A stretch of DNA of 64,000 nucleotides. It comes from Candidatus Dadabacteria bacterium. Its GTDB lineage: Bacteria; Desulfobacterota_D; UBA1144; Nemesobacterales; Nemesobacteraceae. The translations under genes and the position numbers were made by a program. This document shows, piece by piece, positions 1 through 64,000 of the stretch. The stretch lies in NCBI GenBank assembly GCA_028823955.1, contig JAPPFE010000020.1, positions 19,797 through 83,796 on the forward strand, in the 5' to 3' direction. Under the pieces are notes generated by a model that was not told the DNA's origin, did not search any database, and worked only from the letters and a program-made list of their open reading frames with translations. Positions within the stretch are counted from its first letter, which is position 1; every line of letters starts with the position of its first letter.

Positions 1-153
1 CCTCTCTTCCGCTATAATCTGGTTACAGAGGTCTATGCACTCATCACAGATATAGACGCCGTGGCCCGCTATGAGCTTGTTGATCTCTTCCTGGTTCTTC
101 CCGCAGAAAGAACAGTAGTGCTTCGTTTCTTCTTTGCTTTTTCTGGGACTCAT
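1..153 (-). CDS. clpX: ATP-dependent Clp protease ATP-binding subunit ClpX (N-terminal fragment; gene continues beyond window start)
   Basis: Minus-strand translation from ATG at 153..151 reads [43 protein letters not shown], the C4 zinc-ribbon N-domain of ClpX. Its start overlaps the clpP stop (ATGA). Canonical tig-clpP-clpX synteny. Not in the ORF track because it is open-ended. Confidence 0.85.
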
Positions 154-752
154 CCGGTTGCCTCCTCCCTTTCGGTAATTATGGCATCCACTATACCGTA
201 ATCAATAGAATCCTGGGCGGTCATGAAAAAGTCTCTGTCCGTATCGCTCGCTATCTTCTCAAGAGTCTGCCCGGTGTGCTTCTCAAGTATGGAGTTGAGC
301 TGCTCTTTCACCCTGACGATCTCCTTTGCGTGTATCTCTATGTCGCTTGCCTGCCCGGAAACACCTCCGAGCACCTGGTGAATCATCACCCTTGAGTGAG
401 GCAACGCATACCTTTTGCCCGCCGCGCCGCTTGCCAGAAGAACCGCAGCCATGCTGACCGCCTGCCCGATGCATATGGTGGAGACTTCGGGCTTCACGTA
501 CTGTATTGTGTCGTAGATGGCAAGACCGGAAGTAACATGCCCTCCGGGAGAATTTATGTAGAGGTAAATAGGCGTCTCGGGGTTCTCGGATTCAAGAAAA
601 AGGAGCTGGGCGATTACGACGTTGGCTACCGCATCGTTTATGTCGGAACCTATAAAGACGATCCTGTCCTTAAGGAGCCTTGAGAAAATATCGTAGCCCT
701 GATCGCCCCTGCTCGTACGCTCAATAACATAGGGTATGAAATCGGTTATCAT
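150..752 (-). CDS. clpP: ATP-dependent Clp protease proteolytic subunit ClpP
   Basis: 200 aa; N-terminal [26 protein letters not shown], the catalytic Ser region INSPGG and overall ClpP length. Confidence 0.95.
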
Positions 753-775
753 CGAACCGATTATAACTAAGCGTG

Positions 776-2083
776 TTATTCCTTGTCAATCTGCGCGGGT
801 TCGCCCTCTACTTCCTCAATCTGGGCCCGCTCCAAGAGAAGATCCAAAACCCCTCGGGTTTTGATCTGGGATTCCAGATGCTCCATAGTCCCCGGCTGTT
901 CATAAGCCTTGTGCACCTGATCGGGGGGAAGATTATATGAAGCGGCCAGGCGGTCTATGTGCTCGTTTAACTGCTTACGGGTAACTCTCACGTTCTCCTT
1001 CTGAGCGATGCGGCCGAGAATTATAGATGTCCTGACACTCTCGGCGGCCTTCTCGGTGAATTTTGGAGCCACGTCCTCCCCGATCTCGGGCTCCGTGACT
1101 CCGCCTCTCTGCATGTCGGAGAGGAATCTCGCTTTAAGGCTCTCCTCTTCCTTTTCAAGCAGCGACGGAGGAACGTCGAACTGGTTTTTCGAGAGAAGGT
1201 CGTCGACTATCTGTTCCCTCATGGATGAGAGCTGTTCGTCTTCATGAAGGTGCTCAAGCTGCTCTTTTATGGCCTCTTTTAGCTCAGAGATACCCTCGAC
1301 GTCAAAATCCTTAGCGAAATCATCGTCCGCCTCGGGCAGAATCCTGTCGTGAATCTCATTTATCTTGACGGTGAAACTGACGGTTTTCCCGGCGGCCTCG
1401 GGTATTAGGAAATCTTCCGGGTAGGAAACCGAGAATTGAGCTTCCTCGCCCGCTTTCTTCCCAAGCAAGTTCTCTTCGAACTCGGGGGCAAACTGTTCTT
1501 CGCCCAGCAAAAACCTTACATTCTGCCTGTTAAGATCGTCTATGGTCTCCCCGTCTTCAAACTTGCCGCTGTAGTCGACAAAAAGGTAATCGCCCTCCTT
1601 GGCAGAACGGTCTTCCTCGATAAGCCTTGACTGCGCAGACCTTTCCCTGAGTTTCTGCACCTCGGCGTCTATATCCTCCTCGGTCACCTGGCGGACGGTT
1701 TTCTTAACCGGAATTGAGCTGTAGTCAGAAAGCTCAAAATCAGGAACAACCTCGAATTCAGCCGAATAGGCGAAGTCCTCTCCAGTCTTTACCTCACCCA
1801 TCTCCGTGATGTCGGGGCGTGTCACTGGCAAAAGCGAGCGCTGCGCAAGGGCTTCGGACAAGGTTTCCGAAACAAGGTTAGATGCGGTTTCCTGATCGAC
1901 CTCCTTTCCGTACATTGACTCGACCACGTGACGGGGGACCTTTCCCTTCCTAAATCCCTTGACGCTTACTCCCCCCATAACGTCACGGAACACGGAATTT
2001 CTTTTTTCCGCAACCTGATCTGAGGAAAGAGAAACCCTTATCTTTTTTCTGGTGCTGTCGATATCCTCAACATCTATCTTCAT
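776..2083 (-). CDS. tig: Trigger factor (ribosome-associated chaperone / PPIase)
   Basis: 435 aa; N-terminal [19 protein letters not shown] ribosome-binding-domain pattern and position immediately upstream of clpP. Confidence 0.9.
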
Positions 2084-2239
2084 TTTGTCTAAAACCCCTC
2101 AGCAAAGAATTCAGGTAACAATATATCATTATTCGAAAAATTCTAGTATGCTCCGTAACTCAAAGTGAATTTTTAAATCCGAAGTTAAAAACCGAACGTC
2201 ACACCTTTTGCACGTCATGTCTTGAACGTCGCTCGCAGC

Positions 2240-4174
2240 TTACGAATGTTTTTCCCGGTATACGTAATTTCGTGCAAACAAACAAAAGGCAAGAAGAAGA
2301 AGGACAGCTTGGGGGATCGCGGTCTCATAAGAAGGATATATCCCAAGGGTATCCATGTAAGGAATGAAATCCGCCGTAGTTGAAGAAATAATTCCCGCCT
2401 CCTGGAGTTCAAGTATTCCCTTGCCGAGAAGTATGAAACAGAGCAGGTAGAGGAAAACGCTCGTGAAGGAAAAGAAGTATTTAAGAGGAATCCTGAGGGT
2501 AAACCTGTACATAAGAAAAGCTATTACGAACACAACCGCCACCCCCGCAATAAGTCCATAGATCACGTGTGGCATGGAGGAACCTGTCTGGAAGAAAAGT
2601 GCCTGGTAAAAAAGCATTGTCTCGAAAGCTTCCCTGTAGACAGCAAGGAACGAGACGAAAGCAAGAGTAAGGCCGCTTCTTCGGGTAAGCGCGCCTTGGG
2701 TTTTGGAGCGGACGTATTCCTTCCATTTTTTTACGTCCGCCTTTGAGATAAGCCAGTAACTTACGTAAAAAAGAATCACTGCTGCCAGAAGAGAAGTCAC
2801 TCCTTCCACAATCTCCCTCCTAGCCCCCGAGATATCTATTATGGTTCTTGCCGCAACCCACGTCGCCAGTCCTGCAAAGAGGGCAAGCACCCACCCGTAG
2901 TGAACGTACCTGATCATCCCGCGGTTACCTGAATGCGCTAAAGCGGCGATAATGGCCGCGATTATCAGCAGAGCTTCAAGCGCTTCTCTGAGTATTATGG
3001 CAAAAGAATTGACAAAACTCAGGTATTTGCCGAGCGATGAGCCGCCTTGCAGGATGCGCTCCGACTCGCGAAGATCCTCCTCTATGCTAGCTTTCAGATC
3101 ATGAAGCTCGGAGGAATCCCGGTCGGACATCACTAATGACCTGAAAAATCCCATTTTTTTTTCAACCTCAAGAACAAGCGGTCTTTTTTTCGATACCAGG
3201 GCAGGTTCGATTCTCTGAAACCCTCCCAAGTACCCGTCGAGAGCCTCCTTGAAAGCCTCGTCCTTTCTGCCGGCCTCGTAAAGATCGATGGCCTCTTCAA
3301 GCTTCCTCAGGGTATGGGCTATAGCTTCGGATGCACCTCCAGCAATTCCATCCCGAAGATAAGCGGTTCTCAGGTAAAAAAGAACTTCCTCGTCACTGCC
3401 CCCGGCTCCGGCATTAAGAAGAATCTCCGCATTGCTGGCCAGGGCAAGATTTTCAAGCTTTTTTACATCATGGGGAATATTCTCCGTGGAAAGTCCAGAA
3501 GCACCTCCGCCTGAGGGAATATCTGGATACCCGAGCGAGAGAACGTAAAACGCCACATCCCATTTCTGTTTTTCGTCAAGCACCTTTTCGAACGAGGTCA
3601 TGGCGGTACCTTCGATCCCGAAAGTGGTGGTGTTGTAAACTTTAAAAGGTGAGAGCCCGAGATTTATATCAGGGTCTGTGAAATCCGTGGGAGGAGGATT
3701 GAGGGTCTTAGAGAAAGCATCGTCCGGCCTTCCTGAGAGCCCATGACAGGAGGAACAGTTCCTCACGTAAAGCTCTTTTCCGCTTTCGTAATCGGGTATA
3801 TTCGCCGGATAGGGTTTGATGTCATAGACTGAAATGATCCGCCCCTTCAGTTCACCTGCAAGGCTTTCCACTTCTGAGACGGGCCCCTTGGATACTATAA
3901 TTGAGTGCAGACGTGCGAATTTTTCGGAAAAATCAGCTGTTCCTTCTCTCTTCTCACCCGTTTTTTCCCACAGACCAGCCGCTACGGAAGAAAAGTCCAG
4001 CATCTCCTGATACTCAAATTCGTTTATGATCTTCCCTTCTTTTACGGCATTTGCGTAGTCTCCTCCTATGTAATCGACAAGAGAGAGGATCCTGTCTATC
4101 TCTGCGGCATAAGAGAGCGCGGGAAAAAGAAAAAATATGAGAACTGACAAATAGAAGAAACTTTTTTTAAGCAT
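2240..4174 (-). CDS. Fusion protein: periplasmic c-type cytochrome domain + FTR1/EfeU-family high-affinity iron permease
   Basis: Signal peptide MLKKSFFYLSVLIFFLFPALSYA. Single CXXCH heme-binding motif (NCSSCHG) with a downstream GTAMTSF Met-ligand region. C-terminal 7-TM domain carries two REXXE motifs (REALE, REAFE) typical of FTR1 permeases. The alternative upstream ATG at 4195 would give 651 aa. Confidence 0.75.
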   Translation of the reverse strand: MLKKSFFYLSVLIFFLFPALSYAAEIDRILSLVDYIGGDYANAVKEGKIINEFEYQEMLDFSSVAAGLWEKTGEKREGTADFSEKFARLHSIIVSKGPVSEVESLAGELKGRIISVYDIKPYPANIPDYESGKELYVRNCSSCHGLSGRPDDAFSKTLNPPPTDFTDPDINLGLSPFKVYNTTTFGIEGTAMTSFEKVLDEKQKWDVAFYVLSLGYPDIPSGGGASGLSTENIPHDVKKLENLALASNAEILLNAGAGGSDEEVLFYLRTAYLRDGIAGGASEAIAHTLRKLEEAIDLYEAGRKDEAFKEALDGYLGGFQRIEPALVSKKRPLVLEVEKKMGFFRSLVMSDRDSSELHDLKASIEEDLRESERILQGGSSLGKYLSFVNSFAIILREALEALLIIAAIIAALAHSGNRGMIRYVHYGWVLALFAGLATWVAARTIIDISGARREIVEGVTSLLAAVILFYVSYWLISKADVKKWKEYVRSKTQGALTRRSGLTLAFVSFLAVYREAFETMLFYQALFFQTGSSMPHVIYGLIAGVAVVFVIAFLMYRFTLRIPLKYFFSFTSVFLYLLCFILLGKGILELQEAGIISSTTADFIPYMDTLGIYPSYETAIPQAVLLLLAFCLFARNYVYREKHS

Positions 4175-4351
4175 AGTCCGCGAATATCTCCCCATCTTGG
4201 GGGTCAGGGAAGGTATTTTTTACCATTCTAGACCTTTATTGTCAATAATTCTCATTGTCGTCATTTTCGCCTATCTACATAGTTCCGTGAAGAAAATCAG
4301 ACGGGTAATTTCGCTGATTTTCTTATCTGCAAATATTTTTAAAAAAAATTC

Positions 4352-4380
4352 TTGACATCATAACTCCAGGATGTTATTAA
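4352..4380 (+). promoter_or_regulatory. Candidate sigma70-type promoter (TTGACA - 17 bp - TATTAA) for the porin operon in the AT-rich divergent intergenic region
   Basis: TTGACA at 4352..4357 and TTATTAA at about 4374..4380, about 80 bp upstream of the 4461 start codon. The intergenic region 4196..4460 is strongly AT-rich relative to its flanks. Confidence 0.35.
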
Positions 4381-4385
4381 TCTAC

Positions 4386-4410
4386 ATTATGGATATTACA
4401 TATCCATAAT
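4386..4410. promoter_or_regulatory. Perfect inverted repeat ATTATGGATAT-tac-ATATCCATAAT, a candidate operator overlapping the transcription start region
   Basis: 11-bp arms with a 3-bp spacer, seen directly in the sequence just downstream of the putative -10 element. Sits between the divergent FTR1-cytochrome gene and the porin/FMN-binding operon. Confidence 0.35.
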
Positions 4411-4460
4411 ATCTACTAATTAGGCAACCCTAACAGGTCGCAAAAGGAGGATGTCAACAG

Positions 4461-5777
4461 ATGGTTAATTATACAAAAAGGTGGAAAACGCTTTTTGTCT
4501 TTTTCCTGATTTTTTCACTCGGAGGTACGCAGATTTCTCTAGCGGGTACGGCTTCGGACGAAAAGATAAAAAAGCTTGAGGAACAGATAAAAGTTCTAGC
4601 GGATGAGATAGAAGCCATAAAGTCCGCTTCGGTAACAGAGCCTACGGTCTATGAGACGGAATTCGGCTTGGCCCCCGCGGCTTCTAAGGTCTACAGGGTT
4701 GATCAGGGAATATCGTTCGGAGGATACGGTGAGGTGCTTATAGGCAACGTAAAAGAGGGGGATGCGAACGATGTAGTGGATACCCTGAGACTGGTTCTCT
4801 ATAACGGCTACAAGTACAACGACCACATAATTTTCAACTCGGAAATCGAGTTCGAGCACGGTACGACGGGAAGCAACAAAGATGGACAATCAGGATCGGC
4901 CTCGGTTGAGTTCGCGTACGTCGATTTCCTTATAAGGGATGAGCTTAACCTTCGGGGTGGGCTTCTGCTGACTCCTTTCGGAGTTGTAAACGAGATTCAT
5001 GAGCCGACAACGTTTTACGGAGTGGGGCGACCCGAGGTGGAGAGACGGATAATTCCGAGCACATGGAGAGAGTCTGGAGCCGGGGCACATGGAACGTTTG
5101 ATCTGGGCAGCGGCGGAGAGCTTTCTTACAGGGCCTACGTGATGTCGAGCGCCGATGCTCGGGGGTTCAAGGCATCGGATAACAGAAGTCTTCGAATCAA
5201 GGGAAACAGGGCAAGATTCGAGGACATGGCTTTTGTCGGAAGGCTTGAGTACGATCCTATTCCGGGAATCAGAATCGGAGGATCCATGTACTACGGTAAC
5301 ACCGGTCAGGACGAGGAAGTTAACGGCCAGACTATAGACGGCCTCTTCCAGATGTACTCGGTTGACGGACAGTTTCAGTATGCAGGGTTAGACCTGAAGG
5401 CTTTAGCAGTCTGGACCAGTCTTGATGACGCCGCGCTTATAAACCAACTTAAAGAGTATGAAGGCAACAAATCCGTCGGGGAGGAACAGTCCGGCTGGTA
5501 TATTCTAGGAGCATATAACATTTTCTCCGCGCTTAACTCTGGAAGCAGATACATGGAGTACCTAGCGCCTTTTTTCCGATATGAACAATTTGATACCCAG
5601 GAGAAGGTTCCCGCCGGATATGAGAGAAATCCAGCGAACGACAGAACCCAGTACACTATCGGGATAAATTACAAGCCGATTCCAAACGTGGTCATAAAGG
5701 CAGAGTATCAGAATCTTGATACCGCCGCGGGTCAGGCAAAGGACCAGTACAACTTCGGGATTGGATATGTGTTTTAG
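4461..5777 (+). CDS. Outer-membrane porin, phosphate-selective porin O/P-like (N-terminal coiled coil + beta-barrel)
   Basis: Signal peptide, then a coiled-coil segment (EKIKKLEEQIKVLADEIEAIKSA). Alternating amphipathic beta-strands and a C-terminal ...YNFGIGYVF ending in aromatic Phe, typical of OMP barrels. Resembles the second porin at 44022..45293. Confidence 0.6.
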   Translation: MVNYTKRWKTLFVFFLIFSLGGTQISLAGTASDEKIKKLEEQIKVLADEIEAIKSASVTEPTVYETEFGLAPAASKVYRVDQGISFGGYGEVLIGNVKEGDANDVVDTLRLVLYNGYKYNDHIIFNSEIEFEHGTTGSNKDGQSGSASVEFAYVDFLIRDELNLRGGLLLTPFGVVNEIHEPTTFYGVGRPEVERRIIPSTWRESGAGAHGTFDLGSGGELSYRAYVMSSADARGFKASDNRSLRIKGNRARFEDMAFVGRLEYDPIPGIRIGGSMYYGNTGQDEEVNGQTIDGLFQMYSVDGQFQYAGLDLKALAVWTSLDDAALINQLKEYEGNKSVGEEQSGWYILGAYNIFSALNSGSRYMEYLAPFFRYEQFDTQEKVPAGYERNPANDRTQYTIGINYKPIPNVVIKAEYQNLDTAAGQAKDQYNFGIGYVF

Positions 5778-5890
5778 TATGCAGAACTTAAATCCGCGAT
5801 AAACGGGCGCGGGTTTATGCTTCTTTTTTTTCTCTCCTTCTCTCTCTTCAAAAGGGCAATATTCAGATAGAATGTTGCCCTTCTTTCATC

Positions 5891-6442
5891 ATGAATATGA
5901 GAATCCTTATCTTAATAACGCTTTTGTTTTTTCTGCATGGTGCCGGAGATGTCTCCGCCAAGGTCTTTCTTACCAAAGGCAAGGCGCTTGAGCTCCTTTT
6001 CCCTGAAGCAGAAGAAATAGAAAAAAGACACGTTTTTCTCACCAAGCCCCAGGCCGAAAGCGTACGTGAAATGGCCAGGGTAGAGGTAGATTCAAGACTC
6101 TACACTTTCTACATAGCGAAATCCGGCGCAAAAGAGACAGGCTACGCGGTTATCGATACCCACACTCTTCGTACCTTGACCGAAACCGTAATGTTCGTAA
6201 TAAATCCCGATGGGACGCTTCGCCACGCCGAAACTCTCGCATTTTTCGAACCCACAGATTACATGCCGAGCGGAAAATGGATAAACTTGTTCCTGGAAAA
6301 AACCAAGATGGACAGAATGAAGGTAGGAAAAGGAGTTCCCAATATTACCGGAGCCACGATAAGTGCGGTATCTTTTTCGCAAGCCACGAGAAGAGTCCTC
6401 GCAGTCTACAGGGTTATGTTCGGCACTACGGCTGATCAATAA
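5891..6442 (+). CDS. Secreted FMN-binding-domain protein (NqrC/RnfG-like), predicted substrate for covalent flavinylation
   Basis: Signal peptide MNMRILILITLLFFLHGAGDVSA. C-terminal ...VPNITGATISAVSFSQATRRVL matches the [S/T]GAT[I/V]S flavinylation motif of FMN_bind domains. ApbE is encoded immediately downstream (convergent). Confidence 0.6.
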   Translation: MNMRILILITLLFFLHGAGDVSAKVFLTKGKALELLFPEAEEIEKRHVFLTKPQAESVREMARVEVDSRLYTFYIAKSGAKETGYAVIDTHTLRTLTETVMFVINPDGTLRHAETLAFFEPTDYMPSGKWINLFLEKTKMDRMKVGKGVPNITGATISAVSFSQATRRVLAVYRVMFGTTADQ

Positions 6443-6462
6443 CTTCTATCCAGGAGAGAAAA

Positions 6463-6957
6463 ATGAAATTCTTCATTTCATCGGACATAAGAAAAAACGA
6501 TCTGTTAAAACTTGTCGTTCTGCTCACGACTATTTTCTTCCTCTTTCTGTGGCTAACAAACCTGCTGCTTTTCCTTAAGGTGGGGTTCAGCTATGAAAGC
6601 GTTGTTGAGTACTACAGGGGTTCCGAGGAGAGTTTCAGGCCTCCGAGAAGCTACCTTGGACTGCTTGAAGAAGCCCATTTCCACTTTTTCTCAATGGCCG
6701 TTTTACTTGTAACGCTAAATCATCTCTTTCTTTTCACTAACAGAAGCTCCGCTGAGAAGCTTCTCGTCATAATAGCGTCTTACGGCTCGGCCTTCCTCGA
6801 TATAGCCGGCGGCTGGCTAGTAAGATATGTAAGCCCCGAGTTTGCCTATGTTAAAATCGGCTCTTTTGTTGTCCTTCAGATATCTCTTCTTTACCTGATC
6901 ATTTTCGTAACGTTTTATCTCTACAGAAAAAAACCAGAATATCCGAAGCAGCAGTGA
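6463..6957 (+). CDS. Small integral membrane protein (about 4 TM), unknown function
   Basis: 164 aa and strongly hydrophobic. Start is 20 bp after the FMN-binding gene, so probably co-transcribed. No recognised motif. Confidence 0.45.
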   Translation: MKFFISSDIRKNDLLKLVVLLTTIFFLFLWLTNLLLFLKVGFSYESVVEYYRGSEESFRPPRSYLGLLEEAHFHFFSMAVLLVTLNHLFLFTNRSSAEKLLVIIASYGSAFLDIAGGWLVRYVSPEFAYVKIGSFVVLQISLLYLIIFVTFYLYRKKPEYPKQQ

Positions 6958-6969
6958 CTCCCCTGCACC

Positions 6970-7947
6970 CTACGGGCACGCATAAGACCCGAAGCAGGAC
7001 TTTTTCTTTCCGCTTTTCCAAACGACGAGAAAACCCAGTGATTTATCCTTCCTGGCAAACATCTTCGCGCCACGCGGACCCAGAACCGAAACGGCAGTCG
7101 AGAAGATATCGGCTTCCGTAGCGGTTTTGGAAACGGCTACAACGGAAGTCACGTCCTCAGCCGGCCAACCCGTCCTGGGATCAATTATATGGGAGTATCT
7201 TTTCCCATCGTGCTCAAAGTAGCGCTCATAATCTCCTGAAGTCGCGACACCCTTGTCCACAAGGTCAAGCTTCGAGATGATTTCGCTTCCGCTCCCGGGT
7301 TTTCTCACTCCCACATCCCAGAACTTTTTGCCTGCGGGGGGGTCCATTGCGTATATGTTTCCCCCGAAATTCACAAGCCCCCTCTTGATCCCGTTTTGCC
7401 TGGCGATATTTACCATCTCGTCAACCGCATAGCCTTTTCCTATAGCTCCGAAGTCGAGTCTGACACAGTCGCCGTCAAGGAAAACCTGGGATTTAACTTC
7501 GTCTATCTTTATTTTCCGAAAACCCGTACACCCAAGTGCGTCGCGGATCCGTGACCGGCCGGGTAACCGCCCCGCCTTGGTCTCAGTCCCCCAGAGTTCG
7601 AAAAGACTGCCGATAGTTATGTCAAAAGCCCCTTCGGTAAGCTCTGAGTACTTAATCGAGGTCCGCACGAGACGTAGAAACTCTGTGGGAACGGAAACGG
7701 GAGCAACTCCCGCATTCCTGTTCACCTCAGCAAGAACACTGTCATCCCTGTAGTTACTGAAAAGCCGGTCTATTTCCTTGGTTCTCTTCACGCAGGCATC
7801 AACAACCCGGTGAAAAAGTTCTTCGCTCGGGGAATAAAACTTAAGTTTCACCGTTGAACCCATCGAGTAAAAAGATCTCTCGTAAAGATTCTCCGTACCG
7901 TGGGAGCAGGAACAAAGAAGCAAAGCTAAAAGCACAAGAAGGCGCAT
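6970..7947 (-). CDS. apbE: FAD:protein FMN transferase ApbE (lipoprotein)
   Basis: Lipobox-like LLLCSCS signal. ApbE-family blocks GAIGKGYAVDE, SGDYERYFEHDGKRYSHIIDPRTGWP and TATEADIFSTAV. Confidence 0.85.
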   Translation of the reverse strand: MRLLVLLALLLCSCSHGTENLYERSFYSMGSTVKLKFYSPSEELFHRVVDACVKRTKEIDRLFSNYRDDSVLAEVNRNAGVAPVSVPTEFLRLVRTSIKYSELTEGAFDITIGSLFELWGTETKAGRLPGRSRIRDALGCTGFRKIKIDEVKSQVFLDGDCVRLDFGAIGKGYAVDEMVNIARQNGIKRGLVNFGGNIYAMDPPAGKKFWDVGVRKPGSGSEIISKLDLVDKGVATSGDYERYFEHDGKRYSHIIDPRTGWPAEDVTSVVAVSKTATEADIFSTAVSVLGPRGAKMFARKDKSLGFLVVWKSGKKKSCFGSYACP

Positions 7948-7975
7948 ATCTTGAGAATCACGTAAAGCGTTTTTC

Positions 7976-8057
7976 TGCGAGAGGAGGGAGTCGAACCCTC
8001 ACACCCTAAGGTACTAGATCCTAAATCTAGCGCGTCTGCCTGTTCCGCCACTCTCGC
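7976..8057 (-). tRNA. tRNA-Leu (anticodon TAG)
   Basis: Manual fold of the reverse complement: acceptor GCGAGAG/CTCTCGC, anticodon stem CTAGA/TCTAG with loop TTTAGGA (anticodon TAG, G37). Long variable arm, T-arm GGTTCGACTCC, discriminator A. End coordinates are within 2 nt. Confidence 0.8.
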
Positions 8058-8128
8058 CCTTTACAGTCAAAAATCGCCAAGCACCCGGAATCATGGTTCC
8101 GGACAGCACCGTAAGATGCAAAATGAAT

Positions 8129-8202
8129 TGGGCTGCGAGGGATTCGAACCCACGACCGACTGATTAAGAGTCAGCTGCTCTACCAGGCTGAGCTAGCAGC
8201 CC
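8129..8202 (-). tRNA. tRNA-Lys (anticodon CTT)
   Basis: Reverse complement reads GGGCTGCTAGCTCAGCCTGGTAGAGCAGCTGACTCTTAATCAGTCGGTCGTGGGTTCGAATCCCTCGCAGCCCA. Anticodon loop CTCTTAA, canonical cloverleaf. Confidence 0.85.
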
Positions 8203-8280
8203 GCAAACAGAATAACAGAAAAGAAAATAAATGAAAATCGAGGCGCCCGTCGTCTCAAGCAGCTAAAATTTCCCGCCCTT

Positions 8281-9216
8281 TTGAACTCTCAGCTAAGATC
8301 GTTTATTTTTGAAGTTGTGGAAAATCTAATAAATCACCTCAGGGAATACAACAATGCTTACAGCTCGCAGATAGAAAACCTGGTGCTTTCTATTCTGATA
8401 GTGGCAATACTGTTCTTCCTAAGAAAAATCCTGATCTCGATCATAACCAAGAACACGAAAGATCCCAGGACAGTCTATTACTCAAAACGCATTATAGGAT
8501 ACATCTACGCCTTCCTTGCCATAATACTGGTCGGCAGCTTGTGGATAAAGGGCCTGGGCCCCATAGGAACCTATCTGGGTATCGCGAGCGCCGGTCTCGC
8601 CATAGCACTTCATGAGACCATAGCCAACATTGCAGGCTGGTTCTTCATCCTCTGGAGAAAACCCTTCGTAATAGGGGACCGCATACAGATAGGAGAAACC
8701 AAGGGGGACGTAATAGATTTAAGGCTTTTTCAGTTCAGCATAGTCGAGGTCGGAAACTGGGTTGAAGCTGAACAGAGTACGGGCAGGATCATACATATTC
8801 CCAACAGTCATGTGCTGAAGGAGAGAACCGCGAATTACCACGGCGCGTTTAACTATATATGGAATGAGATACATGTCCTCGTAACGTTTGAGAGCGACTG
8901 GAAAAAGACCCGTGAAATTCTTGAGAGAATAGCAAAAGAAAAAATTGAATCTTCTTCAGGGCAGGCTGAACAACAGCTCCGCCTAGCCGCCGAGAGATAC
9001 ATGATACATTTCTCGAAGCTAACCCCGGCGGTTTACATGTCGACAAGAGACAGTGGAGTGCTTTTCTCAATCAGATACATAATAAATCCGAGACAGAAAA
9101 GAGGCTCCGAACAAACTATTTGGGAAGCGATACTAACCGAGTTTGGAAAGCATTCCGACATCGATTTCGCTTACCCGACGACGCGCTTCTATACTCCTCT
9201 GCCCGAGAGTCCTTAA
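8281..9216 (+). CDS. Mechanosensitive ion channel, MscS family
   Basis: Three N-terminal TM helices followed by the MscS beta-domain signature FVIGDRIQIGETKGDVIDLRLFQFSIVEVGNW. No in-frame ATG before the channel domain, so the start is probably TTG at 8281 or GTG near 8317. Confidence 0.7.
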   Translation: MNSQLRSFIFEVVENLINHLREYNNAYSSQIENLVLSILIVAILFFLRKILISIITKNTKDPRTVYYSKRIIGYIYAFLAIILVGSLWIKGLGPIGTYLGIASAGLAIALHETIANIAGWFFILWRKPFVIGDRIQIGETKGDVIDLRLFQFSIVEVGNWVEAEQSTGRIIHIPNSHVLKERTANYHGAFNYIWNEIHVLVTFESDWKKTREILERIAKEKIESSSGQAEQQLRLAAERYMIHFSKLTPAVYMSTRDSGVLFSIRYIINPRQKRGSEQTIWEAILTEFGKHSDIDFAYPTTRFYTPLPESP

Positions 9217-9259
9217 AAAACAGAACTCTCTCCCTGAACTGGGAAAAACAGGATCCCTG

Positions 9260-11926
9260 CTACCTGTTCTCAGTGGAATCTCCTTCGGGTTTCAGGATGG
9301 AAACCGCAGCTGTCTCAGGATTTATGTACTTCCTAGCCACCCTAGCTACGTCATCAGCCGTAACAGAAAGGATCTTCTCCGGGAACTTTCTGTATTCGTA
9401 AGTACCTATTCCGTAAAGTTCGTCAAATCCGACCGTGGACGCTTGGGCGGAGTTCCTCTGAAGCCCTATCTCGAAGCTGCCGACTATGTAGTTCTTCGCC
9501 CTCTCAAGCTCATGTTCCCCGATACCCTCCAAGGCAAGCTGGAGCTGTTCCTTTATCGCTCCGAGCGCCTCTTTTTCCTTCTGCGGAGCAGTTCCTATAT
9601 AGACGCCGAAATAGCCACCTTCCATCCCAGGAACGTAGAACGAGGTAACGGCATAGGCGAGGCTTTTCTTGTCCCGAAGCTCAATGAAGAGCCTTCCCCC
9701 CTGACCTGAGAGCACCGAATTCAGCACCTCGAACGCATAGCGGTCGCGACTTTTAAACCCCGGGGCGTGAAAACCCGCGATGATGTGGGTCTGGGCCTTG
9801 TCTCTCTCAAACTCGACGATTTCCCTCGCAGCAGAAAGCGCAGATTCGCGGGGCGGCCGGATCTTTTCGAAGACGCCCTGCTTCATGCTACCAAACAGTT
9901 TTTCAAGAAGGGCAGGGGTTTTCTCCGCATCAATATCACCCGCAACGGAAATAACCATGTTCTCGGGCCTTATGACTTTTTTGTAAAACTCCCGGACATC
10001 GGCTGAGGTAAATCCGTCTACGTTTTCCTCGGTTCCCAGAACGTTGAACCTGTAGGGGTGCTTGAGGAAAAGGGTCCTGAGAAAATTCCTGACCGCCTTT
10101 CCCGTGAGGTTATCCTTCTGTTTTTCCAAAGCGGCCAGGATTTCCCTTCTCTCTCTCTCCATTTCCTCATCGGAAAAAGAAGGATCAAGTATCACGTCTG
10201 AGAAAATATCCATTGCCCCTTCAAAGTTCTCACTTAAGGCTGAGAGAGTCACCCCAACGCTGTTTTTCCCAGAAAAGCCGTCGACCGTTCCCCCCAGCCC
10301 TTCTATCTGAGTGGCTATATCTTCTGCGGAGCGGCTCGAGGTACCACGGGTGAACATCCCGGACATGAAGTTCGAAATTCCGTTTGTGTTTTCGTCCTCA
10401 TATCCGAGACCGCCCAGGAAAGCCGCGTGAACGGAGAAAAGTGGAACGGCAGGGTTACGTTTCAAAAGAACCCGGATTCCGTTTGAAAGCTCGTATTTCT
10501 TAAATTCCGCCTGCGTTGAGGAAGCTTTTTTCTTTTCTTTTTCCTGAGTCGCTCCAGGAAAAACAAGGGCTTTCCTGAAGCCCTTCTCAACCCCCTTGGT
10601 TTTGTCTTTAGGAAGCAGCACTCCCGCGGTGAGGTTTTTCTGCTTGAAGTATTCTCTGGCCACCCGCAATATGTCTTCTGGGGTAACATTCCTCACCCTC
10701 TCAAGGTAGAGGCGTTCGTAGCCGTAATCTCCCGTTTCAAGCTCGAAGTAACCAAGCTTTCTCGCCTGTCCCTGCATGGTCTCCTTGGCGCGGATGAAGT
10801 CCCTCTCTATGTTAGTTTTGGCGCGGGCAAGCTCCTCGGCCCCGACGGGTTCGTTTTTTATAAGCTCTATCTCTGCCACTATCTCCTTTGAGGCTTTTTC
10901 CACTTTACCGGGATCAAAAACTCCGCCCACGAGGAAAAGACCGTTTTCCTTGAGGCTGTAGGCGTAGGCGTATATGTCGTTTACGGTGGCGTTTTGCTCC
11001 TTTAGTTTTCTGTAGAGCCTGGAGCTTTCCCCGGTACCGAGTATGCCGCTTATAACGTCAAGAACGGGAGTGTCAGCGTGGCTCGCCGAGGGGGTATGAA
11101 AGGCAAAGCTGAAGTAGCCCGTGTTTACGTCGCGGCCGATAACGAAAGTTCTTGTGCGTTTCTGCTCGGGTTCCGGGGGAAGTTTGCACTCAGGAGTTTT
11201 TCTTTTCTTTATTTTTCCGAAAGTCCGGGCAACCGCGTCCTTTATTCCCTCAGGATCAAAATCCCCGACCACAACAAGAATCATGTTGTCCGGAGAATAC
11301 CACTTTCTGTAGAAATCCAGTATTCCGTCTCTGGTGAAGCTCCCCACGCTCTGCTTGGTTCCTATTATGGGCCTTCCGTAGGGATGAACGCTGTAGGCCG
11401 TGGAGAAAAGCTTCTGGCTGATTACCCTTGAGGGAGAATCCTCTCCCCTTCTTATCTCTTCCTGGACAACTTCAAGCTCTTTCTCAAGCTCCGCGGGGTC
11501 AAAAGTCGAGTTCTCCATGACGTCTGAGAGCACATCGAGAGCCATAGGCAGAAAGCGCCGCGCGCTTACGATGTAGTAAACCGTCTCATCAAAGGAGGTA
11601 AACGCATTTATGTCTCCGCCTCCCGCCTCGACCATCCCGGCTATCTCGCCGACCCGTCTTCCTTCTGTCCCCTTGAAAAGCATGTGTTCGTGCACATGCG
11701 CGAGGCCGTACTCGCCCTCCACCTCGCATGCGCTTCCGGTCTTCACCCACACGTTAACGGCGACAACCGGAGAAGAATCGTTTCTCTCAAGAAGCACGGT
11801 CATGCCGTTAGAAAGACTATATTTCGTTACTCCTTCGACAACCGCAAAGGTCTGGGCATTTAAACTCATAAGACTTGCTCCCGTAATCAGAATGAATAAA
11901 AAAAGTAATTTGAAAACCCCTTTCAT
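9260..11926 (-). CDS. Secreted M16-family zinc metallopeptidase (insulinase/pitrilysin-like, duplicated M16 halves)
   Basis: 888 aa with signal peptide. Inverted zinc motif HVHEHMLFKGT (HXXEH) and downstream glutamates. A second inactive-type M16 half in the C-terminal 450 aa. Confidence 0.85.
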   Translation of the reverse strand: MKGVFKLLFLFILITGASLMSLNAQTFAVVEGVTKYSLSNGMTVLLERNDSSPVVAVNVWVKTGSACEVEGEYGLAHVHEHMLFKGTEGRRVGEIAGMVEAGGGDINAFTSFDETVYYIVSARRFLPMALDVLSDVMENSTFDPAELEKELEVVQEEIRRGEDSPSRVISQKLFSTAYSVHPYGRPIIGTKQSVGSFTRDGILDFYRKWYSPDNMILVVVGDFDPEGIKDAVARTFGKIKKRKTPECKLPPEPEQKRTRTFVIGRDVNTGYFSFAFHTPSASHADTPVLDVISGILGTGESSRLYRKLKEQNATVNDIYAYAYSLKENGLFLVGGVFDPGKVEKASKEIVAEIELIKNEPVGAEELARAKTNIERDFIRAKETMQGQARKLGYFELETGDYGYERLYLERVRNVTPEDILRVAREYFKQKNLTAGVLLPKDKTKGVEKGFRKALVFPGATQEKEKKKASSTQAEFKKYELSNGIRVLLKRNPAVPLFSVHAAFLGGLGYEDENTNGISNFMSGMFTRGTSSRSAEDIATQIEGLGGTVDGFSGKNSVGVTLSALSENFEGAMDIFSDVILDPSFSDEEMERERREILAALEKQKDNLTGKAVRNFLRTLFLKHPYRFNVLGTEENVDGFTSADVREFYKKVIRPENMVISVAGDIDAEKTPALLEKLFGSMKQGVFEKIRPPRESALSAAREIVEFERDKAQTHIIAGFHAPGFKSRDRYAFEVLNSVLSGQGGRLFIELRDKKSLAYAVTSFYVPGMEGGYFGVYIGTAPQKEKEALGAIKEQLQLALEGIGEHELERAKNYIVGSFEIGLQRNSAQASTVGFDELYGIGTYEYRKFPEKILSVTADDVARVARKYINPETAAVSILKPEGDSTENR

Positions 11927-11953
11927 CGACTCCAGCCTCCAGAGGGAAAACCC

Positions 11954-12787
11954 CTAGGACTCGTCGCTGGCCAAGGCTTCTGACTCTTTGTCCCGCGATG
12001 TAGCCTTCGCGGCCAGCTTCCAGGCACAACGTCCGAGCTCGAGGATAAAATAGCAGTAAGTTATAAGGACCGCGATCACTCCGGGATTGGTAATAAGCGC
12101 CGCAATTATTATGGAGCCCGCAACAAGAGTGCTGAAAGGTCCAAATCTGGCAATTCGCGGGAACTTTCTGTATGGAACCTCGCTAACCATAACAAGTCCC
12201 ACAACAGGAACGAAGAAAAGATAAAAAGATTTCATAAGTGGGGTAGCAACGATCTGAAACTCAGAGAGAAGGAGTATCGGAGAGAGAATAAGTCCCGCAG
12301 CCATAGGACTCGGAAGACCCGTGAACATGCGCTTTTCCTTGGTTGTAAACTGCACGTTAAAACGCGCAAGCCTAAGTGCTGCGCAGACCACGTAGAAAAG
12401 CATCGCCATCAGTCCCGGATTTCCATATTCCGAAAGCCCCCAAACGTAAAGAAGCACTGCCGGGGCGACCCCGAACGATACAAGATCGCAGAGCGAATCA
12501 TAGGACGCGCCAAAGCGGCTCTCCGAGTTAAGAGCTCTTGCTATTCTGCCGTCAAGCATGTCGACAAGTACCGCCATGCCGATAAATCCCGCTGCCCACC
12601 AGAAGCGATTAAAAAGCCATTCCTCAGAAACTACGGCTGAGGCACGGTCCCCGTGGATGGAAATCGAAGTCACTATGGACGCAAGCCCGAACGCAAGGCC
12701 CACGGTCGTGAGCATGCTCGGTAGCAGGGGGATAACCCTCCCCGGACGGGGATGTCTTCTCCTTCTTTTTTTTCTCAAGTTAGCCAC
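11954..12787 (-). CDS. pssA: CDP-diacylglycerol--serine O-phosphatidyltransferase (CDP-alcohol phosphatidyltransferase family)
   Basis: CDP-OH phosphotransferase motif region AVLVDMLDGRIARALNSESRFGASYDSLCDLVSFGVAPAVL. Operon partner of psd. Confidence 0.8.
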   Translation of the reverse strand: MANLRKKRRRRHPRPGRVIPLLPSMLTTVGLAFGLASIVTSISIHGDRASAVVSEEWLFNRFWWAAGFIGMAVLVDMLDGRIARALNSESRFGASYDSLCDLVSFGVAPAVLLYVWGLSEYGNPGLMAMLFYVVCAALRLARFNVQFTTKEKRMFTGLPSPMAAGLILSPILLLSEFQIVATPLMKSFYLFFVPVVGLVMVSEVPYRKFPRIARFGPFSTLVAGSIIIAALITNPGVIAVLITYCYFILELGRCAWKLAAKATSRDKESEALASDES

Positions 12788-13425
12788 GCTATAACCGTCC
12801 TGCCGCCCACGACTTTCTGCCCCACCTCAACTCCCACCTTCACATCCTCGGGCAGGTAAACATCCACCCTTGAACCAAACTTTATAATCCCGAATTTTTC
12901 CCCGATTTCCAATACGTCGCCGAATTTCGCACGCGATACGATTCTTCTCGCGAGAAAACCAGCCACCTGGACTATAACCACCTGGACTTCCCCCTCGCAC
13001 TCAATCAGGGTGACAAGCCGCTCGTTGGCCTCGGATGAATCACCCTTAAAAGCCATTTTGAATTCCCCGGGGTAATAAGTGGTTCCGACTACCTTACCCG
13101 AAACGGGAAATCTGTTTATATGGCAGTCGAAGATAGAGAGAAAAATGCTTATTCTTCGGGCGTTCCGCTTAAGATAATCGTCTTCAAGCGTCTCCGAAAT
13201 ATCTATTATTTTCCCGTCCGCGGGACAGATCACGGAACCGGGTTCAAGTGTAGGAAGTTCCCTTTCAGGATCCCTGAAGAAAAAGACGAAAAAAGCGGTG
13301 AGCAGAAGAAATACTAAAAATAAAGAGAGAGAACCCAGAAGCGCGAAGAGAATACATAGCGCGGCTGAAACGTAAATTATACTGAGCCCATCGCTTGCGA
13401 CCCTCACAAATCGGAAATCCATCAA
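12775..13425 (-). CDS. psd: Phosphatidylserine decarboxylase proenzyme (short archaeal-type Psd family)
   Basis: 216 aa. N-terminal TM helix then a PSD fold with the cleavage-site region [10 protein letters not shown] (the GS[T/R] motif). Start overlaps the ilvC stop (ATGA). Confidence 0.8.
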
Positions 13426-14435
13426 TTCTTGTCTTTATCGACCAGTTTCTTCTGGAAAAGCGAGCTCATCATTCCCCTAAGCTCGGCGCCGACTTTTTCG
13501 ATCGGATGCTCTTCACCCTGCCTGAGAAGCGCGTTATAGGAAGGCCTTCCAGCCTGATTCTCAAGTATCCATTCCGAGGCGAACTGTCCGGACTGAATCT
13601 CCCCGATTATTTTTTTCATCTCCTGTTTTACGGAGTCGTCTATAAGCCTCGGGCCCCTAGTTATGTCTCCGTACTTGGCCGTATCGCTCACCGAGTAACG
13701 CATGTTAGCTATCCCGCCCTCGTATATGAGGTCAACTATAAGCTTGACTTCGTGGCAGCACTCGAAATAAGCCATCTCGGGCGGATAACCGGCTTCAACA
13801 AGCGTCTCGTATCCTGCCAAGATAAGGGCCGTGAGCCCTCCGCACAGAACTGACTGCTCCCCGAAAAGATCGGTTTCCGTCTCGTCCTTGAAAGTCGTCT
13901 CTATAACTCCCGCCCTTGAACATCCGATGGCTCTGGCGTAAGCAAGAGCAAGATCTTTAGCGTCGCCCGTCGAGTTCTGGTGAACAGCTATGAGTCCCGG
14001 CACACCAGCACCCCCAACATACTGGTCCCTTACCGTGTGCCCCGGGGCCTTGGGAGCGACCATGAACACGTCCACGCCCGCAGGCGGTCTGATCTGTCCG
14101 TAGTGAATATTAAAACCGTGACTGAACATAAGCGCGTTTCCGGCAACCAAGTTCTTTTCGACATGCTCATGGTATATCGCCGGCTGGTAAGTGTCTGGAG
14201 CCAGCATAACCACTATGTCCGCGGATTTGGAAGCGGCGGAAACCGACTTCACGTTAAAACCAGCTTCCTTGGCCTTTTTCCAGTTGGGACTGTCCTTAAT
14301 ATCTGCGACCGTGACCGAGACTCCGCTCTCTCTTAGATTCTGGGCATGGGCGTGACCCTGGCTTCCGTAGCCTATGATCGCAATCTTCTTCTTAAGCTTA
14401 GACGGGTCAATATCCTCATCGTAGTAAACTTTCAC
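13422..14435 (-). CDS. ilvC: Ketol-acid reductoisomerase (NADP+)
   Basis: 337 aa; [38 protein letters not shown] Rossmann N-terminus characteristic of class I KARI. Confidence 0.95.
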
Positions 14436-14450
14436 CGGTTATATCCTCCT

Positions 14451-14945
14451 TTACTTGCTCTTCTTATTCGCCCGGGACATGGCGACGGTTCCCGTTCTCG
14501 CGATTTCCTTTATCCCGAAGGGTCGTTGAAGTTCAACAAACGCCTGAATCTTCTGTTCATCCCCGGTAACCTCGAACGTGTAGGATCTTGGAGACACATC
14601 GACGACCTTGGCCCGGAATATGTCGGCAATCCGCAGAATTTCCGGCTTGGAATCGACCTTCGCATCGACCTTGATGAGAATCATCTCTCTTTCCACGCGG
14701 TCAAGTTCGGTCATGTCAACAACCTTGATCACATTGACCATGTTGTTGAACCTTTTTATTATCTGCTGAATTATGGCTTCGTCGCCGGTTGTGACCAGAG
14801 TTATTCTGGACGTCCCCGGTTCCTGAGTTTCCGCGACATTAAGACTCTCTATGTTAAAATCCCTGGCGCTGAAAAGCCCCGCGATTCTTGAGAGTACTCC
14901 GGCTTCATTATCTACCGTTATTGATATCGTGTGTCTCGATTTCAT
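14451..14945 (-). CDS. ilvH: Acetolactate synthase small (regulatory) subunit
   Basis: 164 aa; ACT-domain N-terminus HTISITVDNEAGVLSRIAGLFSARDFNIESL. Confidence 0.9.
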   Translation of the reverse strand: MKSRHTISITVDNEAGVLSRIAGLFSARDFNIESLNVAETQEPGTSRITLVTTGDEAIIQQIIKRFNNMVNVIKVVDMTELDRVEREMILIKVDAKVDSKPEILRIADIFRAKVVDVSPRSYTFEVTGDEQKIQAFVELQRPFGIKEIARTGTVAMSRANKKSK

Positions 14946-15039
14946 GGAACCTCCAAAGTGGTGAAAAATTGTCAGGAAAACGCAATTATACCGAATCCCC
15001 GAGAAATGTTAATACCCACCAGCCAACCACCAAATCTCC

Positions 15040-15360
15040 TCAGCCCCCGGCGTCTTCCTTAAGAATTTCCCCCAGCTCCCCATTTACATGCATGTCGGTA
15101 CATATATCGCATCCGCCTATGAAATTGCCGTTAACGTAGAGCTGCGGAAGGGTTGGCCACTGCGAGTAGTCCTTTATCCCTTGGCGGATCTTCGGATCCA
15201 AAAGAACATCGACGGTCTCGTAATCCACCCCGTAGTAGTTGAGAATGTTCACCACCTGCGCCGAAAAACCACACTGCGGCATCTCTTTTGACCCCTTCAT
15301 GTAAAGGATAATAGGGTTCTCTTCGATCTGACGCCCTATTTTTTTCTGTATATCCGACAT
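15040..15360 (-). CDS. grxD: Monothiol glutaredoxin (Grx4/GrxD family)
   Basis: 106 aa with the CGFS active site (KGSKEMPQCGFSAQ). Confidence 0.9.
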   Translation of the reverse strand: MSDIQKKIGRQIEENPIILYMKGSKEMPQCGFSAQVVNILNYYGVDYETVDVLLDPKIRQGIKDYSQWPTLPQLYVNGNFIGGCDICTDMHVNGELGEILKEDAGG

Positions 15361-15371
15361 TGCCTCGCTCC

Positions 15372-15614
15372 TTACTTTTTAAGTTTCTCCCACTGATCGT
15401 CCGTGTAGGTTTTTATAGAGATGGCATGAATTTCGGATTCCATAGCGTCTCCAAGCGCCGCGTAAACAAGCTTGTGACGTTCAATAGACGGCTTGCCCCT
15501 GAACTGTTCGGATACGACGACTGCCTGAAAATGCGTTCCGTCCCCTTCAACCTCGACAAACGACGTTGAAATGCCCTGCTCTATCATCTCACGGATCCGC
15601 TGCGTTTCCATCAC
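15372..15614 (-). CDS. bolA: BolA family protein
   Basis: 80 aa. BolA-like motif FRGKPSIERHKLVYAAL. Conserved pairing with a monothiol glutaredoxin. Confidence 0.8.
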   Translation of the reverse strand: MMETQRIREMIEQGISTSFVEVEGDGTHFQAVVVSEQFRGKPSIERHKLVYAALGDAMESEIHAISIKTYTDDQWEKLKK

Positions 15615-15738
15615 AGCGGGGAATTATATACGCATATCAGTGCGTTTCCAAGAAAGGAGATCCAGAGCAAGCTGCCTTGCAAAAATCCCCGGCTGTCTTA
15701 TCCTTAATCTGTCCGGAAAAAGAGGTTCTAATACACAG

Positions 15739-16182
15739 ATGAAAGTAAAAGAGATAATGAACAGCCCAGTGGTCACCGCCAAGGAGAATGACTCGCTTGA
15801 GCAGTGCGCGCGCAAGATGCTTGAACTCAAAATTGCCCAACTTCCGGTGGTTAACAATGACGGAGTCCTCACAGGATTCGTAGCCGCAAGCGACTTTATC
15901 GCTAAAAAAACCACCGTCTCCTTCTCGAGAACCGAAATCCTCGAACTCTTCGGACAGTGGTTTGACCAGGGAGAAATTGAGAAGATATATGAGGATGCCG
16001 GGCGTATCATGGTGAAGGAAGTAATGAGCAGCCCTGTCATATCCGTCGGCCCGGACGCATCTGTAAAAGAGGTATTCGAAGAATTAGCCGGAACTGGAAT
16101 CCACAGCGTTGTCGTGGTCGAGGAGGAAAAACCCGTGGGGCTTGTCTCGGTATCCGATTTTCTGAAACTGATAGTAAGATAA
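15739..16182 (+). CDS. CBS-domain pair protein
   Basis: Two CBS repeats (IMNSPVVTAKENDSLEQCARKM..., VMSSPVISVGPDASVKEVFE...). Start set to ATG 15739, which has an upstream AGAGGT RBS. The longer ORF-track start at 15571 overlaps bolA. Confidence 0.75.
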   Translation: MKVKEIMNSPVVTAKENDSLEQCARKMLELKIAQLPVVNNDGVLTGFVAASDFIAKKTTVSFSRTEILELFGQWFDQGEIEKIYEDAGRIMVKEVMSSPVISVGPDASVKEVFEELAGTGIHSVVVVEEEKPVGLVSVSDFLKLIVR

Positions 16183-16207
16183 TCCGCCTTCGGCCCGCCG
16201 TGCCATC

Positions 16208-16576
16208 ATGAAAAACTTCGGAGTTTCAAAGGAGAAACAAACGGCACTCGAGCGGGAAATGAAGCGTCTTGGCATAAGGGAAGAAGATATCGAGGAAACT
16301 TTCACGAGATCTTCGGGACCCGGCGGACAGAACGTAAATAAGTTGGCCACTTGCGTTCACCTGCGACACCGTCCAAGCGGCATTACCGTGAAGGTTATGA
16401 GAGAGCGTTCCCAGGCGCTTAACAGATTCTTTGCGAGGAGAAGCCTCACCGAAAAAATCGCAACGCAGATCCACGGAGAAGACTCCGCTGAAAGAAAAAA
16501 AGCGCAGAAGATAATAAAACAGAAAAAAAGAAGAAAAAGAAAGACGGCGAAAAAGCTCGCCGGTAATACCCAATGA
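16208..16576 (+). CDS. arfB: Peptidyl-tRNA hydrolase ArfB (YaeJ-type ribosome rescue factor)
   Basis: 122 aa. GGQ motif (SSGPGGQNVNK) in a short RF-like domain, followed by a basic C-terminal tail (KKAQKIIKQKKRRKRKTAKK). Confidence 0.75.
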   Translation: MKNFGVSKEKQTALEREMKRLGIREEDIEETFTRSSGPGGQNVNKLATCVHLRHRPSGITVKVMRERSQALNRFFARRSLTEKIATQIHGEDSAERKKAQKIIKQKKRRKRKTAKKLAGNTQ

Positions 16577-16601
16577 TAAACCGCCAGTTGTCGAGTGGGC
16601 A

Positions 16602-17144
16602 ATGAAAAATACCCCTGATTCAAAGTGCAATGCCGGATTGCTCTGTCAATCATTGTGCTTAACGCTTCTTCTGCTGCTTTGCCCGGCGTCAGCAGAAGCC
16701 GAGACCCTGACCGGCAAGCCTTATGTAACAGACGGCGATACGGTCAAAGTTTCGGGGGAACGGATCAGACTCGAAGGAATTGACGCACCGGAAAGAAACC
16801 AGCGCTGCAAAGATGCCTCCGGAAAAAGCTATGACTGCGGCATTGTTTCAACCGCAGCTCTTAGAAACAAAATAGGGCGCAATTCCATTACGTGCGAGGG
16901 AACAAAGCGTGACCGCTACGGACGCTTTCTCGGGATCTGCTACTTAAACGAGATTGACTTAAACGGCTGGATGGTCCAAAACGGCTACGCTCTCGCTTAC
17001 AGGCGCTACTCGCGCCGTTACGTCTCTGCAGAGCAGGAGGCCCAGGAAAACAGCCGCGGTTTGTGGGCCGGGGAATTCGTCGTGCCTTGGAACTGGCGAA
17101 AAGGGGAACGGCTTACGAACAGTTCCCCACATCCCGGCAAGTAA
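16602..17144 (+). CDS. Secreted staphylococcal-nuclease-like (thermonuclease / SNase) protein
   Basis: Signal peptide. SNase-like blocks GDTVKVSGERIRLEGIDAPE, RDRYGRFLG and GLWAG. Confidence 0.8.
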   Translation: MKNTPDSKCNAGLLCQSLCLTLLLLLCPASAEAETLTGKPYVTDGDTVKVSGERIRLEGIDAPERNQRCKDASGKSYDCGIVSTAALRNKIGRNSITCEGTKRDRYGRFLGICYLNEIDLNGWMVQNGYALAYRRYSRRYVSAEQEAQENSRGLWAGEFVVPWNWRKGERLTNSSPHPGK

Positions 17145-17207
17145 GTCGGCAGCAAAATGTTGAAAAATCAGGAGTTCATGTCAATCCTAGCTGCATGGAA
17201 AACGAAC
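16985..17207. repeat. Direct repeat copy A (about 225 bp; nuclease 3' end + intergenic + start codon of downstream gene)
   Basis: Aligns by eye with 18612..18842. The core from GAAAACAGCCGCGG to CTGCATGGAAAA is about 96% identical (about 6 mismatches in 165 bp). The 5' part is conserved only at protein level. Confidence 0.8.
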
Positions 17208-17446
17208 ATCGATACAGGGTTGAGGCAAAGCTATTTGTCAGTCCGATACGGGTAGAGGGATTTGACCGGGCGGCACACTGTAACACTTGCCGGGGGGATC
17301 TCGGCACGGACGGCGTGGAACGGCAATCTCTCCAAAACCACCGTTTCTTGGCGGAACTTGACGAGACGGGGAAAGTTATCTCCGAGTGCTGCGAACTGTG
17401 CGCAATTGAGGTTTTTGACGATTTAGACGGCTTCTGTCACGAATAA
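17195..17446 (+). CDS. Small Cys-rich hypothetical protein (83 aa)
   Basis: ATG at 17195 lies inside repeat copy A and is the same MENE start used by the YeiH-family gene in copy B. Contains HCNTC and ECCELC...FCHE cysteine clusters. Coding status uncertain. Confidence 0.4.
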   Translation: MENEHRYRVEAKLFVSPIRVEGFDRAAHCNTCRGDLGTDGVERQSLQNHRFLAELDETGKVISECCELCAIEVFDDLDGFCHE

Positions 17447-17455
17447 GGAGGTGAT

Positions 17456-17848
17456 ATGAACATGAAAAAGATAATAATTACTGGAATCATCTTGTTTTCC
17501 GCAGTTTTTTCTTCCGTTTCTGCTTCTGCTGGTTCAAAAATAATTAAGGCAACAGATTACGGGGACAAGTGGCCTTTAACCGTTTCTAAAGCAACCTTGT
17601 CATGCCACGGGCCCGGCGCTGTTTACATCAGGGCCAATCCAGTACCCTTGCGCCCGCAGCAATACTACCCCGTGAACGGCCTAGCCAGCTCACAAGTATG
17701 GATTGACCGATACATTGGTAGAGGTAAAAAACTTAGTAACCTTGAAAATATTTGGGCATTTGACGAAAAAGAAATGGCAAAATGGGGTTATGAGGTCCGT
17801 ATCAGTATCGGTCCATTGATAGAGGACGGATTGGAACTCTGCAAATAA
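17456..17848 (+). CDS. Secreted hypothetical protein (130 aa)
   Basis: Clear signal peptide (MNMKKIIITGIILFSAVFSSVSASA) with an RBS (AAGGAGGTG) 6 nt upstream. Noticeably AT-richer than the flanking DNA. Confidence 0.5.
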   Translation: MNMKKIIITGIILFSAVFSSVSASAGSKIIKATDYGDKWPLTVSKATLSCHGPGAVYIRANPVPLRPQQYYPVNGLASSQVWIDRYIGRGKKLSNLENIWAFDEKEMAKWGYEVRISIGPLIEDGLELCK

Positions 17849-17983
17849 GAATCTCCCCTGGTGCTTGCGCCCGAGGACGAGGACGAGATTGCCGACGTGC
17901 TCCGGAGACTCCTCGATAAGGATCTGAGCGGCCCTTAGACATATCGAATATGTTAGACTGGTTGGTACTGGAGGCATAAGATC

Positions 17984-18361
17984 ATGAAGATTGAGATACT
18001 AGCCGGGGACTGGAAGTTTGCCGCTGTCAATAATGGGGTGCTACAGATGGTAGACTCAGAGGGGAAAGTGGTGAGGTTTACGAAAATAGCAAGCTTGGAA
18101 GTTGCAACAGAGGAAACCAAGCGAGAATGGAAACAGAAGGTAGGCTGGGGAGTTGGTGTCGGCTTAGTGACATTCGGAGTTGGAGGACTTGTCACGGCAC
18201 TAGCGGTTGGCAATAAAAAATTTGTGGAGTTCTTTTGCGAACTCCCCGACGGCAAAGGGGAGTTTATGGGAAAAACAGAGCAGAAAGGGTACCGAGAGCT
18301 GGTGAAACTTTGCCCCGAAGCTGCAGAAGCTGTCAAAAAGAAGCCGATTTGGGAAGAATAA
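17984..18361 (+). CDS. Hypothetical protein with one central TM/Gly-rich segment (125 aa)
   Basis: ORF in the AT-rich islet between the repeats. No recognised motif. Confidence 0.4.
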   Translation: MKIEILAGDWKFAAVNNGVLQMVDSEGKVVRFTKIASLEVATEETKREWKQKVGWGVGVGLVTFGVGGLVTALAVGNKKFVEFFCELPDGKGEFMGKTEQKGYRELVKLCPEAAEAVKKKPIWEE

Positions 18362-18611
18362 AAGAAGCAAGAGCCTTACACTAGCTGCTCGGTCAAACCG
18401 TCATCTTCTTAAAGCTTGTTACAAACCCATCTCACGCGGCCGAGGATTATCTCTTCCTTTCTGGTAAAGGGAGTAATGAAAGACAATGGCAAAAAAGAAT
18501 CAAGGTAGCAATAAATCTCCCCAAGTTAAGAATGGGAACTTATATACATAACTAGACAAACATAAGTAGTAATGTTGGTAATAAGCTTTGTTGAAGTTAT
18601 CAGACCGGTAT

Positions 18612-18782
18612 TACTGTAAAAGTTATGCGCTCGCTTACAAGCACTATTCGAAACGCTACGTTGCCCCAGAGAAAAATGTTCGCGAAAACAGCCGCGGTGT
18701 GTGGGCCGGGGAATTCGTCGTGCCTTGGAGCTGGCGAAAAGGGGAACGGCTTACGAACAGTTCTCTACATCCCGGCAAGTAA
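18612..18782 (+). pseudogene. Remnant 3' fragment of an SNase-like nuclease gene (paralogous to 16602..17144)
   Basis: Encodes ...YALAYKHYSKRYVAPEKNVRENSRGVWAGEFVVPWSWRKGERLTNSSLHPGK, homologous to the C-terminal 52 aa of the intact nuclease. It has no N-terminal catalytic part. Confidence 0.55.
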
Positions 18783-18842
18783 GTCGGCAGCAAAATGTTG
18801 AAAAATCAGGAGTTCATGTCAATCTTACCTGCATGGAAAATG
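18612..18842. repeat. Direct repeat copy B
   Basis: See copy A. Followed by the YeiH-family transporter instead of the small Cys-rich gene. Confidence 0.8.
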
Positions 18843-20113
18843 AAGCAGCAGACTCCCCCGAGGAAAACCACGGACTCTCTGAAGACTGGGTGGTTTTCGG
18901 ACCGGCTTTCATCCTTATAGCCCTCGGGCTTCTTTTTCCCTATCTTTCTCTTCCCAAGTTTTCGTGGGCCCCGGATTCTCTGGGCGAGGTCTTAAGCGCA
19001 AAGAACATCTCTCTTTCCCTTTCGCTGGGAGTGGTCTTTTTGTTTTTTTCAAGCTTTGGAATCCGTATGATGGGCGGGTCGGTTACCCGCTACGTCGTGG
19101 GCTTTCCCCTAGTCTTCGCACTTGCGTGGGCGTCCAAGTTTCTCGCCGGAAACGCAATGGCCAAGGAATGGGGCGTAAGCTATGTCATCTTTGCTCTTTT
19201 AATCGGAATGTTCGTTGGCAATGTTTTCCCCGATCGCTTCCGAGAGGCGGTCCGCACCGAGTACTACATCAAGATTGGGCTTATAATTCTGGGTTCCGGA
19301 ATCCTGTTCGGCAAGATACTCTCCGCGGGGTCGGCGGGAATTCTGCAAGCCCTGTTCGTTGTGCTCGTCATCTGGTACGCATGCTACTGGATCTGCAGGA
19401 GGCTTGCCGTGGATTCCGAGTTTGCCGCCATGCTCTCCACGGCCGTTTCCATCTGCGGAGTCTCTGCCGCCATTGCGGCCTGCGGAGCCATAGGCGGAGA
19501 CAGAAAGAAGCTCTCCTACGTAACTTCTCTCGTTCTCATAGTGGCCGTCCCCATGATGCTCATCATGCCTTGGGCTGTAGAGCATTTCCAAATTCCTGCG
19601 GTGATCGGAGGAGCATGGATCGGAGGAACCATTGACACCACAGGAGCCGTGGTAGCCGCGGGGGAACTGGTGGGAGAATCGGCGATGAACGCTGCCGTGG
19701 TGGTGAAGTTTTCGCAGAACGCCATGCTGGGTCTAGCAGCTTTCGCCCTTTCTCTTTGGTGGACATTTCGCCAGAGAGCGGATGAAGGGGTAAAGCCGTC
19801 GATCGGGGTCATCTGGGAGCGCTTCCCAAAGTTCATTCTGGGTTTCATGGCGGCATCTCTTCTTTTTTCCTTCGCAGTTGGGGACGATCTTGTTTCGCAG
19901 ACCAAGGGGCTCATGAAAGGGCTTCGCGGCTGGTGGTTCGCCCTTGCATTTGTCTGTATAGGCCTTGAGACCCGTTTTTCCACCCTGGTCAGCATGGAGG
20001 AAGGCCGTCCCGCCTATGCGTTTCTCATAGCGCAGGGAATGAACATCATCTGGACACTGATTATAGCCTGGATTCTTTTCGGCGGATTGTTATTCCCCGC
20101 CCCTGTTCTATAA
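18833..20113 (+). CDS. YeiH/UPF0324-family membrane protein (putative sulfate-exporter-family transporter)
   Basis: About 10 TM helices and Gly-rich re-entrant-like segments (GGAWIGGTIDTTGAVVAAG). Start taken at the MENE ATG inside repeat copy B. The ORF-track start at 18701 lies in the nuclease-remnant frame. Confidence 0.65.
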   Translation: MENEAADSPEENHGLSEDWVVFGPAFILIALGLLFPYLSLPKFSWAPDSLGEVLSAKNISLSLSLGVVFLFFSSFGIRMMGGSVTRYVVGFPLVFALAWASKFLAGNAMAKEWGVSYVIFALLIGMFVGNVFPDRFREAVRTEYYIKIGLIILGSGILFGKILSAGSAGILQALFVVLVIWYACYWICRRLAVDSEFAAMLSTAVSICGVSAAIAACGAIGGDRKKLSYVTSLVLIVAVPMMLIMPWAVEHFQIPAVIGGAWIGGTIDTTGAVVAAGELVGESAMNAAVVVKFSQNAMLGLAAFALSLWWTFRQRADEGVKPSIGVIWERFPKFILGFMAASLLFSFAVGDDLVSQTKGLMKGLRGWWFALAFVCIGLETRFSTLVSMEEGRPAYAFLIAQGMNIIWTLIIAWILFGGLLFPAPVL

Positions 20114-20248
20114 AAGTCTTTGATCGTGTCACAGGTCCCTAGAAGGTTCGCAACTTATTAGGTTATCGACAGTATAGCTCCCGTTATTGCCAAACCCGCA
20201 AAGCCAAGTACTTTAATTGCAGCAAATATTCCAAAGGAGTTCGTAACA

Positions 20249-21244
20249 ATGAAAGCGATTATCTATCACGAATTCGGAGAAACTGACGTTCTTAAATACG
20301 AAGAGGTAAGTAAGCCGGAACTTGGACCGGGAGAAGTCCTTGTAGAGGTAAAATCCTCCTCCATAAACTTCGTCGACCTGAGGCTCAGAAGCGGGAAATC
20401 ACCCCGTCCAGTGCCCCTGCCGCACGTGGGGGGAGTAGACGTGGCGGGCATTGTATGCGAGAAAAGCGAGGACGTGTCCGACGTGGAAACGGGTGATCGG
20501 GTCATGGTCATGCCGGCCGTGCGCTCGGAAAGGGGCCTTGAGATAGTCGGGGTCAACCTCCACGGAGGATTCGCCGAATATGTAAAAATACCTTCATCTA
20601 ACGTGGTACCGATTCCCGAAGGGCTCTCCTTTGACGACGCAGCAACCCTTCCAACCTGCTATGTCACCGCCTGGTACGGCTTCTGCGAAAGAGGGAATAT
20701 CGCCGAGGGAGAAACAGTGCTTGTGCACGCGGCGGGAAGCGGAACGGGAAGCGCGGCGATCCAGGTAGCCAAGCTCTTCGATTCCTTCGTGATAGCTACC
20801 GCGGGAAGCGACGAAAAACTTGAGAAGGCAAAAAAAATCGGAGCCGACGTCACCATAAACTATAACTCCTCGGACCTCGGAGAGGAGCTAAAGAAAATTA
20901 CAAAAACGCATAAGATAAACATGATCTTCGATCCCGTGGGAGCTTCGGTGTGGAAAGAGAACACGCAGTATCTGGCCCCCGGGGGAAAACTTCTGCTGAT
21001 CGGAGTTGCTGGAGGTGGCGCCACGGAAGCAGCCCTCGGCCCGCTTATTATGAAAGATCTCTCCGTACTGGGAGTAACGGTGTTTAACGCCCGGGCGGAA
21101 CACTTCGAGAAAGTCGCGCAGCTTGCTGAGGAAGGTGCCCTAAAACCTTCGATACACAGCAGGTTTCACCTGAGTGAAGCGGCTGCGGCGCAGAAAATTC
21201 TTGAAGATCGCCAGCAGTTCGGAAAAGTCATCCTGAACCCATAA
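20249..21244 (+). CDS. Zinc-type alcohol dehydrogenase / NADPH:quinone oxidoreductase (MDR superfamily)
   Basis: 331 aa. GroES-like N-domain, Rossmann AAGSGTGSAAIQVAK and the quinone-oxidoreductase C-terminus. Confidence 0.85.
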   Translation: MKAIIYHEFGETDVLKYEEVSKPELGPGEVLVEVKSSSINFVDLRLRSGKSPRPVPLPHVGGVDVAGIVCEKSEDVSDVETGDRVMVMPAVRSERGLEIVGVNLHGGFAEYVKIPSSNVVPIPEGLSFDDAATLPTCYVTAWYGFCERGNIAEGETVLVHAAGSGTGSAAIQVAKLFDSFVIATAGSDEKLEKAKKIGADVTINYNSSDLGEELKKITKTHKINMIFDPVGASVWKENTQYLAPGGKLLLIGVAGGGATEAALGPLIMKDLSVLGVTVFNARAEHFEKVAQLAEEGALKPSIHSRFHLSEAAAAQKILEDRQQFGKVILNP

Positions 21245-21264
21245 GGAAAAGCCTGATTTTCAAG

Positions 21265-22119
21265 GTGAGCATCAAAAATCTGTTCGCGGCGTTTCTGTTC
21301 GCCCTCTTCGCCGCGCCAGTTGTGTGCCTAGCAAAACCGCCCTGCCCAAAAAGCATAATATCGCTCACTTTGGCTTCAGATGAAATCCTAGTCGATATAA
21401 TCGGCGACAGAAAGAAAATAACTGCGCTTACCTATTTCTCGACCGACCCGCTGATCTCAAACGTCGTGGAAAAAGCGCGGGGAATTCCCCAGGTCCAAGC
21501 AAACCTCGAGCAGGTAATTGCAAAATCTCCGGATCTCGTGATAGTCGCGGGTCACACCAACCCGAACATACGCGCGCATCTTGAGGCAGCGGGAATAAAA
21601 GTACTGGTGCTCCACGAAATCGTCTCTCTTGAGAGCATAAAAAAGAATATAGAACTGGTTGGAGAGGCTGTCTGCGAGGAAGCCGCGGCGAAAAGCCTCG
21701 TAAAAAAAATGGAAGCCCAGATCGCGGATGCCAGGGCAAAGATTCCGCCTCACGCAAAAGCCCCGACGGTTCTTTTCTACGGAGCTCCAGGGTTCACGGT
21801 CGGCAACCGCTCAACCATAAACGATATAATAGAAAGTTCCGGAGCCATAAACCTCCCGGCACGCCTCGGGCTAAGCGGATACAGCAACATATCTACCGAA
21901 TACGTAATCCAGAACAATCCTGACCTAGTGCTTACAAGTAGTTATAATCCATCTCACCCGGATTTTGTGGACCAGATGTTCAAAAATTCCGCCTTCAGAG
22001 ACAAAAAGATCATAGTCGTCGCGGGAAAACATCTAGACGCCGCGTCTCATTATGCGGCACGGGCCGTAATTGATCTGGTGAACCTGATATTCAGAGCAGA
22101 AAACAATGCCGACCGGTAA
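21265..22119 (+). CDS. ABC transporter periplasmic substrate-binding protein, class III (iron-siderophore/cobalamin, BtuF/FecB-like)
   Basis: GTG start and signal peptide. TroA-like two-lobe pattern, in an operon with a FecCD permease and ATPase. Confidence 0.75.
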   Translation: MSIKNLFAAFLFALFAAPVVCLAKPPCPKSIISLTLASDEILVDIIGDRKKITALTYFSTDPLISNVVEKARGIPQVQANLEQVIAKSPDLVIVAGHTNPNIRAHLEAAGIKVLVLHEIVSLESIKKNIELVGEAVCEEAAAKSLVKKMEAQIADARAKIPPHAKAPTVLFYGAPGFTVGNRSTINDIIESSGAINLPARLGLSGYSNISTEYVIQNNPDLVLTSSYNPSHPDFVDQMFKNSAFRDKKIIVVAGKHLDAASHYAARAVIDLVNLIFRAENNADR

Positions 22120-23143
22120 GAAAACGCTTTCCGTATATGTAGTACTCGCCTCCCTGCTTCTGTTGACCGTCATTGTGTGCGTATCGCTCGGGGCGGTGAG
22201 TGTTCCGTTTGACAAGGTAGTCAGCGTGATAGCCGGCAAGCTGTTCTGGCTTGATACCGGAGCGGGAATCGAAAAATCACAGGAACTTATCGTTTGGAAC
22301 GTTAGGCTCCCCAGGGTTCTTCTCGCCGCCACCATAGGAGGAGGACTCTCAATTGTGGGAGCGGTAATGCAGGCGATGTTCAGAAACCCCCTGGCTGAAC
22401 CTGGAATACTGGGTTGGTCGAGCGGAGGGGCTTTTTTCGCCGTTCTGGTGATCTACACCGGCATTCATCAGCAGTGGTTTCTTCTGCTCCCTCTCGCTGC
22501 GTTTGCAGGCACGCTCCTCACGGCATACGCAGTCTACGGAATATCACGTTACAGGGGGTTTGTCGAGAATACGACGCTTCTTCTCTGCGGGGTAGCGCTA
22601 GGAACACTTTTTGTCTCTCTCACGACTTTCGTGCTTTCGGTATCAAACGCGTGGTCAATGAAGGAAATGCTTTTCTGGATAATGGGCGGAGTCGACTCGC
22701 GCACATGGACGCATTTCGCAATGGCAGCGGTTCCCGTGCTTGCCGCCTCGGTTACGCTGCTTTTTTACGCTAAGAACCTAAACGCAAGACTTCTAGGCTA
22801 CGAGACAGCGAAAACCGTCGGTATCGACATAGAGAAAACGACCAAGCATCTCATAGTCCTGAGTTCCCTAATAGTTGGAGCAAGCGTGGCGGTAAGCGGC
22901 ATCGTGGGGTTCGTCGGACTTATAATTCCGCACTCAATAAGATTGCTGATCGGAGTAGATCATCGCCGGCTCCTGCCCGCAAGTTTTATTGCCGGAGCCA
23001 TATTTCTGCCCGTAGCGGACCTTATAGCTAGAACCGTCATGAGCCCTGAGGAACTTCGCCTCGGGATAATCACTTCCTTCATCGGAGTTCCTTTCTTCGT
23101 GTTTCTGCTGAGGCGAAATTTCAGCGGGAGAGGAATTGCGTAG
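22106..23143 (+). CDS. ABC transporter permease, FecCD/BtuC family
   Basis: 345 aa, 9-10 TM helices, FecCD-family conserved Gly-rich segments. Confidence 0.9.
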   Translation: MPTGKKTLSVYVVLASLLLLTVIVCVSLGAVSVPFDKVVSVIAGKLFWLDTGAGIEKSQELIVWNVRLPRVLLAATIGGGLSIVGAVMQAMFRNPLAEPGILGWSSGGAFFAVLVIYTGIHQQWFLLLPLAAFAGTLLTAYAVYGISRYRGFVENTTLLLCGVALGTLFVSLTTFVLSVSNAWSMKEMLFWIMGGVDSRTWTHFAMAAVPVLAASVTLLFYAKNLNARLLGYETAKTVGIDIEKTTKHLIVLSSLIVGASVAVSGIVGFVGLIIPHSIRLLIGVDHRRLLPASFIAGAIFLPVADLIARTVMSPEELRLGIITSFIGVPFFVFLLRRNFSGRGIA

Positions 23144-23912
23144 AATGCAAAGAGAACCCTTAAAAACATCGGGACTCAGTTACGGAGTAAACGGAAAAAT
23201 CATAGTTGATGACGTAAGCTTCGAGATCAAAAGAAACGAGTTTCTGGGCATAGTCGGCCCCAACGGCGCGGGGAAATCCACGCTTCTTCGCCTTCTTGCC
23301 CGTATAATCAATCCCACCGGAGGCCACATTCTGCTTGACGGAGAGGATATCTCGGGATACGAAGCAAAAGAGCTTTACAAAAAAATATCGTTTCTCCCCC
23401 AAACCTCGTATTTCGATTTTCCGCTGAGCGTGCTTGAGGTAGTACTTACGGGAAGGTATCCGTACCTGGGAACTTTCGAAAGCGAAAACACAGAAGATAT
23501 AAAGCGCGCCGAGGATTGCCTTTCGCTTGTGGACCTGGAAGGGTTTTCTCGAAGAAAAGTAACGACACTCTCGGGAGGAGAGCAGCAGAGAGTGTCGATC
23601 GCAAGGGTTCTTGCGCAGGAAACCGATTTTATTTTCCTTGACGAGCCATCCTCCCACCTTGACATACACCACAAGTTCGCCCTCATGGAACTGCTCGAGT
23701 CGCTAGCTCAAGAAGGAAAAGGGGTCGTGGCCGTTCTCCACGACCTTGATCTTGCGAGCAAGTTCTGCGAAAGGATCCTTGTACTTGAAAATGGACGAGT
23801 CGCAGCCTTGGGAGAACCGTCCCGCGTGCTTTCGGAAAAGCTTCTCTCGTCGGTATTTAAAGTAAGGGGTTCATGGGACCCCAGAGGCGAAAATCTTCTT
23901 GTTTTCCGGTAA
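23136..23912 (+). CDS. ABC transporter ATP-binding protein (FecE/BtuD-like)
   Basis: Walker A GPNGAGKST, signature LSGGEQQR, Walker B FIFLDEPSSHLD. Confidence 0.9.
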   Translation: MRRMQREPLKTSGLSYGVNGKIIVDDVSFEIKRNEFLGIVGPNGAGKSTLLRLLARIINPTGGHILLDGEDISGYEAKELYKKISFLPQTSYFDFPLSVLEVVLTGRYPYLGTFESENTEDIKRAEDCLSLVDLEGFSRRKVTTLSGGEQQRVSIARVLAQETDFIFLDEPSSHLDIHHKFALMELLESLAQEGKGVVAVLHDLDLASKFCERILVLENGRVAALGEPSRVLSEKLLSSVFKVRGSWDPRGENLLVFR

Positions 23913-24006
23913 GCACAGTAGGCCTAAATACCGGTTTTTACACTTTTTGAAATGATAATTTGACAAAAAAATTCGATCAACTATATTGTGTTTCCTAGTT
24001 TTATTA

Positions 24007-24080
<74 letters not shown>

Positions 24081-24208
24081 GAATTGAGAAACAGAGACCA
24101 TGAAGGTCAATAAAGAGAAAGCCGAAGCAACCCCATCCAAAAGCCCCCGAAATACCATCTTTCCCCCTAAAAAGCACATCGGGATTGCTTCGCCTGAAGT
24201 AAAAAGTT

Positions 24209-24910
24209 ATGCAACAGCATATTGAAAGCCTGCAGAAACTTGAGACAGTTGACTTAAGAATCAGAGAGTTAACTGAAGGGCTGGAAAGATACCCAAACGA
24301 AATCGACAACCTTAAAAAAGACCTCCTTGAAAAAGAAGAATCGATAAATCTCAAGGAAACCACTCTCTCAGAACTCAAGGCGCAAAGAGACGGTCTTGAA
24401 TCCTCTCTTCTCTCCAATCAGGAATCCATAAAAAAATCCGAGGAAAGGCTGTTTGCCATAAAGACCCACAAGGAATACGAGGCGCTCCAGAAGGAAATAA
24501 CCGATACCAGAAAAGAAAACCTCGAGATAGAAGACCGCACGATCTCGGTAATGGGGGAAATCGAAGAGACCGAGGAAACACTTGCCGAAGAGAAGGAAAA
24601 CTACGCGACTCTAAAAGAGCAATACGCGGGGCAGATCGCGGAAAAAGAAAAAAAGATCGAAGAACTCGAGATTTCCCGCGAACCGGCGGAGAAGGAAAAA
24701 AGCGAAATCCTATCCACCATAGACCCGAAAATACTTCCCCTTTACGAAAAAATCTTCAAAAGAAACGGCAGGGCGCTTGCGCTTGCTGAAAACGAGAAAT
24801 GCACAAGCTGCAACATAAACATCCCGCCTCAGCTCTACAATGAAATACTGAAACAGACAAAATTGGTTCAGTGCCCGAACTGTAAGAAAATTCTTTACAC
24901 AAATCCGTAA
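24209..24910 (+). CDS. Coiled-coil protein with C-terminal C4 zinc ribbon (COG1579/DUF164-like)
   Basis: Long heptad-repeat region. C-terminal CTSCNINIPPQLYNEILKQTKLVQCPNCKKILY. Confidence 0.7.
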   Translation: MQQHIESLQKLETVDLRIRELTEGLERYPNEIDNLKKDLLEKEESINLKETTLSELKAQRDGLESSLLSNQESIKKSEERLFAIKTHKEYEALQKEITDTRKENLEIEDRTISVMGEIEETEETLAEEKENYATLKEQYAGQIAEKEKKIEELEISREPAEKEKSEILSTIDPKILPLYEKIFKRNGRALALAENEKCTSCNINIPPQLYNEILKQTKLVQCPNCKKILYTNP

Positions 24911-24938
24911 CCGCCCAAGCGGTTATGCAATTAAAAAC

Positions 24939-25355
24939 ATGTCCCCAGAAAAAACAACCGAAGTCTATATAGACGGAGCGTCAAGGGGAAACCCGGGAAA
25001 ATCCGGAATCGGGGTTCTTGTTATCCGCCCGGACGGAACAAGAGAGGAAATAAGGGAATATATCGGGAGCGGAACGAACAACGAGGCGGAGTACAAGGCG
25101 CTCATAAAAGCGCTCGGTTATCTCGTGGCTAAAGACAGCTCAAAGGTGAAAATTCACACTGATTCCCAGCTTGTCGCAAGTCAGATGAACGGGCTCTGGA
25201 AAGTAAAGGATTCAAAGCTTAGAATACTTCACTCGGAAGCGAAAAAACTCGCTTCATCCCTTCCGGCACTCGAAATAGAATATATCCCTAGGGAGAATAA
25301 CGCAGAGGCTGACAGTCTTGCGAACCAAGCGATAGATAGATATTTTAATGATTAG
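24939..25355 (+). CDS. rnhA: Ribonuclease HI
   Basis: 138 aa. YIDGASRGNPGKSGIGV, TNNEAEYKALIKAL, IHTDSQLV and ENNAEADSLAN, the DEDD catalytic pattern of RNase H. Confidence 0.9.
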   Translation: MSPEKTTEVYIDGASRGNPGKSGIGVLVIRPDGTREEIREYIGSGTNNEAEYKALIKALGYLVAKDSSKVKIHTDSQLVASQMNGLWKVKDSKLRILHSEAKKLASSLPALEIEYIPRENNAEADSLANQAIDRYFND

Positions 25356-25356
25356 C

Positions 25357-25730
25357 GAGTCAGTCGTGCGGTCGCCCGCGGCTTGTACGCGGGAGGAAAG
25401 TCCGAGCTTCGCAGGGCAGGGCGCTGGTTAACAACCAGGTGTCGCGAGACAACGGAAAGTGCAGCAGAAAGCATACCGCCTGGGCGCCGTAGGCGTCCCG
25501 GTAAGGGTGAAAAGGTGGTGTAAGAGACCACCGCTCCGAAAGTGATGGAGGAGGCAAGGCAAACCCCGCCTGAAGAAAGACAAATAGGAAAACATCCGGA
25601 CAACTGTCCGGTCAGGGCGGCCCGTCCTGGTTTTCGGGTAGTCGCTTAAGGTATCCTGGCAACAGATATCTCAGATGGATGACTGTACTTGACAGAACTC
25701 GGCTTACAGGCTGACTCGCTTCCTTCCCAT
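25357..25730 (+). ncRNA. rnpB: RNase P RNA (bacterial type A)
   Basis: Starts 1 nt after the rnhA stop. P1 5' GAGTCAGTCG pairs with 3' CTGACTCGCT. P4 strand GGAAAGTCCGAGC, conserved AGGGTGAAAAGGTGGTGTAAGAGACCACC module and ACAGAACTCGGCTTACAG near the 3' end. No long ORF. Confidence 0.85.
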
Positions 25731-25787
25731 GTTCTCGCGTAGACAGGTTCGATACGGTCAGAATCATCTGGAAAAAAACGGGCCTGA

Positions 25788-26987
25788 TTACTTGATAACG
25801 ACTTTCAGGAACTCTTTTTTCCCGATTTTAATCTCGAAAGCGATTTTGTCAGGAAATTCCGAATTCGGATCGGTGTACTTCTCTCCGTCTATGACAAGTC
25901 CTCCCTGAGATATGAGCCTTTTAGCCTCCCCTTTAGTGCTGACGGAATCGGACACTCCTATAACAAGATCAACTATCTTTCGGGAGCCGGGAACATAGTC
26001 TTTTTCCTTTGCGTCTTCTGGAAAAGATCTCTTTGAGAACTTGGTCTCAAAATCCCGTTCGGCTTCAAGGGCACTCTGGGTGTCGTGGAGCCAGGAAACA
26101 ACTTCCCTAGCAAGCCCTTTTTTTGCATCCATGGGATGCTCAGTTCTTAATTTTCGTATCTTTTTTTCATTGCAGGTGCTTAAAAGAAGATAGTATCTCC
26201 ACATAAGATCGTCAGAAATCGACATCATTTTCCCGTATATATCCTGCGGAGATTCGTCAAGACCTATATAGTTTCCAAGCGACTTTGACATCTTCTTTAC
26301 CCCATCTGTTCCCTCAAGTATTGGAAGAAAAACTCCTACCTGCGGAGATTGTCCGTAATGTCTCTGGAAATCGCGGCCGAGCAGTATGTTGAAGGTCTGA
26401 TCCGTACCGCCAAGTTCAACGTCGCAGTGCATCTGCACCGAGTCGTACGCCTGCACCAAGGGATATATGAACTCCCTGAGGGAAATGGACACTCCCTCCC
26501 TGTACCTCTTTGAGAAATCATCCCGGTCAAGTATCCGCGATACGTTAACCAGAGAGGTAAGCCCGAGGAACTCTTCTGGATCAAGATTGCTGAGCCAGCG
26601 GGAGTTTGAAAGAATTTGGGTCTTTTTTCTGTCAAGAACCTTGAAAACCTGACGTTCGTAGGTCCTTGAATTCTTGATTATCTCCTCTTTTGAAATCGAA
26701 GGGCGGGTTTCGCTCCTGCCGGAGGGATCTCCTATGTAGGCAGTGAAATCCCCTATCAGGAAAAGAACTTCGTGGCCCAAGGTCTGAAAATCGCGGAGTT
26801 TCTTGAGGATTATCCCGTGACCCAGATGCAGGTCGGGGGAGGTGGGGTCAAACCCTGCCTTTACCTTCAGGGGACGGTCGTTCGCTCTTGAAGCTTCAAG
26901 CTTCAAAAGAAGCTCCTCTTCGGGAATTATCGCCTCGGTTCCCCGTCTTATTACCTTCAATTGTTCTTTAGGATCAGCGAAGGCCAT
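25788..26987 (-). CDS. tyrS: Tyrosine--tRNA ligase
   Basis: 399 aa. HIGH-type motif (PDLHLGHG), KMSKS motif (KMSKSLGN) and a C-terminal S4-like domain. Confidence 0.95.
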   Translation of the reverse strand: MAFADPKEQLKVIRRGTEAIIPEEELLLKLEASRANDRPLKVKAGFDPTSPDLHLGHGIILKKLRDFQTLGHEVLFLIGDFTAYIGDPSGRSETRPSISKEEIIKNSRTYERQVFKVLDRKKTQILSNSRWLSNLDPEEFLGLTSLVNVSRILDRDDFSKRYREGVSISLREFIYPLVQAYDSVQMHCDVELGGTDQTFNILLGRDFQRHYGQSPQVGVFLPILEGTDGVKKMSKSLGNYIGLDESPQDIYGKMMSISDDLMWRYYLLLSTCNEKKIRKLRTEHPMDAKKGLAREVVSWLHDTQSALEAERDFETKFSKRSFPEDAKEKDYVPGSRKIVDLVIGVSDSVSTKGEAKRLISQGGLVIDGEKYTDPNSEFPDKIAFEIKIGKKEFLKVVIK

Positions 26988-27021
26988 CTGGAAATTCCTC
27001 CTCGCAACGGGTTTAGCCTAT

Positions 27022-28506
27022 TTATGGAAGATCGGTTGACCCCATAAGATACCTGTCGCACTCTCTTGCGGCTTCTCTTCCCTCGTTTATAGCCCAGACC
27101 ACAAGGCTTTGCCCCCTGCGCGAGTCCCCCGCGGCGAAGACTCCCTCAACGTTCGTCATGTACTTTCCGTATTCCGCCATGGCGTTTGAGCGCTCGTCGG
27201 TATGGATATTCATCTGCTGGAGGAGTTCCTGCTCGGGTCCCAAGAATCCGAGGGCCAAAAGCACTAGCCCGCATGGCCATTTCTGCTCGGAACCCTCAAC
27301 TTCCCGAAAAGCCATCCTTCCGTCATCCCCAATGTACCACTCAATGCGTACGGTCTCAAGTTCCGCCACTCTGCCCTCTGCGTCTCCTACGAATCTTTTG
27401 GTAAGAACCTGATACCTTCTCGGATCTTCTCCGAAAACCGCCATGGCCTCCTGTTGGCCGTAATCAAGCCTGTACACCCTAGGCCATTGCGGCCACGGGT
27501 TATCCGCAGTCCTTTCGAGCGGAGGCTTGGGAAGTATTTCGAACTGAAGAAGGCTCCTGCATCCATGTCTCATGGATGTCGCGACGCAGTCAGTTCCGGT
27601 GTCGCCACCCCCGAGAATGATAACGTCTTTGTCCGCAGCGGAGATGTAGCAGCCGTCGGCGAGCCCACTGTCAAGAAGGCTCTTCGTGTTGGCCCTCAGA
27701 AACTCCATAGCAAAGTGGATTCCATCAAGGTCCCTTCCCTCAATCGGAAGATCCCTGGGCTTCGTAGCTCCCGTGCATATCACGACCGCGTCAAAGTTCT
27801 CTACGAGTTCGTTTCCGTCGATATCCTTTCCCACTTCCGTGTTGGTGACGAACTCGATTCCCTCTTCCGCGAGTATATCGACGCGGCGGTCGACTATCTT
27901 CTTGTCGAGGTGAGGATTGGGAATTCCATACATGAGCAGTCCACCGATGCGGTCGTCCCTCTCAAACACGGTGACCAAATGTCCCGCCTTGTTAAGCTGC
28001 GCGGCGCAGGAAAGTCCCGCGGGCCCGGAGCCTATGACGGCGACTTTCTTCCCGGTTCTGATCTCGGGGGGCTCGGGGGTTATCCATCCTTCCTCAAAAC
28101 CCCTGTCGACTATGGCGCACTCTATGCTTTTTATGGTGACCGCGGGCTCGTTAATGCCCAGAACGCACGACCCCTCGCAGGGAGCGGGGCATATCCGGCC
28201 CGTGAACTCGGGGAAATTGTTCGTCTTGTGAAGTCTCTCGAGAGCCTCTCTCCAGAGTCCCGAATAAATCAGGTCGTTCCACTCGGGTATAAGGTTGTTT
28301 ATGGGGCATCCCGCGGTCATGCCGCCGATTATCTGGCCCGTCTGGCAGAAGGGGACCCCGCAGTCCATGCACCTTGCACCCTGAGTGGCGAGTTCTTTTT
28401 CGGGGAGATAGCCGTGAAACTCGTCCCAGTCGGCGATTCTGCGGGCAGGATCCCTGTCAGGCCCGAGCTTCCTTCTGTAATTCATAAAACCTGTGGGATC
28501 ACCCAT
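27022..28506 (-). CDS. gltD: Glutamate synthase (NADPH) small subunit
   Basis: 494 aa. N-terminal Fe-S cysteine clusters, FAD/NAD(P) Rossmann motifs [11 protein letters not shown] and [10 protein letters not shown]. Confidence 0.9.
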
Positions 28507-28538
28507 TGAAAAACTTCTCCTCCGTCAGAGCTTCCGCG

Positions 28539-31500
28539 TCAGTTTCCGCTTACGCGCGCGAGATCTCGTTTGTTTTCCTCAAAGGCTGCCATAAGAGCTT
28601 CGTCACCTGAAAGACCGCTCTGTTGCGCGCGGTTTATGTGCTCGAGCATTCTCTTGTAGTCTTTTGGTATTACCTTAACGAATCTGGGAAGACTCCCGGA
28701 CCAGTTCTCCAATATCCGCTGCGCTACCTCGCTTCCAGTGTACTCAAAGTGCTTCCTTATCATCCCAAGAAGTTCCGCTTCGTCATTCTCCTCCACGAAT
28801 TCAAGGAACACGGATTCGGTATTGCACCTTCCGTGGAAACCCCCCTCGGGATCGTAAACATACGCCATGCCGCCCGACATCCCGGCCGCAAAATTCCTCC
28901 CGGTCGAACCCAGCACCACGACGCGGCCCCCGGTCATGTACTCGCAGCAGTGATCCCCAACAGCCTCCACCACGGCGCGGACTCCGCTGTTTCTCACGCA
29001 GAACCTCTCCCCGGCAACACCTCTCACGTAGGCTTCCCCTCCGGTGGCACCGTAGAACGCTACGTTCCCGATTATTATATTCTCCTCCGCAACGAAGGTG
29101 GACTCCTTCGGTGGATAAATAATCATTTTCCCTCCAGAAAACCCCTTTCCCGTGTAGTCGTTCGAGTCACCCTCGAGAATAAGTGTCATGCTCTTGGGAA
29201 CGAAGGCTCCGAAGCTTTGGCCCGCCGAACCAGAGAAATGAAGCCTTACCGTATCCTCCTCAAGCCCATCAAGGCCGTATCTTCTCGTAAGCTCGCTTCC
29301 AACTATGGTCCCTACAGTTCTGTTAACATTCTTTATGGGTACATCGGCGCGGACCCGCTCTCCCTTTTCAATCGTCGGGCGACATAGATCCATCAGGACG
29401 GTTTCGTCAAGAGAGTTCTGTATGCCGTGGTCCTGTTCGATCTGGCAGTAGGTTCCCCAGTCCTCCGGAACTTCGGGACGGAAGAGGATGCTGCTTATAT
29501 CTATGCCTTTGGCCTTCCAGTGATCAAGCGATTTTCTCATCTCGAGGCAGTCTGTTCTGCCTATCATCTCGTTTACGGTCCGGAAACCCATCTTCGCCAT
29601 TATTTCGCGAAACTCAGCGGCGACAAAATGCATGAAATCGACCACGTGCGCCGGATCTCCGGTGTATTTCTTTCGAAGCTCGGGGTTTTGCGTGGCAACT
29701 CCCACGGGACAGGTGTCAAGATGGCAGACCCTCATCATTATGCATCCGAGAACTATGAGCGGAGCCGTGGAAAACCCGTACTCCTCGGCACCCAGAAGGG
29801 CCGCAATGGCCACATCCCTTCCGGTTTTCATCTGACCGTCTGTCTCAAGAACCACCCTGCTTCTAAGGTTGTTAAGAACAAGCGTCTGATGCGTCTCGGC
29901 TATGCCCAGTTCCCAGGGAAGTCCCGCGTGGTGTATGCTGCTTTGCGGGGATGCTCCCGTTCCCCCAGAGGTTCCGCTTATGAGTATCACGTCCGCATGA
30001 CCCTTCGCCACGCCGGCGGCTATGGTACCGACGCCGACCTCGGAAACCAGCTTGACGTTTATCCTCGCGTGCTTGTTCGCGTTTTTAAGATCGTAGATGA
30101 GCTGCGCCAGGTCCTCGATCGAGTAGATGTCGTGGTGCGGGGGAGGCGATATCAGCCCCACTCCCGGAGTCGAGAGTCTCACCTTGGCTATCCACGGGTA
30201 AACCTTTCTCCCGGGAAGCTGTCCGCCTTCACCCGGCTTCGCTCCCTGGGCTATCTTTATCTGTATCTCGTCCGAGTTCACCAGGTATTCGCTCGTGACG
30301 CCGAAACGGCCGGAAGCAACCTGCTTTATGGCGCTTCTCCTGAGATCCCCGTTCGGATCGGGGGTATATCTGTCGGAATCTTCTCCCCCTTCCCCCGTGT
30401 TGCTCTTGGCCCCTATCCGGTTCATCGCGATCGCAAGGCTTTCGTGGGCCTCCTTGCTTATCGCCCCGTAGGACATAGCCCCCGTCTTGAACCTTCTGCA
30501 TATGCTCTCGACCGACTCCACCTCGTCAAGCGGCACGGGGTTATCCGAGTACTTAAGCTCCATCAGACCGCGGAGCGTAAAATGTTCCTTTTCCTCATCG
30601 TTTGCAAGCTTCGTGTATTCCTTGAATTTCTCGTAGCTTCTCGTCTGGCAGGCTTCCTGAAGCTTGTGCACTGTGCGCGGGTGGTACATGTGACGCTCTC
30701 CGTCGGGTCTCCACCTGTAAACCCCTCCGGTCTCAAGCGTCGCGGTCTCAACATCCCTTTCCGCGTAAGCCTTGGAGTGGCGTTTTATCGATTCCTCCGC
30801 TATGACGTCAATTCCTACTCCCTGTATACGGGAAGCCGTCCAGGTGAAGTATTTCCCGACAAACTCGGTATTTAGCCCGAGGGCCTCGAATATCTGTGCC
30901 CCATGGTAGCTTTGCACCGTGGAAATACCTATTTTGGACATTATTTTCACTATGCCCTTCACGAGACTCTTCACGTACCCGGAGACCGCTTCCTCGTAAG
31001 ATATGCCCACAAGCATGTTCTGGTGGATCATGCCGTTTAGAGTCTCGTAAGCCATGTAGGGGGCAACGGCACTTGCGCCGTAGCCTATAAGAAGCGCCAT
31101 GTGGTGAGTCTCCCTCGGTTCGCCCGATTCAATAACGAGCGCCGTGCGCATCCTGTTTCCGTTTTTTATCAGATGGTGGTGAAGCCCCGAGACCGCCAGC
31201 AAGGCAGGAATGGGGGCGTTTTCAGCATCAAAATCCCTGTCCGAGAGAACCAGGATGTTGGCACCCTTTTCTATGAGTTCATCGGCGCGGGCGAATATCC
31301 CGGAGAGCGCCTCCTCGAGTCCCTCGGCTCCCTTTTCGGGATCAAAAAGGGTGGGGATTACTTCGCAGCGGAACTTTTCCCCGCGAATGGTTTTCAGCTT
31401 TTCGATTTCCGGGTTCGTAAGAAACGGGGTCGCAAGTTCTAATTTCTCGGAGCTTTTCGCCTCGGGACGGAGTATGTTGGCCGCCTTGCCCAGCGTGACC

Positions 31501-33137
31501 ATGGTCCCGGTTATAAGTTCTTCGCGTATGGCGTCAATAGCGGGATTTGTGACCTGAGCGAACATCTGCTTGAAATAGTTGTAAAGAAGCTTCGATTCGT
31601 CAGAGAGCGCCGCAAGCGGGGTATCGACTCCCATGGCACCCACAGGTTCGACCGCGTTTTTCGACATCGGACCCAGGAGAATGCGCAGATCCTCGAAGGT
31701 GTAGCCGAAGACCCTCTGCCTCGTAAGAAGCGTTTCGGAGTCATACTCGGGCGGAGTCTCCGCCGGCTCTCCTTCCATAATCCTGGAGAAGCTCTCCATG
31801 TTTTCTCTGAGCCACTTTCCGTAGGGTTTTTCCGTTGAAAGTCTCTTTTTGAGTTCCGTATCGCCAACGATGCGGCCTTCACGCGTGTCTATAAGAAGCA
31901 TCCTTCCCGGGAGCAGGCGGCCCTTGTAGCTCACCCTCTCAGGCGGTATGTCGAGGACTCCCACTTCTGAACCCAGCACCACGGTGTCGTCCTTGGTAAC
32001 GTAATATCTCGTGGGACGAAGCCCGTTTCTGTCAAGCACCGCTCCCACTTTCTCGCCATCTGTAAAAGCTATGGAAGCAGGACCGTCCCAAGGTTCCATA
32101 AGGCAGCTGTGAAACCTGTAGAAATCCTTTTTCTCCTCGGACATGCTCTCGTGCTTTGACCACGGCTCGGGAATCATCATCATCACGGCGTGTTCTATCG
32201 AGTAGCCCGACAGGCAAAGAAATTCCATCGCGTTATCAAAAGAGGCGGAATCGCTTCCCTCGGGAGCTATCACCGGAAAGATTTTTTCTATGTCGTCGCC
32301 GTAGAACTCGGATTCCAAAACGGCCTGCCTTGAGTGCATCCAGTTTATGTTCCCACGAAGCGTGTTTATCTCGCCGTTATGTATCACGTATCTGTAAGGG
32401 TGAGCTCTGTCCCAGCTCGGAAACGTGTTCGTGCTGAAACGCGAGTGCACAAGCGCTATTGCGCTTTCCATGAGATCAGACACGAGGTCCGGGAAGTAGG
32501 GCACAAGCTGCCAGGTAACAAGCATTCCCTTATAAACTATTGTCCTCGATGAAAGGCTCGTCACGTAAAAATGCTCGTCGCGCCCCACGGTCTTTATTTC
32601 GTTCTCCGCGCGCTTTCTTATTATGTAGAGCCTTCTCTCAAAATCGTCCCCGGCGGGGGTCCCGTCTCCCCGGCCGATGAATATCTGCCTTATCCCGGGC
32701 TCACACCCTAGAGCGGTCGCGCCCAGAGAGGAATTGTCGGTCGGAACGGTCCGCCAGCCCAAAACGCTCTGGCCTTCCTCGGTGACTATATCCTCAAGCC
32801 TCTTTTTCGTTTTCTTCTCAACAGATGGATCCGGAGAGAGAAATATCATTCCGACTCCGTAATCCTCTTCTGACGGGAGGGTGATTCCCTCAGATTCCAA
32901 GGCATCGACGAAAAACGCGTGGGGTTTCTGGAACAGTATTCCGGCACCGTCTCCCGTGTTCGGCTCGCATCCGCAGGCCCCGCGGTGCTCCAAGTTTTTT
33001 AGGACGGTTATAGCATCGCGGATTATGGAATTCGACCTGACGCCCTTAACGTTAACAACGAATCCTATTCCGCAGGAATCGTGTTCAAACGCAGGGTCGT
33101 AAAGTCCCTTTTTTTCGGGAAGCTTCTTAAAATTCAT
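28539..33137 (-). CDS. gltB: Glutamate synthase large subunit
   Basis: 1532 aa. N-terminal Ntn amidotransferase domain ([11 protein letters not shown]), FMN-binding TIM barrel, 3Fe-4S cysteines and C-terminal GXGXG beta-helix domain. Confidence 0.95.
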
Positions 33138-33285
33138 ATAACTGTCCGCCTGTTGTGTTGTTATGAAAAAACAACGCGAGAGCTGATGCCGGCGTAAGCA
33201 ACCTCTTCAGACGCCATCGTACAATTATAACATAAATCCGAAACTCCGCACACGCACCTCCCACGGTTATAATAAACAAGGAAAG

Positions 33286-33627
33286 ATGGCAATTGATCCC
33301 CAGGAAATCAAAGAGAAAAAAGACCCTGAAAGCATAATCCTCTCTTTCCACATGGAGTCAAGCGCGACTTTGTGGAACAGGATATTCGAGGGTTTTTCCT
33401 CCGAGATGGTCCTCGTGAGCAGGTTCGAGGGAAAGAACAGAAAGGCTCTCGACATACTCTACAGATTCGGCTCCATCGTCGCAGAAAAATACGGGAAATG
33501 CGCCGTAGAACCCAGGGTCTACGGAATAGTCATAAAAAAAGACGTAAGCGACGAACCCGAGGAGACGATAAACGAATGGATGGACCTGATGCGCAGGCTT
33601 CGCCATGAGATAATCGAGGTGCTCTAA
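33286..33627 (+). CDS. Hypothetical protein (113 aa)
   Basis: ORF divergent from gltB. Its stop overlaps the birA stop (convergent). No recognised motif. Confidence 0.35.
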   Translation: MAIDPQEIKEKKDPESIILSFHMESSATLWNRIFEGFSSEMVLVSRFEGKNRKALDILYRFGSIVAEKYGKCAVEPRVYGIVIKKDVSDEPEETINEWMDLMRRLRHEIIEVL

Positions 33628-34442
33628 AAAACAGTATCTCCCGTAATCACCTTGCGAAGGTCGCCTTCATCCGTTCTCAGATAAAGAAATCCATTTGCAT
33701 CGACGCGTTCCACGACTCCGCTTACAACCTCTCCCGAGACGTCTACGGATACCTCCTTTCCCAAAAATCCCCACATCTCGATCCACGTATCCACAATCGC
33801 CCCTGTCCCGCGGCGACGGAACTCCCCGTAGAACCGGTCAAGGGCGTTAATAAGCTCCGCGCAGAACTTCTCCCTGTTAACTTCCTCTCCGAGGAGTATA
33901 GAAAGAGAGGTGGTTTTCTCTGAAATATCCTCCATTTCACTGCGGATGAATTCCTCAGGCAAATTGAGATTAACCCCGATGCCGATTACGAGATAGTCGA
34001 TAGCGCCGCCGGAGGTTCCAAGTTCCGTGAGCACCCCCGAAATTTTCTTCCCGCCGACAAGAATATCGTTCGGCCACTTTATCTCGGCGTCCACGCCGTA
34101 GGCTGAGAAAACCTCGACAAGGGCGCAGGACGCAAGGAAGGTAAAGACGGAGGATCTCCGCGGGGATACCTCCGGGCGAAACAAGGCGGAGAGATAAAGA
34201 TTCATGCCCCCGGGAGATACCCACTTTCGCCCAAGCCGTCCCCTGCCCCCGGTCTGCGAATCGGAAACCACTACCGTTCCGTCCGCGTCTGAACCTTCCG
34301 CCACGAGTTCACGCAGGACGTCATTTGTGGAACCTAACTCATTGAAAACAAAAAGCTGCTCGCCAACTTTTTCCGCTTGAAGATGTTTTCTTATTCTCGA
34401 AATTTCCATGCAGATAAAGCACCCCTTTTGCGCGATATTCAA
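33624..34442 (-). CDS. birA: Biotin--[acetyl-CoA-carboxylase] ligase (class I, no HTH domain)
   Basis: GRGRLGRKWVSPGG biotin-binding loop. A KWPNDIL motif is also present. Confidence 0.85.
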   Translation of the reverse strand: MNIAQKGCFICMEISRIRKHLQAEKVGEQLFVFNELGSTNDVLRELVAEGSDADGTVVVSDSQTGGRGRLGRKWVSPGGMNLYLSALFRPEVSPRRSSVFTFLASCALVEVFSAYGVDAEIKWPNDILVGGKKISGVLTELGTSGGAIDYLVIGIGVNLNLPEEFIRSEMEDISEKTTSLSILLGEEVNREKFCAELINALDRFYGEFRRRGTGAIVDTWIEMWGFLGKEVSVDVSGEVVSGVVERVDANGFLYLRTDEGDLRKVITGDTVF

Positions 34443-35091
34443 GTATTATAGTCGGAACTCCTGCTCAAGAAAAAAACTCGGTTCCGTGAAACGACTTCTT
34501 TCGAAAAACCTTGCGATACCGTTTGCCGCCTACGGGGTGGTGATAGCGGCGATCATAATCTCAAGAGCCGCGATTGGCCGTGAGTACGCCCTTTTGCTCT
34601 CGGCGGGGTTCATGCTCTGGGTTCCGTTTCTGCTTGACCGCGGCGCGGTGGGTGTTTTGAGGTTCGATCTGCGGGGACTGGTTCGGGGAACGGTAATTTC
34701 TATTGCAGTGCTTTTCTCCTACTTGGTCTTTCTATATCTTTTTTCAGCCTACTTGGGAAAAACGGTCAAGTTCGTTGAACCGACGGCACTTTTCGTGCTC
34801 ACGCACCTTGTAGTTATAGCGTTTCCCGAGGAGTTTTTCTTCAGGGGATACCTTCAGAGAACTCTCGGCGGCGGATGGGGTGCGATTATTGCGGCAAGCG
34901 TGCTTTTTGCCTTGGCGCATCTTCTCGTGATCTGCGTATTCTCCGGTGGGAGCTACTGCGCGCAGAACGTCCTCACCTTTTTCCCTTCGCTTGTCATGGG
35001 GTATCTATACATGAGAACCGGAAACATCTGGTCAAGCGTTTTCTTTCACTTCGCCGCAAATATCGTTTACCTGTCTTTTAGACTTGCTTAG
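34408..35091 (+). CDS. CPBP-family (CAAX/Abi) intramembrane metalloprotease
   Basis: Motif 1 EEFFFRGYLQ, motif 2 FALAHL, motif 3 HFAANIVY. Start uncertain; the first ATG overlaps birA, and a GTG near 34486 is possible. Confidence 0.7.
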   Translation: MQIKHPFCAIFKYYSRNSCSRKKLGSVKRLLSKNLAIPFAAYGVVIAAIIISRAAIGREYALLLSAGFMLWVPFLLDRGAVGVLRFDLRGLVRGTVISIAVLFSYLVFLYLFSAYLGKTVKFVEPTALFVLTHLVVIAFPEEFFFRGYLQRTLGGGWGAIIAASVLFALAHLLVICVFSGGSYCAQNVLTFFPSLVMGYLYMRTGNIWSSVFFHFAANIVYLSFRLA

Positions 35092-35162
35092 TCAGAGTCT
35101 CCCTTAAGCCCGCAAGCCGTAGAATTCTCGAAATATCCTGCGGTTACAAGTATAGTTTTCAA

Positions 35163-36902
35163 ATGAAACAGTTGCGGATCGGGCTCTCCCAGATCAATCC
35201 GAGCGTGGGGGACATAACCGGAAACACTAAAAAAATAACCAAGATGATCGAGGCGGCGCGAGGTCTCGATATAGACATTTTGTGTTTCCCCGAGCTTTCC
35301 GTAACCGGCTATCCCCCCGAGGATCTTCTTCTTAAACCCGAGTTCATCGATGACAACATCCGGGCGCTTGACGAAATAAAGAAGCACTGTCCGGACAATA
35401 TGGTCGTCATAGTGGGCTTTGTCGATAAAAAGGACGACATATTCAACTCGGCAGCCGTAATCCAGAGAGGGGAGCTAATCGACGTATACCACAAACTCCG
35501 CCTTCCCAACTACGGAGTGTTCGACGAGAACCGCTATTTCCAGTCAGAAAGACGGTTTCCCGTTTACTCCATGGGAAAAATGACTTTCGGGGTCACGATC
35601 TGCGAGGACATATGGTATCCCGGAGAACCTATAAGAAGCCAGGTTCTGCTGGGAAACGCCCAGATCATATTCAACCTCTCGGCTTCACCCTACTACATGG
35701 GAAAGCCTCTGGCGAGGGAGAGGATGCTCGCCACAAGGGCGGTTGACTACAACACAATAATAGCCTACTGCAACATGGTCGGCGGGCAGGACGAGCTTGT
35801 GTTTGACGGAAACAGCATGTTCATAGATGAAAAAGGCACCATCGTCGCCACTGCGCGTCACTTCGAAGAAGACCTGCTGATCTGCGACGTTAACACCGAA
35901 AGGGTTTACAAATCAAGGCTTAACACTCCGACCATAAGAAAGACAAGATACGAGCTCTCCTTTGAGGAAAACCAACTCGAAACATTCACGCTTAAGACTA
36001 CGAAAACAAAGCGGAAAGTGAAAATCCCGGGGAAACAGACTGATCCTTCTGGAGATCCTCTAAAATGCGCCTTCTCGGCACTTGTTCTCGGCACCGGGGA
36101 TTACATAAGAAAAAACGGCTTTGAAAAGGTGGTGATTGGGTTAAGCGGCGGGATAGATTCTTCGCTTACAGCCGTCATTGCCACAGAAGCCGTCGGACCC
36201 TCAAAAGTCGTCGGAGTTTCCATGCCTTCAATGTACAGTTCCAAGGGAAGCGTCACTGATGCGAAAAAGCTCGCGCGCAATCTCGGAATCGAGCTTTTAA
36301 GCATTCCCATAGAAGACGTTTTCAGGTGCTACGAGGAAATGTTCGCCGAGTTTTTCTCCGGAATGGAGTCAGACGTAACGGAAGAGAACATCCAGGCGAG
36401 GATAAGAGGAAATATCCTCATGGCGCTTTCAAACAAGTTCGGGTGGCTCGTGCTTGCCACGTCGAACAAAAGTGAACTCGCGGTTGGTTATTCTACCCTC
36501 TACGGCGATATGTCAGGGGGATTTGCGGTGATAAAGGATGTGCCCAAGGCCATGGTTTACGAACTCTCTCATTATTACAACCGTCTTCGGGGAAAACAAA
36601 TTATACCAAGATCCGTGATCGAAAAGCCCCCTTCAGCCGAGCTTCGCCCAAACCAGAAAGACACCGACTCGCTTCCAGAATACGATACGCTCGACAGGAT
36701 ACTGAAAGCCTACGTGGAGGACGGACTTGGGGTCGACGACATAGTAAAGCTCGGGGAGAAAAGAAGCGTAGTGCGTAGAGTAATCAGAATGGTAAATACG
36801 AACGAGTACAAAAGAAGGCAGAGCGCCCCGGGGGTAAAAATAACGTCGCTTGCCTTCGGAAAGGACCGCCGCTTCCCGATAACCAACCTCTACAAGAAGT
36901 AA
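35163..36902 (+). CDS. nadE: Glutamine-dependent NAD+ synthetase (CN-hydrolase domain + NAD synthetase domain)
   Basis: 579 aa. N-terminal nitrilase-fold domain, and a C-terminal PP-loop SGGIDSS with an NAD-synthetase region. Confidence 0.9.
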   Translation: MKQLRIGLSQINPSVGDITGNTKKITKMIEAARGLDIDILCFPELSVTGYPPEDLLLKPEFIDDNIRALDEIKKHCPDNMVVIVGFVDKKDDIFNSAAVIQRGELIDVYHKLRLPNYGVFDENRYFQSERRFPVYSMGKMTFGVTICEDIWYPGEPIRSQVLLGNAQIIFNLSASPYYMGKPLARERMLATRAVDYNTIIAYCNMVGGQDELVFDGNSMFIDEKGTIVATARHFEEDLLICDVNTERVYKSRLNTPTIRKTRYELSFEENQLETFTLKTTKTKRKVKIPGKQTDPSGDPLKCAFSALVLGTGDYIRKNGFEKVVIGLSGGIDSSLTAVIATEAVGPSKVVGVSMPSMYSSKGSVTDAKKLARNLGIELLSIPIEDVFRCYEEMFAEFFSGMESDVTEENIQARIRGNILMALSNKFGWLVLATSNKSELAVGYSTLYGDMSGGFAVIKDVPKAMVYELSHYYNRLRGKQIIPRSVIEKPPSAELRPNQKDTDSLPEYDTLDRILKAYVEDGLGVDDIVKLGEKRSVVRRVIRMVNTNEYKRRQSAPGVKITSLAFGKDRRFPITNLYKK

Positions 36903-36911
36903 AAGGACAAA

Positions 36912-37172
36912 TCACTTAAGCGAGAGAATAAACTCAGAGAGGCTCTCAACGGTCTCAAGAATCCCGGGGGAAACCTCGGACTCGTCAATTGAGACCCCAA
37001 ACTCCTCTTCAAGCTCCATAATGAATTCAAGCGTCGAAACGGAGTCGACGCCAACTCCGAGCTCGATCAGCGACTGCTCAGCCGATATATCCTGAGGACT
37101 GATGTCGAGATTGAACTTGCCGACGACAAGCCGCCTTATTTTCTCCCCAAGAATTTCTTTTCGCTCGGTCAC
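36912..37172 (-). CDS. Acyl carrier protein-like (phosphopantetheine attachment DSV motif)
   Basis: 86 aa, acidic. LGVGVDSVSTLEFIMELEEEFGV fits the ACP helix II serine site. 4-nt overlap with the upstream ligase gene. Confidence 0.7.
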   Translation of the reverse strand: MTERKEILGEKIRRLVVGKFNLDISPQDISAEQSLIELGVGVDSVSTLEFIMELEEEFGVSIDESEVSPGILETVESLSEFILSLK

Positions 37173-38614
37173 TTAAGTTTCTCCCTAAGCACTTTTCCTG
37201 CTGGGCTTCTCGGAAGTGCGTCTACGAATTCCATCTTCGCGGGAATCTTGTAGTCGGAAATTTTTCCCCTGCAGAAACTGATAACTTCCCGCCTCGTGAG
37301 TCCGTCCGCGACGATAAAGGCCTTTACCTCTTCCCTGCCCCCGGCTCCAGGGGTTCCTATCACCGCAGCTTCCGTTATTTTCCCGTGAGTCATAAGCAGG
37401 TTTTCAACTTCAAACGGGTCAACCTTGTTCCCAGAGATGTTGATGAAAAGCTTCTTTCTTCCGCGAATGAAAAGATACCCGTCGCCGTCGAACATTCCGA
37501 GATCCCCGGTGTGGTAAAAACCGTCGACAAAAACCCTCTCGGTCTCTTCCGGAAAATCAACGTAGCCGTCTGTCATGGAAGGGCTCCTTATTATTATCTC
37601 GCCGATCTGCCCGACCGGAAGTTCGCCCCCGGTTTCCGAGACCACCCTTATAACGACGTTTTCAACCGGTACTCCGACTGAAAGACGCTTCTCCTCTATG
37701 TTCTCCGCGATATTAATTGCCATCACCCCGGTCTCGGAGGAACCGTAGAGCTGGCGGGGATAGACGCCGAAAGCCCGGTGGAAGGAAAAAAAGGTTTCTT
37801 CGGGCAGGGGGGCCCCGGCGGAAATAACGTGCTTTAGCCGCGGGAAATCATAATCCCCACGGCTCGCGCTTCGAGCGAGGGTCTCTAGCATGAACGGAAC
37901 GGCGGGAAAGATCGTTATCTGTTCTTCTTCCAGCACGCCGAGGACCTCTTTTCTGGTAAACCTCGGAAGGAAATAGCAGCACGCCCCGACGCTTACGGCG
38001 CTTACGAAGTTCCCAAAGCCATAGGTATGCGATATCGGAATCGAAAAAAGAATCCTGTCCCCTCTATCCCAGTTTATTGTGGCCGTGTGATTCCGGGCAA
38101 GAGCGATCATGTTAGCGTGGCTTCTCGCAACGCACTTGGGCTTTCCGGTTGAGCCAGTGGAAAAAAGGTAGATAGCTTTCTCCGAAGAACGGTTTCCTGG
38201 CGGATCCGCGGGAGCGTCGCCAAGAAAGTTGTCCCGGGTCACGCAAACGGTGGTTATGCCTCCAGAAACGGCACTCACGGTATCCGCAAGAGATTCGTCC
38301 GTAACGATCAGGACCGGATGCGAGAACTCAAGGTAGTGCCTTATCTCCTCGGTTCCGCAGGCGCTGTCAATTGGAACGCAGGCAGCCCCAAGTCTCGCTA
38401 TCGAGAAAACGGATACGGCAAGGGAAAGTGAATTGGGGAGGAAAACGCACACCTTATCCCCCCGTGACACCCCCAGGTTGGAAAGAAACGAGGAAAAGCC
38501 GTCAACAAAGCCGCAGAGTTGCGCGTAGCTGTAGATTTCTCCTTGATACCAAGCGGCCGCTCCCTGGGGATTTCGCTTCAGGTTTGAATAAAGAATTTCG
38601 CAGTAGTTTCTCAT
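37169..38614 (-). CDS. AMP-dependent synthetase/ligase (acyl-CoA/acyl-ACP synthetase or FAAL-like)
   Basis: 481 aa. AMP-binding motif LFSTGSTGKPKCV, an A8-like YHTGD motif and the C-terminal lysine region. Confidence 0.85.
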   Translation of the reverse strand: MRNYCEILYSNLKRNPQGAAAWYQGEIYSYAQLCGFVDGFSSFLSNLGVSRGDKVCVFLPNSLSLAVSVFSIARLGAACVPIDSACGTEEIRHYLEFSHPVLIVTDESLADTVSAVSGGITTVCVTRDNFLGDAPADPPGNRSSEKAIYLFSTGSTGKPKCVARSHANMIALARNHTATINWDRGDRILFSIPISHTYGFGNFVSAVSVGACCYFLPRFTRKEVLGVLEEEQITIFPAVPFMLETLARSASRGDYDFPRLKHVISAGAPLPEETFFSFHRAFGVYPRQLYGSSETGVMAINIAENIEEKRLSVGVPVENVVIRVVSETGGELPVGQIGEIIIRSPSMTDGYVDFPEETERVFVDGFYHTGDLGMFDGDGYLFIRGRKKLFINISGNKVDPFEVENLLMTHGKITEAAVIGTPGAGGREEVKAFIVADGLTRREVISFCRGKISDYKIPAKMEFVDALPRSPAGKVLREKLK

Positions 38615-38621
38615 CGCCCCG

Positions 38622-39668
38622 TCACGGGAAAAGGGGAACTTGTCCGAGTCCAGTGTCCTCGGGAAATCCGAAGACTATATTCATGTTCTGAACGGCTTGG
38701 CCCGCGGCTCCCTTCATGAGATTGTCAAGAACCGAGACAATGACAAAGTGCCCTTCCCGCTCGCAGAAGCCCAAAGAGATATAGTTGGAACCGGAAACAG
38801 ACGCCATTCCGGGCGGCTCGTCGCAGACCCGGACGAAAGCATCATCTCCGTAGAACCCAGCGTAAAGTTTCCTTACCTCATCGGGGGAGATCTCCGAGCG
38901 AAGCCTGAGATACGAAGTGGCCATTATTCCCCTTTTAACCGGAATACGTGTATTGAAGAAAAGCAGTTTCTTCTTCACGCCGCAGAAATCGTAGAGCACG
39001 CGAAGAATCTCATGTTTCTGGTCATCCCCTCCAGCCCCACGGGCAGATACGTCCTCCTTTACCTCGGTGTAGTGGCTCTCGGGTTTCGGTGCTCGTCCCG
39101 AAGTCGAAAAAGAAGACTTTATGTCCACTATAATGTCGTTTTCCACTTCATACTCTTTAAGAAAAGGCACCACGGCGAGAGAAACGCAGGTAGAGTAGCA
39201 ACCCGCGTTAGCAATCAACGGAGCGTTTTTTATCCTCTCGCGGTTTAGTTCGCTAAGTCCGTAGACCGCTTGAGAGAGAAGTTCGGGAAAGCGCGGCGCT
39301 ACGCCGTGAGCCAGGGAGTAGTCGGCAGGGTCAGAGAATCTTAAGTCGGAGCTGAGATCGATCACCCTTACGCCTTTCTCAAGGAATTTCCGCACGAAAA
39401 CAGAAGAGGTTCCCCCGGGAAGACAGGAGAACAGAAGATCGAGAGGTTCTGAGTCAGGAATTTTCGATACGGGGCTTAGGATAAGATCCGAGTAGCCCAA
39501 AAGATGTGGGAACGCCTCATCCGCCCTCCTGCCCGAGAACTTCTCAGACGTAAGCACCCGCAGGTCAATATTAGGGTGGCGCGCCAGAAGGGAAAGAAGC
39601 TGCTGGCCGACATAACCCGTAACTCCCAGAATTGCCGTCTTGAGTTTCATCTTCTCTCGGGAAACCAA
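38622..39668 (-). CDS. argC: N-acetyl-gamma-glutamyl-phosphate reductase (ArgC family; LysY-like also possible)
   Basis: Rossmann ILGVTGYVGQQLL, catalytic Cys motif ANAGCYST and the C-terminal LMKGAAGQAVQNMN signature. The true start may be the MKLKT ATG at 39650. Confidence 0.85.
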   Translation of the reverse strand: MVSREKMKLKTAILGVTGYVGQQLLSLLARHPNIDLRVLTSEKFSGRRADEAFPHLLGYSDLILSPVSKIPDSEPLDLLFSCLPGGTSSVFVRKFLEKGVRVIDLSSDLRFSDPADYSLAHGVAPRFPELLSQAVYGLSELNRERIKNAPLIANAGCYSTCVSLAVVPFLKEYEVENDIIVDIKSSFSTSGRAPKPESHYTEVKEDVSARGAGGDDQKHEILRVLYDFCGVKKKLLFFNTRIPVKRGIMATSYLRLRSEISPDEVRKLYAGFYGDDAFVRVCDEPPGMASVSGSNYISLGFCEREGHFVIVSVLDNLMKGAAGQAVQNMNIVFGFPEDTGLGQVPLFP

Positions 39669-39692
39669 GCTGTTCGTCGCAAATCCACCTTG

Positions 39693-39721
39693 ATTAATAT
39701 GGAACCTGCTATCATTAATAT
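39693..39721. promoter_or_regulatory. Two copies of ATTAATAT spaced about 21 bp apart, upstream of argC (candidate operator)
   Basis: Seen directly at 39693..39700 and 39714..39721, in the 113-bp region between the argC start and the DHH-gene stop. Confidence 0.25.
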
Positions 39722-39781
39722 AGCTTTAAAAGCGGAAGGGAAAAACCGGGTTCAGCAGAAAAAAGAGGTTGGCTTCCGTCC

Positions 39782-41098
39782 TCAGGTCTTCTGAGCGGTC
39801 GCGGTTCTAAATACCCTGTCGATCCACTGCTCTATGTTCTTGCGCGAGGCCTTTCCTATAAGTTCCCTCACTTCTTGCATGGGAATCACGGCCTTGGCGT
39901 AGGATCTGTGTCCTCCGGCGCTTCCTATTTCGTCAAAAAGCTCGAAAAGCAGCCGCCCTGCGCTCCTGACGGACCCGCTGTTTCTTACGGACATAACCAC
40001 ATGGGAACCGGAAACAATTCCAAAGGCAACAGACCAGTTGACCCCCTCCACCCTCATCCCCATGTCAGCCACCTGGGCAATAAGATGTTCCTTTTCTATC
40101 CTTCCTAGGTTCATGAAAATTATTCCGTCATTTATCCAGTGTCTTGAGAGTGCCTGGCCGTAGTGTTTGATCTCTTCTGAATACAGGTTTTTGGACTCTA
40201 TTTTCCTGAGCAAACCCAAGTCAGCCTGACTGTAGAGATATGTGAACGCTTCAAGGTCGTCAAGATCCGCACCCCTGTTGAGAATCATGGTGTCGGTTTT
40301 TATACCGTAGAGAAGTGCGGTCGAGAGTTTCGCGGAAATCTCAACCTGCGCGGCCCTGAGGAGCCGGGTCATGATCGTCGCGGTAGCTCCTTCCTCGGAA
40401 CTTATCTCTGTGAATTTCGCATCGCACTCGGGGGTTATCGGATGATGGTCAATCACCGAATCGACATCCGTAATCTCGCCTCTGAAATAAGAGGGCTGCA
40501 CATCGACAAGCGCTATGGAATCGAAATTCTTTATGTCATCGGGAGAAATCACCTGCAAGTCTATGCCCATAAGCTCCACCATGGCCACGTTCTCGGGTCT
40601 TGAAATTCTCTCCCCGAGGTAGCCTATAGTCGCCGTTTTCCTGTTTCTTCTAAGAAGGGTCCGAAGGGCCATGGCACTTGCGATCGCGTCCGGGTCGGGC
40701 TGGTTATGAACGAGTATGAGAAGCTTTTTCGCGTCGCGGTGAACCTCTCTTATCAGTCTTACGGAGATATCGGACCTCGCGAGCTTCTCCTCAAAGGATA
40801 TCTGGTTGATTGCGACTTCATCGAATCTCACGTATCTCGCTATATAGCCGTCCTTGCGCCGCTTACCGTCGGCGGAAACAACTATCGGGCTCGTGGGATA
40901 ACTGCGAGCAAGGGATGCCAGAAACTCCTTGGTTGCAAATTCGTTGTTTACAACTATAAGCGTAAAGGTTCCCTTCTGCTTGAACGCGTCATCGGGAGAA
41001 TCAAGTTCTGTTACCTGACCCCTGTTCTTAAAAAGGCTCATCAGGAGAATATCAAATTCTCCGATGAACATATATCGCCTTTCCCCGTTCGTACTCAT
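39782..41098 (-). CDS. DHH/DHHA1-family phosphoesterase with about 125-aa N-terminal extension of unknown type
   Basis: DHH region LILVHNQPDPDAIASAMAL, DHHA1 GGGH (SAGGHRSYA) near the C-terminus. The N-terminal 125 aa has no DHH motifs. Confidence 0.7.
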   Translation of the reverse strand: MSTNGERRYMFIGEFDILLMSLFKNRGQVTELDSPDDAFKQKGTFTLIVVNNEFATKEFLASLARSYPTSPIVVSADGKRRKDGYIARYVRFDEVAINQISFEEKLARSDISVRLIREVHRDAKKLLILVHNQPDPDAIASAMALRTLLRRNRKTATIGYLGERISRPENVAMVELMGIDLQVISPDDIKNFDSIALVDVQPSYFRGEITDVDSVIDHHPITPECDAKFTEISSEEGATATIMTRLLRAAQVEISAKLSTALLYGIKTDTMILNRGADLDDLEAFTYLYSQADLGLLRKIESKNLYSEEIKHYGQALSRHWINDGIIFMNLGRIEKEHLIAQVADMGMRVEGVNWSVAFGIVSGSHVVMSVRNSGSVRSAGRLLFELFDEIGSAGGHRSYAKAVIPMQEVRELIGKASRKNIEQWIDRVFRTATAQKT

Positions 41099-41119
41099 AG
41101 TATCTGGAATTCAGAGCAT

Positions 41120-41920
41120 CTATCTGTAGCAGGCGGCGCTAAGTTCCTCTGTGAAGCTTGAAATCCTACCCAGCATTTCCTGCCTTTCTTCTCCACCGCT
41201 CTCGATTATTCTCACAAGGGCGCTTCCCACGATAACAGCATCGGAAAAAGAGGCTATCGCGGCAGCCTGGCGTGCGGAGGACACCCCGAAACCTACCCCG
41301 ACGGGAAGCTCAGAGCGGCGTTTTATTCTTTCCACCAGATCCTCGAGATCGTAGTCCATGTCAGGACGCGCTCCCGTGACCCCGGTGACCGAAACCACGT
41401 AGATAAAACCCGAGGCGTTTTGCGACACCATCTCTATCCTTTCTTCGGTACTCGTAGGGGCAAGCAAAAAGATGCGGTCAAGCCCCTCTTGCTCGACATG
41501 GACACTCAGTTCCCCGGCTTCCTCGGGCGGAAGATCAACGACCAGAACTCCGTCCGCTCCCGCCTCGCGGGCGTCGCGCGCGAATCGCTCGGTACCGTAG
41601 GAGAAAAAAGGGTTGTAGTAGCCGAAAAGTATCACGGGAATATCCGAGCGGGACCTTATCCTTTTAACAAGTGGAAGCACGTCGGAGAGGGATGTCGAGT
41701 TAGCAAGAGCCCGTTCCGAAGCAGCCTGGATCACCGGCCCGTCCGCCATGGGGTCCGAGAAGGGTATGCCGATTTCCACCATGTCGACACCGCTTGCCTC
41801 CAAGTGGTCAATGATCTGCTCGGTCAAGTCGATATCGGGATCCCCGGCGGTAACATAGCAGATTAAAGCCGCTTTGTTTTTCTCCCGAAGTTCGCGGAAT
41901 TTTTCCTTTATCCTTCCCAT
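41120..41920 (-). CDS. trpA: Tryptophan synthase alpha chain
   Basis: 266 aa, TIM-barrel TrpA motifs (LICYVTAGDPD, GVDMVEIGIPFSDPMADGP). Confidence 0.9.
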   Translation of the reverse strand: MGRIKEKFRELREKNKAALICYVTAGDPDIDLTEQIIDHLEASGVDMVEIGIPFSDPMADGPVIQAASERALANSTSLSDVLPLVKRIRSRSDIPVILFGYYNPFFSYGTERFARDAREAGADGVLVVDLPPEEAGELSVHVEQEGLDRIFLLAPTSTEERIEMVSQNASGFIYVVSVTGVTGARPDMDYDLEDLVERIKRRSELPVGVGFGVSSARQAAAIASFSDAVIVGSALVRIIESGGEERQEMLGRISSFTEELSAACYR

Positions 41921-42069
41921 GTGCTTTTATAAGAAGCCGGCAGTCTGGAAACGCAGAAATCGCAAGCAGACAGAATAAAAAACGAACCTCCAACCTTCGG
42001 AAGCTTTATATACGCGCGTATGGTTATTGTCAAGCGGGTGGCGGGGAAGAAAAACCGGTCCGCGCCGCT

Positions 42070-43269
42070 TCATATAAGAGAGGAAGCGGTATGTATGTCC
42101 TTATCCCCCCGACCGGAGAGACAGATAACTATAATCTGCTCGGGGGACATGGACGGAGCGATTTTGCGCACGTGGGCTACTGCGTGTGCGGTTTCAAGCG
42201 CGGGGATTATTCCCTCTACTTCCGAGAGATAGGAAAACGCCGAGAGCGCTTCTTCGTCCGTTACGGAAACGTAATCGACCTCGCCCGCGTCCTGGAAATA
42301 CGAATGCTCGGGACCCACGCCCGGGTAGTCAAGACCCGCGGCGACGGAATGGGCGCCCTGCACCTGGCCGTCTTCATCCTGGAGCAGGTAGGTTTTGCTT
42401 CCGTGAAGAACCCCTACTGAGCCTGCGGTTATGGTCGCGGAGTGAAGGCCGCTCTCAAGACTATGGCCCGCCGCCTCCACGCCGATTTTCCTTACCCCGG
42501 ATTCCTCTATGAAAGGGAAGAAAAGGCCCATGGCGTTTGAGCCTCCACCAACGCAGGCAACCAGGGTGTCGGGAAGCTTTCCCTCGGCGGCGAGTATCTG
42601 CTCCATTGCCTCATGCCCGATCACGGACTGAAAATCCCTTACCATCATCGGGTAGGGATGGGGACCGGCGACGCTTCCTATTATGTAAAAGGTGTTTCTC
42701 ACGTTCGTAACCCAGTCTCTCATGGCCTCGTTCATGGCGTCTTTGAGTGTCTTCGTGCCCGAGACCACGGGCCTTACCTCAGCTCCCAGAAGCTTCATGC
42801 GGAAAACATTGAGTTCCTGACGTTTCGTGTCCTCCTCCCCCATGTATATCACGCACTCCTTGTTCAAAAGCGCAGCAACCGTGGCCGTGGCGACCCCGTG
42901 CTGCCCCGCCCCGGTTTCGGCTATTATCCTGTCCTTGCCCATCCTCCCGCAGAGAACCCCCTGGCCTATCGTGTTGTTTATTTTGTGCGCTCCGGTGTGG
43001 GCAAGATCCTCTCTTTTAAGGTAAATCTTGGCGCCGCCGAGACTCTCCGTCATCGCGCGGGCGTAATAAAGCGGGGTGGGCCTCCCCGCGTACTGCTTGA
43101 GGTAGTAATCGATCTCTTCGTGAAAAGTCTCGTCAGCCGCGGCCTCTTCGTAGGCCCTCTGAAGCTCGATCAGAGCGGGCATAAGGGTTTCTGAGACGTA
43201 ACGACCTCCGAAGTCTCCGAAATGACCTCCCGTGTCAGGATAGCTGTATCTCCGGTTAGTCTTGCCCAT
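42070..43269 (-). CDS. trpB: Tryptophan synthase beta chain
   Basis: 399 aa, PLP-Lys region [16 protein letters not shown] and the GGGSNA loop. Confidence 0.95.
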
Positions 43270-43876
43270 AACCCACGGCCTCCATAAACCGCTTAAGCTT
43301 AAGATGATCTTTTATGCCCGGGGAGCTTTCAACCCCGGAACTCACGTCGACGGCGTAGGGATTCACCGCCTGTATGGCCTCGCGTACGTTGTCCGAGTTA
43401 AGTCCTCCGGAAAGTATAACGAATTTATCCTCAGGTTTCCGACGGGAAAGAACGTCCCACGAAAAATTCTCTCCCGTGCCTCCGTAGGCATCAGGCGAGT
43501 AGGCATCGAAAAGAAATGCGTCCGTATCGTAGAGTTCCACCGCATCAAGACTTTCCGCGTTCTTAACCCTTATGGCCTTTATATACCTCTCTCCGAACGC
43601 GGCGCAGAACTCCGGGGTCTCATCCCCGTGCAACTGGTAGACATCAAAACCCGCGATGTTTTTTGCCTCCTTGAGGTAATCCGCCTCGGCGTTTACAAAA
43701 ACCCCCACCTTGGCTACAAACGGGGGGACCTGGCTTATTATTTCTCCCGCCTCTTCGGGCCTGATGAATCTCGGGCTTTTTTCGTAGAAAACGAAACCGA
43801 GAGCCGAAGCTCCCAGCCCCACCGCGCAGAGTGCGTCCTCCGAGTTGGTTATTCCGCACACCTTTACTCTAGTCAT
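43256..43876 (-). CDS. trpF: Phosphoribosylanthranilate isomerase
   Basis: 206 aa; [16 protein letters not shown]-terminus and QLHGDE motif. Confidence 0.9.
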
Positions 43877-43931
43877 TTGCGGTTAATCCTAACCGATGAG
43901 ACAGAATTAATTAATCGTATCCGAATGAGAA

Positions 43932-43970
43932 TAAAAAAGCCCCTCGCGCCGCATCCGACGCAAGGAGCTT
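43932..43970 (-). terminator. Rho-independent terminator downstream of the porin gene
   Basis: Minus-strand RNA GCUCCUUGCG-UCGGAUGCGG-CGCGAGGGGC forms a 10-bp stem (including G-U pairs) followed by CUUUUUU. Confidence 0.5.
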
Positions 43971-44021
43971 TGGTCTAACAGATTAAAAGGAAAGAAAAAA
44001 TTTGTTCCTTAGCGTAGGATC

Positions 44022-45293
44022 CTAAAAATAGGCCTGAACCTGAGCTCTTACCATCGACTCATCAGACTCTACGCCATCGAGGGCCTCTTCCCTCTGGAAT
44101 GTGTAGTCAATCTGCACTTTCCACTTGTGATTGCCGCTTAGGTAGTAGCTAAGCCCCTGAGTGAATGTCCATACGTTGTCAAGCTCTTCTGCTTTGAACG
44201 CGTTTGGATCATTATCATAAACAACCATGGCATACCTGGAAGCAACCTCGATTTTCTTCGGAATCAGGAAGAAACCGCCCTGGACCCTGAAACCGTAGTC
44301 ATAGCCTGTTTCCACACCCGCATCGTCTGGATTCAACCATCTTCCGATATACTCACCGGTAAGATTAAATCTCGGGTCTCTGTAGTTCGCGTCGAAGGTG
44401 ATTGAAGTCATCCTGCCGTCTTCGAGTCCCGCATTCTTAATTGCCTTATTACCGGAATCACCACCTTCCTCAACGTCTACGCCCGCAACAGCGGCTCCAA
44501 TTGTAATCGTGGGTCTCTTGGCGAAATTTTCTTTCACGTTCTTCGCCTTTCCGCCGAGAAGAGCCGCCTGAATTCTAGCAGCCCAGAGCATTCCCGTATC
44601 TCCCGTGTCATTTTTCACGTTCGCACCTTCTCCCTGGAAAACGCCGAGATCATAGCGGAGCATTCCGCCACCGAGAAGACCGTAAACGCCTACACCGATA
44701 TCCCTGTCATACTGAAAGTTGTCATTTATGATAGAGCGGCCGACGAGCGGAAGAGCGGAAGAGGATGTGAGCGCCTCCCTGTTGAACGCAATCTTGTACT
44801 GACCTGCAACCGGAACAAAAGCTCTGTTCTTGGCAAACGAAAGCTTCATATCCTTGAGCTCTCCACCTCCTGAGAAATCGTACTGAACCTTATATTTCAT
44901 CCACGGGGCAAAAGCGTTACCGTCCCAAGTTACCCTGAGCCTTCTTACCCTGAAACCGAGACTTTCATTGTCCTCTCCGTCAGGGTTTATGTAGTTAGCC
45001 AGGAACTGGCTGCGGAGCCTCATCCTGAGCTTGTAGTTGCTGTCCGCGGTCTGGAAAGTAAGACCCGCGCCTTTTTTGGTTTTGACTTTTATCTTGTTGT
45101 ACCAAGCCTTGGTGTCCTTGCCCTCGTACATCTTCATGTTCATCTGCTGACTCTGTTCCTCGAGCCTTTCTATCTGCTTCTTAAGTTCCTCAATCTGTTC
45201 CCTGATGCTCTCGTCGCCACCGGCCTGGGCGGGAAGTGACATAAAGGGAAGAAGCGTCATTAAAGAAACAGCTAAAATTGCTGAAATTCTCAT
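44022..45293 (-). CDS. Phosphate-selective porin O/P family outer-membrane protein
   Basis: Signal peptide, N-terminal coiled coil (REQIEELKKQIERLEEQSQQMNM), beta-barrel with C-terminal ...QVQAYF. Immediately upstream of phoB-phoR. Confidence 0.7.
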   Translation of the reverse strand: MRISAILAVSLMTLLPFMSLPAQAGGDESIREQIEELKKQIERLEEQSQQMNMKMYEGKDTKAWYNKIKVKTKKGAGLTFQTADSNYKLRMRLRSQFLANYINPDGEDNESLGFRVRRLRVTWDGNAFAPWMKYKVQYDFSGGGELKDMKLSFAKNRAFVPVAGQYKIAFNREALTSSSALPLVGRSIINDNFQYDRDIGVGVYGLLGGGMLRYDLGVFQGEGANVKNDTGDTGMLWAARIQAALLGGKAKNVKENFAKRPTITIGAAVAGVDVEEGGDSGNKAIKNAGLEDGRMTSITFDANYRDPRFNLTGEYIGRWLNPDDAGVETGYDYGFRVQGGFFLIPKKIEVASRYAMVVYDNDPNAFKAEELDNVWTFTQGLSYYLSGNHKWKVQIDYTFQREEALDGVESDESMVRAQVQAYF

Positions 45294-45459
45294 CTCACGT
45301 CCTCCTTGATGTGGTTATTGTTCTGCTCTTAACAACTCTGGCCTAATGATATGTTTAAATGGTTAATTCAGAATAAATAGGCCGTTAATTCTATGTTAAG
45401 AGTCCGCGCCACGCAATTGATGTACACTTTCGTATTCTGTAAATTATCAGGGAAAGCAT

Positions 45460-46158
45460 ATGGAAAAGCTCATAGCAGTAGTAGATGACGAAAAAGATAT
45501 ACTCAACCTGATAACCCACCATCTAAAGCGCGAGGGGTACCAGGTAAAGCCCTTTCAGAGCGGAAAGGACTTTCTGCTCTACATAAATTCCGTTCCGCCT
45601 GATCTGGTGCTGCTTGACATCATGCTGCCCGGCATGGACGGCCTTGAGCTCTGCAGGATCCTGAAAAGCAAGCCCCAAACGCACTCAATACCCATAATCA
45701 TGATCACCGCGAAATCCACCGAGGCCGATATCGTCGTGGGCCTCGAACTCGGCGCTGATGACTATATAGTCAAGCCTTTCCGGATTCGTGAACTTGTCGC
45801 CAGAGTGAAAAGCATCTTGAGAAGATATGCGATGAAAAACCCCGGGGACGAAACACTTCGGATCGGCTCCCTCAGCATAAACCCCGCAAGCTACGAGGTC
45901 TCGGTCGATTCACAAAAAATCGACCTAACCACCACGGAGTTCAGGATACTTGAGACCCTCGCAGAAGCGGAGGGAAAAGTGTTCACCCGCGATCAACTGC
46001 TTAAAAGAAAAACCCTCTGGGGAGACGAACGGGTGGTTTTTGACAGAACGATAGACGTTCACATAAAAAACCTGAGAGAAAAACTGGGTTCTGCCGGCAA
46101 GATGATAAAGACCGTGAGAGGAATCGGTTACAAGCTAGAAGAGATCCAAACAGTTTGA
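45460..46158 (+). CDS. phoB: Phosphate regulon response regulator (OmpR/PhoB family)
   Basis: Receiver domain (VVDDEKDIL...DLVLLDIMLPGMDG) plus winged-helix C-terminus. Stop overlaps the kinase start. Confidence 0.85.
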   Translation: MEKLIAVVDDEKDILNLITHHLKREGYQVKPFQSGKDFLLYINSVPPDLVLLDIMLPGMDGLELCRILKSKPQTHSIPIIMITAKSTEADIVVGLELGADDYIVKPFRIRELVARVKSILRRYAMKNPGDETLRIGSLSINPASYEVSVDSQKIDLTTTEFRILETLAEAEGKVFTRDQLLKRKTLWGDERVVFDRTIDVHIKNLREKLGSAGKMIKTVRGIGYKLEEIQTV

Positions 46159-47522
46159 AGATATTCAGAAAACATTTCCTTTACCTGCTCTGCCTGGCCG
46201 CCGCCGCGGCTCTGCTCGCCATGCTGCTTCCCCCGGGACGCGGAATTTTGAATTACATTGTGTGCGTAGCCGCGTTTACGGCGTTCGGATTCGTGCTGTC
46301 GTGGATAATCGAAAGGGGCATTCTGAAAGACTTCTCAAGAATATCGAAAGCGCTTGAGCTTCTGCCGGAGAAGCAGAAGAAAGCCCGCAAAACAGGCCGC
46401 AAGGTAAGCGACTTCGACACGGGAGTATCAATCTCCATAAGCGAGCTCTCGGAGAGAATCTCCCTTCAGATGCAGTCAACCGAGAGGGAAGGAAACCAGC
46501 TTAAAAGTATAATCGAATCCATGAGGGAAGGAGTCATAGTGATATCCAGGGAGGAGAATCTATTGCTCGTAAACGACGCTGCGAAGGAAATGTTTGCAAT
46601 AGACGACGCGGCAATCGGCCGCCCCTACGTGGAAACCGTGAGAAATCCCGATCTCCAGAGGCTTATCTCCCGCATGAAGCAGAAGAAAAAATCGGCCACC
46701 CAAGAAATCTCCGTGCTTTACCCCCAGGAAAGATCGTATCTCGTGAGCGCCCGCGTAAGTCCCCGCTACAGGGAAATCGTGGTTGTCATTTTTGACATAA
46801 CGGAATTTAAGAAGCTTGAGCGGATGAAGGCCGATTTCGTGGCGAACGTCTCCCATGAACTCAGAACCCCGCTTACGTCCATAAAAGGGTACATCGAAAC
46901 CCTTCTTGACAGAAGCTATGACACGAACGAGGAGAAAAAGCATTTTCTCGAGATAATGGAGGAAAACACCGACAGGCTCATAGCCATAGCTTCAGACCTG
47001 CTCGTGCTGTCTGAGCTTGAAAGCGGAGGAACCGATCCCCTAGACTCCGGGAAAGGGCACGAGGAGATCGACATCGGGGAAACCATCATTCGCTCGGTGG
47101 GCTCGCTTGACTCCCTATTCTCGAGAAAAGGAGTCAACCTATCCCTTGAGATTGAAGACGGTCTGCTCCCCTACAGGGCAAACAGGTTCCTCGTGGAACG
47201 CATGCTCATTAATCTCGTTGAGAACTCGGCCAAGTACACCCCGGAAAACGGCTCTGTTGTGGTCCGCGCCTCGGCCCTAAACGGCACCTTGCGCATAGAG
47301 ATTGAAGATAACGGGATCGGAATCCCCCCAGAGCATCAAGAAAGAATATTCGAGAGGTTCTACAGGGTGGATAAGAACCGTTCGAGAGAGATAGGCGGAA
47401 CGGGACTCGGACTCAGCATAGTGAAGCACATAGTCATACAGCACGGGGGAACCATAGCTGTGAGAAGCGCGGAAGGTGAGGGAAGCACGTTCACCGTCGA
47501 GCTCCCGCGACCTGAGAAGTAA
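46155..47522 (+). CDS. phoR: Phosphate regulon sensor histidine kinase (PhoR-like, PAS + HisKA + HATPase)
   Basis: TM anchor, PAS region, H-box SHELRTPLTSI, N/G1/G2 boxes (NLVENSAKYT, DNGIGI, GGTGLGLSIV). Confidence 0.85.
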   Translation: MKIFRKHFLYLLCLAAAAALLAMLLPPGRGILNYIVCVAAFTAFGFVLSWIIERGILKDFSRISKALELLPEKQKKARKTGRKVSDFDTGVSISISELSERISLQMQSTEREGNQLKSIIESMREGVIVISREENLLLVNDAAKEMFAIDDAAIGRPYVETVRNPDLQRLISRMKQKKKSATQEISVLYPQERSYLVSARVSPRYREIVVVIFDITEFKKLERMKADFVANVSHELRTPLTSIKGYIETLLDRSYDTNEEKKHFLEIMEENTDRLIAIASDLLVLSELESGGTDPLDSGKGHEEIDIGETIIRSVGSLDSLFSRKGVNLSLEIEDGLLPYRANRFLVERMLINLVENSAKYTPENGSVVVRASALNGTLRIEIEDNGIGIPPEHQERIFERFYRVDKNRSREIGGTGLGLSIVKHIVIQHGGTIAVRSAEGEGSTFTVELPRPEK

Positions 47523-47531
47523 GCGCGGCGG

Positions 47532-48197
47532 TCAGTTCATCTCCGAAGTGTGCTGATGCTTAAGCATCTCTCCGGTGGCTATGTAGTAGGCGTTCTCGGC
47601 TATGTTGGTCGCAAGATCCGCCACTCTTTCAAGATGTCTCGCAACGTAAATGTAGCGAAGCGCCCGGTTAAGCGTTGAGGGGTCCGATATCACAAAGGTT
47701 ATAAGCTCCCTCACTATCTGGGGTTCGTAGTTATCGACTTCGTCGTCTTTGCGACAGACCTCGACGGCGAGTCGTTCATCGCTTCTTATAAACGCGTCCA
47801 AGGCCTCGCGGAGCATCTCCATCGCCTTGTCAGCCATCTTGGGAATATCAATAAGCGGCTTTATAGGCGGGTAGTCGGCCATGAAAAGAGCCAGTCTCGA
47901 GATACTCGAGGCATGGTCCCCTATCCTCTCAAGATCGTTGTTGACCTTCATTATCATGGTGACGGTCCGCAGATCTGTGGCCTCCGGCTGGTAAAGAGCC
48001 AGTATCTTGATGCAGAGGTTGTCTATCTCGATCTCCATCGAGTTTACCTGGTCGTCCGTGCTGATAACCTCCTGAGCAAGAATCATGTTGCCTTCGCGAA
48101 GGGCCTTTATGCTCTTGGCAATCATGGTTTCGACAAGGGATGCCATCTCAAGCAGTTTCTTGTTAAGAAGCACGAGTTCCCCTTGGTACTTTATCAT
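47532..48197 (-). CDS. phoU: Phosphate signalling complex protein PhoU
   Basis: 221 aa, two PhoU repeats with the conserved E(R/D)xGD motifs (ERIGDHA, ERVADLA). Confidence 0.9.
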   Translation of the reverse strand: MIKYQGELVLLNKKLLEMASLVETMIAKSIKALREGNMILAQEVISTDDQVNSMEIEIDNLCIKILALYQPEATDLRTVTMIMKVNNDLERIGDHASSISRLALFMADYPPIKPLIDIPKMADKAMEMLREALDAFIRSDERLAVEVCRKDDEVDNYEPQIVRELITFVISDPSTLNRALRYIYVARHLERVADLATNIAENAYYIATGEMLKHQHTSEMN

Positions 48198-48221
48198 CTG
48201 TAATTGCTCCTTCGGAGATGC

Positions 48222-49097
48222 CTAGCCAAACTTGCCCGAGACGTAGTCTTCAGTGTGTTTTTTGGCAGGGTTAAGGAATATCTTCTCCGTGGTGTCAAAC
48301 TCCACTATGTCTCCTATGTACATAAAGGCCGTGTAATCCGAGACCCGGGCGGCCTGCTGCATATTGTGGGTCACGATCACTATGGTGAACTTGCTCTTAA
48401 GTTCCGTAACAAGATCCTCTATCTTGGCCGTAGCTATGGGATCAAGCGCGGAGCAGGGCTCATCCATCAAAAGCACATCCGGTTCAACCGCTATTGCCCT
48501 CGCGATGCAGAGTCTTTGCTGCTGACCTCCCGAAAGACTCATGGCGCTGTCATTAAGCCTGTCGTTTACCTCTTCCCAGAGGGCGGCGCGCTTGAGGTTC
48601 TTCTCCACGATATCGTCAAGAACAGATTTCTTCTTGATCCCCGCTATCCTGGCTCCGTAGGCGACGTTCTCGTAGATCGATTTGGGAAACGGGTTTGATT
48701 TCTGAAATACCATGCCGACCCTTTTTCTAAGATCGGTGATGTCGACATCGGAATCGAATATGCTTTTGCCGTTAATCGATATGTCCCCTTCGGTCCTGCA
48801 GTCATCAATGAGATCGTTTAAGCGGTTAAAACAGCGAAGCAGCGTGGATTTACCGCAGCCCGAAGGGCCTATAAACGCCGTGACCTGTTTTCTCGGGATA
48901 TTCATGTTGATGTCCCGAAGAGCCTGCTTCGCGCCGTAAAAAAGACTCAAGTTTTCGACTTCGGCCAAGGGATCGGGAACGGACTTTGCCTTCTTCGGTT
49001 TCTTGGCCTTGGGAGCCGGGGAAACACCGTTTGTCTCCGGGGTTTTGAACTCCTGTTTTTCCATCGGTTTTCCAGACAGCATTAAGTCTTCCTCCAC
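48222..49097 (-). CDS. pstB: Phosphate ABC transporter ATP-binding protein
   Basis: Walker [10 protein letters not shown], signature LSGGQQQRL, Walker [12 protein letters not shown], and the PstB-typical C-terminus. Confidence 0.95.
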
Positions 49098-49115
49098 TAC
49101 TTATACCCTATTAAA

Positions 49116-50732
49116 CTACACCGCGGAAGTCGCGTATTTTTTCCTTAGCCTGTTCCTTATTATTATCGCCGTTATGTTAAGCACAACTACTATCAGTATG
49201 AGCAGAAACGCAGTCATGAACACCATGGGTTTTGCTGCCTCGGCATTTGGAGACTGAAAGCCGAGATCGTATATGTGGAACCCGAGATGCATGAACTTTC
49301 TCTCGAGGTGAAGGAAGGGGAAGTGCCCGTCTATGGGAAGATCAGGCGCAAGCTTCACGACCCCCGTTATCATGAGCGGCGCTACCTCTCCGGTGGCCCG
49401 GGCGACCGCCAGAATAAGGCCCGTAAGTATGGCCGGAAGCGCGCTCGGGATAACCACCTTCCAAGTGGTCTCGAACTTCGTTGCCCCGAGTGCCAGAGAT
49501 CCCTCCCTTATGTTTCTTGGAACTGCAGCGAGTCCCTCTTCGGTCGCGACTATTACCACCGGAACAGTGAGGAGAGCGAGGGTAAGCGATGCCCACAGTA
49601 TTCCTCCCGTACCGAAAGTCGGGCTTGGGAGAGCTTCCTTGAAAAACACGGAGTCAATTATGCCCCCTACGCCGTAGAGAAAGAATCCCACTCCGAAAAC
49701 TCCGAACACTATCGATGGGACCCCGGCCAAGTTGTTAACGCATATCCGAACAATTCTCACCATCACTCCCTGCCTGGCATACTCCCGGAGATAAAGCGCC
49801 GCTATGACTCCGAAAGGCATGACCACTATGCTCATGATAAACACCATAAGAACCGTGCCGAATATCGCGGGGAAGATTCCGCCCTCGGTGTTCGCCTCTC
49901 TCGGATCATCGGAGACAAATCCCCAGAATCTTTTGACGTAAAAGCCGGCTTTTTCCAAAAATCCCATGTCGTTTGGACGAAAGGCAAGCACGATCTTCCC
50001 AAGCGGGATTACCTTCTCGTCTCCCCCGGCGGAGATCATCACCGCCTCGTTTCTGTTAAGCTCCGAGTAGAGCGCTTCGAGTTTCGCCTCGCTTTCCTTG
50101 TAGCGCTCTTCATATTCTTTTATTTTCAGGCGATGCTCGGCCTCCTTAACAGGATCGCCTTCGCCGCGCATCGCAAGGCCACGGAGCTTAAGACGCCGTT
50201 TTTCAATCCCGTAATTTATGTCTCCTATCTCGCCCTTTTCTATCTTAAGTATCTTGGCGTGTATCTCGTTTGAGTCACGTATGAGATCCCGAAGCACGGA
50301 GAAAGCCTCAGTGTCCCCGCCCGGGATCACCACCCCGTTCTTCCTTATCTCCTTTAGATAGCCGTGGTAATTACCCCACTCGTGCCGTTCCAAAATCACG
50401 GCGTCGCGAGGATAGTCGCGCGACGCTATGTCCGCCTCGTTTATCCATTTGAAGTCAAGACCGTAGAGGTCCCTGTTTCCTATCTTGAGCTTAATCCGGG
50501 ACTCAGAACTTCTTACTCCGTCGCTATCCCGCACGGACTCCTTGGCTCGAAACTGCCCTAGGTAGACAGAGCTGTCTCTAAGCGTGTAGCGCCCGATGTC
50601 CGCCGGCCACATAGAGCCCAGACCCTTTGCGGCTATGAGAAACAGAAGTCCTCCTATCATCACGAGCGTGATCATGAGGGCAAGGCCCGATATCCAAATG
50701 TAGGCGTCGCCTGCTTTCCAGAGTTTAGGCAT
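49116..50732 (-). CDS. pstA: Phosphate ABC transporter permease PstA (unusually long, about 250-aa periplasmic insert)
   Basis: C-terminal core with EAA-like loop ALGATKFETTWKVVIPSALP and 6 TM helices. 538 aa versus about 300 aa typical. Confidence 0.85.
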   Translation of the reverse strand: MPKLWKAGDAYIWISGLALMITLVMIGGLLFLIAAKGLGSMWPADIGRYTLRDSSVYLGQFRAKESVRDSDGVRSSESRIKLKIGNRDLYGLDFKWINEADIASRDYPRDAVILERHEWGNYHGYLKEIRKNGVVIPGGDTEAFSVLRDLIRDSNEIHAKILKIEKGEIGDINYGIEKRRLKLRGLAMRGEGDPVKEAEHRLKIKEYEERYKESEAKLEALYSELNRNEAVMISAGGDEKVIPLGKIVLAFRPNDMGFLEKAGFYVKRFWGFVSDDPREANTEGGIFPAIFGTVLMVFIMSIVVMPFGVIAALYLREYARQGVMVRIVRICVNNLAGVPSIVFGVFGVGFFLYGVGGIIDSVFFKEALPSPTFGTGGILWASLTLALLTVPVVIVATEEGLAAVPRNIREGSLALGATKFETTWKVVIPSALPAILTGLILAVARATGEVAPLMITGVVKLAPDLPIDGHFPFLHLERKFMHLGFHIYDLGFQSPNAEAAKPMVFMTAFLLILIVVVLNITAIIIRNRLRKKYATSAV

Positions 50733-53019
50733 CGGATTGAGCGTATTTCCTCCTCAGTCTCTGGCTTAGAATCTCCGCCAGAGTGTTAAGCAGAAAGGTG
50801 ACCGCAAACAGCAGAATCGCCGTTAGGAAAAGGACCCTGTAGAGGGTTCCCCCGTGCGGGGCTTCGGGAAGTTCGACCGCGATGTTAGCCGAAAGAGCTC
50901 GGAATCCATTAAAGAAGCTCCAGTCCATGACCGGGGTGTTGCCCGTGGCCATGAGCACGATCATAGTCTCCCCCACGGCTCTTCCGAAACCTATCATGAT
51001 GGCCGAAAATATGCCGGCGCTCGCCGAGGGCAGAACTATTCTTGTAGCCGTCTGCCACCTGTTGGCCCCGAGGGCCAAAGATCCCGCGGAAAGAGTCCTT
51101 GGAACACTCGAGAGCGCATCTTCAGAGATTGTAAATATGATGGGAATCACCGTAAAGCCCATCGCGAATCCCACGACCAGCATGTTTCTCTGATCGTAGC
51201 GAAGATCGAACATTCTGAAAAACCAGTCCCTAAAGTCCCCGGCGAAAACGAGGCTCTCAAGCGGACTGTTAAGCCACAGGGAAAGCGCAGCGGCAATCCC
51301 TATCACTCCCACGAGCGTGAAAAGCTCGGCTCCCACCCGGAATCTCCCCGAAAGCGAGAACGGAAAACGGTGCCACAGGAAAAGCACAAGAAGGGTAAGC
51401 GCGATCACAATAAACGGCATCACCAGAATCGCGACAAAGACCTTTTCAAGCAGCGGCGCAAGCCAGAGACCCGCCAGAAATCCGAGCACAACGCTTGGAA
51501 GCGCCGCCATTACCTCTATCACGGGCTTTACCACGTTCCTTATGGAGGGATGGAGAAACTGCGAAACGCATATTGCCGCCAGAACCGCAAGCGGGATCGA
51601 AAGTAGCATCGTGTATATGGCGCCCTTCAGGGTTCCGTAGGCAAGCGGCGTCAGGCTGAACTTGGGTTCGAACTCGTCTGTCCCTCCCGTTGACTGCCAC
51701 ACATACCGGGGCCTGTCGTAACCCTCGTACCATATTTTTCCGAAAAGGGAGCGGAAATTCGTCTCGGGGTGCGGATTATCAAGATAGTAGCTTGAAAGCG
51801 CCATATCGGAATCCACGGCCACCACCCCGTCCACCTTGGGAGAAAAACTAATCCCCGCATAAGGCTTCCCCCGGCCCGGAAAATCAAGCTGCTTCGTGGC
51901 GGAAGTGGCTTGATAAAGGAATATGTTTCCCGAGGTGTCGGAAGCAAGAAAGCCTCTTCCCCTCTGCGACGCGGAGAACTTGTCTACCGGCCCTGGAAGC
52001 GGAGGCAAGACGTGCACTTTAGTGAGCTTGCTTTCTTCGCCGCCACCTGTGGTCTCAAACCACACGCTCACGTTTCCCGCAGAGTCACCGACAATAAGGG
52101 AACGCTGACCTAGAAGGAACCCGATTTTAGTAACTGCCACCCCGGGACCCGCAGTAGCCCCAAGCGTGGATTTGAGTTCCGGAGAAGAGGGGTCTGAAAG
52201 CGACCAGTGATAAAGTTTCCCGTTCTTCGTTGAGACGTAGAGGTTTTGGGTCTCGGAATCGATCTGCACTCCGGTGACCGCGGCTCCTCCGAGCTCCGCT
52301 GTAAGATCGGTCGTGAAGATTTCAGTTTCGCTCTCTCCCAGAAACCCTTCCTCCTTGACTTCCAAGTAGATTATGAGGCGCCCTGAAGCCGTGTAGGCCG
52401 CAACTACCGGAGCACCGGTCTCGGGCGAGTTTTGATAGGCGAATATTTCTATCGGTTCTTGCGTTACCCGAAGAGCTTCTCCCTCCGTCACTTTTGATAC
52501 TACGGTTCTTTCCGTCCCTTCGCGGAACTCGACCCCGAAGCTTACATCGAAAGGCTTTACGTAACCTTCCCGGTCAGCAAGCGCGTAGGAAGTATTGTCT
52601 CTAGCATTATAAAAAGAGGTATAGCCGGCTGTCTTGTGAGAAATGGTGTGAGTCTTGAGGGACTTGGGTTTTTCTTCCAGAGTGAAGAAGCGTACCGACC
52701 CTAGGGAGTCCACTGTGAAGAACTGCTCCCTGTACTCATCCACCCCTATGTCGAAAATACGCACTTGCCCGGCAGCCGTCCCGGAAACAAGACGATCTTC
52801 CATTTCCGAGACGCTCTCAAGCTTTTTCCCGGGACTTTTCCACAGAGGAACGGTCTCGATCCCTATGAAAAAAAGTATCGCTACGATACAGAGAATGATT
52901 CCAGCACCGCCGACAAACACCACGTGCCTCGCCAGCCTGTCGTAGAGCTTTCTTCTCCGTATCTGCTTTTGCTTGGAACTTTCTTCGATTCCAAGCTCGT
53001 CAGTTCTATCGCTTGACAA
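50725..53019 (-). CDS. pstC: Phosphate ABC transporter permease PstC with about 450-aa N-terminal periplasmic domain
   Basis: C-terminal permease core with AGSLALGANRWQTATRIVLPSA (EAA loop). The N-terminal part is a single TM helix followed by a large Ser/Thr/Gly-rich soluble domain. Confidence 0.8.
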   Translation of the reverse strand: MSSDRTDELGIEESSKQKQIRRRKLYDRLARHVVFVGGAGIILCIVAILFFIGIETVPLWKSPGKKLESVSEMEDRLVSGTAAGQVRIFDIGVDEYREQFFTVDSLGSVRFFTLEEKPKSLKTHTISHKTAGYTSFYNARDNTSYALADREGYVKPFDVSFGVEFREGTERTVVSKVTEGEALRVTQEPIEIFAYQNSPETGAPVVAAYTASGRLIIYLEVKEEGFLGESETEIFTTDLTAELGGAAVTGVQIDSETQNLYVSTKNGKLYHWSLSDPSSPELKSTLGATAGPGVAVTKIGFLLGQRSLIVGDSAGNVSVWFETTGGGEESKLTKVHVLPPLPGPVDKFSASQRGRGFLASDTSGNIFLYQATSATKQLDFPGRGKPYAGISFSPKVDGVVAVDSDMALSSYYLDNPHPETNFRSLFGKIWYEGYDRPRYVWQSTGGTDEFEPKFSLTPLAYGTLKGAIYTMLLSIPLAVLAAICVSQFLHPSIRNVVKPVIEVMAALPSVVLGFLAGLWLAPLLEKVFVAILVMPFIVIALTLLVLFLWHRFPFSLSGRFRVGAELFTLVGVIGIAAALSLWLNSPLESLVFAGDFRDWFFRMFDLRYDQRNMLVVGFAMGFTVIPIIFTISEDALSSVPRTLSAGSLALGANRWQTATRIVLPSASAGIFSAIMIGFGRAVGETMIVLMATGNTPVMDWSFFNGFRALSANIAVELPEAPHGGTLYRVLFLTAILLFAVTFLLNTLAEILSQRLRRKYAQSDA

Positions 53020-53156
53020 TGAAATTACCTTGCACCCGGGACATCAGGTGCGAAAAAGACGGCTTAAAATCCGACCTCCCCGGGGTAAACGGCCGAACGC
53101 AGGCAGATCCGAAACAGTTCCGGGCCCATCCGCGCAAAAAGCCTTAAATAGCATAC

Positions 53157-54191
53157 CTAGTTCGCACCTATAAGGTCTCTTAACTCGGAGGCTTTCCCTG
53201 CGGTCAAGGGAAGATAACCGTCCTTTATTACTATCTCCTGTCCCTCCTGACTCAGAATGTATTTCAGAAACTCAAGGCGTAGCGGATCAAGGGCTTCGTT
53301 CGGCTTTTTGTTCACGTAAAGATAGAGATACCTTCCGAGCGGATACTTCTTGCCGATGACATTCTCGAGGCTGGGCCCGAAACAGCCCTTCTCAGCGGTC
53401 TTGGCAATCTCGATCGCCTTCACTCCGGAAGTTTTGTACCCGATGCCGCTGTAGCCGATCCCCTGGAGATCCTCAGTAATTCCCTGCACAACGGCGGAGG
53501 ATCCTGGCTGCTCCTTGACGGTGTCCTTGTAGTCGCCCTTGCAAAGCGCCTTCTTTTTGAAGTAACCGTAGGTCCCTGAAGCCGAGTTTCGCCCATAGAC
53601 GCTCATCGGCTTGCCGGACCAATCGCCGCCGAGCCCAGCCGCCCCCCAGGTAGAAATATCGGAACCGCCGCCGCACTTTCTGTTCTTTGAGAAAATGGCG
53701 TCTACCTGCTTTATCGAAAGACACCCGATCGGGTTATCCTTGTTGACGTAAACCGCAAGAGCGTCAATTGACGTCGGAACCGCAGTCGGTTTGTAGCCGG
53801 TTTCCTTTTCGAAGGCGTCGATCTCTTTTGATTTCATCATTCTCGACATGGGTCCGAACTGGGAAGTCCCCGCTATGAGAGCCGGGGGGGCAGTGCTTGA
53901 ACCCTTGCCCTCTATCTGGCATCTAACGTTGGGGTAGAATTTTGAAAATCCCTCGCACCAGAACGTCATAAGGTTGTTCATTGTGTCGGAACCCACGCTG
54001 TCTATGTTTCCCGAAACGCCCGTCGCCTTCGCATAGGAAGGTATGGACGGGTCGACTTTGACCGTCTGGGCCCCCGCGACAGAACTGGAGGCAAACGTGT
54101 AAACGATCGCAAAAAGCGTAAAACACAATGTAACACTCAAATTCTTCATTACGAGAATCCTCCTTAAGATAGTGGAAAACAAACCGAGCAA
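53157..54191 (-). CDS. pstS: Phosphate ABC transporter substrate-binding protein PstS
   Basis: Signal peptide and PBP-like fold with the phosphate-binding segments GSDTMNNL and SASGTYGYF. Confidence 0.9.
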   Translation of the reverse strand: MLGLFSTILRRILVMKNLSVTLCFTLFAIVYTFASSSVAGAQTVKVDPSIPSYAKATGVSGNIDSVGSDTMNNLMTFWCEGFSKFYPNVRCQIEGKGSSTAPPALIAGTSQFGPMSRMMKSKEIDAFEKETGYKPTAVPTSIDALAVYVNKDNPIGCLSIKQVDAIFSKNRKCGGGSDISTWGAAGLGGDWSGKPMSVYGRNSASGTYGYFKKKALCKGDYKDTVKEQPGSSAVVQGITEDLQGIGYSGIGYKTSGVKAIEIAKTAEKGCFGPSLENVIGKKYPLGRYLYLYVNKKPNEALDPLRLEFLKYILSQEGQEIVIKDGYLPLTAGKASELRDLIGAN

Positions 54192-54312
54192 GTTGGATTA
54201 ATTAAAACCCGGAAAAGTTAAGCGGGTGTTAAGAAGCAATTAAAAAAAGATAAACAAATAAAGAATGAGGAAAAAACTGGTAAAGCTTCAGAGAAAAAGC
54301 CGCTCTCCTGTG

Positions 54313-55149
54313 CTAGCGTCCAGTTCCCTCGGCGATTACGATGCGTCTGTTGGGAGCCTTCTGGCTTGCCTCGTAGTATTCGAGGGCCTCGGGCATCCAC
54401 TTGCGGATGTTTTTTATCCTAGTCCTGTAACCGGGGTGGGTGGAAAGAAACTCGGGCGGAGCACCTCGTCCCGCGGCCCCCATCCTCTCCCAGAAGGGAA
54501 TGGCCTCGCGGGGGTCATAGCCCGCCTTTGCCATGTATATGAGGCCTATCCTGTCGGCCTCTGATTCCTGCTTTCTTGAAAACGGCAGGGCGACCACAAG
54601 CGCCGTCCCCACTCCGTAGGCGGCAAGAACCCTGCTTGTGGTTTTTTTGTCCTTTTTCTTCATGGCCGACGCGAGCGCCGCAGAGCCCATTTCGAGCAGA
54701 ATTCCGAGAGTAAGCCTCTCCCCTCCGTGGCGCGCCGTCGCATGGGCAACCTCGTGGGCCATCACGGTAGCGAGTCCCGCCTCGGTTTTGGCAACGGGCA
54801 TCATTCCGGTGTAAACCCCGATTTTCCCCCCGGGAAGCGCAAAGGCGTTCACCAGCTTGTCGTTATCGAAAACAGTGTATCGCCACCTGAGGTTGGGGGT
54901 GTGGGAAACCGCGGCTATACGCTGCCCAACCCTCCTCACGACCCCGTTGTAGTGCGCATCACGCGAGATCTTCTCGGTCTCAAGCAGGTTCACGTACGCA
55001 CTTGCGCCAAGCTGCATTTCGAAGGCTTGGGGAAGTAGTATAAACTGCGTCCTGTTGGTAATCGGGGCCCTGGCGCACGCAACGAGGAGGAGCAAAAAAA
55101 GCAGAACTCCGGCCGGAAAAAGACTTTTCCTTTTAAATATCGACCTCAA
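54313..55149 (-). CDS. M48-family zinc metallopeptidase (lipoprotein)
   Basis: HEXXH in AHEVAHATARH, with a downstream Glu. Signal/lipobox LLLLVACA. Confidence 0.8.
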   Translation of the reverse strand: MRSIFKRKSLFPAGVLLFLLLLVACARAPITNRTQFILLPQAFEMQLGASAYVNLLETEKISRDAHYNGVVRRVGQRIAAVSHTPNLRWRYTVFDNDKLVNAFALPGGKIGVYTGMMPVAKTEAGLATVMAHEVAHATARHGGERLTLGILLEMGSAALASAMKKKDKKTTSRVLAAYGVGTALVVALPFSRKQESEADRIGLIYMAKAGYDPREAIPFWERMGAAGRGAPPEFLSTHPGYRTRIKNIRKWMPEALEYYEASQKAPNRRIVIAEGTGR

Positions 55150-55226
55150 TTTCCGTTAATTCTCAAGGCCCGCAAGCCTGCGGGCCCTGAGTCAAGTAAA
55201 AAGCCTAACTTTCTAAGCTAATGGAA

Positions 55227-56399
55227 TCAGGAAAGATCCGCTTCCCTCATCCTTTTCATTCCTTCGTCTATATCGTCGTCAGAACACGCGTAGGTAACCC
55301 TCACGTAACCCTCCCCCTGGCTTCCGAATGCTGTGCCGGCCACTACGGCGACCGCCGCGCGCTCAACCAGCCTGTCGGTGAACTCCTGGGAGGTAAGTCC
55401 CGTTCCCGAAATGTCGGCGAAGGCGTAGAACGCACCGTCGGGAGTATCGCATGTTATGCCGTCGACGCTGTTTAGCCCGGCGACCATACGATCCCTTTTC
55501 TGCTCAAGCAGAACCAGCTTGTTCTCAACCCAGTCCTGCGGCCCGGTTAGAGCCGCGTGCGCCGCTTTCTGTATGAACGCAGCCACGTTTGTGATTGAGT
55601 CCTGAAGGAATATAGAGAGCTTCTCGATAACCGGCCTCGGGGCCACGGTCCAACCTATTCTCCACCCTGTCATAGCCCATGTCTTTGAGAACGTGTCTAT
55701 GCAGATCACCCTGTCGCGTATGCTTTCTATCGATGAGATCGAGAGATGTGGCTTTCCGAAGGTTACCTGGGAGAATATCTCGTCAGATATGATCATCACC
55801 TGGGGATGGCGCTCAAGCATATCGGCTATCTCCTGGGGGTTCTCCACCAGGTGGCCGTTCGGCCTCTGGGGAGTGTTTATGATCACGAGCTTCGTTTTCG
55901 GGGTGATGAGTCCTTCCAGCTTCTCAACGTCGAACTGCCAGTCGGGCTTTGTAAGCGGGGTGTGCTTTATCACCGCGTTTGCGTACTTGGCCCATACCTC
56001 ATCGGGGGGATATCCCGGGTTCGGGAATATCACCTCGTCCCCGTCCTCAAGAAAGGTAAGAAGGTTCATCGTAAGGGAGTGCTTCGCTCCCGCCGTCACT
56101 ATGACCTCGTCGGGCTCCGTGGGTCTTCCACGCTCACCCATCTTCTCTGCTATGGCCTCCCGAAGCTCGGGAAGTCCCGGCCCTGGGTCGTACCTTACGT
56201 AACCGTCTCTAAGTGCCTGCTCCGTAGCGTCAAGAACATGCTCCGGCGTATCGAAATCGGGTCCCTGATAATCACCCTTTTCAAAGTGAATGATCTTTTT
56301 TCCCGTTTTCCTCTCAAGTTCCCTCGCGACCCTCATGCTCGCCCACTGCTTGGGCGGAACAAAGTGCGAGGTGCGCGAACTGTATCCATATGATGACAT
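55227..56399 (-). CDS. Pyridoxal-phosphate-dependent aminotransferase, class I (aspartate/aromatic aminotransferase-like)
   Basis: 390 aa. PLP-Lys region SFSKTWAMTGWRIGW and fold type I length. Confidence 0.85.
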   Translation of the reverse strand: MSSYGYSSRTSHFVPPKQWASMRVARELERKTGKKIIHFEKGDYQGPDFDTPEHVLDATEQALRDGYVRYDPGPGLPELREAIAEKMGERGRPTEPDEVIVTAGAKHSLTMNLLTFLEDGDEVIFPNPGYPPDEVWAKYANAVIKHTPLTKPDWQFDVEKLEGLITPKTKLVIINTPQRPNGHLVENPQEIADMLERHPQVMIISDEIFSQVTFGKPHLSISSIESIRDRVICIDTFSKTWAMTGWRIGWTVAPRPVIEKLSIFLQDSITNVAAFIQKAAHAALTGPQDWVENKLVLLEQKRDRMVAGLNSVDGITCDTPDGAFYAFADISGTGLTSQEFTDRLVERAAVAVVAGTAFGSQGEGYVRVTYACSDDDIDEGMKRMREADLS

Positions 56400-56432
56400 A
56401 ACTCCTCTCCTCCTTAAGTTTTTTTCAAAAAG

Positions 56433-57071
56433 CTAAGAGTCCTTGTTTATCAGCAGTCCGGAAGCAAGCTGCGAGAAAACCGCGTCGGCCACCTCTCCCG
56501 CATCCATCGAGAAATCGTGGTGAACCATTACCGCGCCCACGGCCCCGTAGAGCATGAGGGCGCGAAGCCTCGGATTCTGCCTCACGAAGCTTCCTTCGTC
56601 TATGCCTTTTTCTATTATTTTTTCGTAGAGTCTCACCCGCCGCGTTCTCCACTTCTCGGTAAGCTCAAAGTGTTCCTTAAGAAGATGCGTCTCGTCGCGG
56701 CTCAGTATGCGAAGAACCTTCAAGTTCTGTCTGTAGAAAGTGAATATGGTCGTAAGCAGCTTGCGGAGCTTAAGAGGGGCTGGGTCCGAATTCTCTACTT
56801 CCTCATGCAGGAGCGCTTCTATGGCCTCGAAGCTTTCCTTAAGGATTTCGAGGTAGAGATTCTCCTTGGAAGAAAAGTAGTTGTAGAGGGTTCCTTTCGA
56901 TACGCCCATCTCCTCGGCTATCTCTTCCATGGTGACCTCGTGGTAGCCCTTCTCGGAGAAAAGGTCGGTCGCAGCTCTTAATATCTCATCGCGGCGCCTG
57001 AACTTGCGGGACGTCTGTGTGCTCTGCGTACTTCTCTCGGGAACGCTGTTAGTCTGAACCATACTCCTCAC
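56433..57071 (-). CDS. TetR/AcrR-family transcriptional regulator
   Basis: N-terminal HTH ILRAATDLFSEKGYHEVTMEEIAEEMGVSKGTLYNYF. Confidence 0.85.
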   Translation of the reverse strand: MRSMVQTNSVPERSTQSTQTSRKFRRRDEILRAATDLFSEKGYHEVTMEEIAEEMGVSKGTLYNYFSSKENLYLEILKESFEAIEALLHEEVENSDPAPLKLRKLLTTIFTFYRQNLKVLRILSRDETHLLKEHFELTEKWRTRRVRLYEKIIEKGIDEGSFVRQNPRLRALMLYGAVGAVMVHHDFSMDAGEVADAVFSQLASGLLINKDS

Positions 57072-57169
57072 CCACTGACTGACTCGTCAGTCAGATTAAC
57101 AAGTCCTTAAAAAATTGTCAAGGAGAAATTTAAGCTTGTTGAAATCAGGGTCCAGCCGTCCCGCGGCAG

Positions 57170-58666
57170 ATGAAATCTCCCAAGGAGACCAAAATCTTTA
57201 AATTCGCAGAAATTCCCTTACCATATATCTTCAATATGGGAAGGATAATATTGGTCATTTTTGTGCTCGGGGTGATTCTCGCGGCGGGGGTTTTCCTCTC
57301 GGAGAACGTGTCGAGGCATGACGCCGAAAGACCCACTCACAAGACCCCGGCGCTTGAGCCGCTTCCAGAGCATCTTTCAAAAGCAACTATCCCGGTCTCC
57401 GTTCCCATAGCTGCAATAGGGGAAGCGCTTGAGCGCAAGACGCCGAAACAGGAGTCGGGTTCAAGGAAAAACAGTCTCGGAAGATCCTTCGCCCAAAGCG
57501 AACTCAACTGGAATCTAAGCCGTTCACGTCTTCAGGTATTGGGCCGAAGCGGAGCGCTAGACATAGCGACCGAGCTTAGCGGAGAGGCCCGCGCGACGGG
57601 GACCATTCAGCTGGCAAGGAAAGTCGACTTCAGCACAAGCGGCGACGTACTTGCAAACGTCTCCCTCACCGCGAGTCCGACCCTCGAAACCAACTGGCGC
57701 GTATCCCCGAACCTCTCCGAGGTAAAAATAGATATACAAAAGGCCGACATACCGATAAAACGCATTGGAAACCTTGACGTAAGAGGAGATATACTTCCCG
57801 GAGTCCGAATCACGGCCGATGCGCTTCGCACGCAACTTAACCAAAGCGTGGCCAGAAGCGATTTTTTTGAGCAGGCGGCAAGAAAAGGCTGGAAGAGGCT
57901 TTGCGGTTCAACACCGCTTGGAGAAGACTCGGATCTCTGGCTTGAAACAAGGCCCGTAGTTGCGCGCGCGGCACAGGTCCGCATCGCCCGCAAAGACATC
58001 CGTGCCACGATTGGAATTGAAGTAGAAACGCGCATCCTGACAGAGCATACGCAGCCAGAATGCCCCTTCCCGAGAACCTTGCTCCTAGAAGAGCCAAAGC
58101 CGGGAAGCTTCGAAATCATTATGCCCACCATAATCGACTACGAAACGCTTGAGCGAAAACTCGCCGAAGAGGTAGTCGGCAAGTCTCTGGGCAAGAACAT
58201 CTCCATAGCCATAAAGGCAATAAGGGTCCACCCGTATGGAGAAAAGCTTCTGCTTGAAACCGAGGTGGCTGTGGAAGCCAAAATCCTCTCAGGCACGGAA
58301 GCGAAGGGAACCCTGTACGTGGTTGCCGAACCGGAACTAGACGCCGAGACGCAGACCATAACGCTGGAAAACGTAGCACTCGATATCGATTCGCAAAACA
58401 TGCTTCTCTTAATGGCTGGAAAGGCAGCGGAGCCCCTGCTTCTCGAAGCCGTCTCAAAGCGTCTTCCATTTGACCTCGAGCCTAAGCTTGAGGAACTGCG
58501 AGATGGCACGGAGGACGCGATTTTGGCACTTTCATCGGAGAACATTTCGGTTACAGGAAAAGTGAACCGGGTGCGCCTGACCCGCCTTGACGTAGGGCCC
58601 GAACACCTGCGTTTAGTCCTCACGTCAGAAGGCAGGGTTAGGGCAAGAGTGCAGGCAATTCCCTAG
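57170..58666 (+). CDS. Large membrane-anchored hypothetical protein (possibly DUF4403-like), divergent from the TetR gene
   Basis: N-terminal TM anchor RIILVIFVLGVILAAGVF, then a 450-aa soluble domain with no catalytic motif I recognise. An alternative start is the ATG at 57236. Confidence 0.5.
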   Translation: MKSPKETKIFKFAEIPLPYIFNMGRIILVIFVLGVILAAGVFLSENVSRHDAERPTHKTPALEPLPEHLSKATIPVSVPIAAIGEALERKTPKQESGSRKNSLGRSFAQSELNWNLSRSRLQVLGRSGALDIATELSGEARATGTIQLARKVDFSTSGDVLANVSLTASPTLETNWRVSPNLSEVKIDIQKADIPIKRIGNLDVRGDILPGVRITADALRTQLNQSVARSDFFEQAARKGWKRLCGSTPLGEDSDLWLETRPVVARAAQVRIARKDIRATIGIEVETRILTEHTQPECPFPRTLLLEEPKPGSFEIIMPTIIDYETLERKLAEEVVGKSLGKNISIAIKAIRVHPYGEKLLLETEVAVEAKILSGTEAKGTLYVVAEPELDAETQTITLENVALDIDSQNMLLLMAGKAAEPLLLEAVSKRLPFDLEPKLEELRDGTEDAILALSSENISVTGKVNRVRLTRLDVGPEHLRLVLTSEGRVRARVQAIP

Positions 58667-58747
58667 TGTATTTTTTCGCGTCCAAGAGTTCTGGAGGAAA
58701 TTTCGAAGTGGAGTTTTTCTGGTACATTTTTTAGAGGAGGAAATCAT

Positions 58748-59479
58748 ATGAGCGTATGGGGAAAAATAATCGGCGGTGCCGCGGGTTTTGCTCTCGGCGG
58801 CCCTATCGGTGCGTTGCTCGGCGCCATGGCAGGTCACGCGTTCGTGGATACCGGGGAGCGGCCAACCGACACGCGCTCGAGAAAACAGGTTGCCTTCACG
58901 GCCGGAGTTATAGTGCTGGCGGCCAAGATGGCTAAAGCTGACGGGGTAGTGAGAGAAGAGGAGATCCAGGCTTTCCAAAAGGTGTTTCATCCGATCCTGA
59001 GAAACGAGGTAAAAGAAGCTGAGGTTGCCCGGGTTTTCAATATCGCTAAGAAAGACTCGGAAGGCTTTGAACCCTACGCACAGCAGCTTGCCGAGATGTT
59101 CAGGGGCAACCCCGCAGTTCTTGAGGAGCTTTTAAACTGCCTGTTTCTCATCGCCAAGGCAGATAACGTCTACCACCCCAAGGAAAACGAGTATCTCAAA
59201 AGCGTGGCCGAGATATTCGGACTGAGCGAAGCGGCATTCAGGCGAATCCGCGCCGCACATGGCGTTGACAAGCCGGATCCGTACGAAGTCCTGGGAGTTA
59301 CAAGGGACATCTCGGACGACAAACTTAAAAGCAAGTACCGCGAACTTGTCCGCGCGCACCATCCCGACAGTCTGATAGCCCAAGGCGTTCCCCAGGAATT
59401 TGTTGATGCGGCAAACGAGAAGCTCGCAGTCATTAACGATGCCTACGACCGGATCGAGAAGGAGCGAAAGGCGGTCTGA
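58748..59479 (+). CDS. djlA: Co-chaperone DjlA (TerB-like domain + C-terminal J domain)
   Basis: N-terminal Gly-zipper TM (IIGGAAGFALGGPIGALLGAMAG). C-terminal J domain DPYEVLGVTRDISDDKLKSKYRELVRAHHPD. Confidence 0.8.
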   Translation: MSVWGKIIGGAAGFALGGPIGALLGAMAGHAFVDTGERPTDTRSRKQVAFTAGVIVLAAKMAKADGVVREEEIQAFQKVFHPILRNEVKEAEVARVFNIAKKDSEGFEPYAQQLAEMFRGNPAVLEELLNCLFLIAKADNVYHPKENEYLKSVAEIFGLSEAAFRRIRAAHGVDKPDPYEVLGVTRDISDDKLKSKYRELVRAHHPDSLIAQGVPQEFVDAANEKLAVINDAYDRIEKERKAV

Positions 59480-59530
59480 TTCCTCTACGCAGACGCTCCC
59501 CTATGACACCCTGAAAGGAGTATTATTCCA

Positions 59531-60190
59531 TTGAGCGAACCGATTGCCCTTTGCTTCAGCGGCGGCAAGGACAGTGCCATGGCGCTTCAGGAAATCCGAA
59601 GGCGCGGGGAATACCACGTGGCGGAACTTGTGACAACGGTGACTGATGCCTATGATCGGGTGAGCATGCACGGAGTGCGTCGTACGCTGCTTCGCAGACA
59701 GGCGGAGTCCTTGGGTCTGCCGCTTGTGGAAGTCGTGGTGCCGCCGGGATCGTCAAATGCTGTCTACGAACGGGAAATGGGAAAGGCGTTCTCCAATATC
59801 CGCAACAAGGGCATTCGCCGGATTGCCTTCGGCGATATATTCCTAGAAGACCTTAGGGATTACAGAGAACGGCAGCTCGCGGCCTCGGGATTAACCTGCC
59901 TCTTCCCCCTATGGAAGAAGCCGACTCGGTCTTTAGCCCGGACCTTTATAGACGAGGGGTTTCGTGCGGTAACTGTATGCGTTTACTCCAAAATGCTTGA
60001 TGAGTCCTTCGCCGGACGCCGCTTCGACACGACGTTTCTTGATGACCTTCCAAGCGGGGTCGACCCCTGCGGAGAGAACGGGGAATTCCACACGTTTGTT
60101 TTCGACGGGCCGATATTCTCCCAGCCGATTGAGTTTGCGGGCGGTACGGTAGTGGAAAGAGACGGTTTCTTCTTTTACGACCTCTTGTAA
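59531..60190 (+). CDS. PP-loop ATP pyrophosphatase of the Dph6/MJ0570 (Diphthami_syn_2) family
   Basis: N-terminal PP-loop ALCFSGGKDSAMAL and C-terminal ENGEFHTFVFDGP block typical of this family. Confidence 0.7.
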   Translation: MSEPIALCFSGGKDSAMALQEIRRRGEYHVAELVTTVTDAYDRVSMHGVRRTLLRRQAESLGLPLVEVVVPPGSSNAVYEREMGKAFSNIRNKGIRRIAFGDIFLEDLRDYRERQLAASGLTCLFPLWKKPTRSLARTFIDEGFRAVTVCVYSKMLDESFAGRRFDTTFLDDLPSGVDPCGENGEFHTFVFDGPIFSQPIEFAGGTVVERDGFFFYDLL

Positions 60191-60335
60191 AGATAACTCC
60201 CCGCAAGTTCATTCATTTCACCGTTGCTCTCACATCAAACAATCGCTTCTTTACGCGAAATCTATCTTTTGACTTAGGGATGTCTTTTAAAATCGCCACA
60301 TAATACCGATAAACGGAAGTTCTTTTGTGCCTGAC

Positions 60336-60782
60336 TCAGTTTGTCCGCGGGAGATGTTTGAACTTGGGTGACCGGCGAAATATATCCGCAAGGGCTTTTC
60401 GTTCCTCCCAGTTAAGCTCGGATGCTATCTCGACCATGACTTCGAGAACCCGCCGCTTTTGCCTCTGGCGCTCAAGGAACATCTTGTCCAGGCTCTCTCG
60501 ATAAGCTTCGGCATCGAACTGCTCCGCCTCGAGAATAGCGATTACCTCACCGCTCAGCTGCCGTCTTACTTTTTTCCTCTCCGCATCGGGAAGCGCAGTG
60601 CGCAGTTTTTCCTTAAGCTCGGCGCGCCTTGCTTCCGGAATGGAACATTCGTCAAGCAGGGCGACTATATGCTCTCCCCGCTTCGCTTGATGACGGTCAC
60701 ACCCTCGTCCCGCTGCAAAGCCGATGAGAACAACTCCAAGGACAATCAGCAAAAATATCAATAATCTGACCGGGTCTCTCAT
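60336..60782 (-). CDS. Periplasmic CnrX/Spy-like (heavy-metal-sensor family) helical protein
   Basis: Start taken at the MRDPV ATG overlapping the anti-sigma stop (ATGA). One TM/signal segment, then a helical, charged domain with paired RxxLxxE-type repeats. Confidence 0.45.
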   Translation of the reverse strand: MRDPVRLLIFLLIVLGVVLIGFAAGRGCDRHQAKRGEHIVALLDECSIPEARRAELKEKLRTALPDAERKKVRRQLSGEVIAILEAEQFDAEAYRESLDKMFLERQRQKRRVLEVMVEIASELNWEERKALADIFRRSPKFKHLPRTN

Positions 60783-61081
60783 ATCAATCCTTCCTCTTCG
60801 CCAAGCAGCTGCTCGATAACGCTCTCGGGGGCCGCATGGGAATCCGCTCCGCCGTAGTTCATCACGCCCGCAAGAAACCCGACCGCAAGAAACAAGACAA
60901 GGCAGAAAGCGGGAACGGGCGACCAGAACACCCTGAAGACCCATCTCAAAACACCCCGTCTCTGCCGGATAAGCGACGCCGCGCTTATGATTCTCCCGGC
61001 CAGGTCGCCGGGGGGCGGGGGAACATCATACGATCGCAACAACTCCTCAAGTCTCCTGTCCTTATCCATATCCCTTCTCAA
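60779..61081 (-). CDS. Membrane anti-sigma factor (putative)
   Basis: 100 aa, single TM helix, translationally coupled downstream of the ECF sigma gene. Confidence 0.5.
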   Translation of the reverse strand: MRRDMDKDRRLEELLRSYDVPPPPGDLAGRIISAASLIRQRRGVLRWVFRVFWSPVPAFCLVLFLAVGFLAGVMNYGGADSHAAPESVIEQLLGEEEGLI

Positions 61082-61626
61082 AGATAATGGTCCATCTCCC
61101 GTCTGAGTGTCGCCTTGGCCCTCATGAGCAAAGAGCGAAGCGCCGAAACGCTTACCTTCATTATCCCGGCGGCGTCCTCATGTCTCAGTTCCTCACAGAA
61201 GCAGAGAATCAAAGCGGTTTTCTGCCTCGGAGGCAGCCTCTTGATCTCCCTTGCAAGCAGGGCTCTCGTCTCACTCTCGGCAACCTTGCTTTCTGAGTCA
61301 GGACCCTCGTCCCTCACTTCAAACGATTCGGGAACCACCGCCTCGCCACGTTTTTTCCTGCTGTCAAGACAGAGGTTTACCACCACCCGGTAAAACCAGG
61401 TGGTGAACCTTGCTCCTCTTCGAGGATCCCATATATCCGGAGTCTCCCAAAGCTTTATAAATGCCGCCTGCACTATGTCTTCTGCTTCCTCGCGCCTGGC
61501 AGTGTAGCGATAGGCAAGCCGGTAATACCTGTCGCTATGCCTCCTTACAAGCACGGCTAACGCCGCACGGTCGCCTTCCCCTACGCGTTCAAGCAAGCTT
61601 TCATCGTCCGGTGACTCTTTTGCCAT
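61078..61626 (-). CDS. ECF-type RNA polymerase sigma-70 factor
   Basis: Region 2 (YRLAYRYTARREEAEDIVQAAFIKLW) and region 4 (RQKTALILCFCEELRHEDAAGIMKVSVSALRSLLMRAK). Confidence 0.85.
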   Translation of the reverse strand: MAKESPDDESLLERVGEGDRAALAVLVRRHSDRYYRLAYRYTARREEAEDIVQAAFIKLWETPDIWDPRRGARFTTWFYRVVVNLCLDSRKKRGEAVVPESFEVRDEGPDSESKVAESETRALLAREIKRLPPRQKTALILCFCEELRHEDAAGIMKVSVSALRSLLMRAKATLRREMDHYL

Positions 61627-61687
61627 GCGGTCTGTTTCCGTTTAACCGTGGCCGCAAAGCGCCACCGATCTTATTGCTGTTTACGCG

Positions 61688-62017
61688 CTATTTGCCGGCG
61701 CACTGCCCGGAATCTTTTTTCTTCTCTCTGTGCTTTTCTTTCTTGGCGGCCCAGTATTTCTTTACTTCTTCCTTCGTAAGACTGCCGTTGCCGTCAGCGT
61801 CCATCTTGGCGAATTTTTTCTCCACGTGGGCCATAAACTCGGCCTTTGAGATAACGCCGTCAGAGTTTGTGTCTTTTTTCTCGAACATTCTGTCCATTTT
61901 AGCGGACTTTCTGGGGCAATCTGCTTTCTTACCACAATCTCCGCAATGGGCCGAGGCGAATGTCGCCCCACCGAAGAACAGAATCGCCAATACGGAAAAC
62001 ATCAATGCTTTTCTCAT
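61688..62017 (-). CDS. Secreted EF-hand calcium-binding protein (two EF-hand loops)
   Basis: Signal peptide. DTNSDGVISKAEF and DADGNGSLTKEE 12-residue EF-loops. Cys-rich HCGDCGKKADC N-terminal segment. Confidence 0.7.
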   Translation of the reverse strand: MRKALMFSVLAILFFGGATFASAHCGDCGKKADCPRKSAKMDRMFEKKDTNSDGVISKAEFMAHVEKKFAKMDADGNGSLTKEEVKKYWAAKKEKHREKKKDSGQCAGK

Positions 62018-62198
62018 TACGCACCTCCATGTGATTTATGAACTTAGAGTTAGTTTACAAGTTTATACGAACGAGAAAGAAAAAGTGTTCGCGGCAAACA
62101 AGATAATTCATCAAAAAAACGAAAAAGTTGTCCTAAAATTAGAGTTCACCCCTCGAGATCTATTTAAGCTGACCCTCACATTACATAAGACCACGAAC

Positions 62199-63356
62199 TT
62201 ACTCGACCGTAACTCCAGTCCCTTCAATTATTTTTTCAACCCTCTTCTCCCACGTGTACCCGACCGCGTCCGAGCGGGCCCCTTCCGAAATCCGCGCACA
62301 AAGCTCTGAATCAGCAAGCACGAGGCCAAGCGCCCGAATAAACTCTCCCTCGTTATCAGGAGGAGTAACAACCGAGTTCTCCCCCGGCCTCAGTATCTCA
62401 AGAACCGACGGAACCCCGGTCGCAACAATGGGTTTTCCAGCGGCCATATACTCGAAAAGCTTAAGCGGAGAAGTAAACTTCCCGGCCTCCGTCCCATCCC
62501 TTATAGTTACCTTGGACGAATAGGGCATAACCAAAACATCTGAGGCAAGGAGGTAAGAGGGTACTTCCCGTTGTCGCACAAATCCCTCTATTCTGAAATT
62601 TGCCGATCCATCCTGCCTCGCCATCTCGTGCCAAAGCACGTTGTCCTGTTCCCTACCCCCGACAATGAGAAACTCAACCTCGGGCATCTGCGCCGCGGCG
62701 CGCACCAGAATCTCAAGCCCCCTTCCCCTGTAAGTGTTTCCACAGTAGCAAACTATTTTTCTCTCGAGCGGAAGACCGAGGCGCTCCCGAAGCGAGGAAA
62801 TGTCATGTTCTCCTTCGAACGCCTCCCGTTCGAAGCCGTTCGGGGCCACCATGGGATTTTGCCCAGTCATCCCGAGGCAGAAGTATATGTCGTGTAGACC
62901 CCGCGAATTAAAGGACATCCCGAGCAGGTTCTTCGAGCGGGAAAAAGAACCTATTATTCTTTCGGCTGACCAGTTAACCGGAGGGTGGTGAGCGTCGTAG
63001 ACCGTTGGCACCCCGAAAATTTTGGTTGCGAACCAAGCGAAGATAAGGTCCCTAGTGAGCACGAGATCAAAATTTTCTTTTTCTCCGCAAGCATAAAAGG
63101 AGCTTAAAAAACCATGTAGCGGCCGTCTGGCAAGCCCACCCGAAAGCGCAATCGAGGTTACACGAAAAGGATTCTTGATACCGTAATACGAAAAAAGTCT
63201 TTTCTTGTTAACGCGCCCCGGCAGAACGCACTCAACCTCGATTCCAAGGTTGGTCATCGCCTGGCACATCTTGAGCATGTGAACGGCGCTGGCCCCTTCT
63301 GTAAAAAGCGGGTGGCTTCCTACGTAAAGCACCCTCAGTCCTTCGTATTTTTTCAT
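62199..63356 (-). CDS. Glycosyltransferase family 1 (GT4-like)
   Basis: 385 aa, GT-B fold. C-terminal EGFGLP-type motif region (PYSSKVTIRDGTEAGKFTSPLKLFEYMAAGKPIVAT). Confidence 0.85.
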   Translation of the reverse strand: MKKYEGLRVLYVGSHPLFTEGASAVHMLKMCQAMTNLGIEVECVLPGRVNKKRLFSYYGIKNPFRVTSIALSGGLARRPLHGFLSSFYACGEKENFDLVLTRDLIFAWFATKIFGVPTVYDAHHPPVNWSAERIIGSFSRSKNLLGMSFNSRGLHDIYFCLGMTGQNPMVAPNGFEREAFEGEHDISSLRERLGLPLERKIVCYCGNTYRGRGLEILVRAAAQMPEVEFLIVGGREQDNVLWHEMARQDGSANFRIEGFVRQREVPSYLLASDVLVMPYSSKVTIRDGTEAGKFTSPLKLFEYMAAGKPIVATGVPSVLEILRPGENSVVTPPDNEGEFIRALGLVLADSELCARISEGARSDAVGYTWEKRVEKIIEGTGVTVE

Positions 63357-63549
63357 GCGGTTTTAACCCTCCTTCTCCCTCAGCTTGACTCATAACCCCG
63401 ACCTACCTTGGGGAGAATTGCTTGCGTAAAAAGCGGATGCTTCGGGATCAGAAGCTCGCTTGAGGCTATTTTACCTTGAACGCCGCCCATCCTTAAATCC
63501 GAACTGTTCCCGACACCGCGCCTGCACCAATCAGTTAGAATTAGCCTCA

Positions 63550-64000
63550 TGAACCCGCTTCTCTCGATCGATATCTCATACAGGGCGATAAAGAGCAACA
63601 AGGTAAGATCGTTTCTCACCACCCTAGGAATAATCATAGGGGTCGCGGCCGTGATTTCGCTCGTATCGATAACCGGTGGCGCAAAGAAAATGATAGAAGG
63701 ACAGCTCGCTTCCCTCGGAGCTAATTCCTTGGCAGTAAAGAGCGGAAAAATTACAAAAAGCGGAAAAACCCTCCTCGCGGGAAACGTAAAACCGCTTACC
63801 GGTAAAGATGTAGAAGCAATAGGAAACCTCGAAGCTGTCAAGTACGTCTCAGCAATATCCAACACGACCGCCAACGTGGTCTCGGGAAACAGAAACGTTT
63901 TTACCGCCGTGATAGGAACAGGAAAAGACTTCATATTCATAAACGACTGGTTTCCCGAGAGGGGGACGTTCTTTAATGAAATCGACGTACGGGGAGCGGC
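63550..64000 (+). CDS. ABC transporter permease, MacB/FtsX-like (N-terminal part; continues beyond window end)
   Basis: ATG at 63550 gives MNPLLSIDISYRAIKSNKVRSFLTTLGIIIGVAAVISLVSITGGAKKMIEGQLASLGANSL... (MacB-like N-terminal TM plus periplasmic core). Not in the ORF track because it has no stop. The minus-strand ORF 63380..63940 is its antisense artefact. Confidence 0.7.

Follow-up and report, generated by a model that had tools for sequence, protein, structure and literature searches.

Does an FTR1-type permease that carries its own cytochrome c form a single iron-uptake route with the porin, flavoprotein, small membrane protein and ApbE encoded beside it? The first-pass annotation of this locus, which lies in a 64,000-nucleotide stretch of Candidatus Dadabacteria DNA (the window), proposed such a route. 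An ORF check of the window finds all five genes at the positions then given.

The cytochrome c/FTR1 fusion permease

The features of the permease gene and its product are as follows.

2240..4195, minus strand: cytochrome c/FTR1 fusion permease, 651 aa
aa 8-30: signal peptide
aa 31-134: periplasmic helical bundle
aa 135-221: class-I cytochrome c domain
aa ~240-385: second helical bundle
aa ~390-651: FTR1 membrane domain
3743..3757, minus strand: CXXCH heme c attachment site C147-S-S-C150-H151, the only one in the protein
3599-3601, minus strand: codon of Met199, the distal heme ligand
2975..2989, minus strand: first REXXE motif, R403-E-A-L-E407 (FTR1 helix 1)
2621..2635, minus strand: second REXXE motif, R521-E-A-F-E525
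2804-2818, minus strand: third REXXE-like motif, R460-E-I-V-E464

Most homologues begin at Met8, which at position 4174 is the likely true start and gives a protein of 644 aa. The sequence matches Pfam FTR1 (2e-28), and residues 135-221 match Cytochrom_C (3.5e-9) and Cytochrome_CBB3 (5e-9). The cytochrome c domain aligns to cbb3 CcoP, ACIII ActE and Kuenenia dihaem cytochromes. The NCBIfam EfeU/Ftr1 subfamily model is matched at 4e-42, with a score of 117 against an equivalog cut-off of 255.

Conservation was assessed in 81 homologues from many phyla, down to ~32% identity. C147, C150, H151, M199, R403, E404 and E407 are each present in 81/81, R521, E522 and E525 are kept in 80/80, and the third motif is nearly as constant (R460 in 79/81; E461 and E464 in 81/81). 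This bears out the single CXXCH with its Met-ligand segment and the two intact REXXE motifs seen at first pass, and invariance of both sites across phyla argues that the two halves of the permease are under joint selection. A periplasmic location of the heme domain, also proposed earlier, is supported by the predicted order of signal peptide, ~360 periplasmic residues and FTR1 helices. The AlphaFold model suggested there as a check reaches pLDDT ~80-90 in the periplasmic part and is of low confidence (40-65) in the membrane part. The periplasmic helical scaffold bears an invariant acidic and aromatic patch consisting of D46, Y47, E61, E64, Y322, E330 and E345.

The fusion is not rare: at least 556 species genomes encode it, and NCBI already has a product name for it. 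No functional study of it was found in the literature searched, in agreement with the earlier statement that no cytochrome-c-fused FTR1 had been characterised biochemically. The cyanobacterial name 'cFTR1' stands for 'cyanobacterial FTR1'. Elsewhere, the usual neighbours of the fusion permease are iron genes: TonB-dependent receptors (18 loci), ExbB (12) and DtxR-type repressors (11).

The neighbouring cassette and its proteins

Four further genes lie on the other side of the intergenic region.

4461..5777, plus strand: outer-membrane beta-barrel porin, 438 aa; a signal peptide and a coiled coil precede the barrel, which ends in GYVF
5891..6442, plus strand: secreted RnfG/NqrC-like FMN-binding protein, 183 aa; signal peptide ends ...VSA before KV
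6347-6364, plus strand: flavinylation motif T153-G-A-T156-I-S; codon of the acceptor Thr156 at 6356-6358
6463..6957, plus strand: TM4, a four-helix inner-membrane protein, 164 aa; PF27139 (Aq_1264_TM)
6676-6678, 6682-6684 and 6721-6723, plus strand: TM4 codons of H72, H74 and H87
6970..7947, minus strand: ApbE FAD:protein FMN transferase, 325 aa

In every cassette sampled, the first gene is a porin homologue (phmmer 1e-15 to 1e-171). The window porin has only sub-threshold Pfam matches (BBP2 at 22.7 bits vs a cut-off of 26.2; Porin_2 also weak), and it is not demonstrably an OprO/P member. The earlier OprO/P label holds in a loose sense: the Verrucomicrobiia orthologue just passes Porin_O_P. 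The Pho-regulon OprO/P porin of the window (44022..45293) resembles the cassette porin in the coiled coil only.

The FMN-binding protein likewise falls below the Pfam FMN_bind cut-off (18 bits against 22), and the earlier family assignment holds through its relatives: orthologues from other cassettes score 40.2 and 24.9 bits and pass, and the family profile matches RnfG (9eri_G, E=1.5e-13) over nearly the full length with the flavinylation site aligned. The TGATIS motif is present as described; G154 and T156 never vary among 11 sequences whose identity falls as low as 20%. Unlike RnfG and NqrC, with which it is homologous, the protein is stand-alone and has a cleavable signal peptide, and neither RnfD/NqrB nor any other Rnf/Nqr subunit was found near the locus among the ORFs and Pfam matches. 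The ApbE assignment is supported (Pfam ApbE 2e-81); the gene is convergent with that of TM4, their stop codons 12 bp apart, and a lipoprotein-like N-terminus (LLLCSC) suggests that the enzyme is probably a periplasmic lipoprotein.

TM4 is the sole inner-membrane protein of the cassette. The first-pass annotation treated it as an accessory, but no other part is as informative or as little understood. The protein had no match in the Pfam copy searched; its family, PF27139, comes from precomputed annotation. The structure model contains four TM helices (pLDDT 82.6). E69, H72, H74, H87, K99 and K131 are conserved, and all conserved His residues lie on one helix, helix 2, with E69, H72 and H74 at its periplasmic end and H87 deeper. 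Both termini would be cytoplasmic, judging from fusions in which TM4 is followed by one extra TM helix and then ApbE, or by DtxR_C/FeoA. The fused forms comprise TM4-ApbE (P0251, P0252 and P0254), TM4-TM4-ApbE (P0264) and, once, TM4-Fe_dep_repr_C-FeoA (P0318/L085), where FUR lies next to the fusion gene; PilZ is another cytoplasmic regulatory domain found fused to TM4. Single-domain members retain H72 in 73/85, H74 in 81/85 and H87 in 76/85. In 18 tandem proteins these histidines are divided between the repeats: H72 alone is retained in repeat 1 (18/18), H74 and H87 alone in repeat 2 (18/18 each). This split indicates an inter-protomer site. As the tandem proteins offer no second His to pair with His87, a plain wire of two bis-His hemes is not a full match. 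Searches detected no sequence or fold similarity of TM4 to FoxB, MsrQ, DUF4405 or any solved protein, none to known transporter families, and no relative of known function.

The divergent intergenic region

The permease and porin genes diverge from an AT-rich region (4196-4460, GC 0.33-0.37), as noted at first pass, which contains two conserved promoter-like islands.

4227..4249: permease-side conserved island (TCTAGACC...TTGTCAATAAT), with TTGACA on the minus strand
4352..4410, plus strand: porin-operon stretch with a promoter-like site (TTGACA 4352-4357, 17 nt spacer, TATTAA 4375-4380) and the palindrome after it
4386-4410: perfect palindrome ATTATGGATAT-tac-ATATCCATAAT, after the TATTAA of the porin-operon site
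4390-4406: palindrome core, TGGATA-N5-TATCCA

The permease-side island is an invariant block in an alignment of nine intergenic regions, L081 included, and probably serves as the permease promoter. The palindrome occurs once in the window, against an expected count of 0. Its core is conserved in L081 as in the Dadabacteria loci, and is found again upstream of the porin in the distant cassette L093. The arms are conserved in sequence and do not covary, a pattern that speaks for protein binding more than for an RNA hairpin. The palindrome is a candidate operator of the porin operon. To our knowledge it resembles no known operator, and no classical Fur box is conserved across the aligned regions.

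Linkage of cassette and permease

The porin, FMN protein, TM4 and ApbE genes form a self-standing operon. The genes for porin, FMN protein and TM4 stand in this order in 12/12 independent cassette contexts sampled, and ApbE adjoins or is fused in 9/12 (the exceptions being L083, L086 and the short contig L093), consistent with the ApbE/FMN_bind pairing proposed earlier. Nine of the 12 contexts contain no FTR1 gene nearby (within at most 8 kb per side; 3 of these contigs are only 2.4-3.6 kb long), and ~63/80 fusion-permease loci are without any cassette gene, profile searches included. A minority of the cassettes stand beside the fusion permease, in the Dadabacteria lineages and in Verrucomicrobiia, with partial sets or remnants in three more bins. 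Within the Dadabacteria clade the region from the M16 peptidase gene to clpX is wholly syntenic, so its 11 loci count as a single observation; the close relatives L009 and L011 have retained the permease and lost the cassette.

The linkage nevertheless recurs outside the clade. In Verrucomicrobiia (L037), all four cassette genes follow the permease in one compact operon, which lies immediately downstream of a repressor gene of the DtxR type, itself divergently encoded (DtxR, then ABC transporter-permease fusion-CCP-porin-FMN protein-ApbE-TM4), the last genes overlapping by 4-11 bp. L045 has a partial set near the fusion permease (FMN protein and ApbE), L034 a decayed cassette remnant adjoining bacterioferritin, and L067 the porin. 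Genes near cassettes are often iron-related (DtxR, Fur, FeoB, bacterioferritin), with FeoB 2.5 kb from one cassette; another abuts a YHS/HMA P-type ATPase (copper/heavy-metal), and in about half of the contexts an iron gene is absent within 7 kb. An iron-related role of the whole neighbourhood is supported, whereas the single complete route is not: the linkage is facultative, with two modules that sometimes cooperate rather than one obligate route.

The separate distributions also fit two unrelated systems side by side, in which the permease is a self-sufficient iron importer, the cassette reduces something else that enters through the porin, such as a quinone, an oxidised organic compound or a metal other than iron, and their adjacency in Dadabacteria is inherited synteny. 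The clade-wide synteny, the P-type ATPase neighbour and the restriction of the promoter-proximal palindrome to the porin operon agree with it. We consider this unlikely, given independent re-association or remnants in four other lineages, the single L037 operon beside the repressor gene, the fusion of TM4 to an iron-repressor metal-binding domain and FeoA with FUR adjacent, and the FeoB and bacterioferritin genes near other cassettes.

A proposed mechanism

Our leading proposal, tentative and given slightly less than an even chance, is that two cooperating envelope modules carry out copper-free reductive-oxidative iron uptake, a counterpart of yeast Fre1/Fet3/Ftr1. It builds on observed gene content, conserved motifs, recurrent linkage and fusion architectures. 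The porin would let ferric species into the periplasm, where the ApbE lipoprotein would link FMN covalently to Thr156 of the secreted protein. TM4 would work as a dimer in which His72 from one protomer and His74/His87 from its partner together form the site of a cofactor or metal, and it would most likely pass electrons from a membrane or cytoplasmic pool to this flavin. The flavoprotein would convert Fe(III) into Fe(II), so that it and TM4 together would be the reductase. Fe(II) would be caught on the invariant patch of the permease and oxidised at the His/Met heme c, a ferroxidase in place of Fet3 or a cupredoxin, and Fe(III) would move through the REXXE-lined FTR1 channel. All redox steps in this scheme are inferred, as are its substrate, the cofactor of TM4 and where the heme's electron goes. 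A weak point is that a monoheme cytochrome c needs an acceptor after Fe(II) oxidation, and none is encoded nearby.

TM4 could instead be a small dimeric transporter, exporting FAD or flavin for ApbE or conducting Fe(II) or another metal, with the flavoprotein's electrons coming from a partner encoded elsewhere. TM4-ApbE fusions suit flavin supply, and dimeric four-helix proteins and tandem-fused versions are typical among small transporters; E69, H72 and H74 above a deeper H87 resemble an ion path, the DtxR_C/FeoA and PilZ fusions suit a gated transporter, and His87 is unpaired in tandems. Yet TM4 resembles no known transporter family, and the 13-residue H74-H87 spacing on one helix is the heme b ligand spacing of NOX/ferric-reductase-type proteins. 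The conserved cassette would moreover contain no membrane electron-transfer partner, which all characterised FMN_bind systems have (PMC8238504, PMC10979944). We rate a transporter as improbable, on a par with unrelated systems. Electron transfer by TM4 also has precedent, as small His-bearing membrane proteins in apbE clusters proved to be b-type cytochromes (DUF4405) and the FezC heme sites are built via homodimerisation (PMC10979944).

Less probable still is that the cassette is the permease's electron sink (heme c to flavoprotein to TM4 to quinone pool) and no reductase: it would supply the missing acceptor through a periplasm-to-membrane redox chain, as the polyferredoxin FtrD is proposed to do in FtrABCD, but transfer would run uphill, since His/Met class-I cytochromes c usually lie far above protein-bound FMN in potential, a dedicated porin would be superfluous, and most cassettes lack any FTR1 and most fusion permeases a cassette.

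Comparison with known systems

The cooperating-modules proposal shares with the yeast system the logic of reducing Fe(III) outside, re-oxidising it at the permease and channelling Fe(III), together with a homologous permease domain with two REXXE motifs. Where yeast has Fet3, a separate copper enzyme, a monoheme cytochrome c fused to the permease would take over oxidation here; the counterpart of Fre1 would be split between a small membrane protein and a flavinylated periplasmic protein, neither homologous to it, and an outer-membrane porin is added. EfeUOB, FtrABCD and P19/FTR1 (FetMP) also pair a permease of the FTR1/EfeU kind with periplasmic proteins that bind metal or carry out redox chemistry, but here the redox centre is a heme c fused in cis, and the ORF list and Pfam searches of the window contain no EfeO, EfeB, P19, cupredoxin or polyferredoxin. 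Cyc2, the fused cytochrome c-porin of iron oxidisers, is similarly a single protein in which a monoheme c domain is joined to a membrane conduit that serves iron chemistry; it is an outer-membrane barrel for energy-yielding Fe(II) oxidation, whereas the heme here is on an inner-membrane permease, and the likeness is put forward as an analogy.

A flavinylated FMN_bind protein and ApbE beside FTR1 have been described in 260 P19/FTR1 clusters, mostly Gram-positive, P19-containing and classed without a transmembrane electron-transfer component, and read as assimilatory iron redox chemistry; porins and Dadabacteria are not mentioned (Meheust et al. 2021, PMC8238504). The present locus differs in having no P19, a heme c on the permease, and a flavoprotein with its own porin and TM4. 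FoxB (PepSY-like), MsrQ-like, DUF4405 and FezC proteins are likewise small His-bearing inner-membrane proteins encoded with apbE and FMN_bind (Huang et al. 2024, PMC10979944), and FezC shares with TM4 evidence for a dimeric unit; a connection to iron is common ground as well. TM4, with its four helices and conserved His on one of them, is unrelated to them in detectable sequence or fold, and its tandem pattern misfits a plain two-heme bis-His arrangement. The cassette, rather than the fusion permease, is the more novel object: a conserved, undescribed four-gene set.

A cytochrome c domain is predicted on the periplasmic side of the FTR1 permease

All five open reading frames that the first-pass annotation had proposed for this locus were found in the sequence. 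They comprise a fusion permease and four genes referred to here as the cassette:

2240–4195, minus strand: fusion permease (cytochrome c/FTR1 fusion)
4461–5777, plus strand: porin
5891–6442, plus strand: FMN protein
6463–6957, plus strand: TM4, a four-helix membrane protein
6970–7947, minus strand: ApbE

The fusion permease ORF encodes 651 residues (644 from Met8, the start in most homologues), arranged as a signal peptide, ∼360 periplasmic residues and then the FTR1 helices. The names of the homologues assign the window to Candidatus Dadabacteria. Its C-terminal part contains an FTR1 domain (Pfam 2e-28, 100 bits against a cut-off of 25.3); TIGR00145 matched at 4e-42, under its trusted cut-off. 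The profile match and two REXXE motifs place the protein as a probable member of the FTR1/EfeU iron permease family (PF03239). The alignment of 81 fusion proteins spans Thermodesulfobacteriota/Dadabacteria, Binatia, Acidobacteriota, Methylomirabilota, Verrucomicrobiia, Burkholderiales, Methylophaga, Rheinheimera and others, with the following conservation:

R403-E-A-L-E407: REXXE motif 1; R403, E404 and E407 in 81/81
R521-E-A-F-E525: REXXE motif 2; R521, E522 and E525 in 80/80
R460-E-I-V-E464 (window 2804–2818): third REXXE-like motif, where the third FTR1 helix begins on the periplasmic side; 79–81 of 81

The third motif (R460-E461-x-x-E464), which the first-pass annotation had missed, is as invariant as both canonical motifs.

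Residues 135–221, after the signal peptide and ahead of the first FTR1 helix, form a domain for which both the Cytochrom_C and the Cytochrome_CBB3 Pfam models exceed their cut-offs. The heme-site residues C147, C150 and H151 (CXXCH) and the distal M199 are present in 81/81 fusion proteins, and the fold matches cytochromes c6/c552 with a TM-score of ∼0.75–0.8 on the target. The domain is thereby a predicted class I c-type cytochrome (PF00034/PF13442) on the periplasmic side, with heme attachment expected at the CXXCH site. In the AlphaFold model, the cytochrome domain is flanked by a helical bundle (31–124) and a second helical bundle (∼240–385); pLDDT is ∼80–90 at residues 30–380 and only 40–65 in the membrane part. 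Neither fold nor sequence comparison matched this periplasmic helical scaffold to the M75/imelysin-like iron-binding domain of EfeO. A periplasmic residue set also missed in the first pass (D46, Y47, E61, E64, F68, Y322, E330, E345 and R352) is invariant across the 81 proteins, and is what an iron-binding or iron-relay patch beside the heme would be expected to look like. Longer homologues (P0082–P0120, 690–775 aa) carry an ∼85-aa cytoplasmic C-terminal tail with a conserved F.HIKGHI.EW..C, which is absent from the window protein and may be a regulatory or metal-sensing extension.

The flavoprotein, ApbE and porin of the cassette

The FMN protein (183 aa) is secreted with a signal peptide and carries TGATIS. 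Pfam FMN_bind gave 18 bits against a cut-off of 22 for the window protein, and orthologues from other cassettes exceed that cut-off (40.2 and 24.9 bits). The family profile matches RnfG (9eri_G) over nearly its full length (E=1.5e-13) with the flavinylation sites aligned. Because the orthologues pass and the profile matches RnfG, the protein is counted as a probable FMN_bind (PF04205) member by transitive homology. All 11 sequences compared, down to 20% identity, keep G154 and T156 of the motif T153-G-A-T156-I-S. With a conserved acceptor threonine, an extracytosolic location and an adjacent ApbE, flavin attachment is predicted. ApbE itself is a full-length match to PF02424 (2e-81, 273.8 bits, profile positions 1–259 of 266), and its gene is convergent with that of TM4, 12 bp from its end. 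The first-pass annotation had tied its proposal to conservation of the heme, REXXE and acceptor-threonine residues in homologues; CXXCH, the Met ligand and REXXE are kept in 80/80–81/81 and the threonine throughout the 11 sequences, beyond what chance would give, and the proposal therefore held on these sequence tests.

The cassette porin is a 438-aa beta-barrel whose porin Pfam matches are all sub-threshold. Porin_O_P (PF07396) did not match it, and was barely passed (23.4 against 20.9) by a single distant orthologue, from the Verrucomicrobiia locus L037. A paralogous relationship to the Pho-regulon OprO/P porin of the window was considered and rejected, no similarity being found beyond the coiled coil. 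The earlier description 'OprO/P-like' is therefore retained for architecture only. The true OprO/P relative in the window is the Porin_O_P porin at 44022–45293, which belongs to a complete phosphate-uptake region (44022–54191) with PhoB/PhoR-like two-component genes, PhoU and PstB/A/C/S-like genes.

TM4 as a candidate dimeric redox protein

TM4 (164 aa) showed no similarity to any family of the Pfam copy searched or to any solved structure. Precomputed Pfam annotation carries PF27139 for every close homologue and all sampled distant members, which assigns TM4 to this recent family, Aq_1264_TM; it has 451 representatives at 50% clustering, and no literature on it was found. Family members are fused to ApbE (P0251, P0252, P0254; TM4-TM4-ApbE in P0264), to PilZ (P0277) and, in P0318 at locus L085, to an iron-dependent repressor metal-binding domain together with FeoA, FUR being the next gene. 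An extra hydrophobic helix separates TM4 from ApbE in the ApbE fusions, and none is needed in the repressor-domain fusion; both TM4 termini are therefore placed in the cytoplasm. In that topology the periplasmic end of helix 2 would carry E69, H72 and H74, and H87 would lie towards its cytoplasmic end.

The three histidines are well conserved in single-domain members (H72 73/85, H74 81/85, H87 76/85). In 18 proteins with two TM4 repeats the histidines are divided: H72 alone survives in repeat 1 (18/18), and H74 and H87 alone in repeat 2 (18/18 each). Losses that complement each other in this way indicate a putative site spanning the protomer interface. All three histidines lie on one helix. 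Set against two bis-His heme b sites, each formed by a pair of conserved membrane-embedded histidines, His pairs in TM4 would be possible only across a dimer. Huang et al. 2024 (PMC10979944) showed that b-type cytochromes (DUF4405) are concealed in apbE clusters for which no membrane electron carrier had been recognised, and that FezC builds its heme sites through homodimerisation. TM4 resembles these by genomic context but differs in two respects: neither sequence nor fold homology to flavinylation-associated transmembrane cytochromes (PepSY_TM/FoxB, MsrQ-like, DUF4405/FezC) was detected, and His87 is without a His partner in the tandem proteins. Heme binding by TM4 is therefore treated as a hypothesis. 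An alternative, which we regard as unlikely, is that TM4 is not a redox conduit but a transporter, exporting flavin to ApbE or conducting metal.

The cassette occurs with and without the fusion permease

The screen for the fusion permease covered 80 species loci. Among close Dadabacteria-clade loci, 11 of 13 have the cassette beside it; this region is wholly syntenic, so the 11 count as one observation. The other two, L009 and L011, kept the permease and lost the cassette, L009 retaining only a short ApbE fragment (7656–7922). The cassette is also present at L081, whose permease is 49% identical. Outside these lineages, profile searches yielded four cases. At L037 the order is permease, dihaem peroxidase-like gene, porin, FMN protein, ApbE and TM4, with 4–11 bp overlaps between the last genes and an ABC transporter and divergent DtxR-type repressor upstream. 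L045 has the FMN protein and ApbE, accompanied by outer-membrane proteins and a His-bearing membrane protein that differ from those of the cassette. L034 (Acidiferrales) has a decayed cassette downstream of the permease (10750–15360): the porin is truncated, ApbE is reduced to a C-terminal remnant, and transposase and bacterioferritin genes adjoin them. L067 has a porin beside the permease, followed by the contig end. Under-counting by single-sequence searches was considered and set aside, since repetition with family profiles gained only L034 and L067.

Profile searches found no cassette genes at the other ∼63 of the 80 loci, where TonB-dependent receptors, ExbB, DtxR-type repressors and an ABC transporter are frequently encoded nearby. 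Viewed from the cassette, the order porin (414–526 aa), FMN protein (170–201 aa), TM4 holds in 12/12 independent TM4 contexts, and ApbE is adjacent or fused in 9/12. An FTR1 gene was not found in 9 of the 12 within up to 8 kb on each side, three of these contigs being only 2.4–3.6 kb long. The two surveys thus describe an autonomous operon that is sometimes recruited beside the fusion permease. The conserved linkage expected in the first pass accordingly recurs in the Dadabacteria clade, L081 and L037, and partly at L045, L034 and L067, and is lacking at the majority of permease loci. That permease and cassette are unrelated neighbours, as the cassette-free loci would allow and the independently re-formed linkage would not lead one to expect, seems to us improbable.

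Several further features were noted at these loci. The L037 dihaem cytochrome c peroxidase/MauG-like gene (7712–9466, between fusion permease and porin) may encode an extra periplasmic redox partner or electron acceptor. At L045 (10269–12124 and 13396–14130), two DUF6662 outer-membrane proteins take the place of the porin, and the gene after ApbE, in the position of TM4, encodes a His-bearing membrane protein of 244 aa that matched no Pfam family, suggesting that the cassette parts are modular and swappable. At L037 (2072–5336), L045 (4650–7906) and ∼9 further loci, a DtxR-type repressor that includes a FeoA domain is encoded divergently from an ABC transporter whose binding protein is PhnD-like; this transporter operon leads straight into the fusion permease gene and is a recurrent partner of it. 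Cassettes elsewhere are convergent with a YHS/HMA heavy-metal P-type ATPase (L091, 9180–11651) or flanked by two ParA/Mrp-like ATPase genes (L089, 3897–4955 and 9116–10195).

The 64-kb window holds no second copy of any module gene. An MscS-family channel (8281–9216) and a two-domain M16 peptidase (9260–11926) flank the module in clade-wide synteny, and no link from them to the module was seen. An ABC importer of siderophore/heme/cobalamin type (21265–23912; Peripla_BP_2, FecCD permease, ATPase) is a possible second iron-related uptake system.

A candidate operator in the intergenic spacer

The porin, FMN protein and TM4 genes are divergent from the permease across a 265-bp AT-rich spacer (GC 0.33–0.37) with two conserved islands:

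Permease-side island: TCTAGACC...TTGTCAATAAT, containing TTGACA on the minus strand
Porin-side island, promoter-like: TTGACA, 17 nt, TATTAA, then a perfect palindrome
4386–4410: the perfect palindrome, 11-bp arms, core TGGATA-N5-TATCCA (4390–4406), just downstream of the porin-operon −10

The palindrome is unique in the window and conserved as far as L081, and its core is found again ahead of the porin gene in L093, a distant cassette. It resembles an operator, though not a Fur-like one, and is a candidate regulatory site. No conserved Fur box was found in the spacer; one considered in the AT-rich TTGTCAATAATTCTCATTGTC was rejected, as conservation is limited to TTGTCAATAAT, which can be read as a TTGACA −35 element for the permease strand.

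Discussion

The reading that best fits the locus is an equivalent of yeast Fre1/Fet3/Ftr1 iron uptake that dispenses with copper. The observations are the parts and their conserved motifs, a linkage that recurs and has independently re-formed, the fusions of TM4 to ApbE and to an iron sensor, and iron genes (DtxR, Fur, FeoB, bacterioferritin) near cassette or permease loci. What we infer is the substrate, each of the electron transfers, the cofactor of TM4 and the acceptor re-oxidising the heme. A ferric species would enter through the porin; electrons would pass from TM4 to the ApbE-flavinylated RnfG-like protein, which would reduce Fe(III); the acidic patch of the fusion permease would bind Fe(II) for oxidation at the His/Met heme; and Fe(III) would move onward through the REXXE channel. 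A cassette acting instead as electron sink for the heme is very unlikely, being thermodynamically unfavourable on general grounds.

The copper-free reading can be extended, tentatively and with the odds against it, to a joint proposal: TM4 would represent a novel class of dimeric transmembrane redox conduit with no structural relation to known ones; its operon (porin, FMN protein, TM4, ApbE) would amount to a ferric (or metal) reductase that spans the envelope of Gram-negative bacteria, is complete in itself and has not been described before; and, with the fusion permease, Fre1/Fet3/Ftr1 would be rebuilt from non-homologous copper-free parts, with heme c as the ferroxidase.

The system combines known kinds, an FTR1 oxidase-permease and flavinylation-associated iron reduction, with one truly orphan component. 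A literature search found no functional study of a cytochrome c/FTR1 fusion. Cyanobacterial cFTR1 (Slr0964) was considered as a prior characterisation and not used, the 'c' standing for 'cyanobacterial'; no text found on it mentions a heme domain. Meheust et al. 2021 (PMC8238504) mention neither this cassette nor porins or PF27139.

The mere existence of the fusion would not surprise a specialist; two sharply testable hypotheses, both directly accessible with recombinant proteins, arise from the cassette with its fixed architecture and from the TM4 fusions. FTR1-type permeases are generally regarded as requiring a partner ferroxidase, and to our knowledge this partner is copper- or peroxidase-dependent in all studied cases. 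A heme c-permease fusion family in hundreds of species suggests a copper-independent route, which would be relevant where copper or oxygen is scarce, and raises the question of the electron's destination. Surveys of extracytosolic flavinylation reportedly left the membrane electron source of many apbE clusters unassigned. The cassette of porin, RnfG-like flavoprotein, Aq_1264_TM and ApbE, coupling an outer-membrane pore to a flavinylated periplasmic protein, is a concrete candidate for that missing source, with strong comparative support because of its fixed gene order, ApbE fusions and iron-sensor fusion. Dadabacteria are uncultured, and the locus is therefore among the few mechanistic leads on their metal acquisition.

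Follow-up and report, generated by a model that had tools for sequence, protein, structure and literature searches.

A small islet lying between the genes of a secreted SNase-family nuclease and a YeiH-family membrane protein was found in the 64,000-nucleotide stretch of Dadabacteria DNA analysed here (the window), and recombination with other strains is the most likely origin of the direct repeats that bracket it. The host's own recombination, rather than a dedicated integrase or transposition at the site, probably placed the islet between the two genes. The best reading of the locus, which we regard as moderately probable, is recombinational displacement, which left the 3' end of the resident nuclease gene orphaned; the locus is read neither as an element flanked by attachment sites nor as a pair of tandem nuclease paralogues.

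The flanking genes, the two copies of the repeat and the tract that surrounds the left copy are located as follows.

16602..17144, + strand: intact gene of a secreted SNase-family nuclease, 180 aa (Pfam PF00565 SNase, E=3e-17).
16910..17206, + strand: recombination tract, with 18 mismatches (~6%) to the empty-site strain (SNP profile against L161-L163).
16986..17206, + strand: direct repeat copy A, consisting of the nuclease 3' end with the stop codon (17142-17144), the 50-nt leader and ATGGAAAACGAA (repeat search and alignment).
18624..18682, + strand: left part of copy B, a 59-nt L169/L171-like nuclease fragment, which derives from another Dadabacteria clade and keeps the register of the resident gene (clade-diagnostic sites).
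18683..18844, + strand: core of copy B, consisting of the orphaned resident nuclease 3' end (100 nt), the leader and the first 12 nt of the YeiH gene (three-way alignment with L161; SNP profile).
18833..20113, + strand: intact gene of a YeiH-family (Cons_hypoth698) membrane protein, 426 aa (Pfam PF03601, E=6e-45; TIGR00698 below its cut-off).

Repeat search and ungapped alignment at an offset of 1638 revealed an ungapped direct repeat of 221 nt, positions 16986-17206 against 18624-18844, with 193/221 identical nucleotides (87%); the top identity among 3000 random 221-nt pairs from the window was 35%. Each copy contains the last 159 nt of the nuclease ORF, the 50-nt leader and the codons ATG GAA AAY GAA. 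The core, 17045-17206 in copy A, matches at 154/162 positions (95%), and the left part, 16986-17044, at 39/59 (66%); one stretch of 58 nt is identical in both copies. The insert between the copies is 1417 nt long (17207-18623), and its junction with copy A falls after codon 4 of YeiH. An earlier note on this DNA had described the nuclease tail, the leader and the ATG as present twice, about 1.6 kb apart, in repeats of 225 bp with a core about 96% identical. The duplication and its spacing were borne out, including the second copy of the leader and start codon with both flanking genes intact, while the length was corrected to 221 nt and the core was measured at 95%.

The start of the YeiH gene is relevant to the extent of the duplicated leader. 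A start further upstream, within the nuclease 3' end, was considered, the frame being open there in all lineages, yet the leader has no codon periodicity (10/9/12 vs 9/6/29 in a coding control), which supports the start codon at 18833. The earlier note had the same promoter drive two different downstream genes; no sigma-70-like promoter was found by a consensus scan of the duplicated core. The Rfam scan of positions 14000-22000 revealed no RNA family. Orthologues of the SNase nuclease are present in many Dadabacteria contigs; searching metagenome contigs with the YeiH query gave no close relative (best 66%).

Comparison with related loci showed the nuclease gene followed directly by the YeiH gene, with no islet, in L002, L003, L161-L163, L168, L169-L170 and L171. 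The empty site is present in eleven related loci from six lineages, namely the near-clonal relatives, with a background divergence of ~0.1%, and five further lineages of Dadabacteria. The window is ~99.9% identical to L162 over 10602-16909 and ~99.7% identical over 18683-20478. By this comparison, the direct succession of nuclease and YeiH is the ancestral and common state, and the islet, as judged from the same loci, is a strain-specific insertion polymorphism. The view of the earlier note that the region is inserted relative to an ancestral nuclease-YeiH order was thereby confirmed.

Copy B, the right-hand repeat, is composite. The three-way alignment with L161 revealed no difference between its core and the single copy present in the empty-site strains. 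The 59 nt to the left of the core (18624-18682) are identical to L169 at 46/59 positions vs 39-40/59 for the resident-type alleles, and carry the L169/L171 state at 7/10 clade-diagnostic sites. These alignments show that copy B consists of a foreign 59-nt piece of a nuclease gene, which continues in register into the 3' end of the resident nuclease gene and the leader. The joint falls within CGCGAAAAC, common to the foreign and resident nuclease alleles, and is compatible with homeologous or microhomology joining. An orphaned resident gene end downstream of the insert (18683-18782 and the leader) is what displacement is expected to leave, and an analogous remnant was found in L001. The low-identity part of the repeat, which the earlier note took to be conserved at the protein level only, is instead this fragment of a different nuclease lineage; nor is an old duplication, since decayed, supported, given that fragment and a core identical to the empty-site allele.

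Copy B does lead into the YeiH transporter gene, and an in-frame, 5'-truncated nuclease C-terminal reading frame (18588-18782) does lie just ahead of it, as had been noted. The frame is a point in favour of a scheme in which tandem nuclease paralogues once surrounded the cargo, the second being truncated later and the 3' ends homogenised by gene conversion; among the alleles first compared, moreover, the two cores were mutual closest relatives. A second nuclease gene is absent from all 13 related loci examined, belonging to eight other lineages. Two intact nuclease genes in relatives were what the earlier note had named as one observation against an insertion, and since no relative has them, the objection does not arise. 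The identity of the copy B core to the empty-site single copy and the other-clade origin of its left part are likewise contrary to this scheme, as is the spacer, which is not a decayed nuclease, and we find tandem paralogy scarcely credible.

Copy A lies in a diverged region. Clustered within 16910-17206 are 18 mismatches vs a background of ~0.1% (Poisson P ~1e-26), and this diverged tract abuts the islet and reaches 76 nt past the left edge of the repeat. Copy A differs from the empty-site allele at 8 core sites and at 9 sites in 16910-17043. A donor-type homologous tract adjoining the insert on one side is expected under displacement, and the position of copy A on a ~300-nt, ~6% diverged tract suggests arrival of the islet by homologous recombination. 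The A-type nuclease allele was found by allele look-up only in the source scaffold of the window itself. A second diverged tract, from 20479 to ~24000, differs by ~4.5%, and recombination is, by the evidence of this tract, active in the population.

Under recombinational displacement, the donor would have been a relative, ~5-6% diverged, that already carried the islet and whose DNA recombined into the present genome. The left crossover would lie inside the nuclease gene, left of 16910, and on the right the foreign nuclease scrap would have paired with the resident nuclease gene, the crossover falling around CGCGAAAAC at 18683. The incoming piece would have supplied a complete nuclease 3' end together with a leader and a YeiH start codon, and the corresponding end of the resident gene would therefore have been pushed downstream and orphaned, forming the direct repeat. 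Displacement by such a piece would leave both flanking genes with all of their sequence. The right crossover must fall in the first few bases of the core, or else the donor core equalled the resident core. Placed behind a second YeiH leader and start codon, the islet genes would probably be co-transcribed with the nuclease operon.

The direction of change can also be reversed, the islet being ancestral to the near-clonal group and lost from the empty-site strains, perhaps by import of an empty allele. A single recombination event, with crossovers at the same positions, would suffice for either gain or loss, and the occurrence of the islet in only one strain, with content resembling debris, would agree with an old age. 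Simple deletion between the repeats is excluded, because at the 9 sites in 16910-17043 the empty-site strains do not carry the state of copy A, and over the whole core their allele is that of copy B. Furthermore, all six other sampled lineages with the nuclease-then-YeiH order are without the islet, and the equality of copy B with the empty-site allele follows naturally under gain. Accordingly, loss appears rather unlikely.

Neither a recombinase nor a transposase gene was detected among the islet genes; the gene tables, which extend ~5 kb to the left of the islet and ~4 kb to the right, list only housekeeping genes, and ten further window ORFs of integrase-like size are housekeeping genes as well. 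No obvious DNA-uptake genes were present among the window ORFs examined.

These searches bear on the "integration" proposed in the earlier note, in the sense of a site-specific integrative element (phage or island), of which the islet would be a remnant, with the integrase lost or acting in trans, the repeats serving as attL and attR and the element carrying a surrogate gene 3' end. Similar to integrative elements that use gene 3' ends, the locus has an empty site in relatives, a partial duplication of the gene 3' end at the borders and preserved flanking genes; in addition, L001 carries a different cargo at nearly the same position. Unlike such elements, it has no integrase in the regions listed above and no tRNA or tmRNA target, since the nearest tRNA genes in the tRNA scan, tRNA-Met (24007) and tRNA-Lys (8202), are ~5.2 kb and ~8.8 kb away. 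The foreign nuclease piece is at the wrong junction, namely the distal one (left part of copy B) and not the gene-proximal one expected for a surrogate 3' end, and the distal core is native. Identity spans 160 nt and not a short crossover core; the L001 cargo is without a repeat of the same kind. The core gave 0 matches in 2.9 million viral contigs, and the islet DNA had no match in the plasmid and phage collections. Neither a recombinase nor a tRNA target was found, the arrangement does not follow the logic of att sites, and an integrative element is a very improbable source of the repeats.

The cargo of the islet is represented by the following segments.

17195..17446, + strand: Cys-rich ORF of 83 codons using the duplicated YeiH start codon (ORF list).
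17456..17848, + strand: gene of a DUF2511/YebY-family secreted protein, 130 aa, with a signal peptide, GC 43.5% (Pfam PF10709).
17849..17938, + strand: 90-nt scrap with 62% GC and a 29-codon open frame ending in TAG (no relative found).
17984..18361, + strand: gene of a small protein, 125 aa, whose membrane segment is rich in glycine, GC 48.4% (uncharacterised family).
18362..18623, no strand: AT-rich non-coding spacer, 38% GC (local alignment).
18532..18561, + strand: solo terminal inverted repeat of a YebY-carrying IS1595-family transposon, its outer end GGGAAC... facing left (29/30 match to the L173 ends).

Taken segment by segment, the cargo shows itself to be debris, a patchwork of unrelated scraps. 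The two small genes of lower GC content reported earlier between the copies, encoding a secreted 130-aa protein and a 125-aa protein, are both present, with 43.5% and 48.4% GC against 51.3% for the whole window. The YebY protein scores 36.9 bits against Pfam PF10709 (cut-off 21) and covers nearly the whole profile, which places it in this family, and its gene is preceded by a GGAGGTG ribosome-binding site. At E<=1e-3, the family of the 125-aa protein comprises 106 representatives; the protein itself has neither a Pfam domain nor a relative in the PDB, and L177, the context of its closest homologue, has no DNA in common with the islet. NCBIfam and PADLOC searches of the islet proteins gave no match. 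For the Cys-rich ORF, a search of 5.8 billion proteins gave no homologue, Pfam, NCBIfam and PADLOC gave no match, and the source record does not annotate it as a gene. The start of copy A does continue into this 83-codon ORF, as the earlier note stated; as no homologues were found, its status as a real gene and a functional fusion is uncertain. The orphan fragment directly behind the YebY gene is GC-rich (62%), as was also claimed, but its coding nature has no support. The AT-rich spacer was considered as a decayed nuclease pseudogene and rejected, local alignment scores against nuclease genes being no better than those of shuffled controls.

Part of the cargo has a recognisable relation to transposons. 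The homologues of the YebY protein (P0122-P0126, contexts L173-L176) are encoded by the last (passenger) gene of a 3.0-kb IS1595-family element, with terminal repeats of ~29 nt and 8-bp target duplications in L173, L175 and L176; an IS1595-family transposon with a DUF2511/YebY passenger is thereby documented. The YebY gene of the window is 67-87% identical to L173 at the nucleotide level. The shared passenger gene and the 29/30-nt match to the terminal repeat point to descent from an element of this family. In contrast to these transposons, the islet lacks the Zn-ribbon + DDE_Tnp_IS1595 transposase present in L173, L175 and L176, and only one end was found in the 64-kb window, searched at up to 7 errors, with no target duplication; the borders of the islet are not transposon ends. 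No match of the transposon end was found in viral contigs. The orientation of the solo end relative to the YebY gene is wrong in comparison with L173-L176 and inconsistent with an intact element, so extra rearrangements must be assumed.

This orientation is correct if the islet is read as a circle, which places the solo end upstream of the YebY gene as in L173-L176. A Campbell-type single crossover with a small circular DNA carrying the segment of nuclease 3' end and leader might have inserted the islet, either here or in the first instance. Both neighbours are intact and a direct repeat of the homologous segment surrounds the insert, the topology expected of such an event, and in an E. coli conjugation assay single-crossover insertions duplicating 109-950 bp were the commonest outcome (PMC3240628). 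The diverged tract on the left, on the other hand, begins at 16910, and because it starts 76 nt outside the repeat, a circle with homology only over 16986-17206 cannot explain it. The repeat is a mosaic of two lineages. The circle would itself have needed a mosaic composition, with 59 nt of 66% identity ahead of 162 nt of ~95% identity. Searches of plasmid, phage and viral contig collections gave no circle or plasmid of this kind, and we consider this route unlikely.

The source of the window is a short-read metagenome assembly, and a switch between co-occurring strains within the 58 nt shared by both copies could imitate part of the mosaic. More radically, contigs of two co-occurring strains or organisms could have been joined through the shared 160-nt segment: the 58-nt identity inside the repeat exceeds typical k-mers, and the independent Logan contig L164 stops inside both repeats. 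This contig, which may derive from the same reads, nevertheless covers both junctions and the copy-specific SNPs on each side at 100% identity. The same configuration is recorded in two contigs and two NCBI protein accessions, and real, contiguous contigs with the empty site exist in other samples and match the flanks at ~99.9% and ~99.7%. An artefact of assembly is therefore highly improbable.

Recombinational displacement has a parallel in L001. In this locus, a complete divergent nuclease gene (72% identity) and an MNT/HepT-type toxin-antitoxin pair are followed by an orphan 3' end of the resident nuclease, which begins within about 15 nt of the same position as in the window. The nuclease 3' ends of L001 are only ~70% similar over ~70 nt, and a repeat of the kind found in the window is absent. 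Other variation at and around the site is represented by the MNT/HepT pair, found in L001 and L168, and by loss of the YeiH gene in L165-L167 (one lineage). Units bracketed by diverged direct repeats in three lineages (window, L001 and L165), together with two independent junctions within about 15 nt of each other, may be counted in favour of a wider idea, according to which the last ~100 nt of the nuclease gene and the conserved YeiH leader serve Dadabacteria as a site of repeated capture. They would make up a cassette system that is "self-healing" and does without a recombinase, where cargo carrying a copy of the resident segment enters by host recombination and both neighbours are preserved; we regard it as improbable.

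Among known systems, a proposal for T6SS effector-immunity arrays and Rhs loci is insertion with homology on one side, by which 3' regions become orphaned, and the origin proposed for the displacement arrays of Rhs and of the Vibrio cholerae T6SS is homology-facilitated illegitimate recombination (PMC5361080). Similar to these arrays, the window has a homology anchor on one side, a complete replacement gene end with cargo and a resident 3' end orphaned downstream (PMC5361080), and the orphan nuclease end downstream of the cargo is common to the window and L001. Unlike the arrays, the displaced gene in the window is not a polymorphic toxin and follows no logic of immunity genes, the far junction is not a random illegitimate joint but keeps the register of a homeologous gene scrap, and a single displaced end is present instead of an array.

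The flexible genomic islets of marine bacteria carry strain-variable cargo between conserved core genes, swapped by homologous recombination in the flanks. The locus resembles them in its presence or absence among near-clonal strains, in the different cargo of other lineages and in the diverged tracts that adjoin the islet. It differs in its very small size (1.4 kb) and in the bracketing duplication of 221 nt, which such islets do not generally have.

The repeat, which resembles an attachment site or an old duplication, proves to be a mosaic of three lineages, and for annotation this is a warning that a recombination scar may underlie "att-like" repeats at the 3' ends of genes. The islet represents an ordinary kind of strain-to-strain difference in gene content and leaves the current understanding of bacterial genome dynamics unchanged. 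It would illustrate, cleanly and at base resolution, how small accessory islets are assembled and transferred from strain to strain without dedicated mobile-element machinery, in an uncultured and apparently sponge-associated lineage.

The islet of 1417 nt (17207-18623), located between the gene of the SNase-family nuclease and the YeiH-family gene, is flanked by a direct repeat of 221 nt. A repeat search and ungapped comparison at an offset of 1638 showed 193 of 221 positions (87%) to be identical between 16986-17206 (copy A) and 18624-18844 (copy B), while no random pair of 221 nt taken from the window exceeds 35% identity. The core of the repeat (17045-17206) is identical at 154 of 162 positions (95%), and the left part (16986-17044) at 39 of 59 (66%), which bears out the repeat of about 225 bp with a core about 96% identical described in the earlier note. 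Both copies contain the last 159 nt of the nuclease frame, a 50-nt leader and the codons ATG GAA AAY GAA. The DNA preceding copy B is AT-rich. The region contains the following features:

16602-17144, intact nuclease gene (PF00565), its 3' end being part of copy A
17195-17446, Cys-rich ORF of 83 codons, entered from copy A
17456-17848, DUF2511/YebY gene with a signal peptide, GC 43.5%
17849-17938, GC-rich scrap, 62% GC
17984-18361, gene of a 125-aa protein
to the left of copy B, spacer, 38% GC
18833-20113, Cons_hypoth698/YeiH gene, 426 aa, entered from copy B

Related loci were gathered by scanning a genome collection with YeiH, which gave three close relatives, and by nuclease orthologues, which led to further contigs. 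In L002, L003, L161-L163, L168, L169-L170 and L171, the nuclease gene is directly followed by YeiH and the repeated segment is present once, the order that had been proposed as ancestral. Accordingly, compared with all the relatives sampled, the islet is an insertion. Relatives with both nuclease copies intact were looked for, but two nuclease genes were found in none of those examined, and the interpretation as tandem paralogues was therefore rejected.

The contigs L161-L163, obtained from other samples, belong to near-clonal strains with this empty site. Compared with L162, the window contains 6 mismatches in 10602-16909 (about 0.1%), 18 in 16910-17203 (about 6%, Poisson P about 1e-26) and about 5-7 in 18683-20478 (about 0.3%). 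The single core of the empty site is exactly that of copy B from the position equivalent to 17043 onwards, and eight core sites set it apart from copy A; thus, the core of copy B is the resident sequence. Copy A is part of a different allele, about 6% diverged, reaching 76 nt past the repeat. Origin of the empty-site allele by simple deletion between the repeats was ruled out, since nine sites in 16910-17043 distinguish this allele from copy A, and copy B offers no template there. The direction of the change would be gain of the islet.

The left part of copy B (18624-18682) is only 59-66% identical to the window nuclease allele, to L002 and L003 and to the divergent nuclease of L001, but identical to L169 at 46 of 59 positions. 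Ten sites separate the resident type from the L169/L171 clade; seven of these carry the L169/L171 state in this part of copy B, and two the resident state. The fragment keeps the register of the nuclease gene, and the change to the resident sequence occurs inside the shared string CGCGAAAAC. The repeat is thus a mosaic, and the conservation at the protein level only, previously taken for decay, reflects how far a functional gene has diverged in another lineage. The spacer to the left of 18624 was tested as decayed nuclease and rejected. A duplication since decayed, as proposed in the earlier note, therefore does not describe copy B, in which the core is resident and the left part is a foreign nuclease scrap.

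The most economical explanation of the last event would be the import of linear DNA from a relative, about 5-6% diverged, already carrying the islet. The left crossover would lie in the nuclease gene to the left of 16910, and the right one at the pairing of the foreign nuclease scrap with the resident gene. Since a complete 3' end of the nuclease gene, together with the leader and start codon of YeiH, would have come in with the imported DNA, the resident copy would be displaced and orphaned, forming the repeat. The same displacement logic has been proposed for Rhs loci and T6SS effector-immunity arrays, in which orphaned 3' regions would arise via homology-facilitated illegitimate recombination (PMC5361080). 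Insertion of the islet by a Campbell-type single crossover of a circle, which likewise gives flanking duplications (109-950 bp in E. coli; PMC3240628), is unlikely, as it leaves the diverged tract outside the repeat unexplained.

A second tract, from 20479 to about 24000, differs by about 4.5% from the near-clonal empty-site strains, compared with 0.1-0.3% around it; it spans the ADH, Peripla_BP_2, FecCD and ABC_tran genes and stops just before tRNA-Met (24007-24080). Imports from a population diverged by roughly 5% are thus common in this region.

The window, which is 100% identical to a 109-kb scaffold of a Candidatus Dadabacteria MAG, comes from a short-read metagenome assembly, and strain switching at a 58-nt stretch identical in both copies could add to the apparent mosaic. 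Both junctions and the copy-specific SNPs are present at 100% identity in the Logan contig L164, which may share its source with the window data; the islet configuration is also on record twice, possibly not independently. Sample labels suggest sponge metagenomes.

The cargo of the islet is debris, partly derived from a transposon. The closest homologues of YebY outside this MAG are 44-53% identical and occur in mobile contexts. Contigs L175 (2467-5467) and L176 (843-3843) contain the same 3.0-kb unit, an IS1595-family transposon, in two different genomic contexts, comprising a 215-aa ORF, a Zn-ribbon and DDE IS1595 transposase, two small ORFs and, last, YebY, bordered by terminal inverted repeats of about 29 nt and perfect 8-bp target duplications. 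L173 (414-6440) has ends of the same type, an 8-bp duplication and, nested inside, an IS21-type element, and L174 (50-569) has a 520-nt end-YebY-end mini element lacking a clear target duplication. A single copy of the transposon end lies in the window (18532-18561), matching at 29 of 30 positions; a partner was not found there at up to seven errors. The outer side of this end is directed towards YebY, and the YebY coding sequence is not bordered by any end; consequently, the transposon remnant has undergone rearrangement, and the borders of the islet do not coincide with transposon ends. The 125-aa protein is a member of an uncharacterised small-protein family with a glycine-rich membrane segment. 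The Cys-rich ORF had no homologue in the protein search and is absent from the gene calls of the source record. The islet had no match in defence, phage and plasmid collections. A possible 21-codon ORF (18487-18552; MAKKNQGSNKSPQVKNGNLYT), preceded by GGGAG in the AT-rich spacer and running into the solo transposon end, is probably fortuitous.

Dedicated recombination machinery is absent among the genes examined. Over about 5 kb left of the islet and about 4 kb right of it, the gene tables list housekeeping genes only, namely, ilvC/ilvN-like, glutaredoxin, BolA, CBS, RF-1 domain, ADH and ABC transporter genes, and ten further integrase-sized ORFs of the window are likewise housekeeping. Integration in the sense of an integrative element therefore found no support, a recombinase being detected neither in the islet nor among these genes. 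No Rfam family or tRNA was found near the islet, and 2.9 million viral contigs gave no match to the core.

The duplicated leader contains the motif TTGAAAAAYCNGGAGTTC (17157-17182 and 18795-18820), conserved at this position throughout the related loci, including lineages differing by about 25% in the neighbouring coding DNA; it may be a regulatory element. GGAG located about 21 nt before the ATG is too distant for a normal ribosome-binding site, and a scan of the leader found no consensus promoter. The copy A leader may drive the Cys-rich ORF and also YebY, the latter by way of the GGAGGTG site lying before it. The YeiH frame upstream of the ATG (17063-17194 and 18701-18832) has no stop codon over at least 44 codons, which overlap the 3' end of the nuclease gene, in nine of nine sequences, but a start further upstream was rejected: the leader lacks codon periodicity, so the annotated ATG stands, and the open frame probably reflects chance together with constraint. 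A frameshift into this frame is present in some nuclease entries of the databases (P0050, P0051).

The locus is also plastic in other lineages. In L001 (5938-10270), the nuclease and RF-1 genes are only 72% identical to those of the window, while the flanks are 83-93% identical, and the CBS gene is missing. Downstream of these genes lie, in this order, an MNT/HepT-type pair (PF18765/PF01909 and PF08780), an orphan resident-type nuclease 3' end, starting within about 15 nt of the window core boundary, YeiH, and a second copy of this toxin-antitoxin pair, 79% identical to the first. In L168 the pair is present only downstream of YeiH. Two small ORFs of 67 and 173 aa without Pfam domains, between the ilvN-like ACT and glutaredoxin genes of L168 (1881-3439), are absent from the window and other lineages and represent another small islet in the neighbourhood. 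Contigs L165-L167 (4500-5810) are without YeiH and contain two small ORFs in place of CBS and RF-1, a nuclease C-terminus rewritten past the equivalent of window position 17104, and direct repeats of about 160 nt (70-74% identity) on both sides of the nuclease gene. The islet is an ordinary small strain-specific islet, and its flanking repeat is most likely a recombination scar from three lineages.
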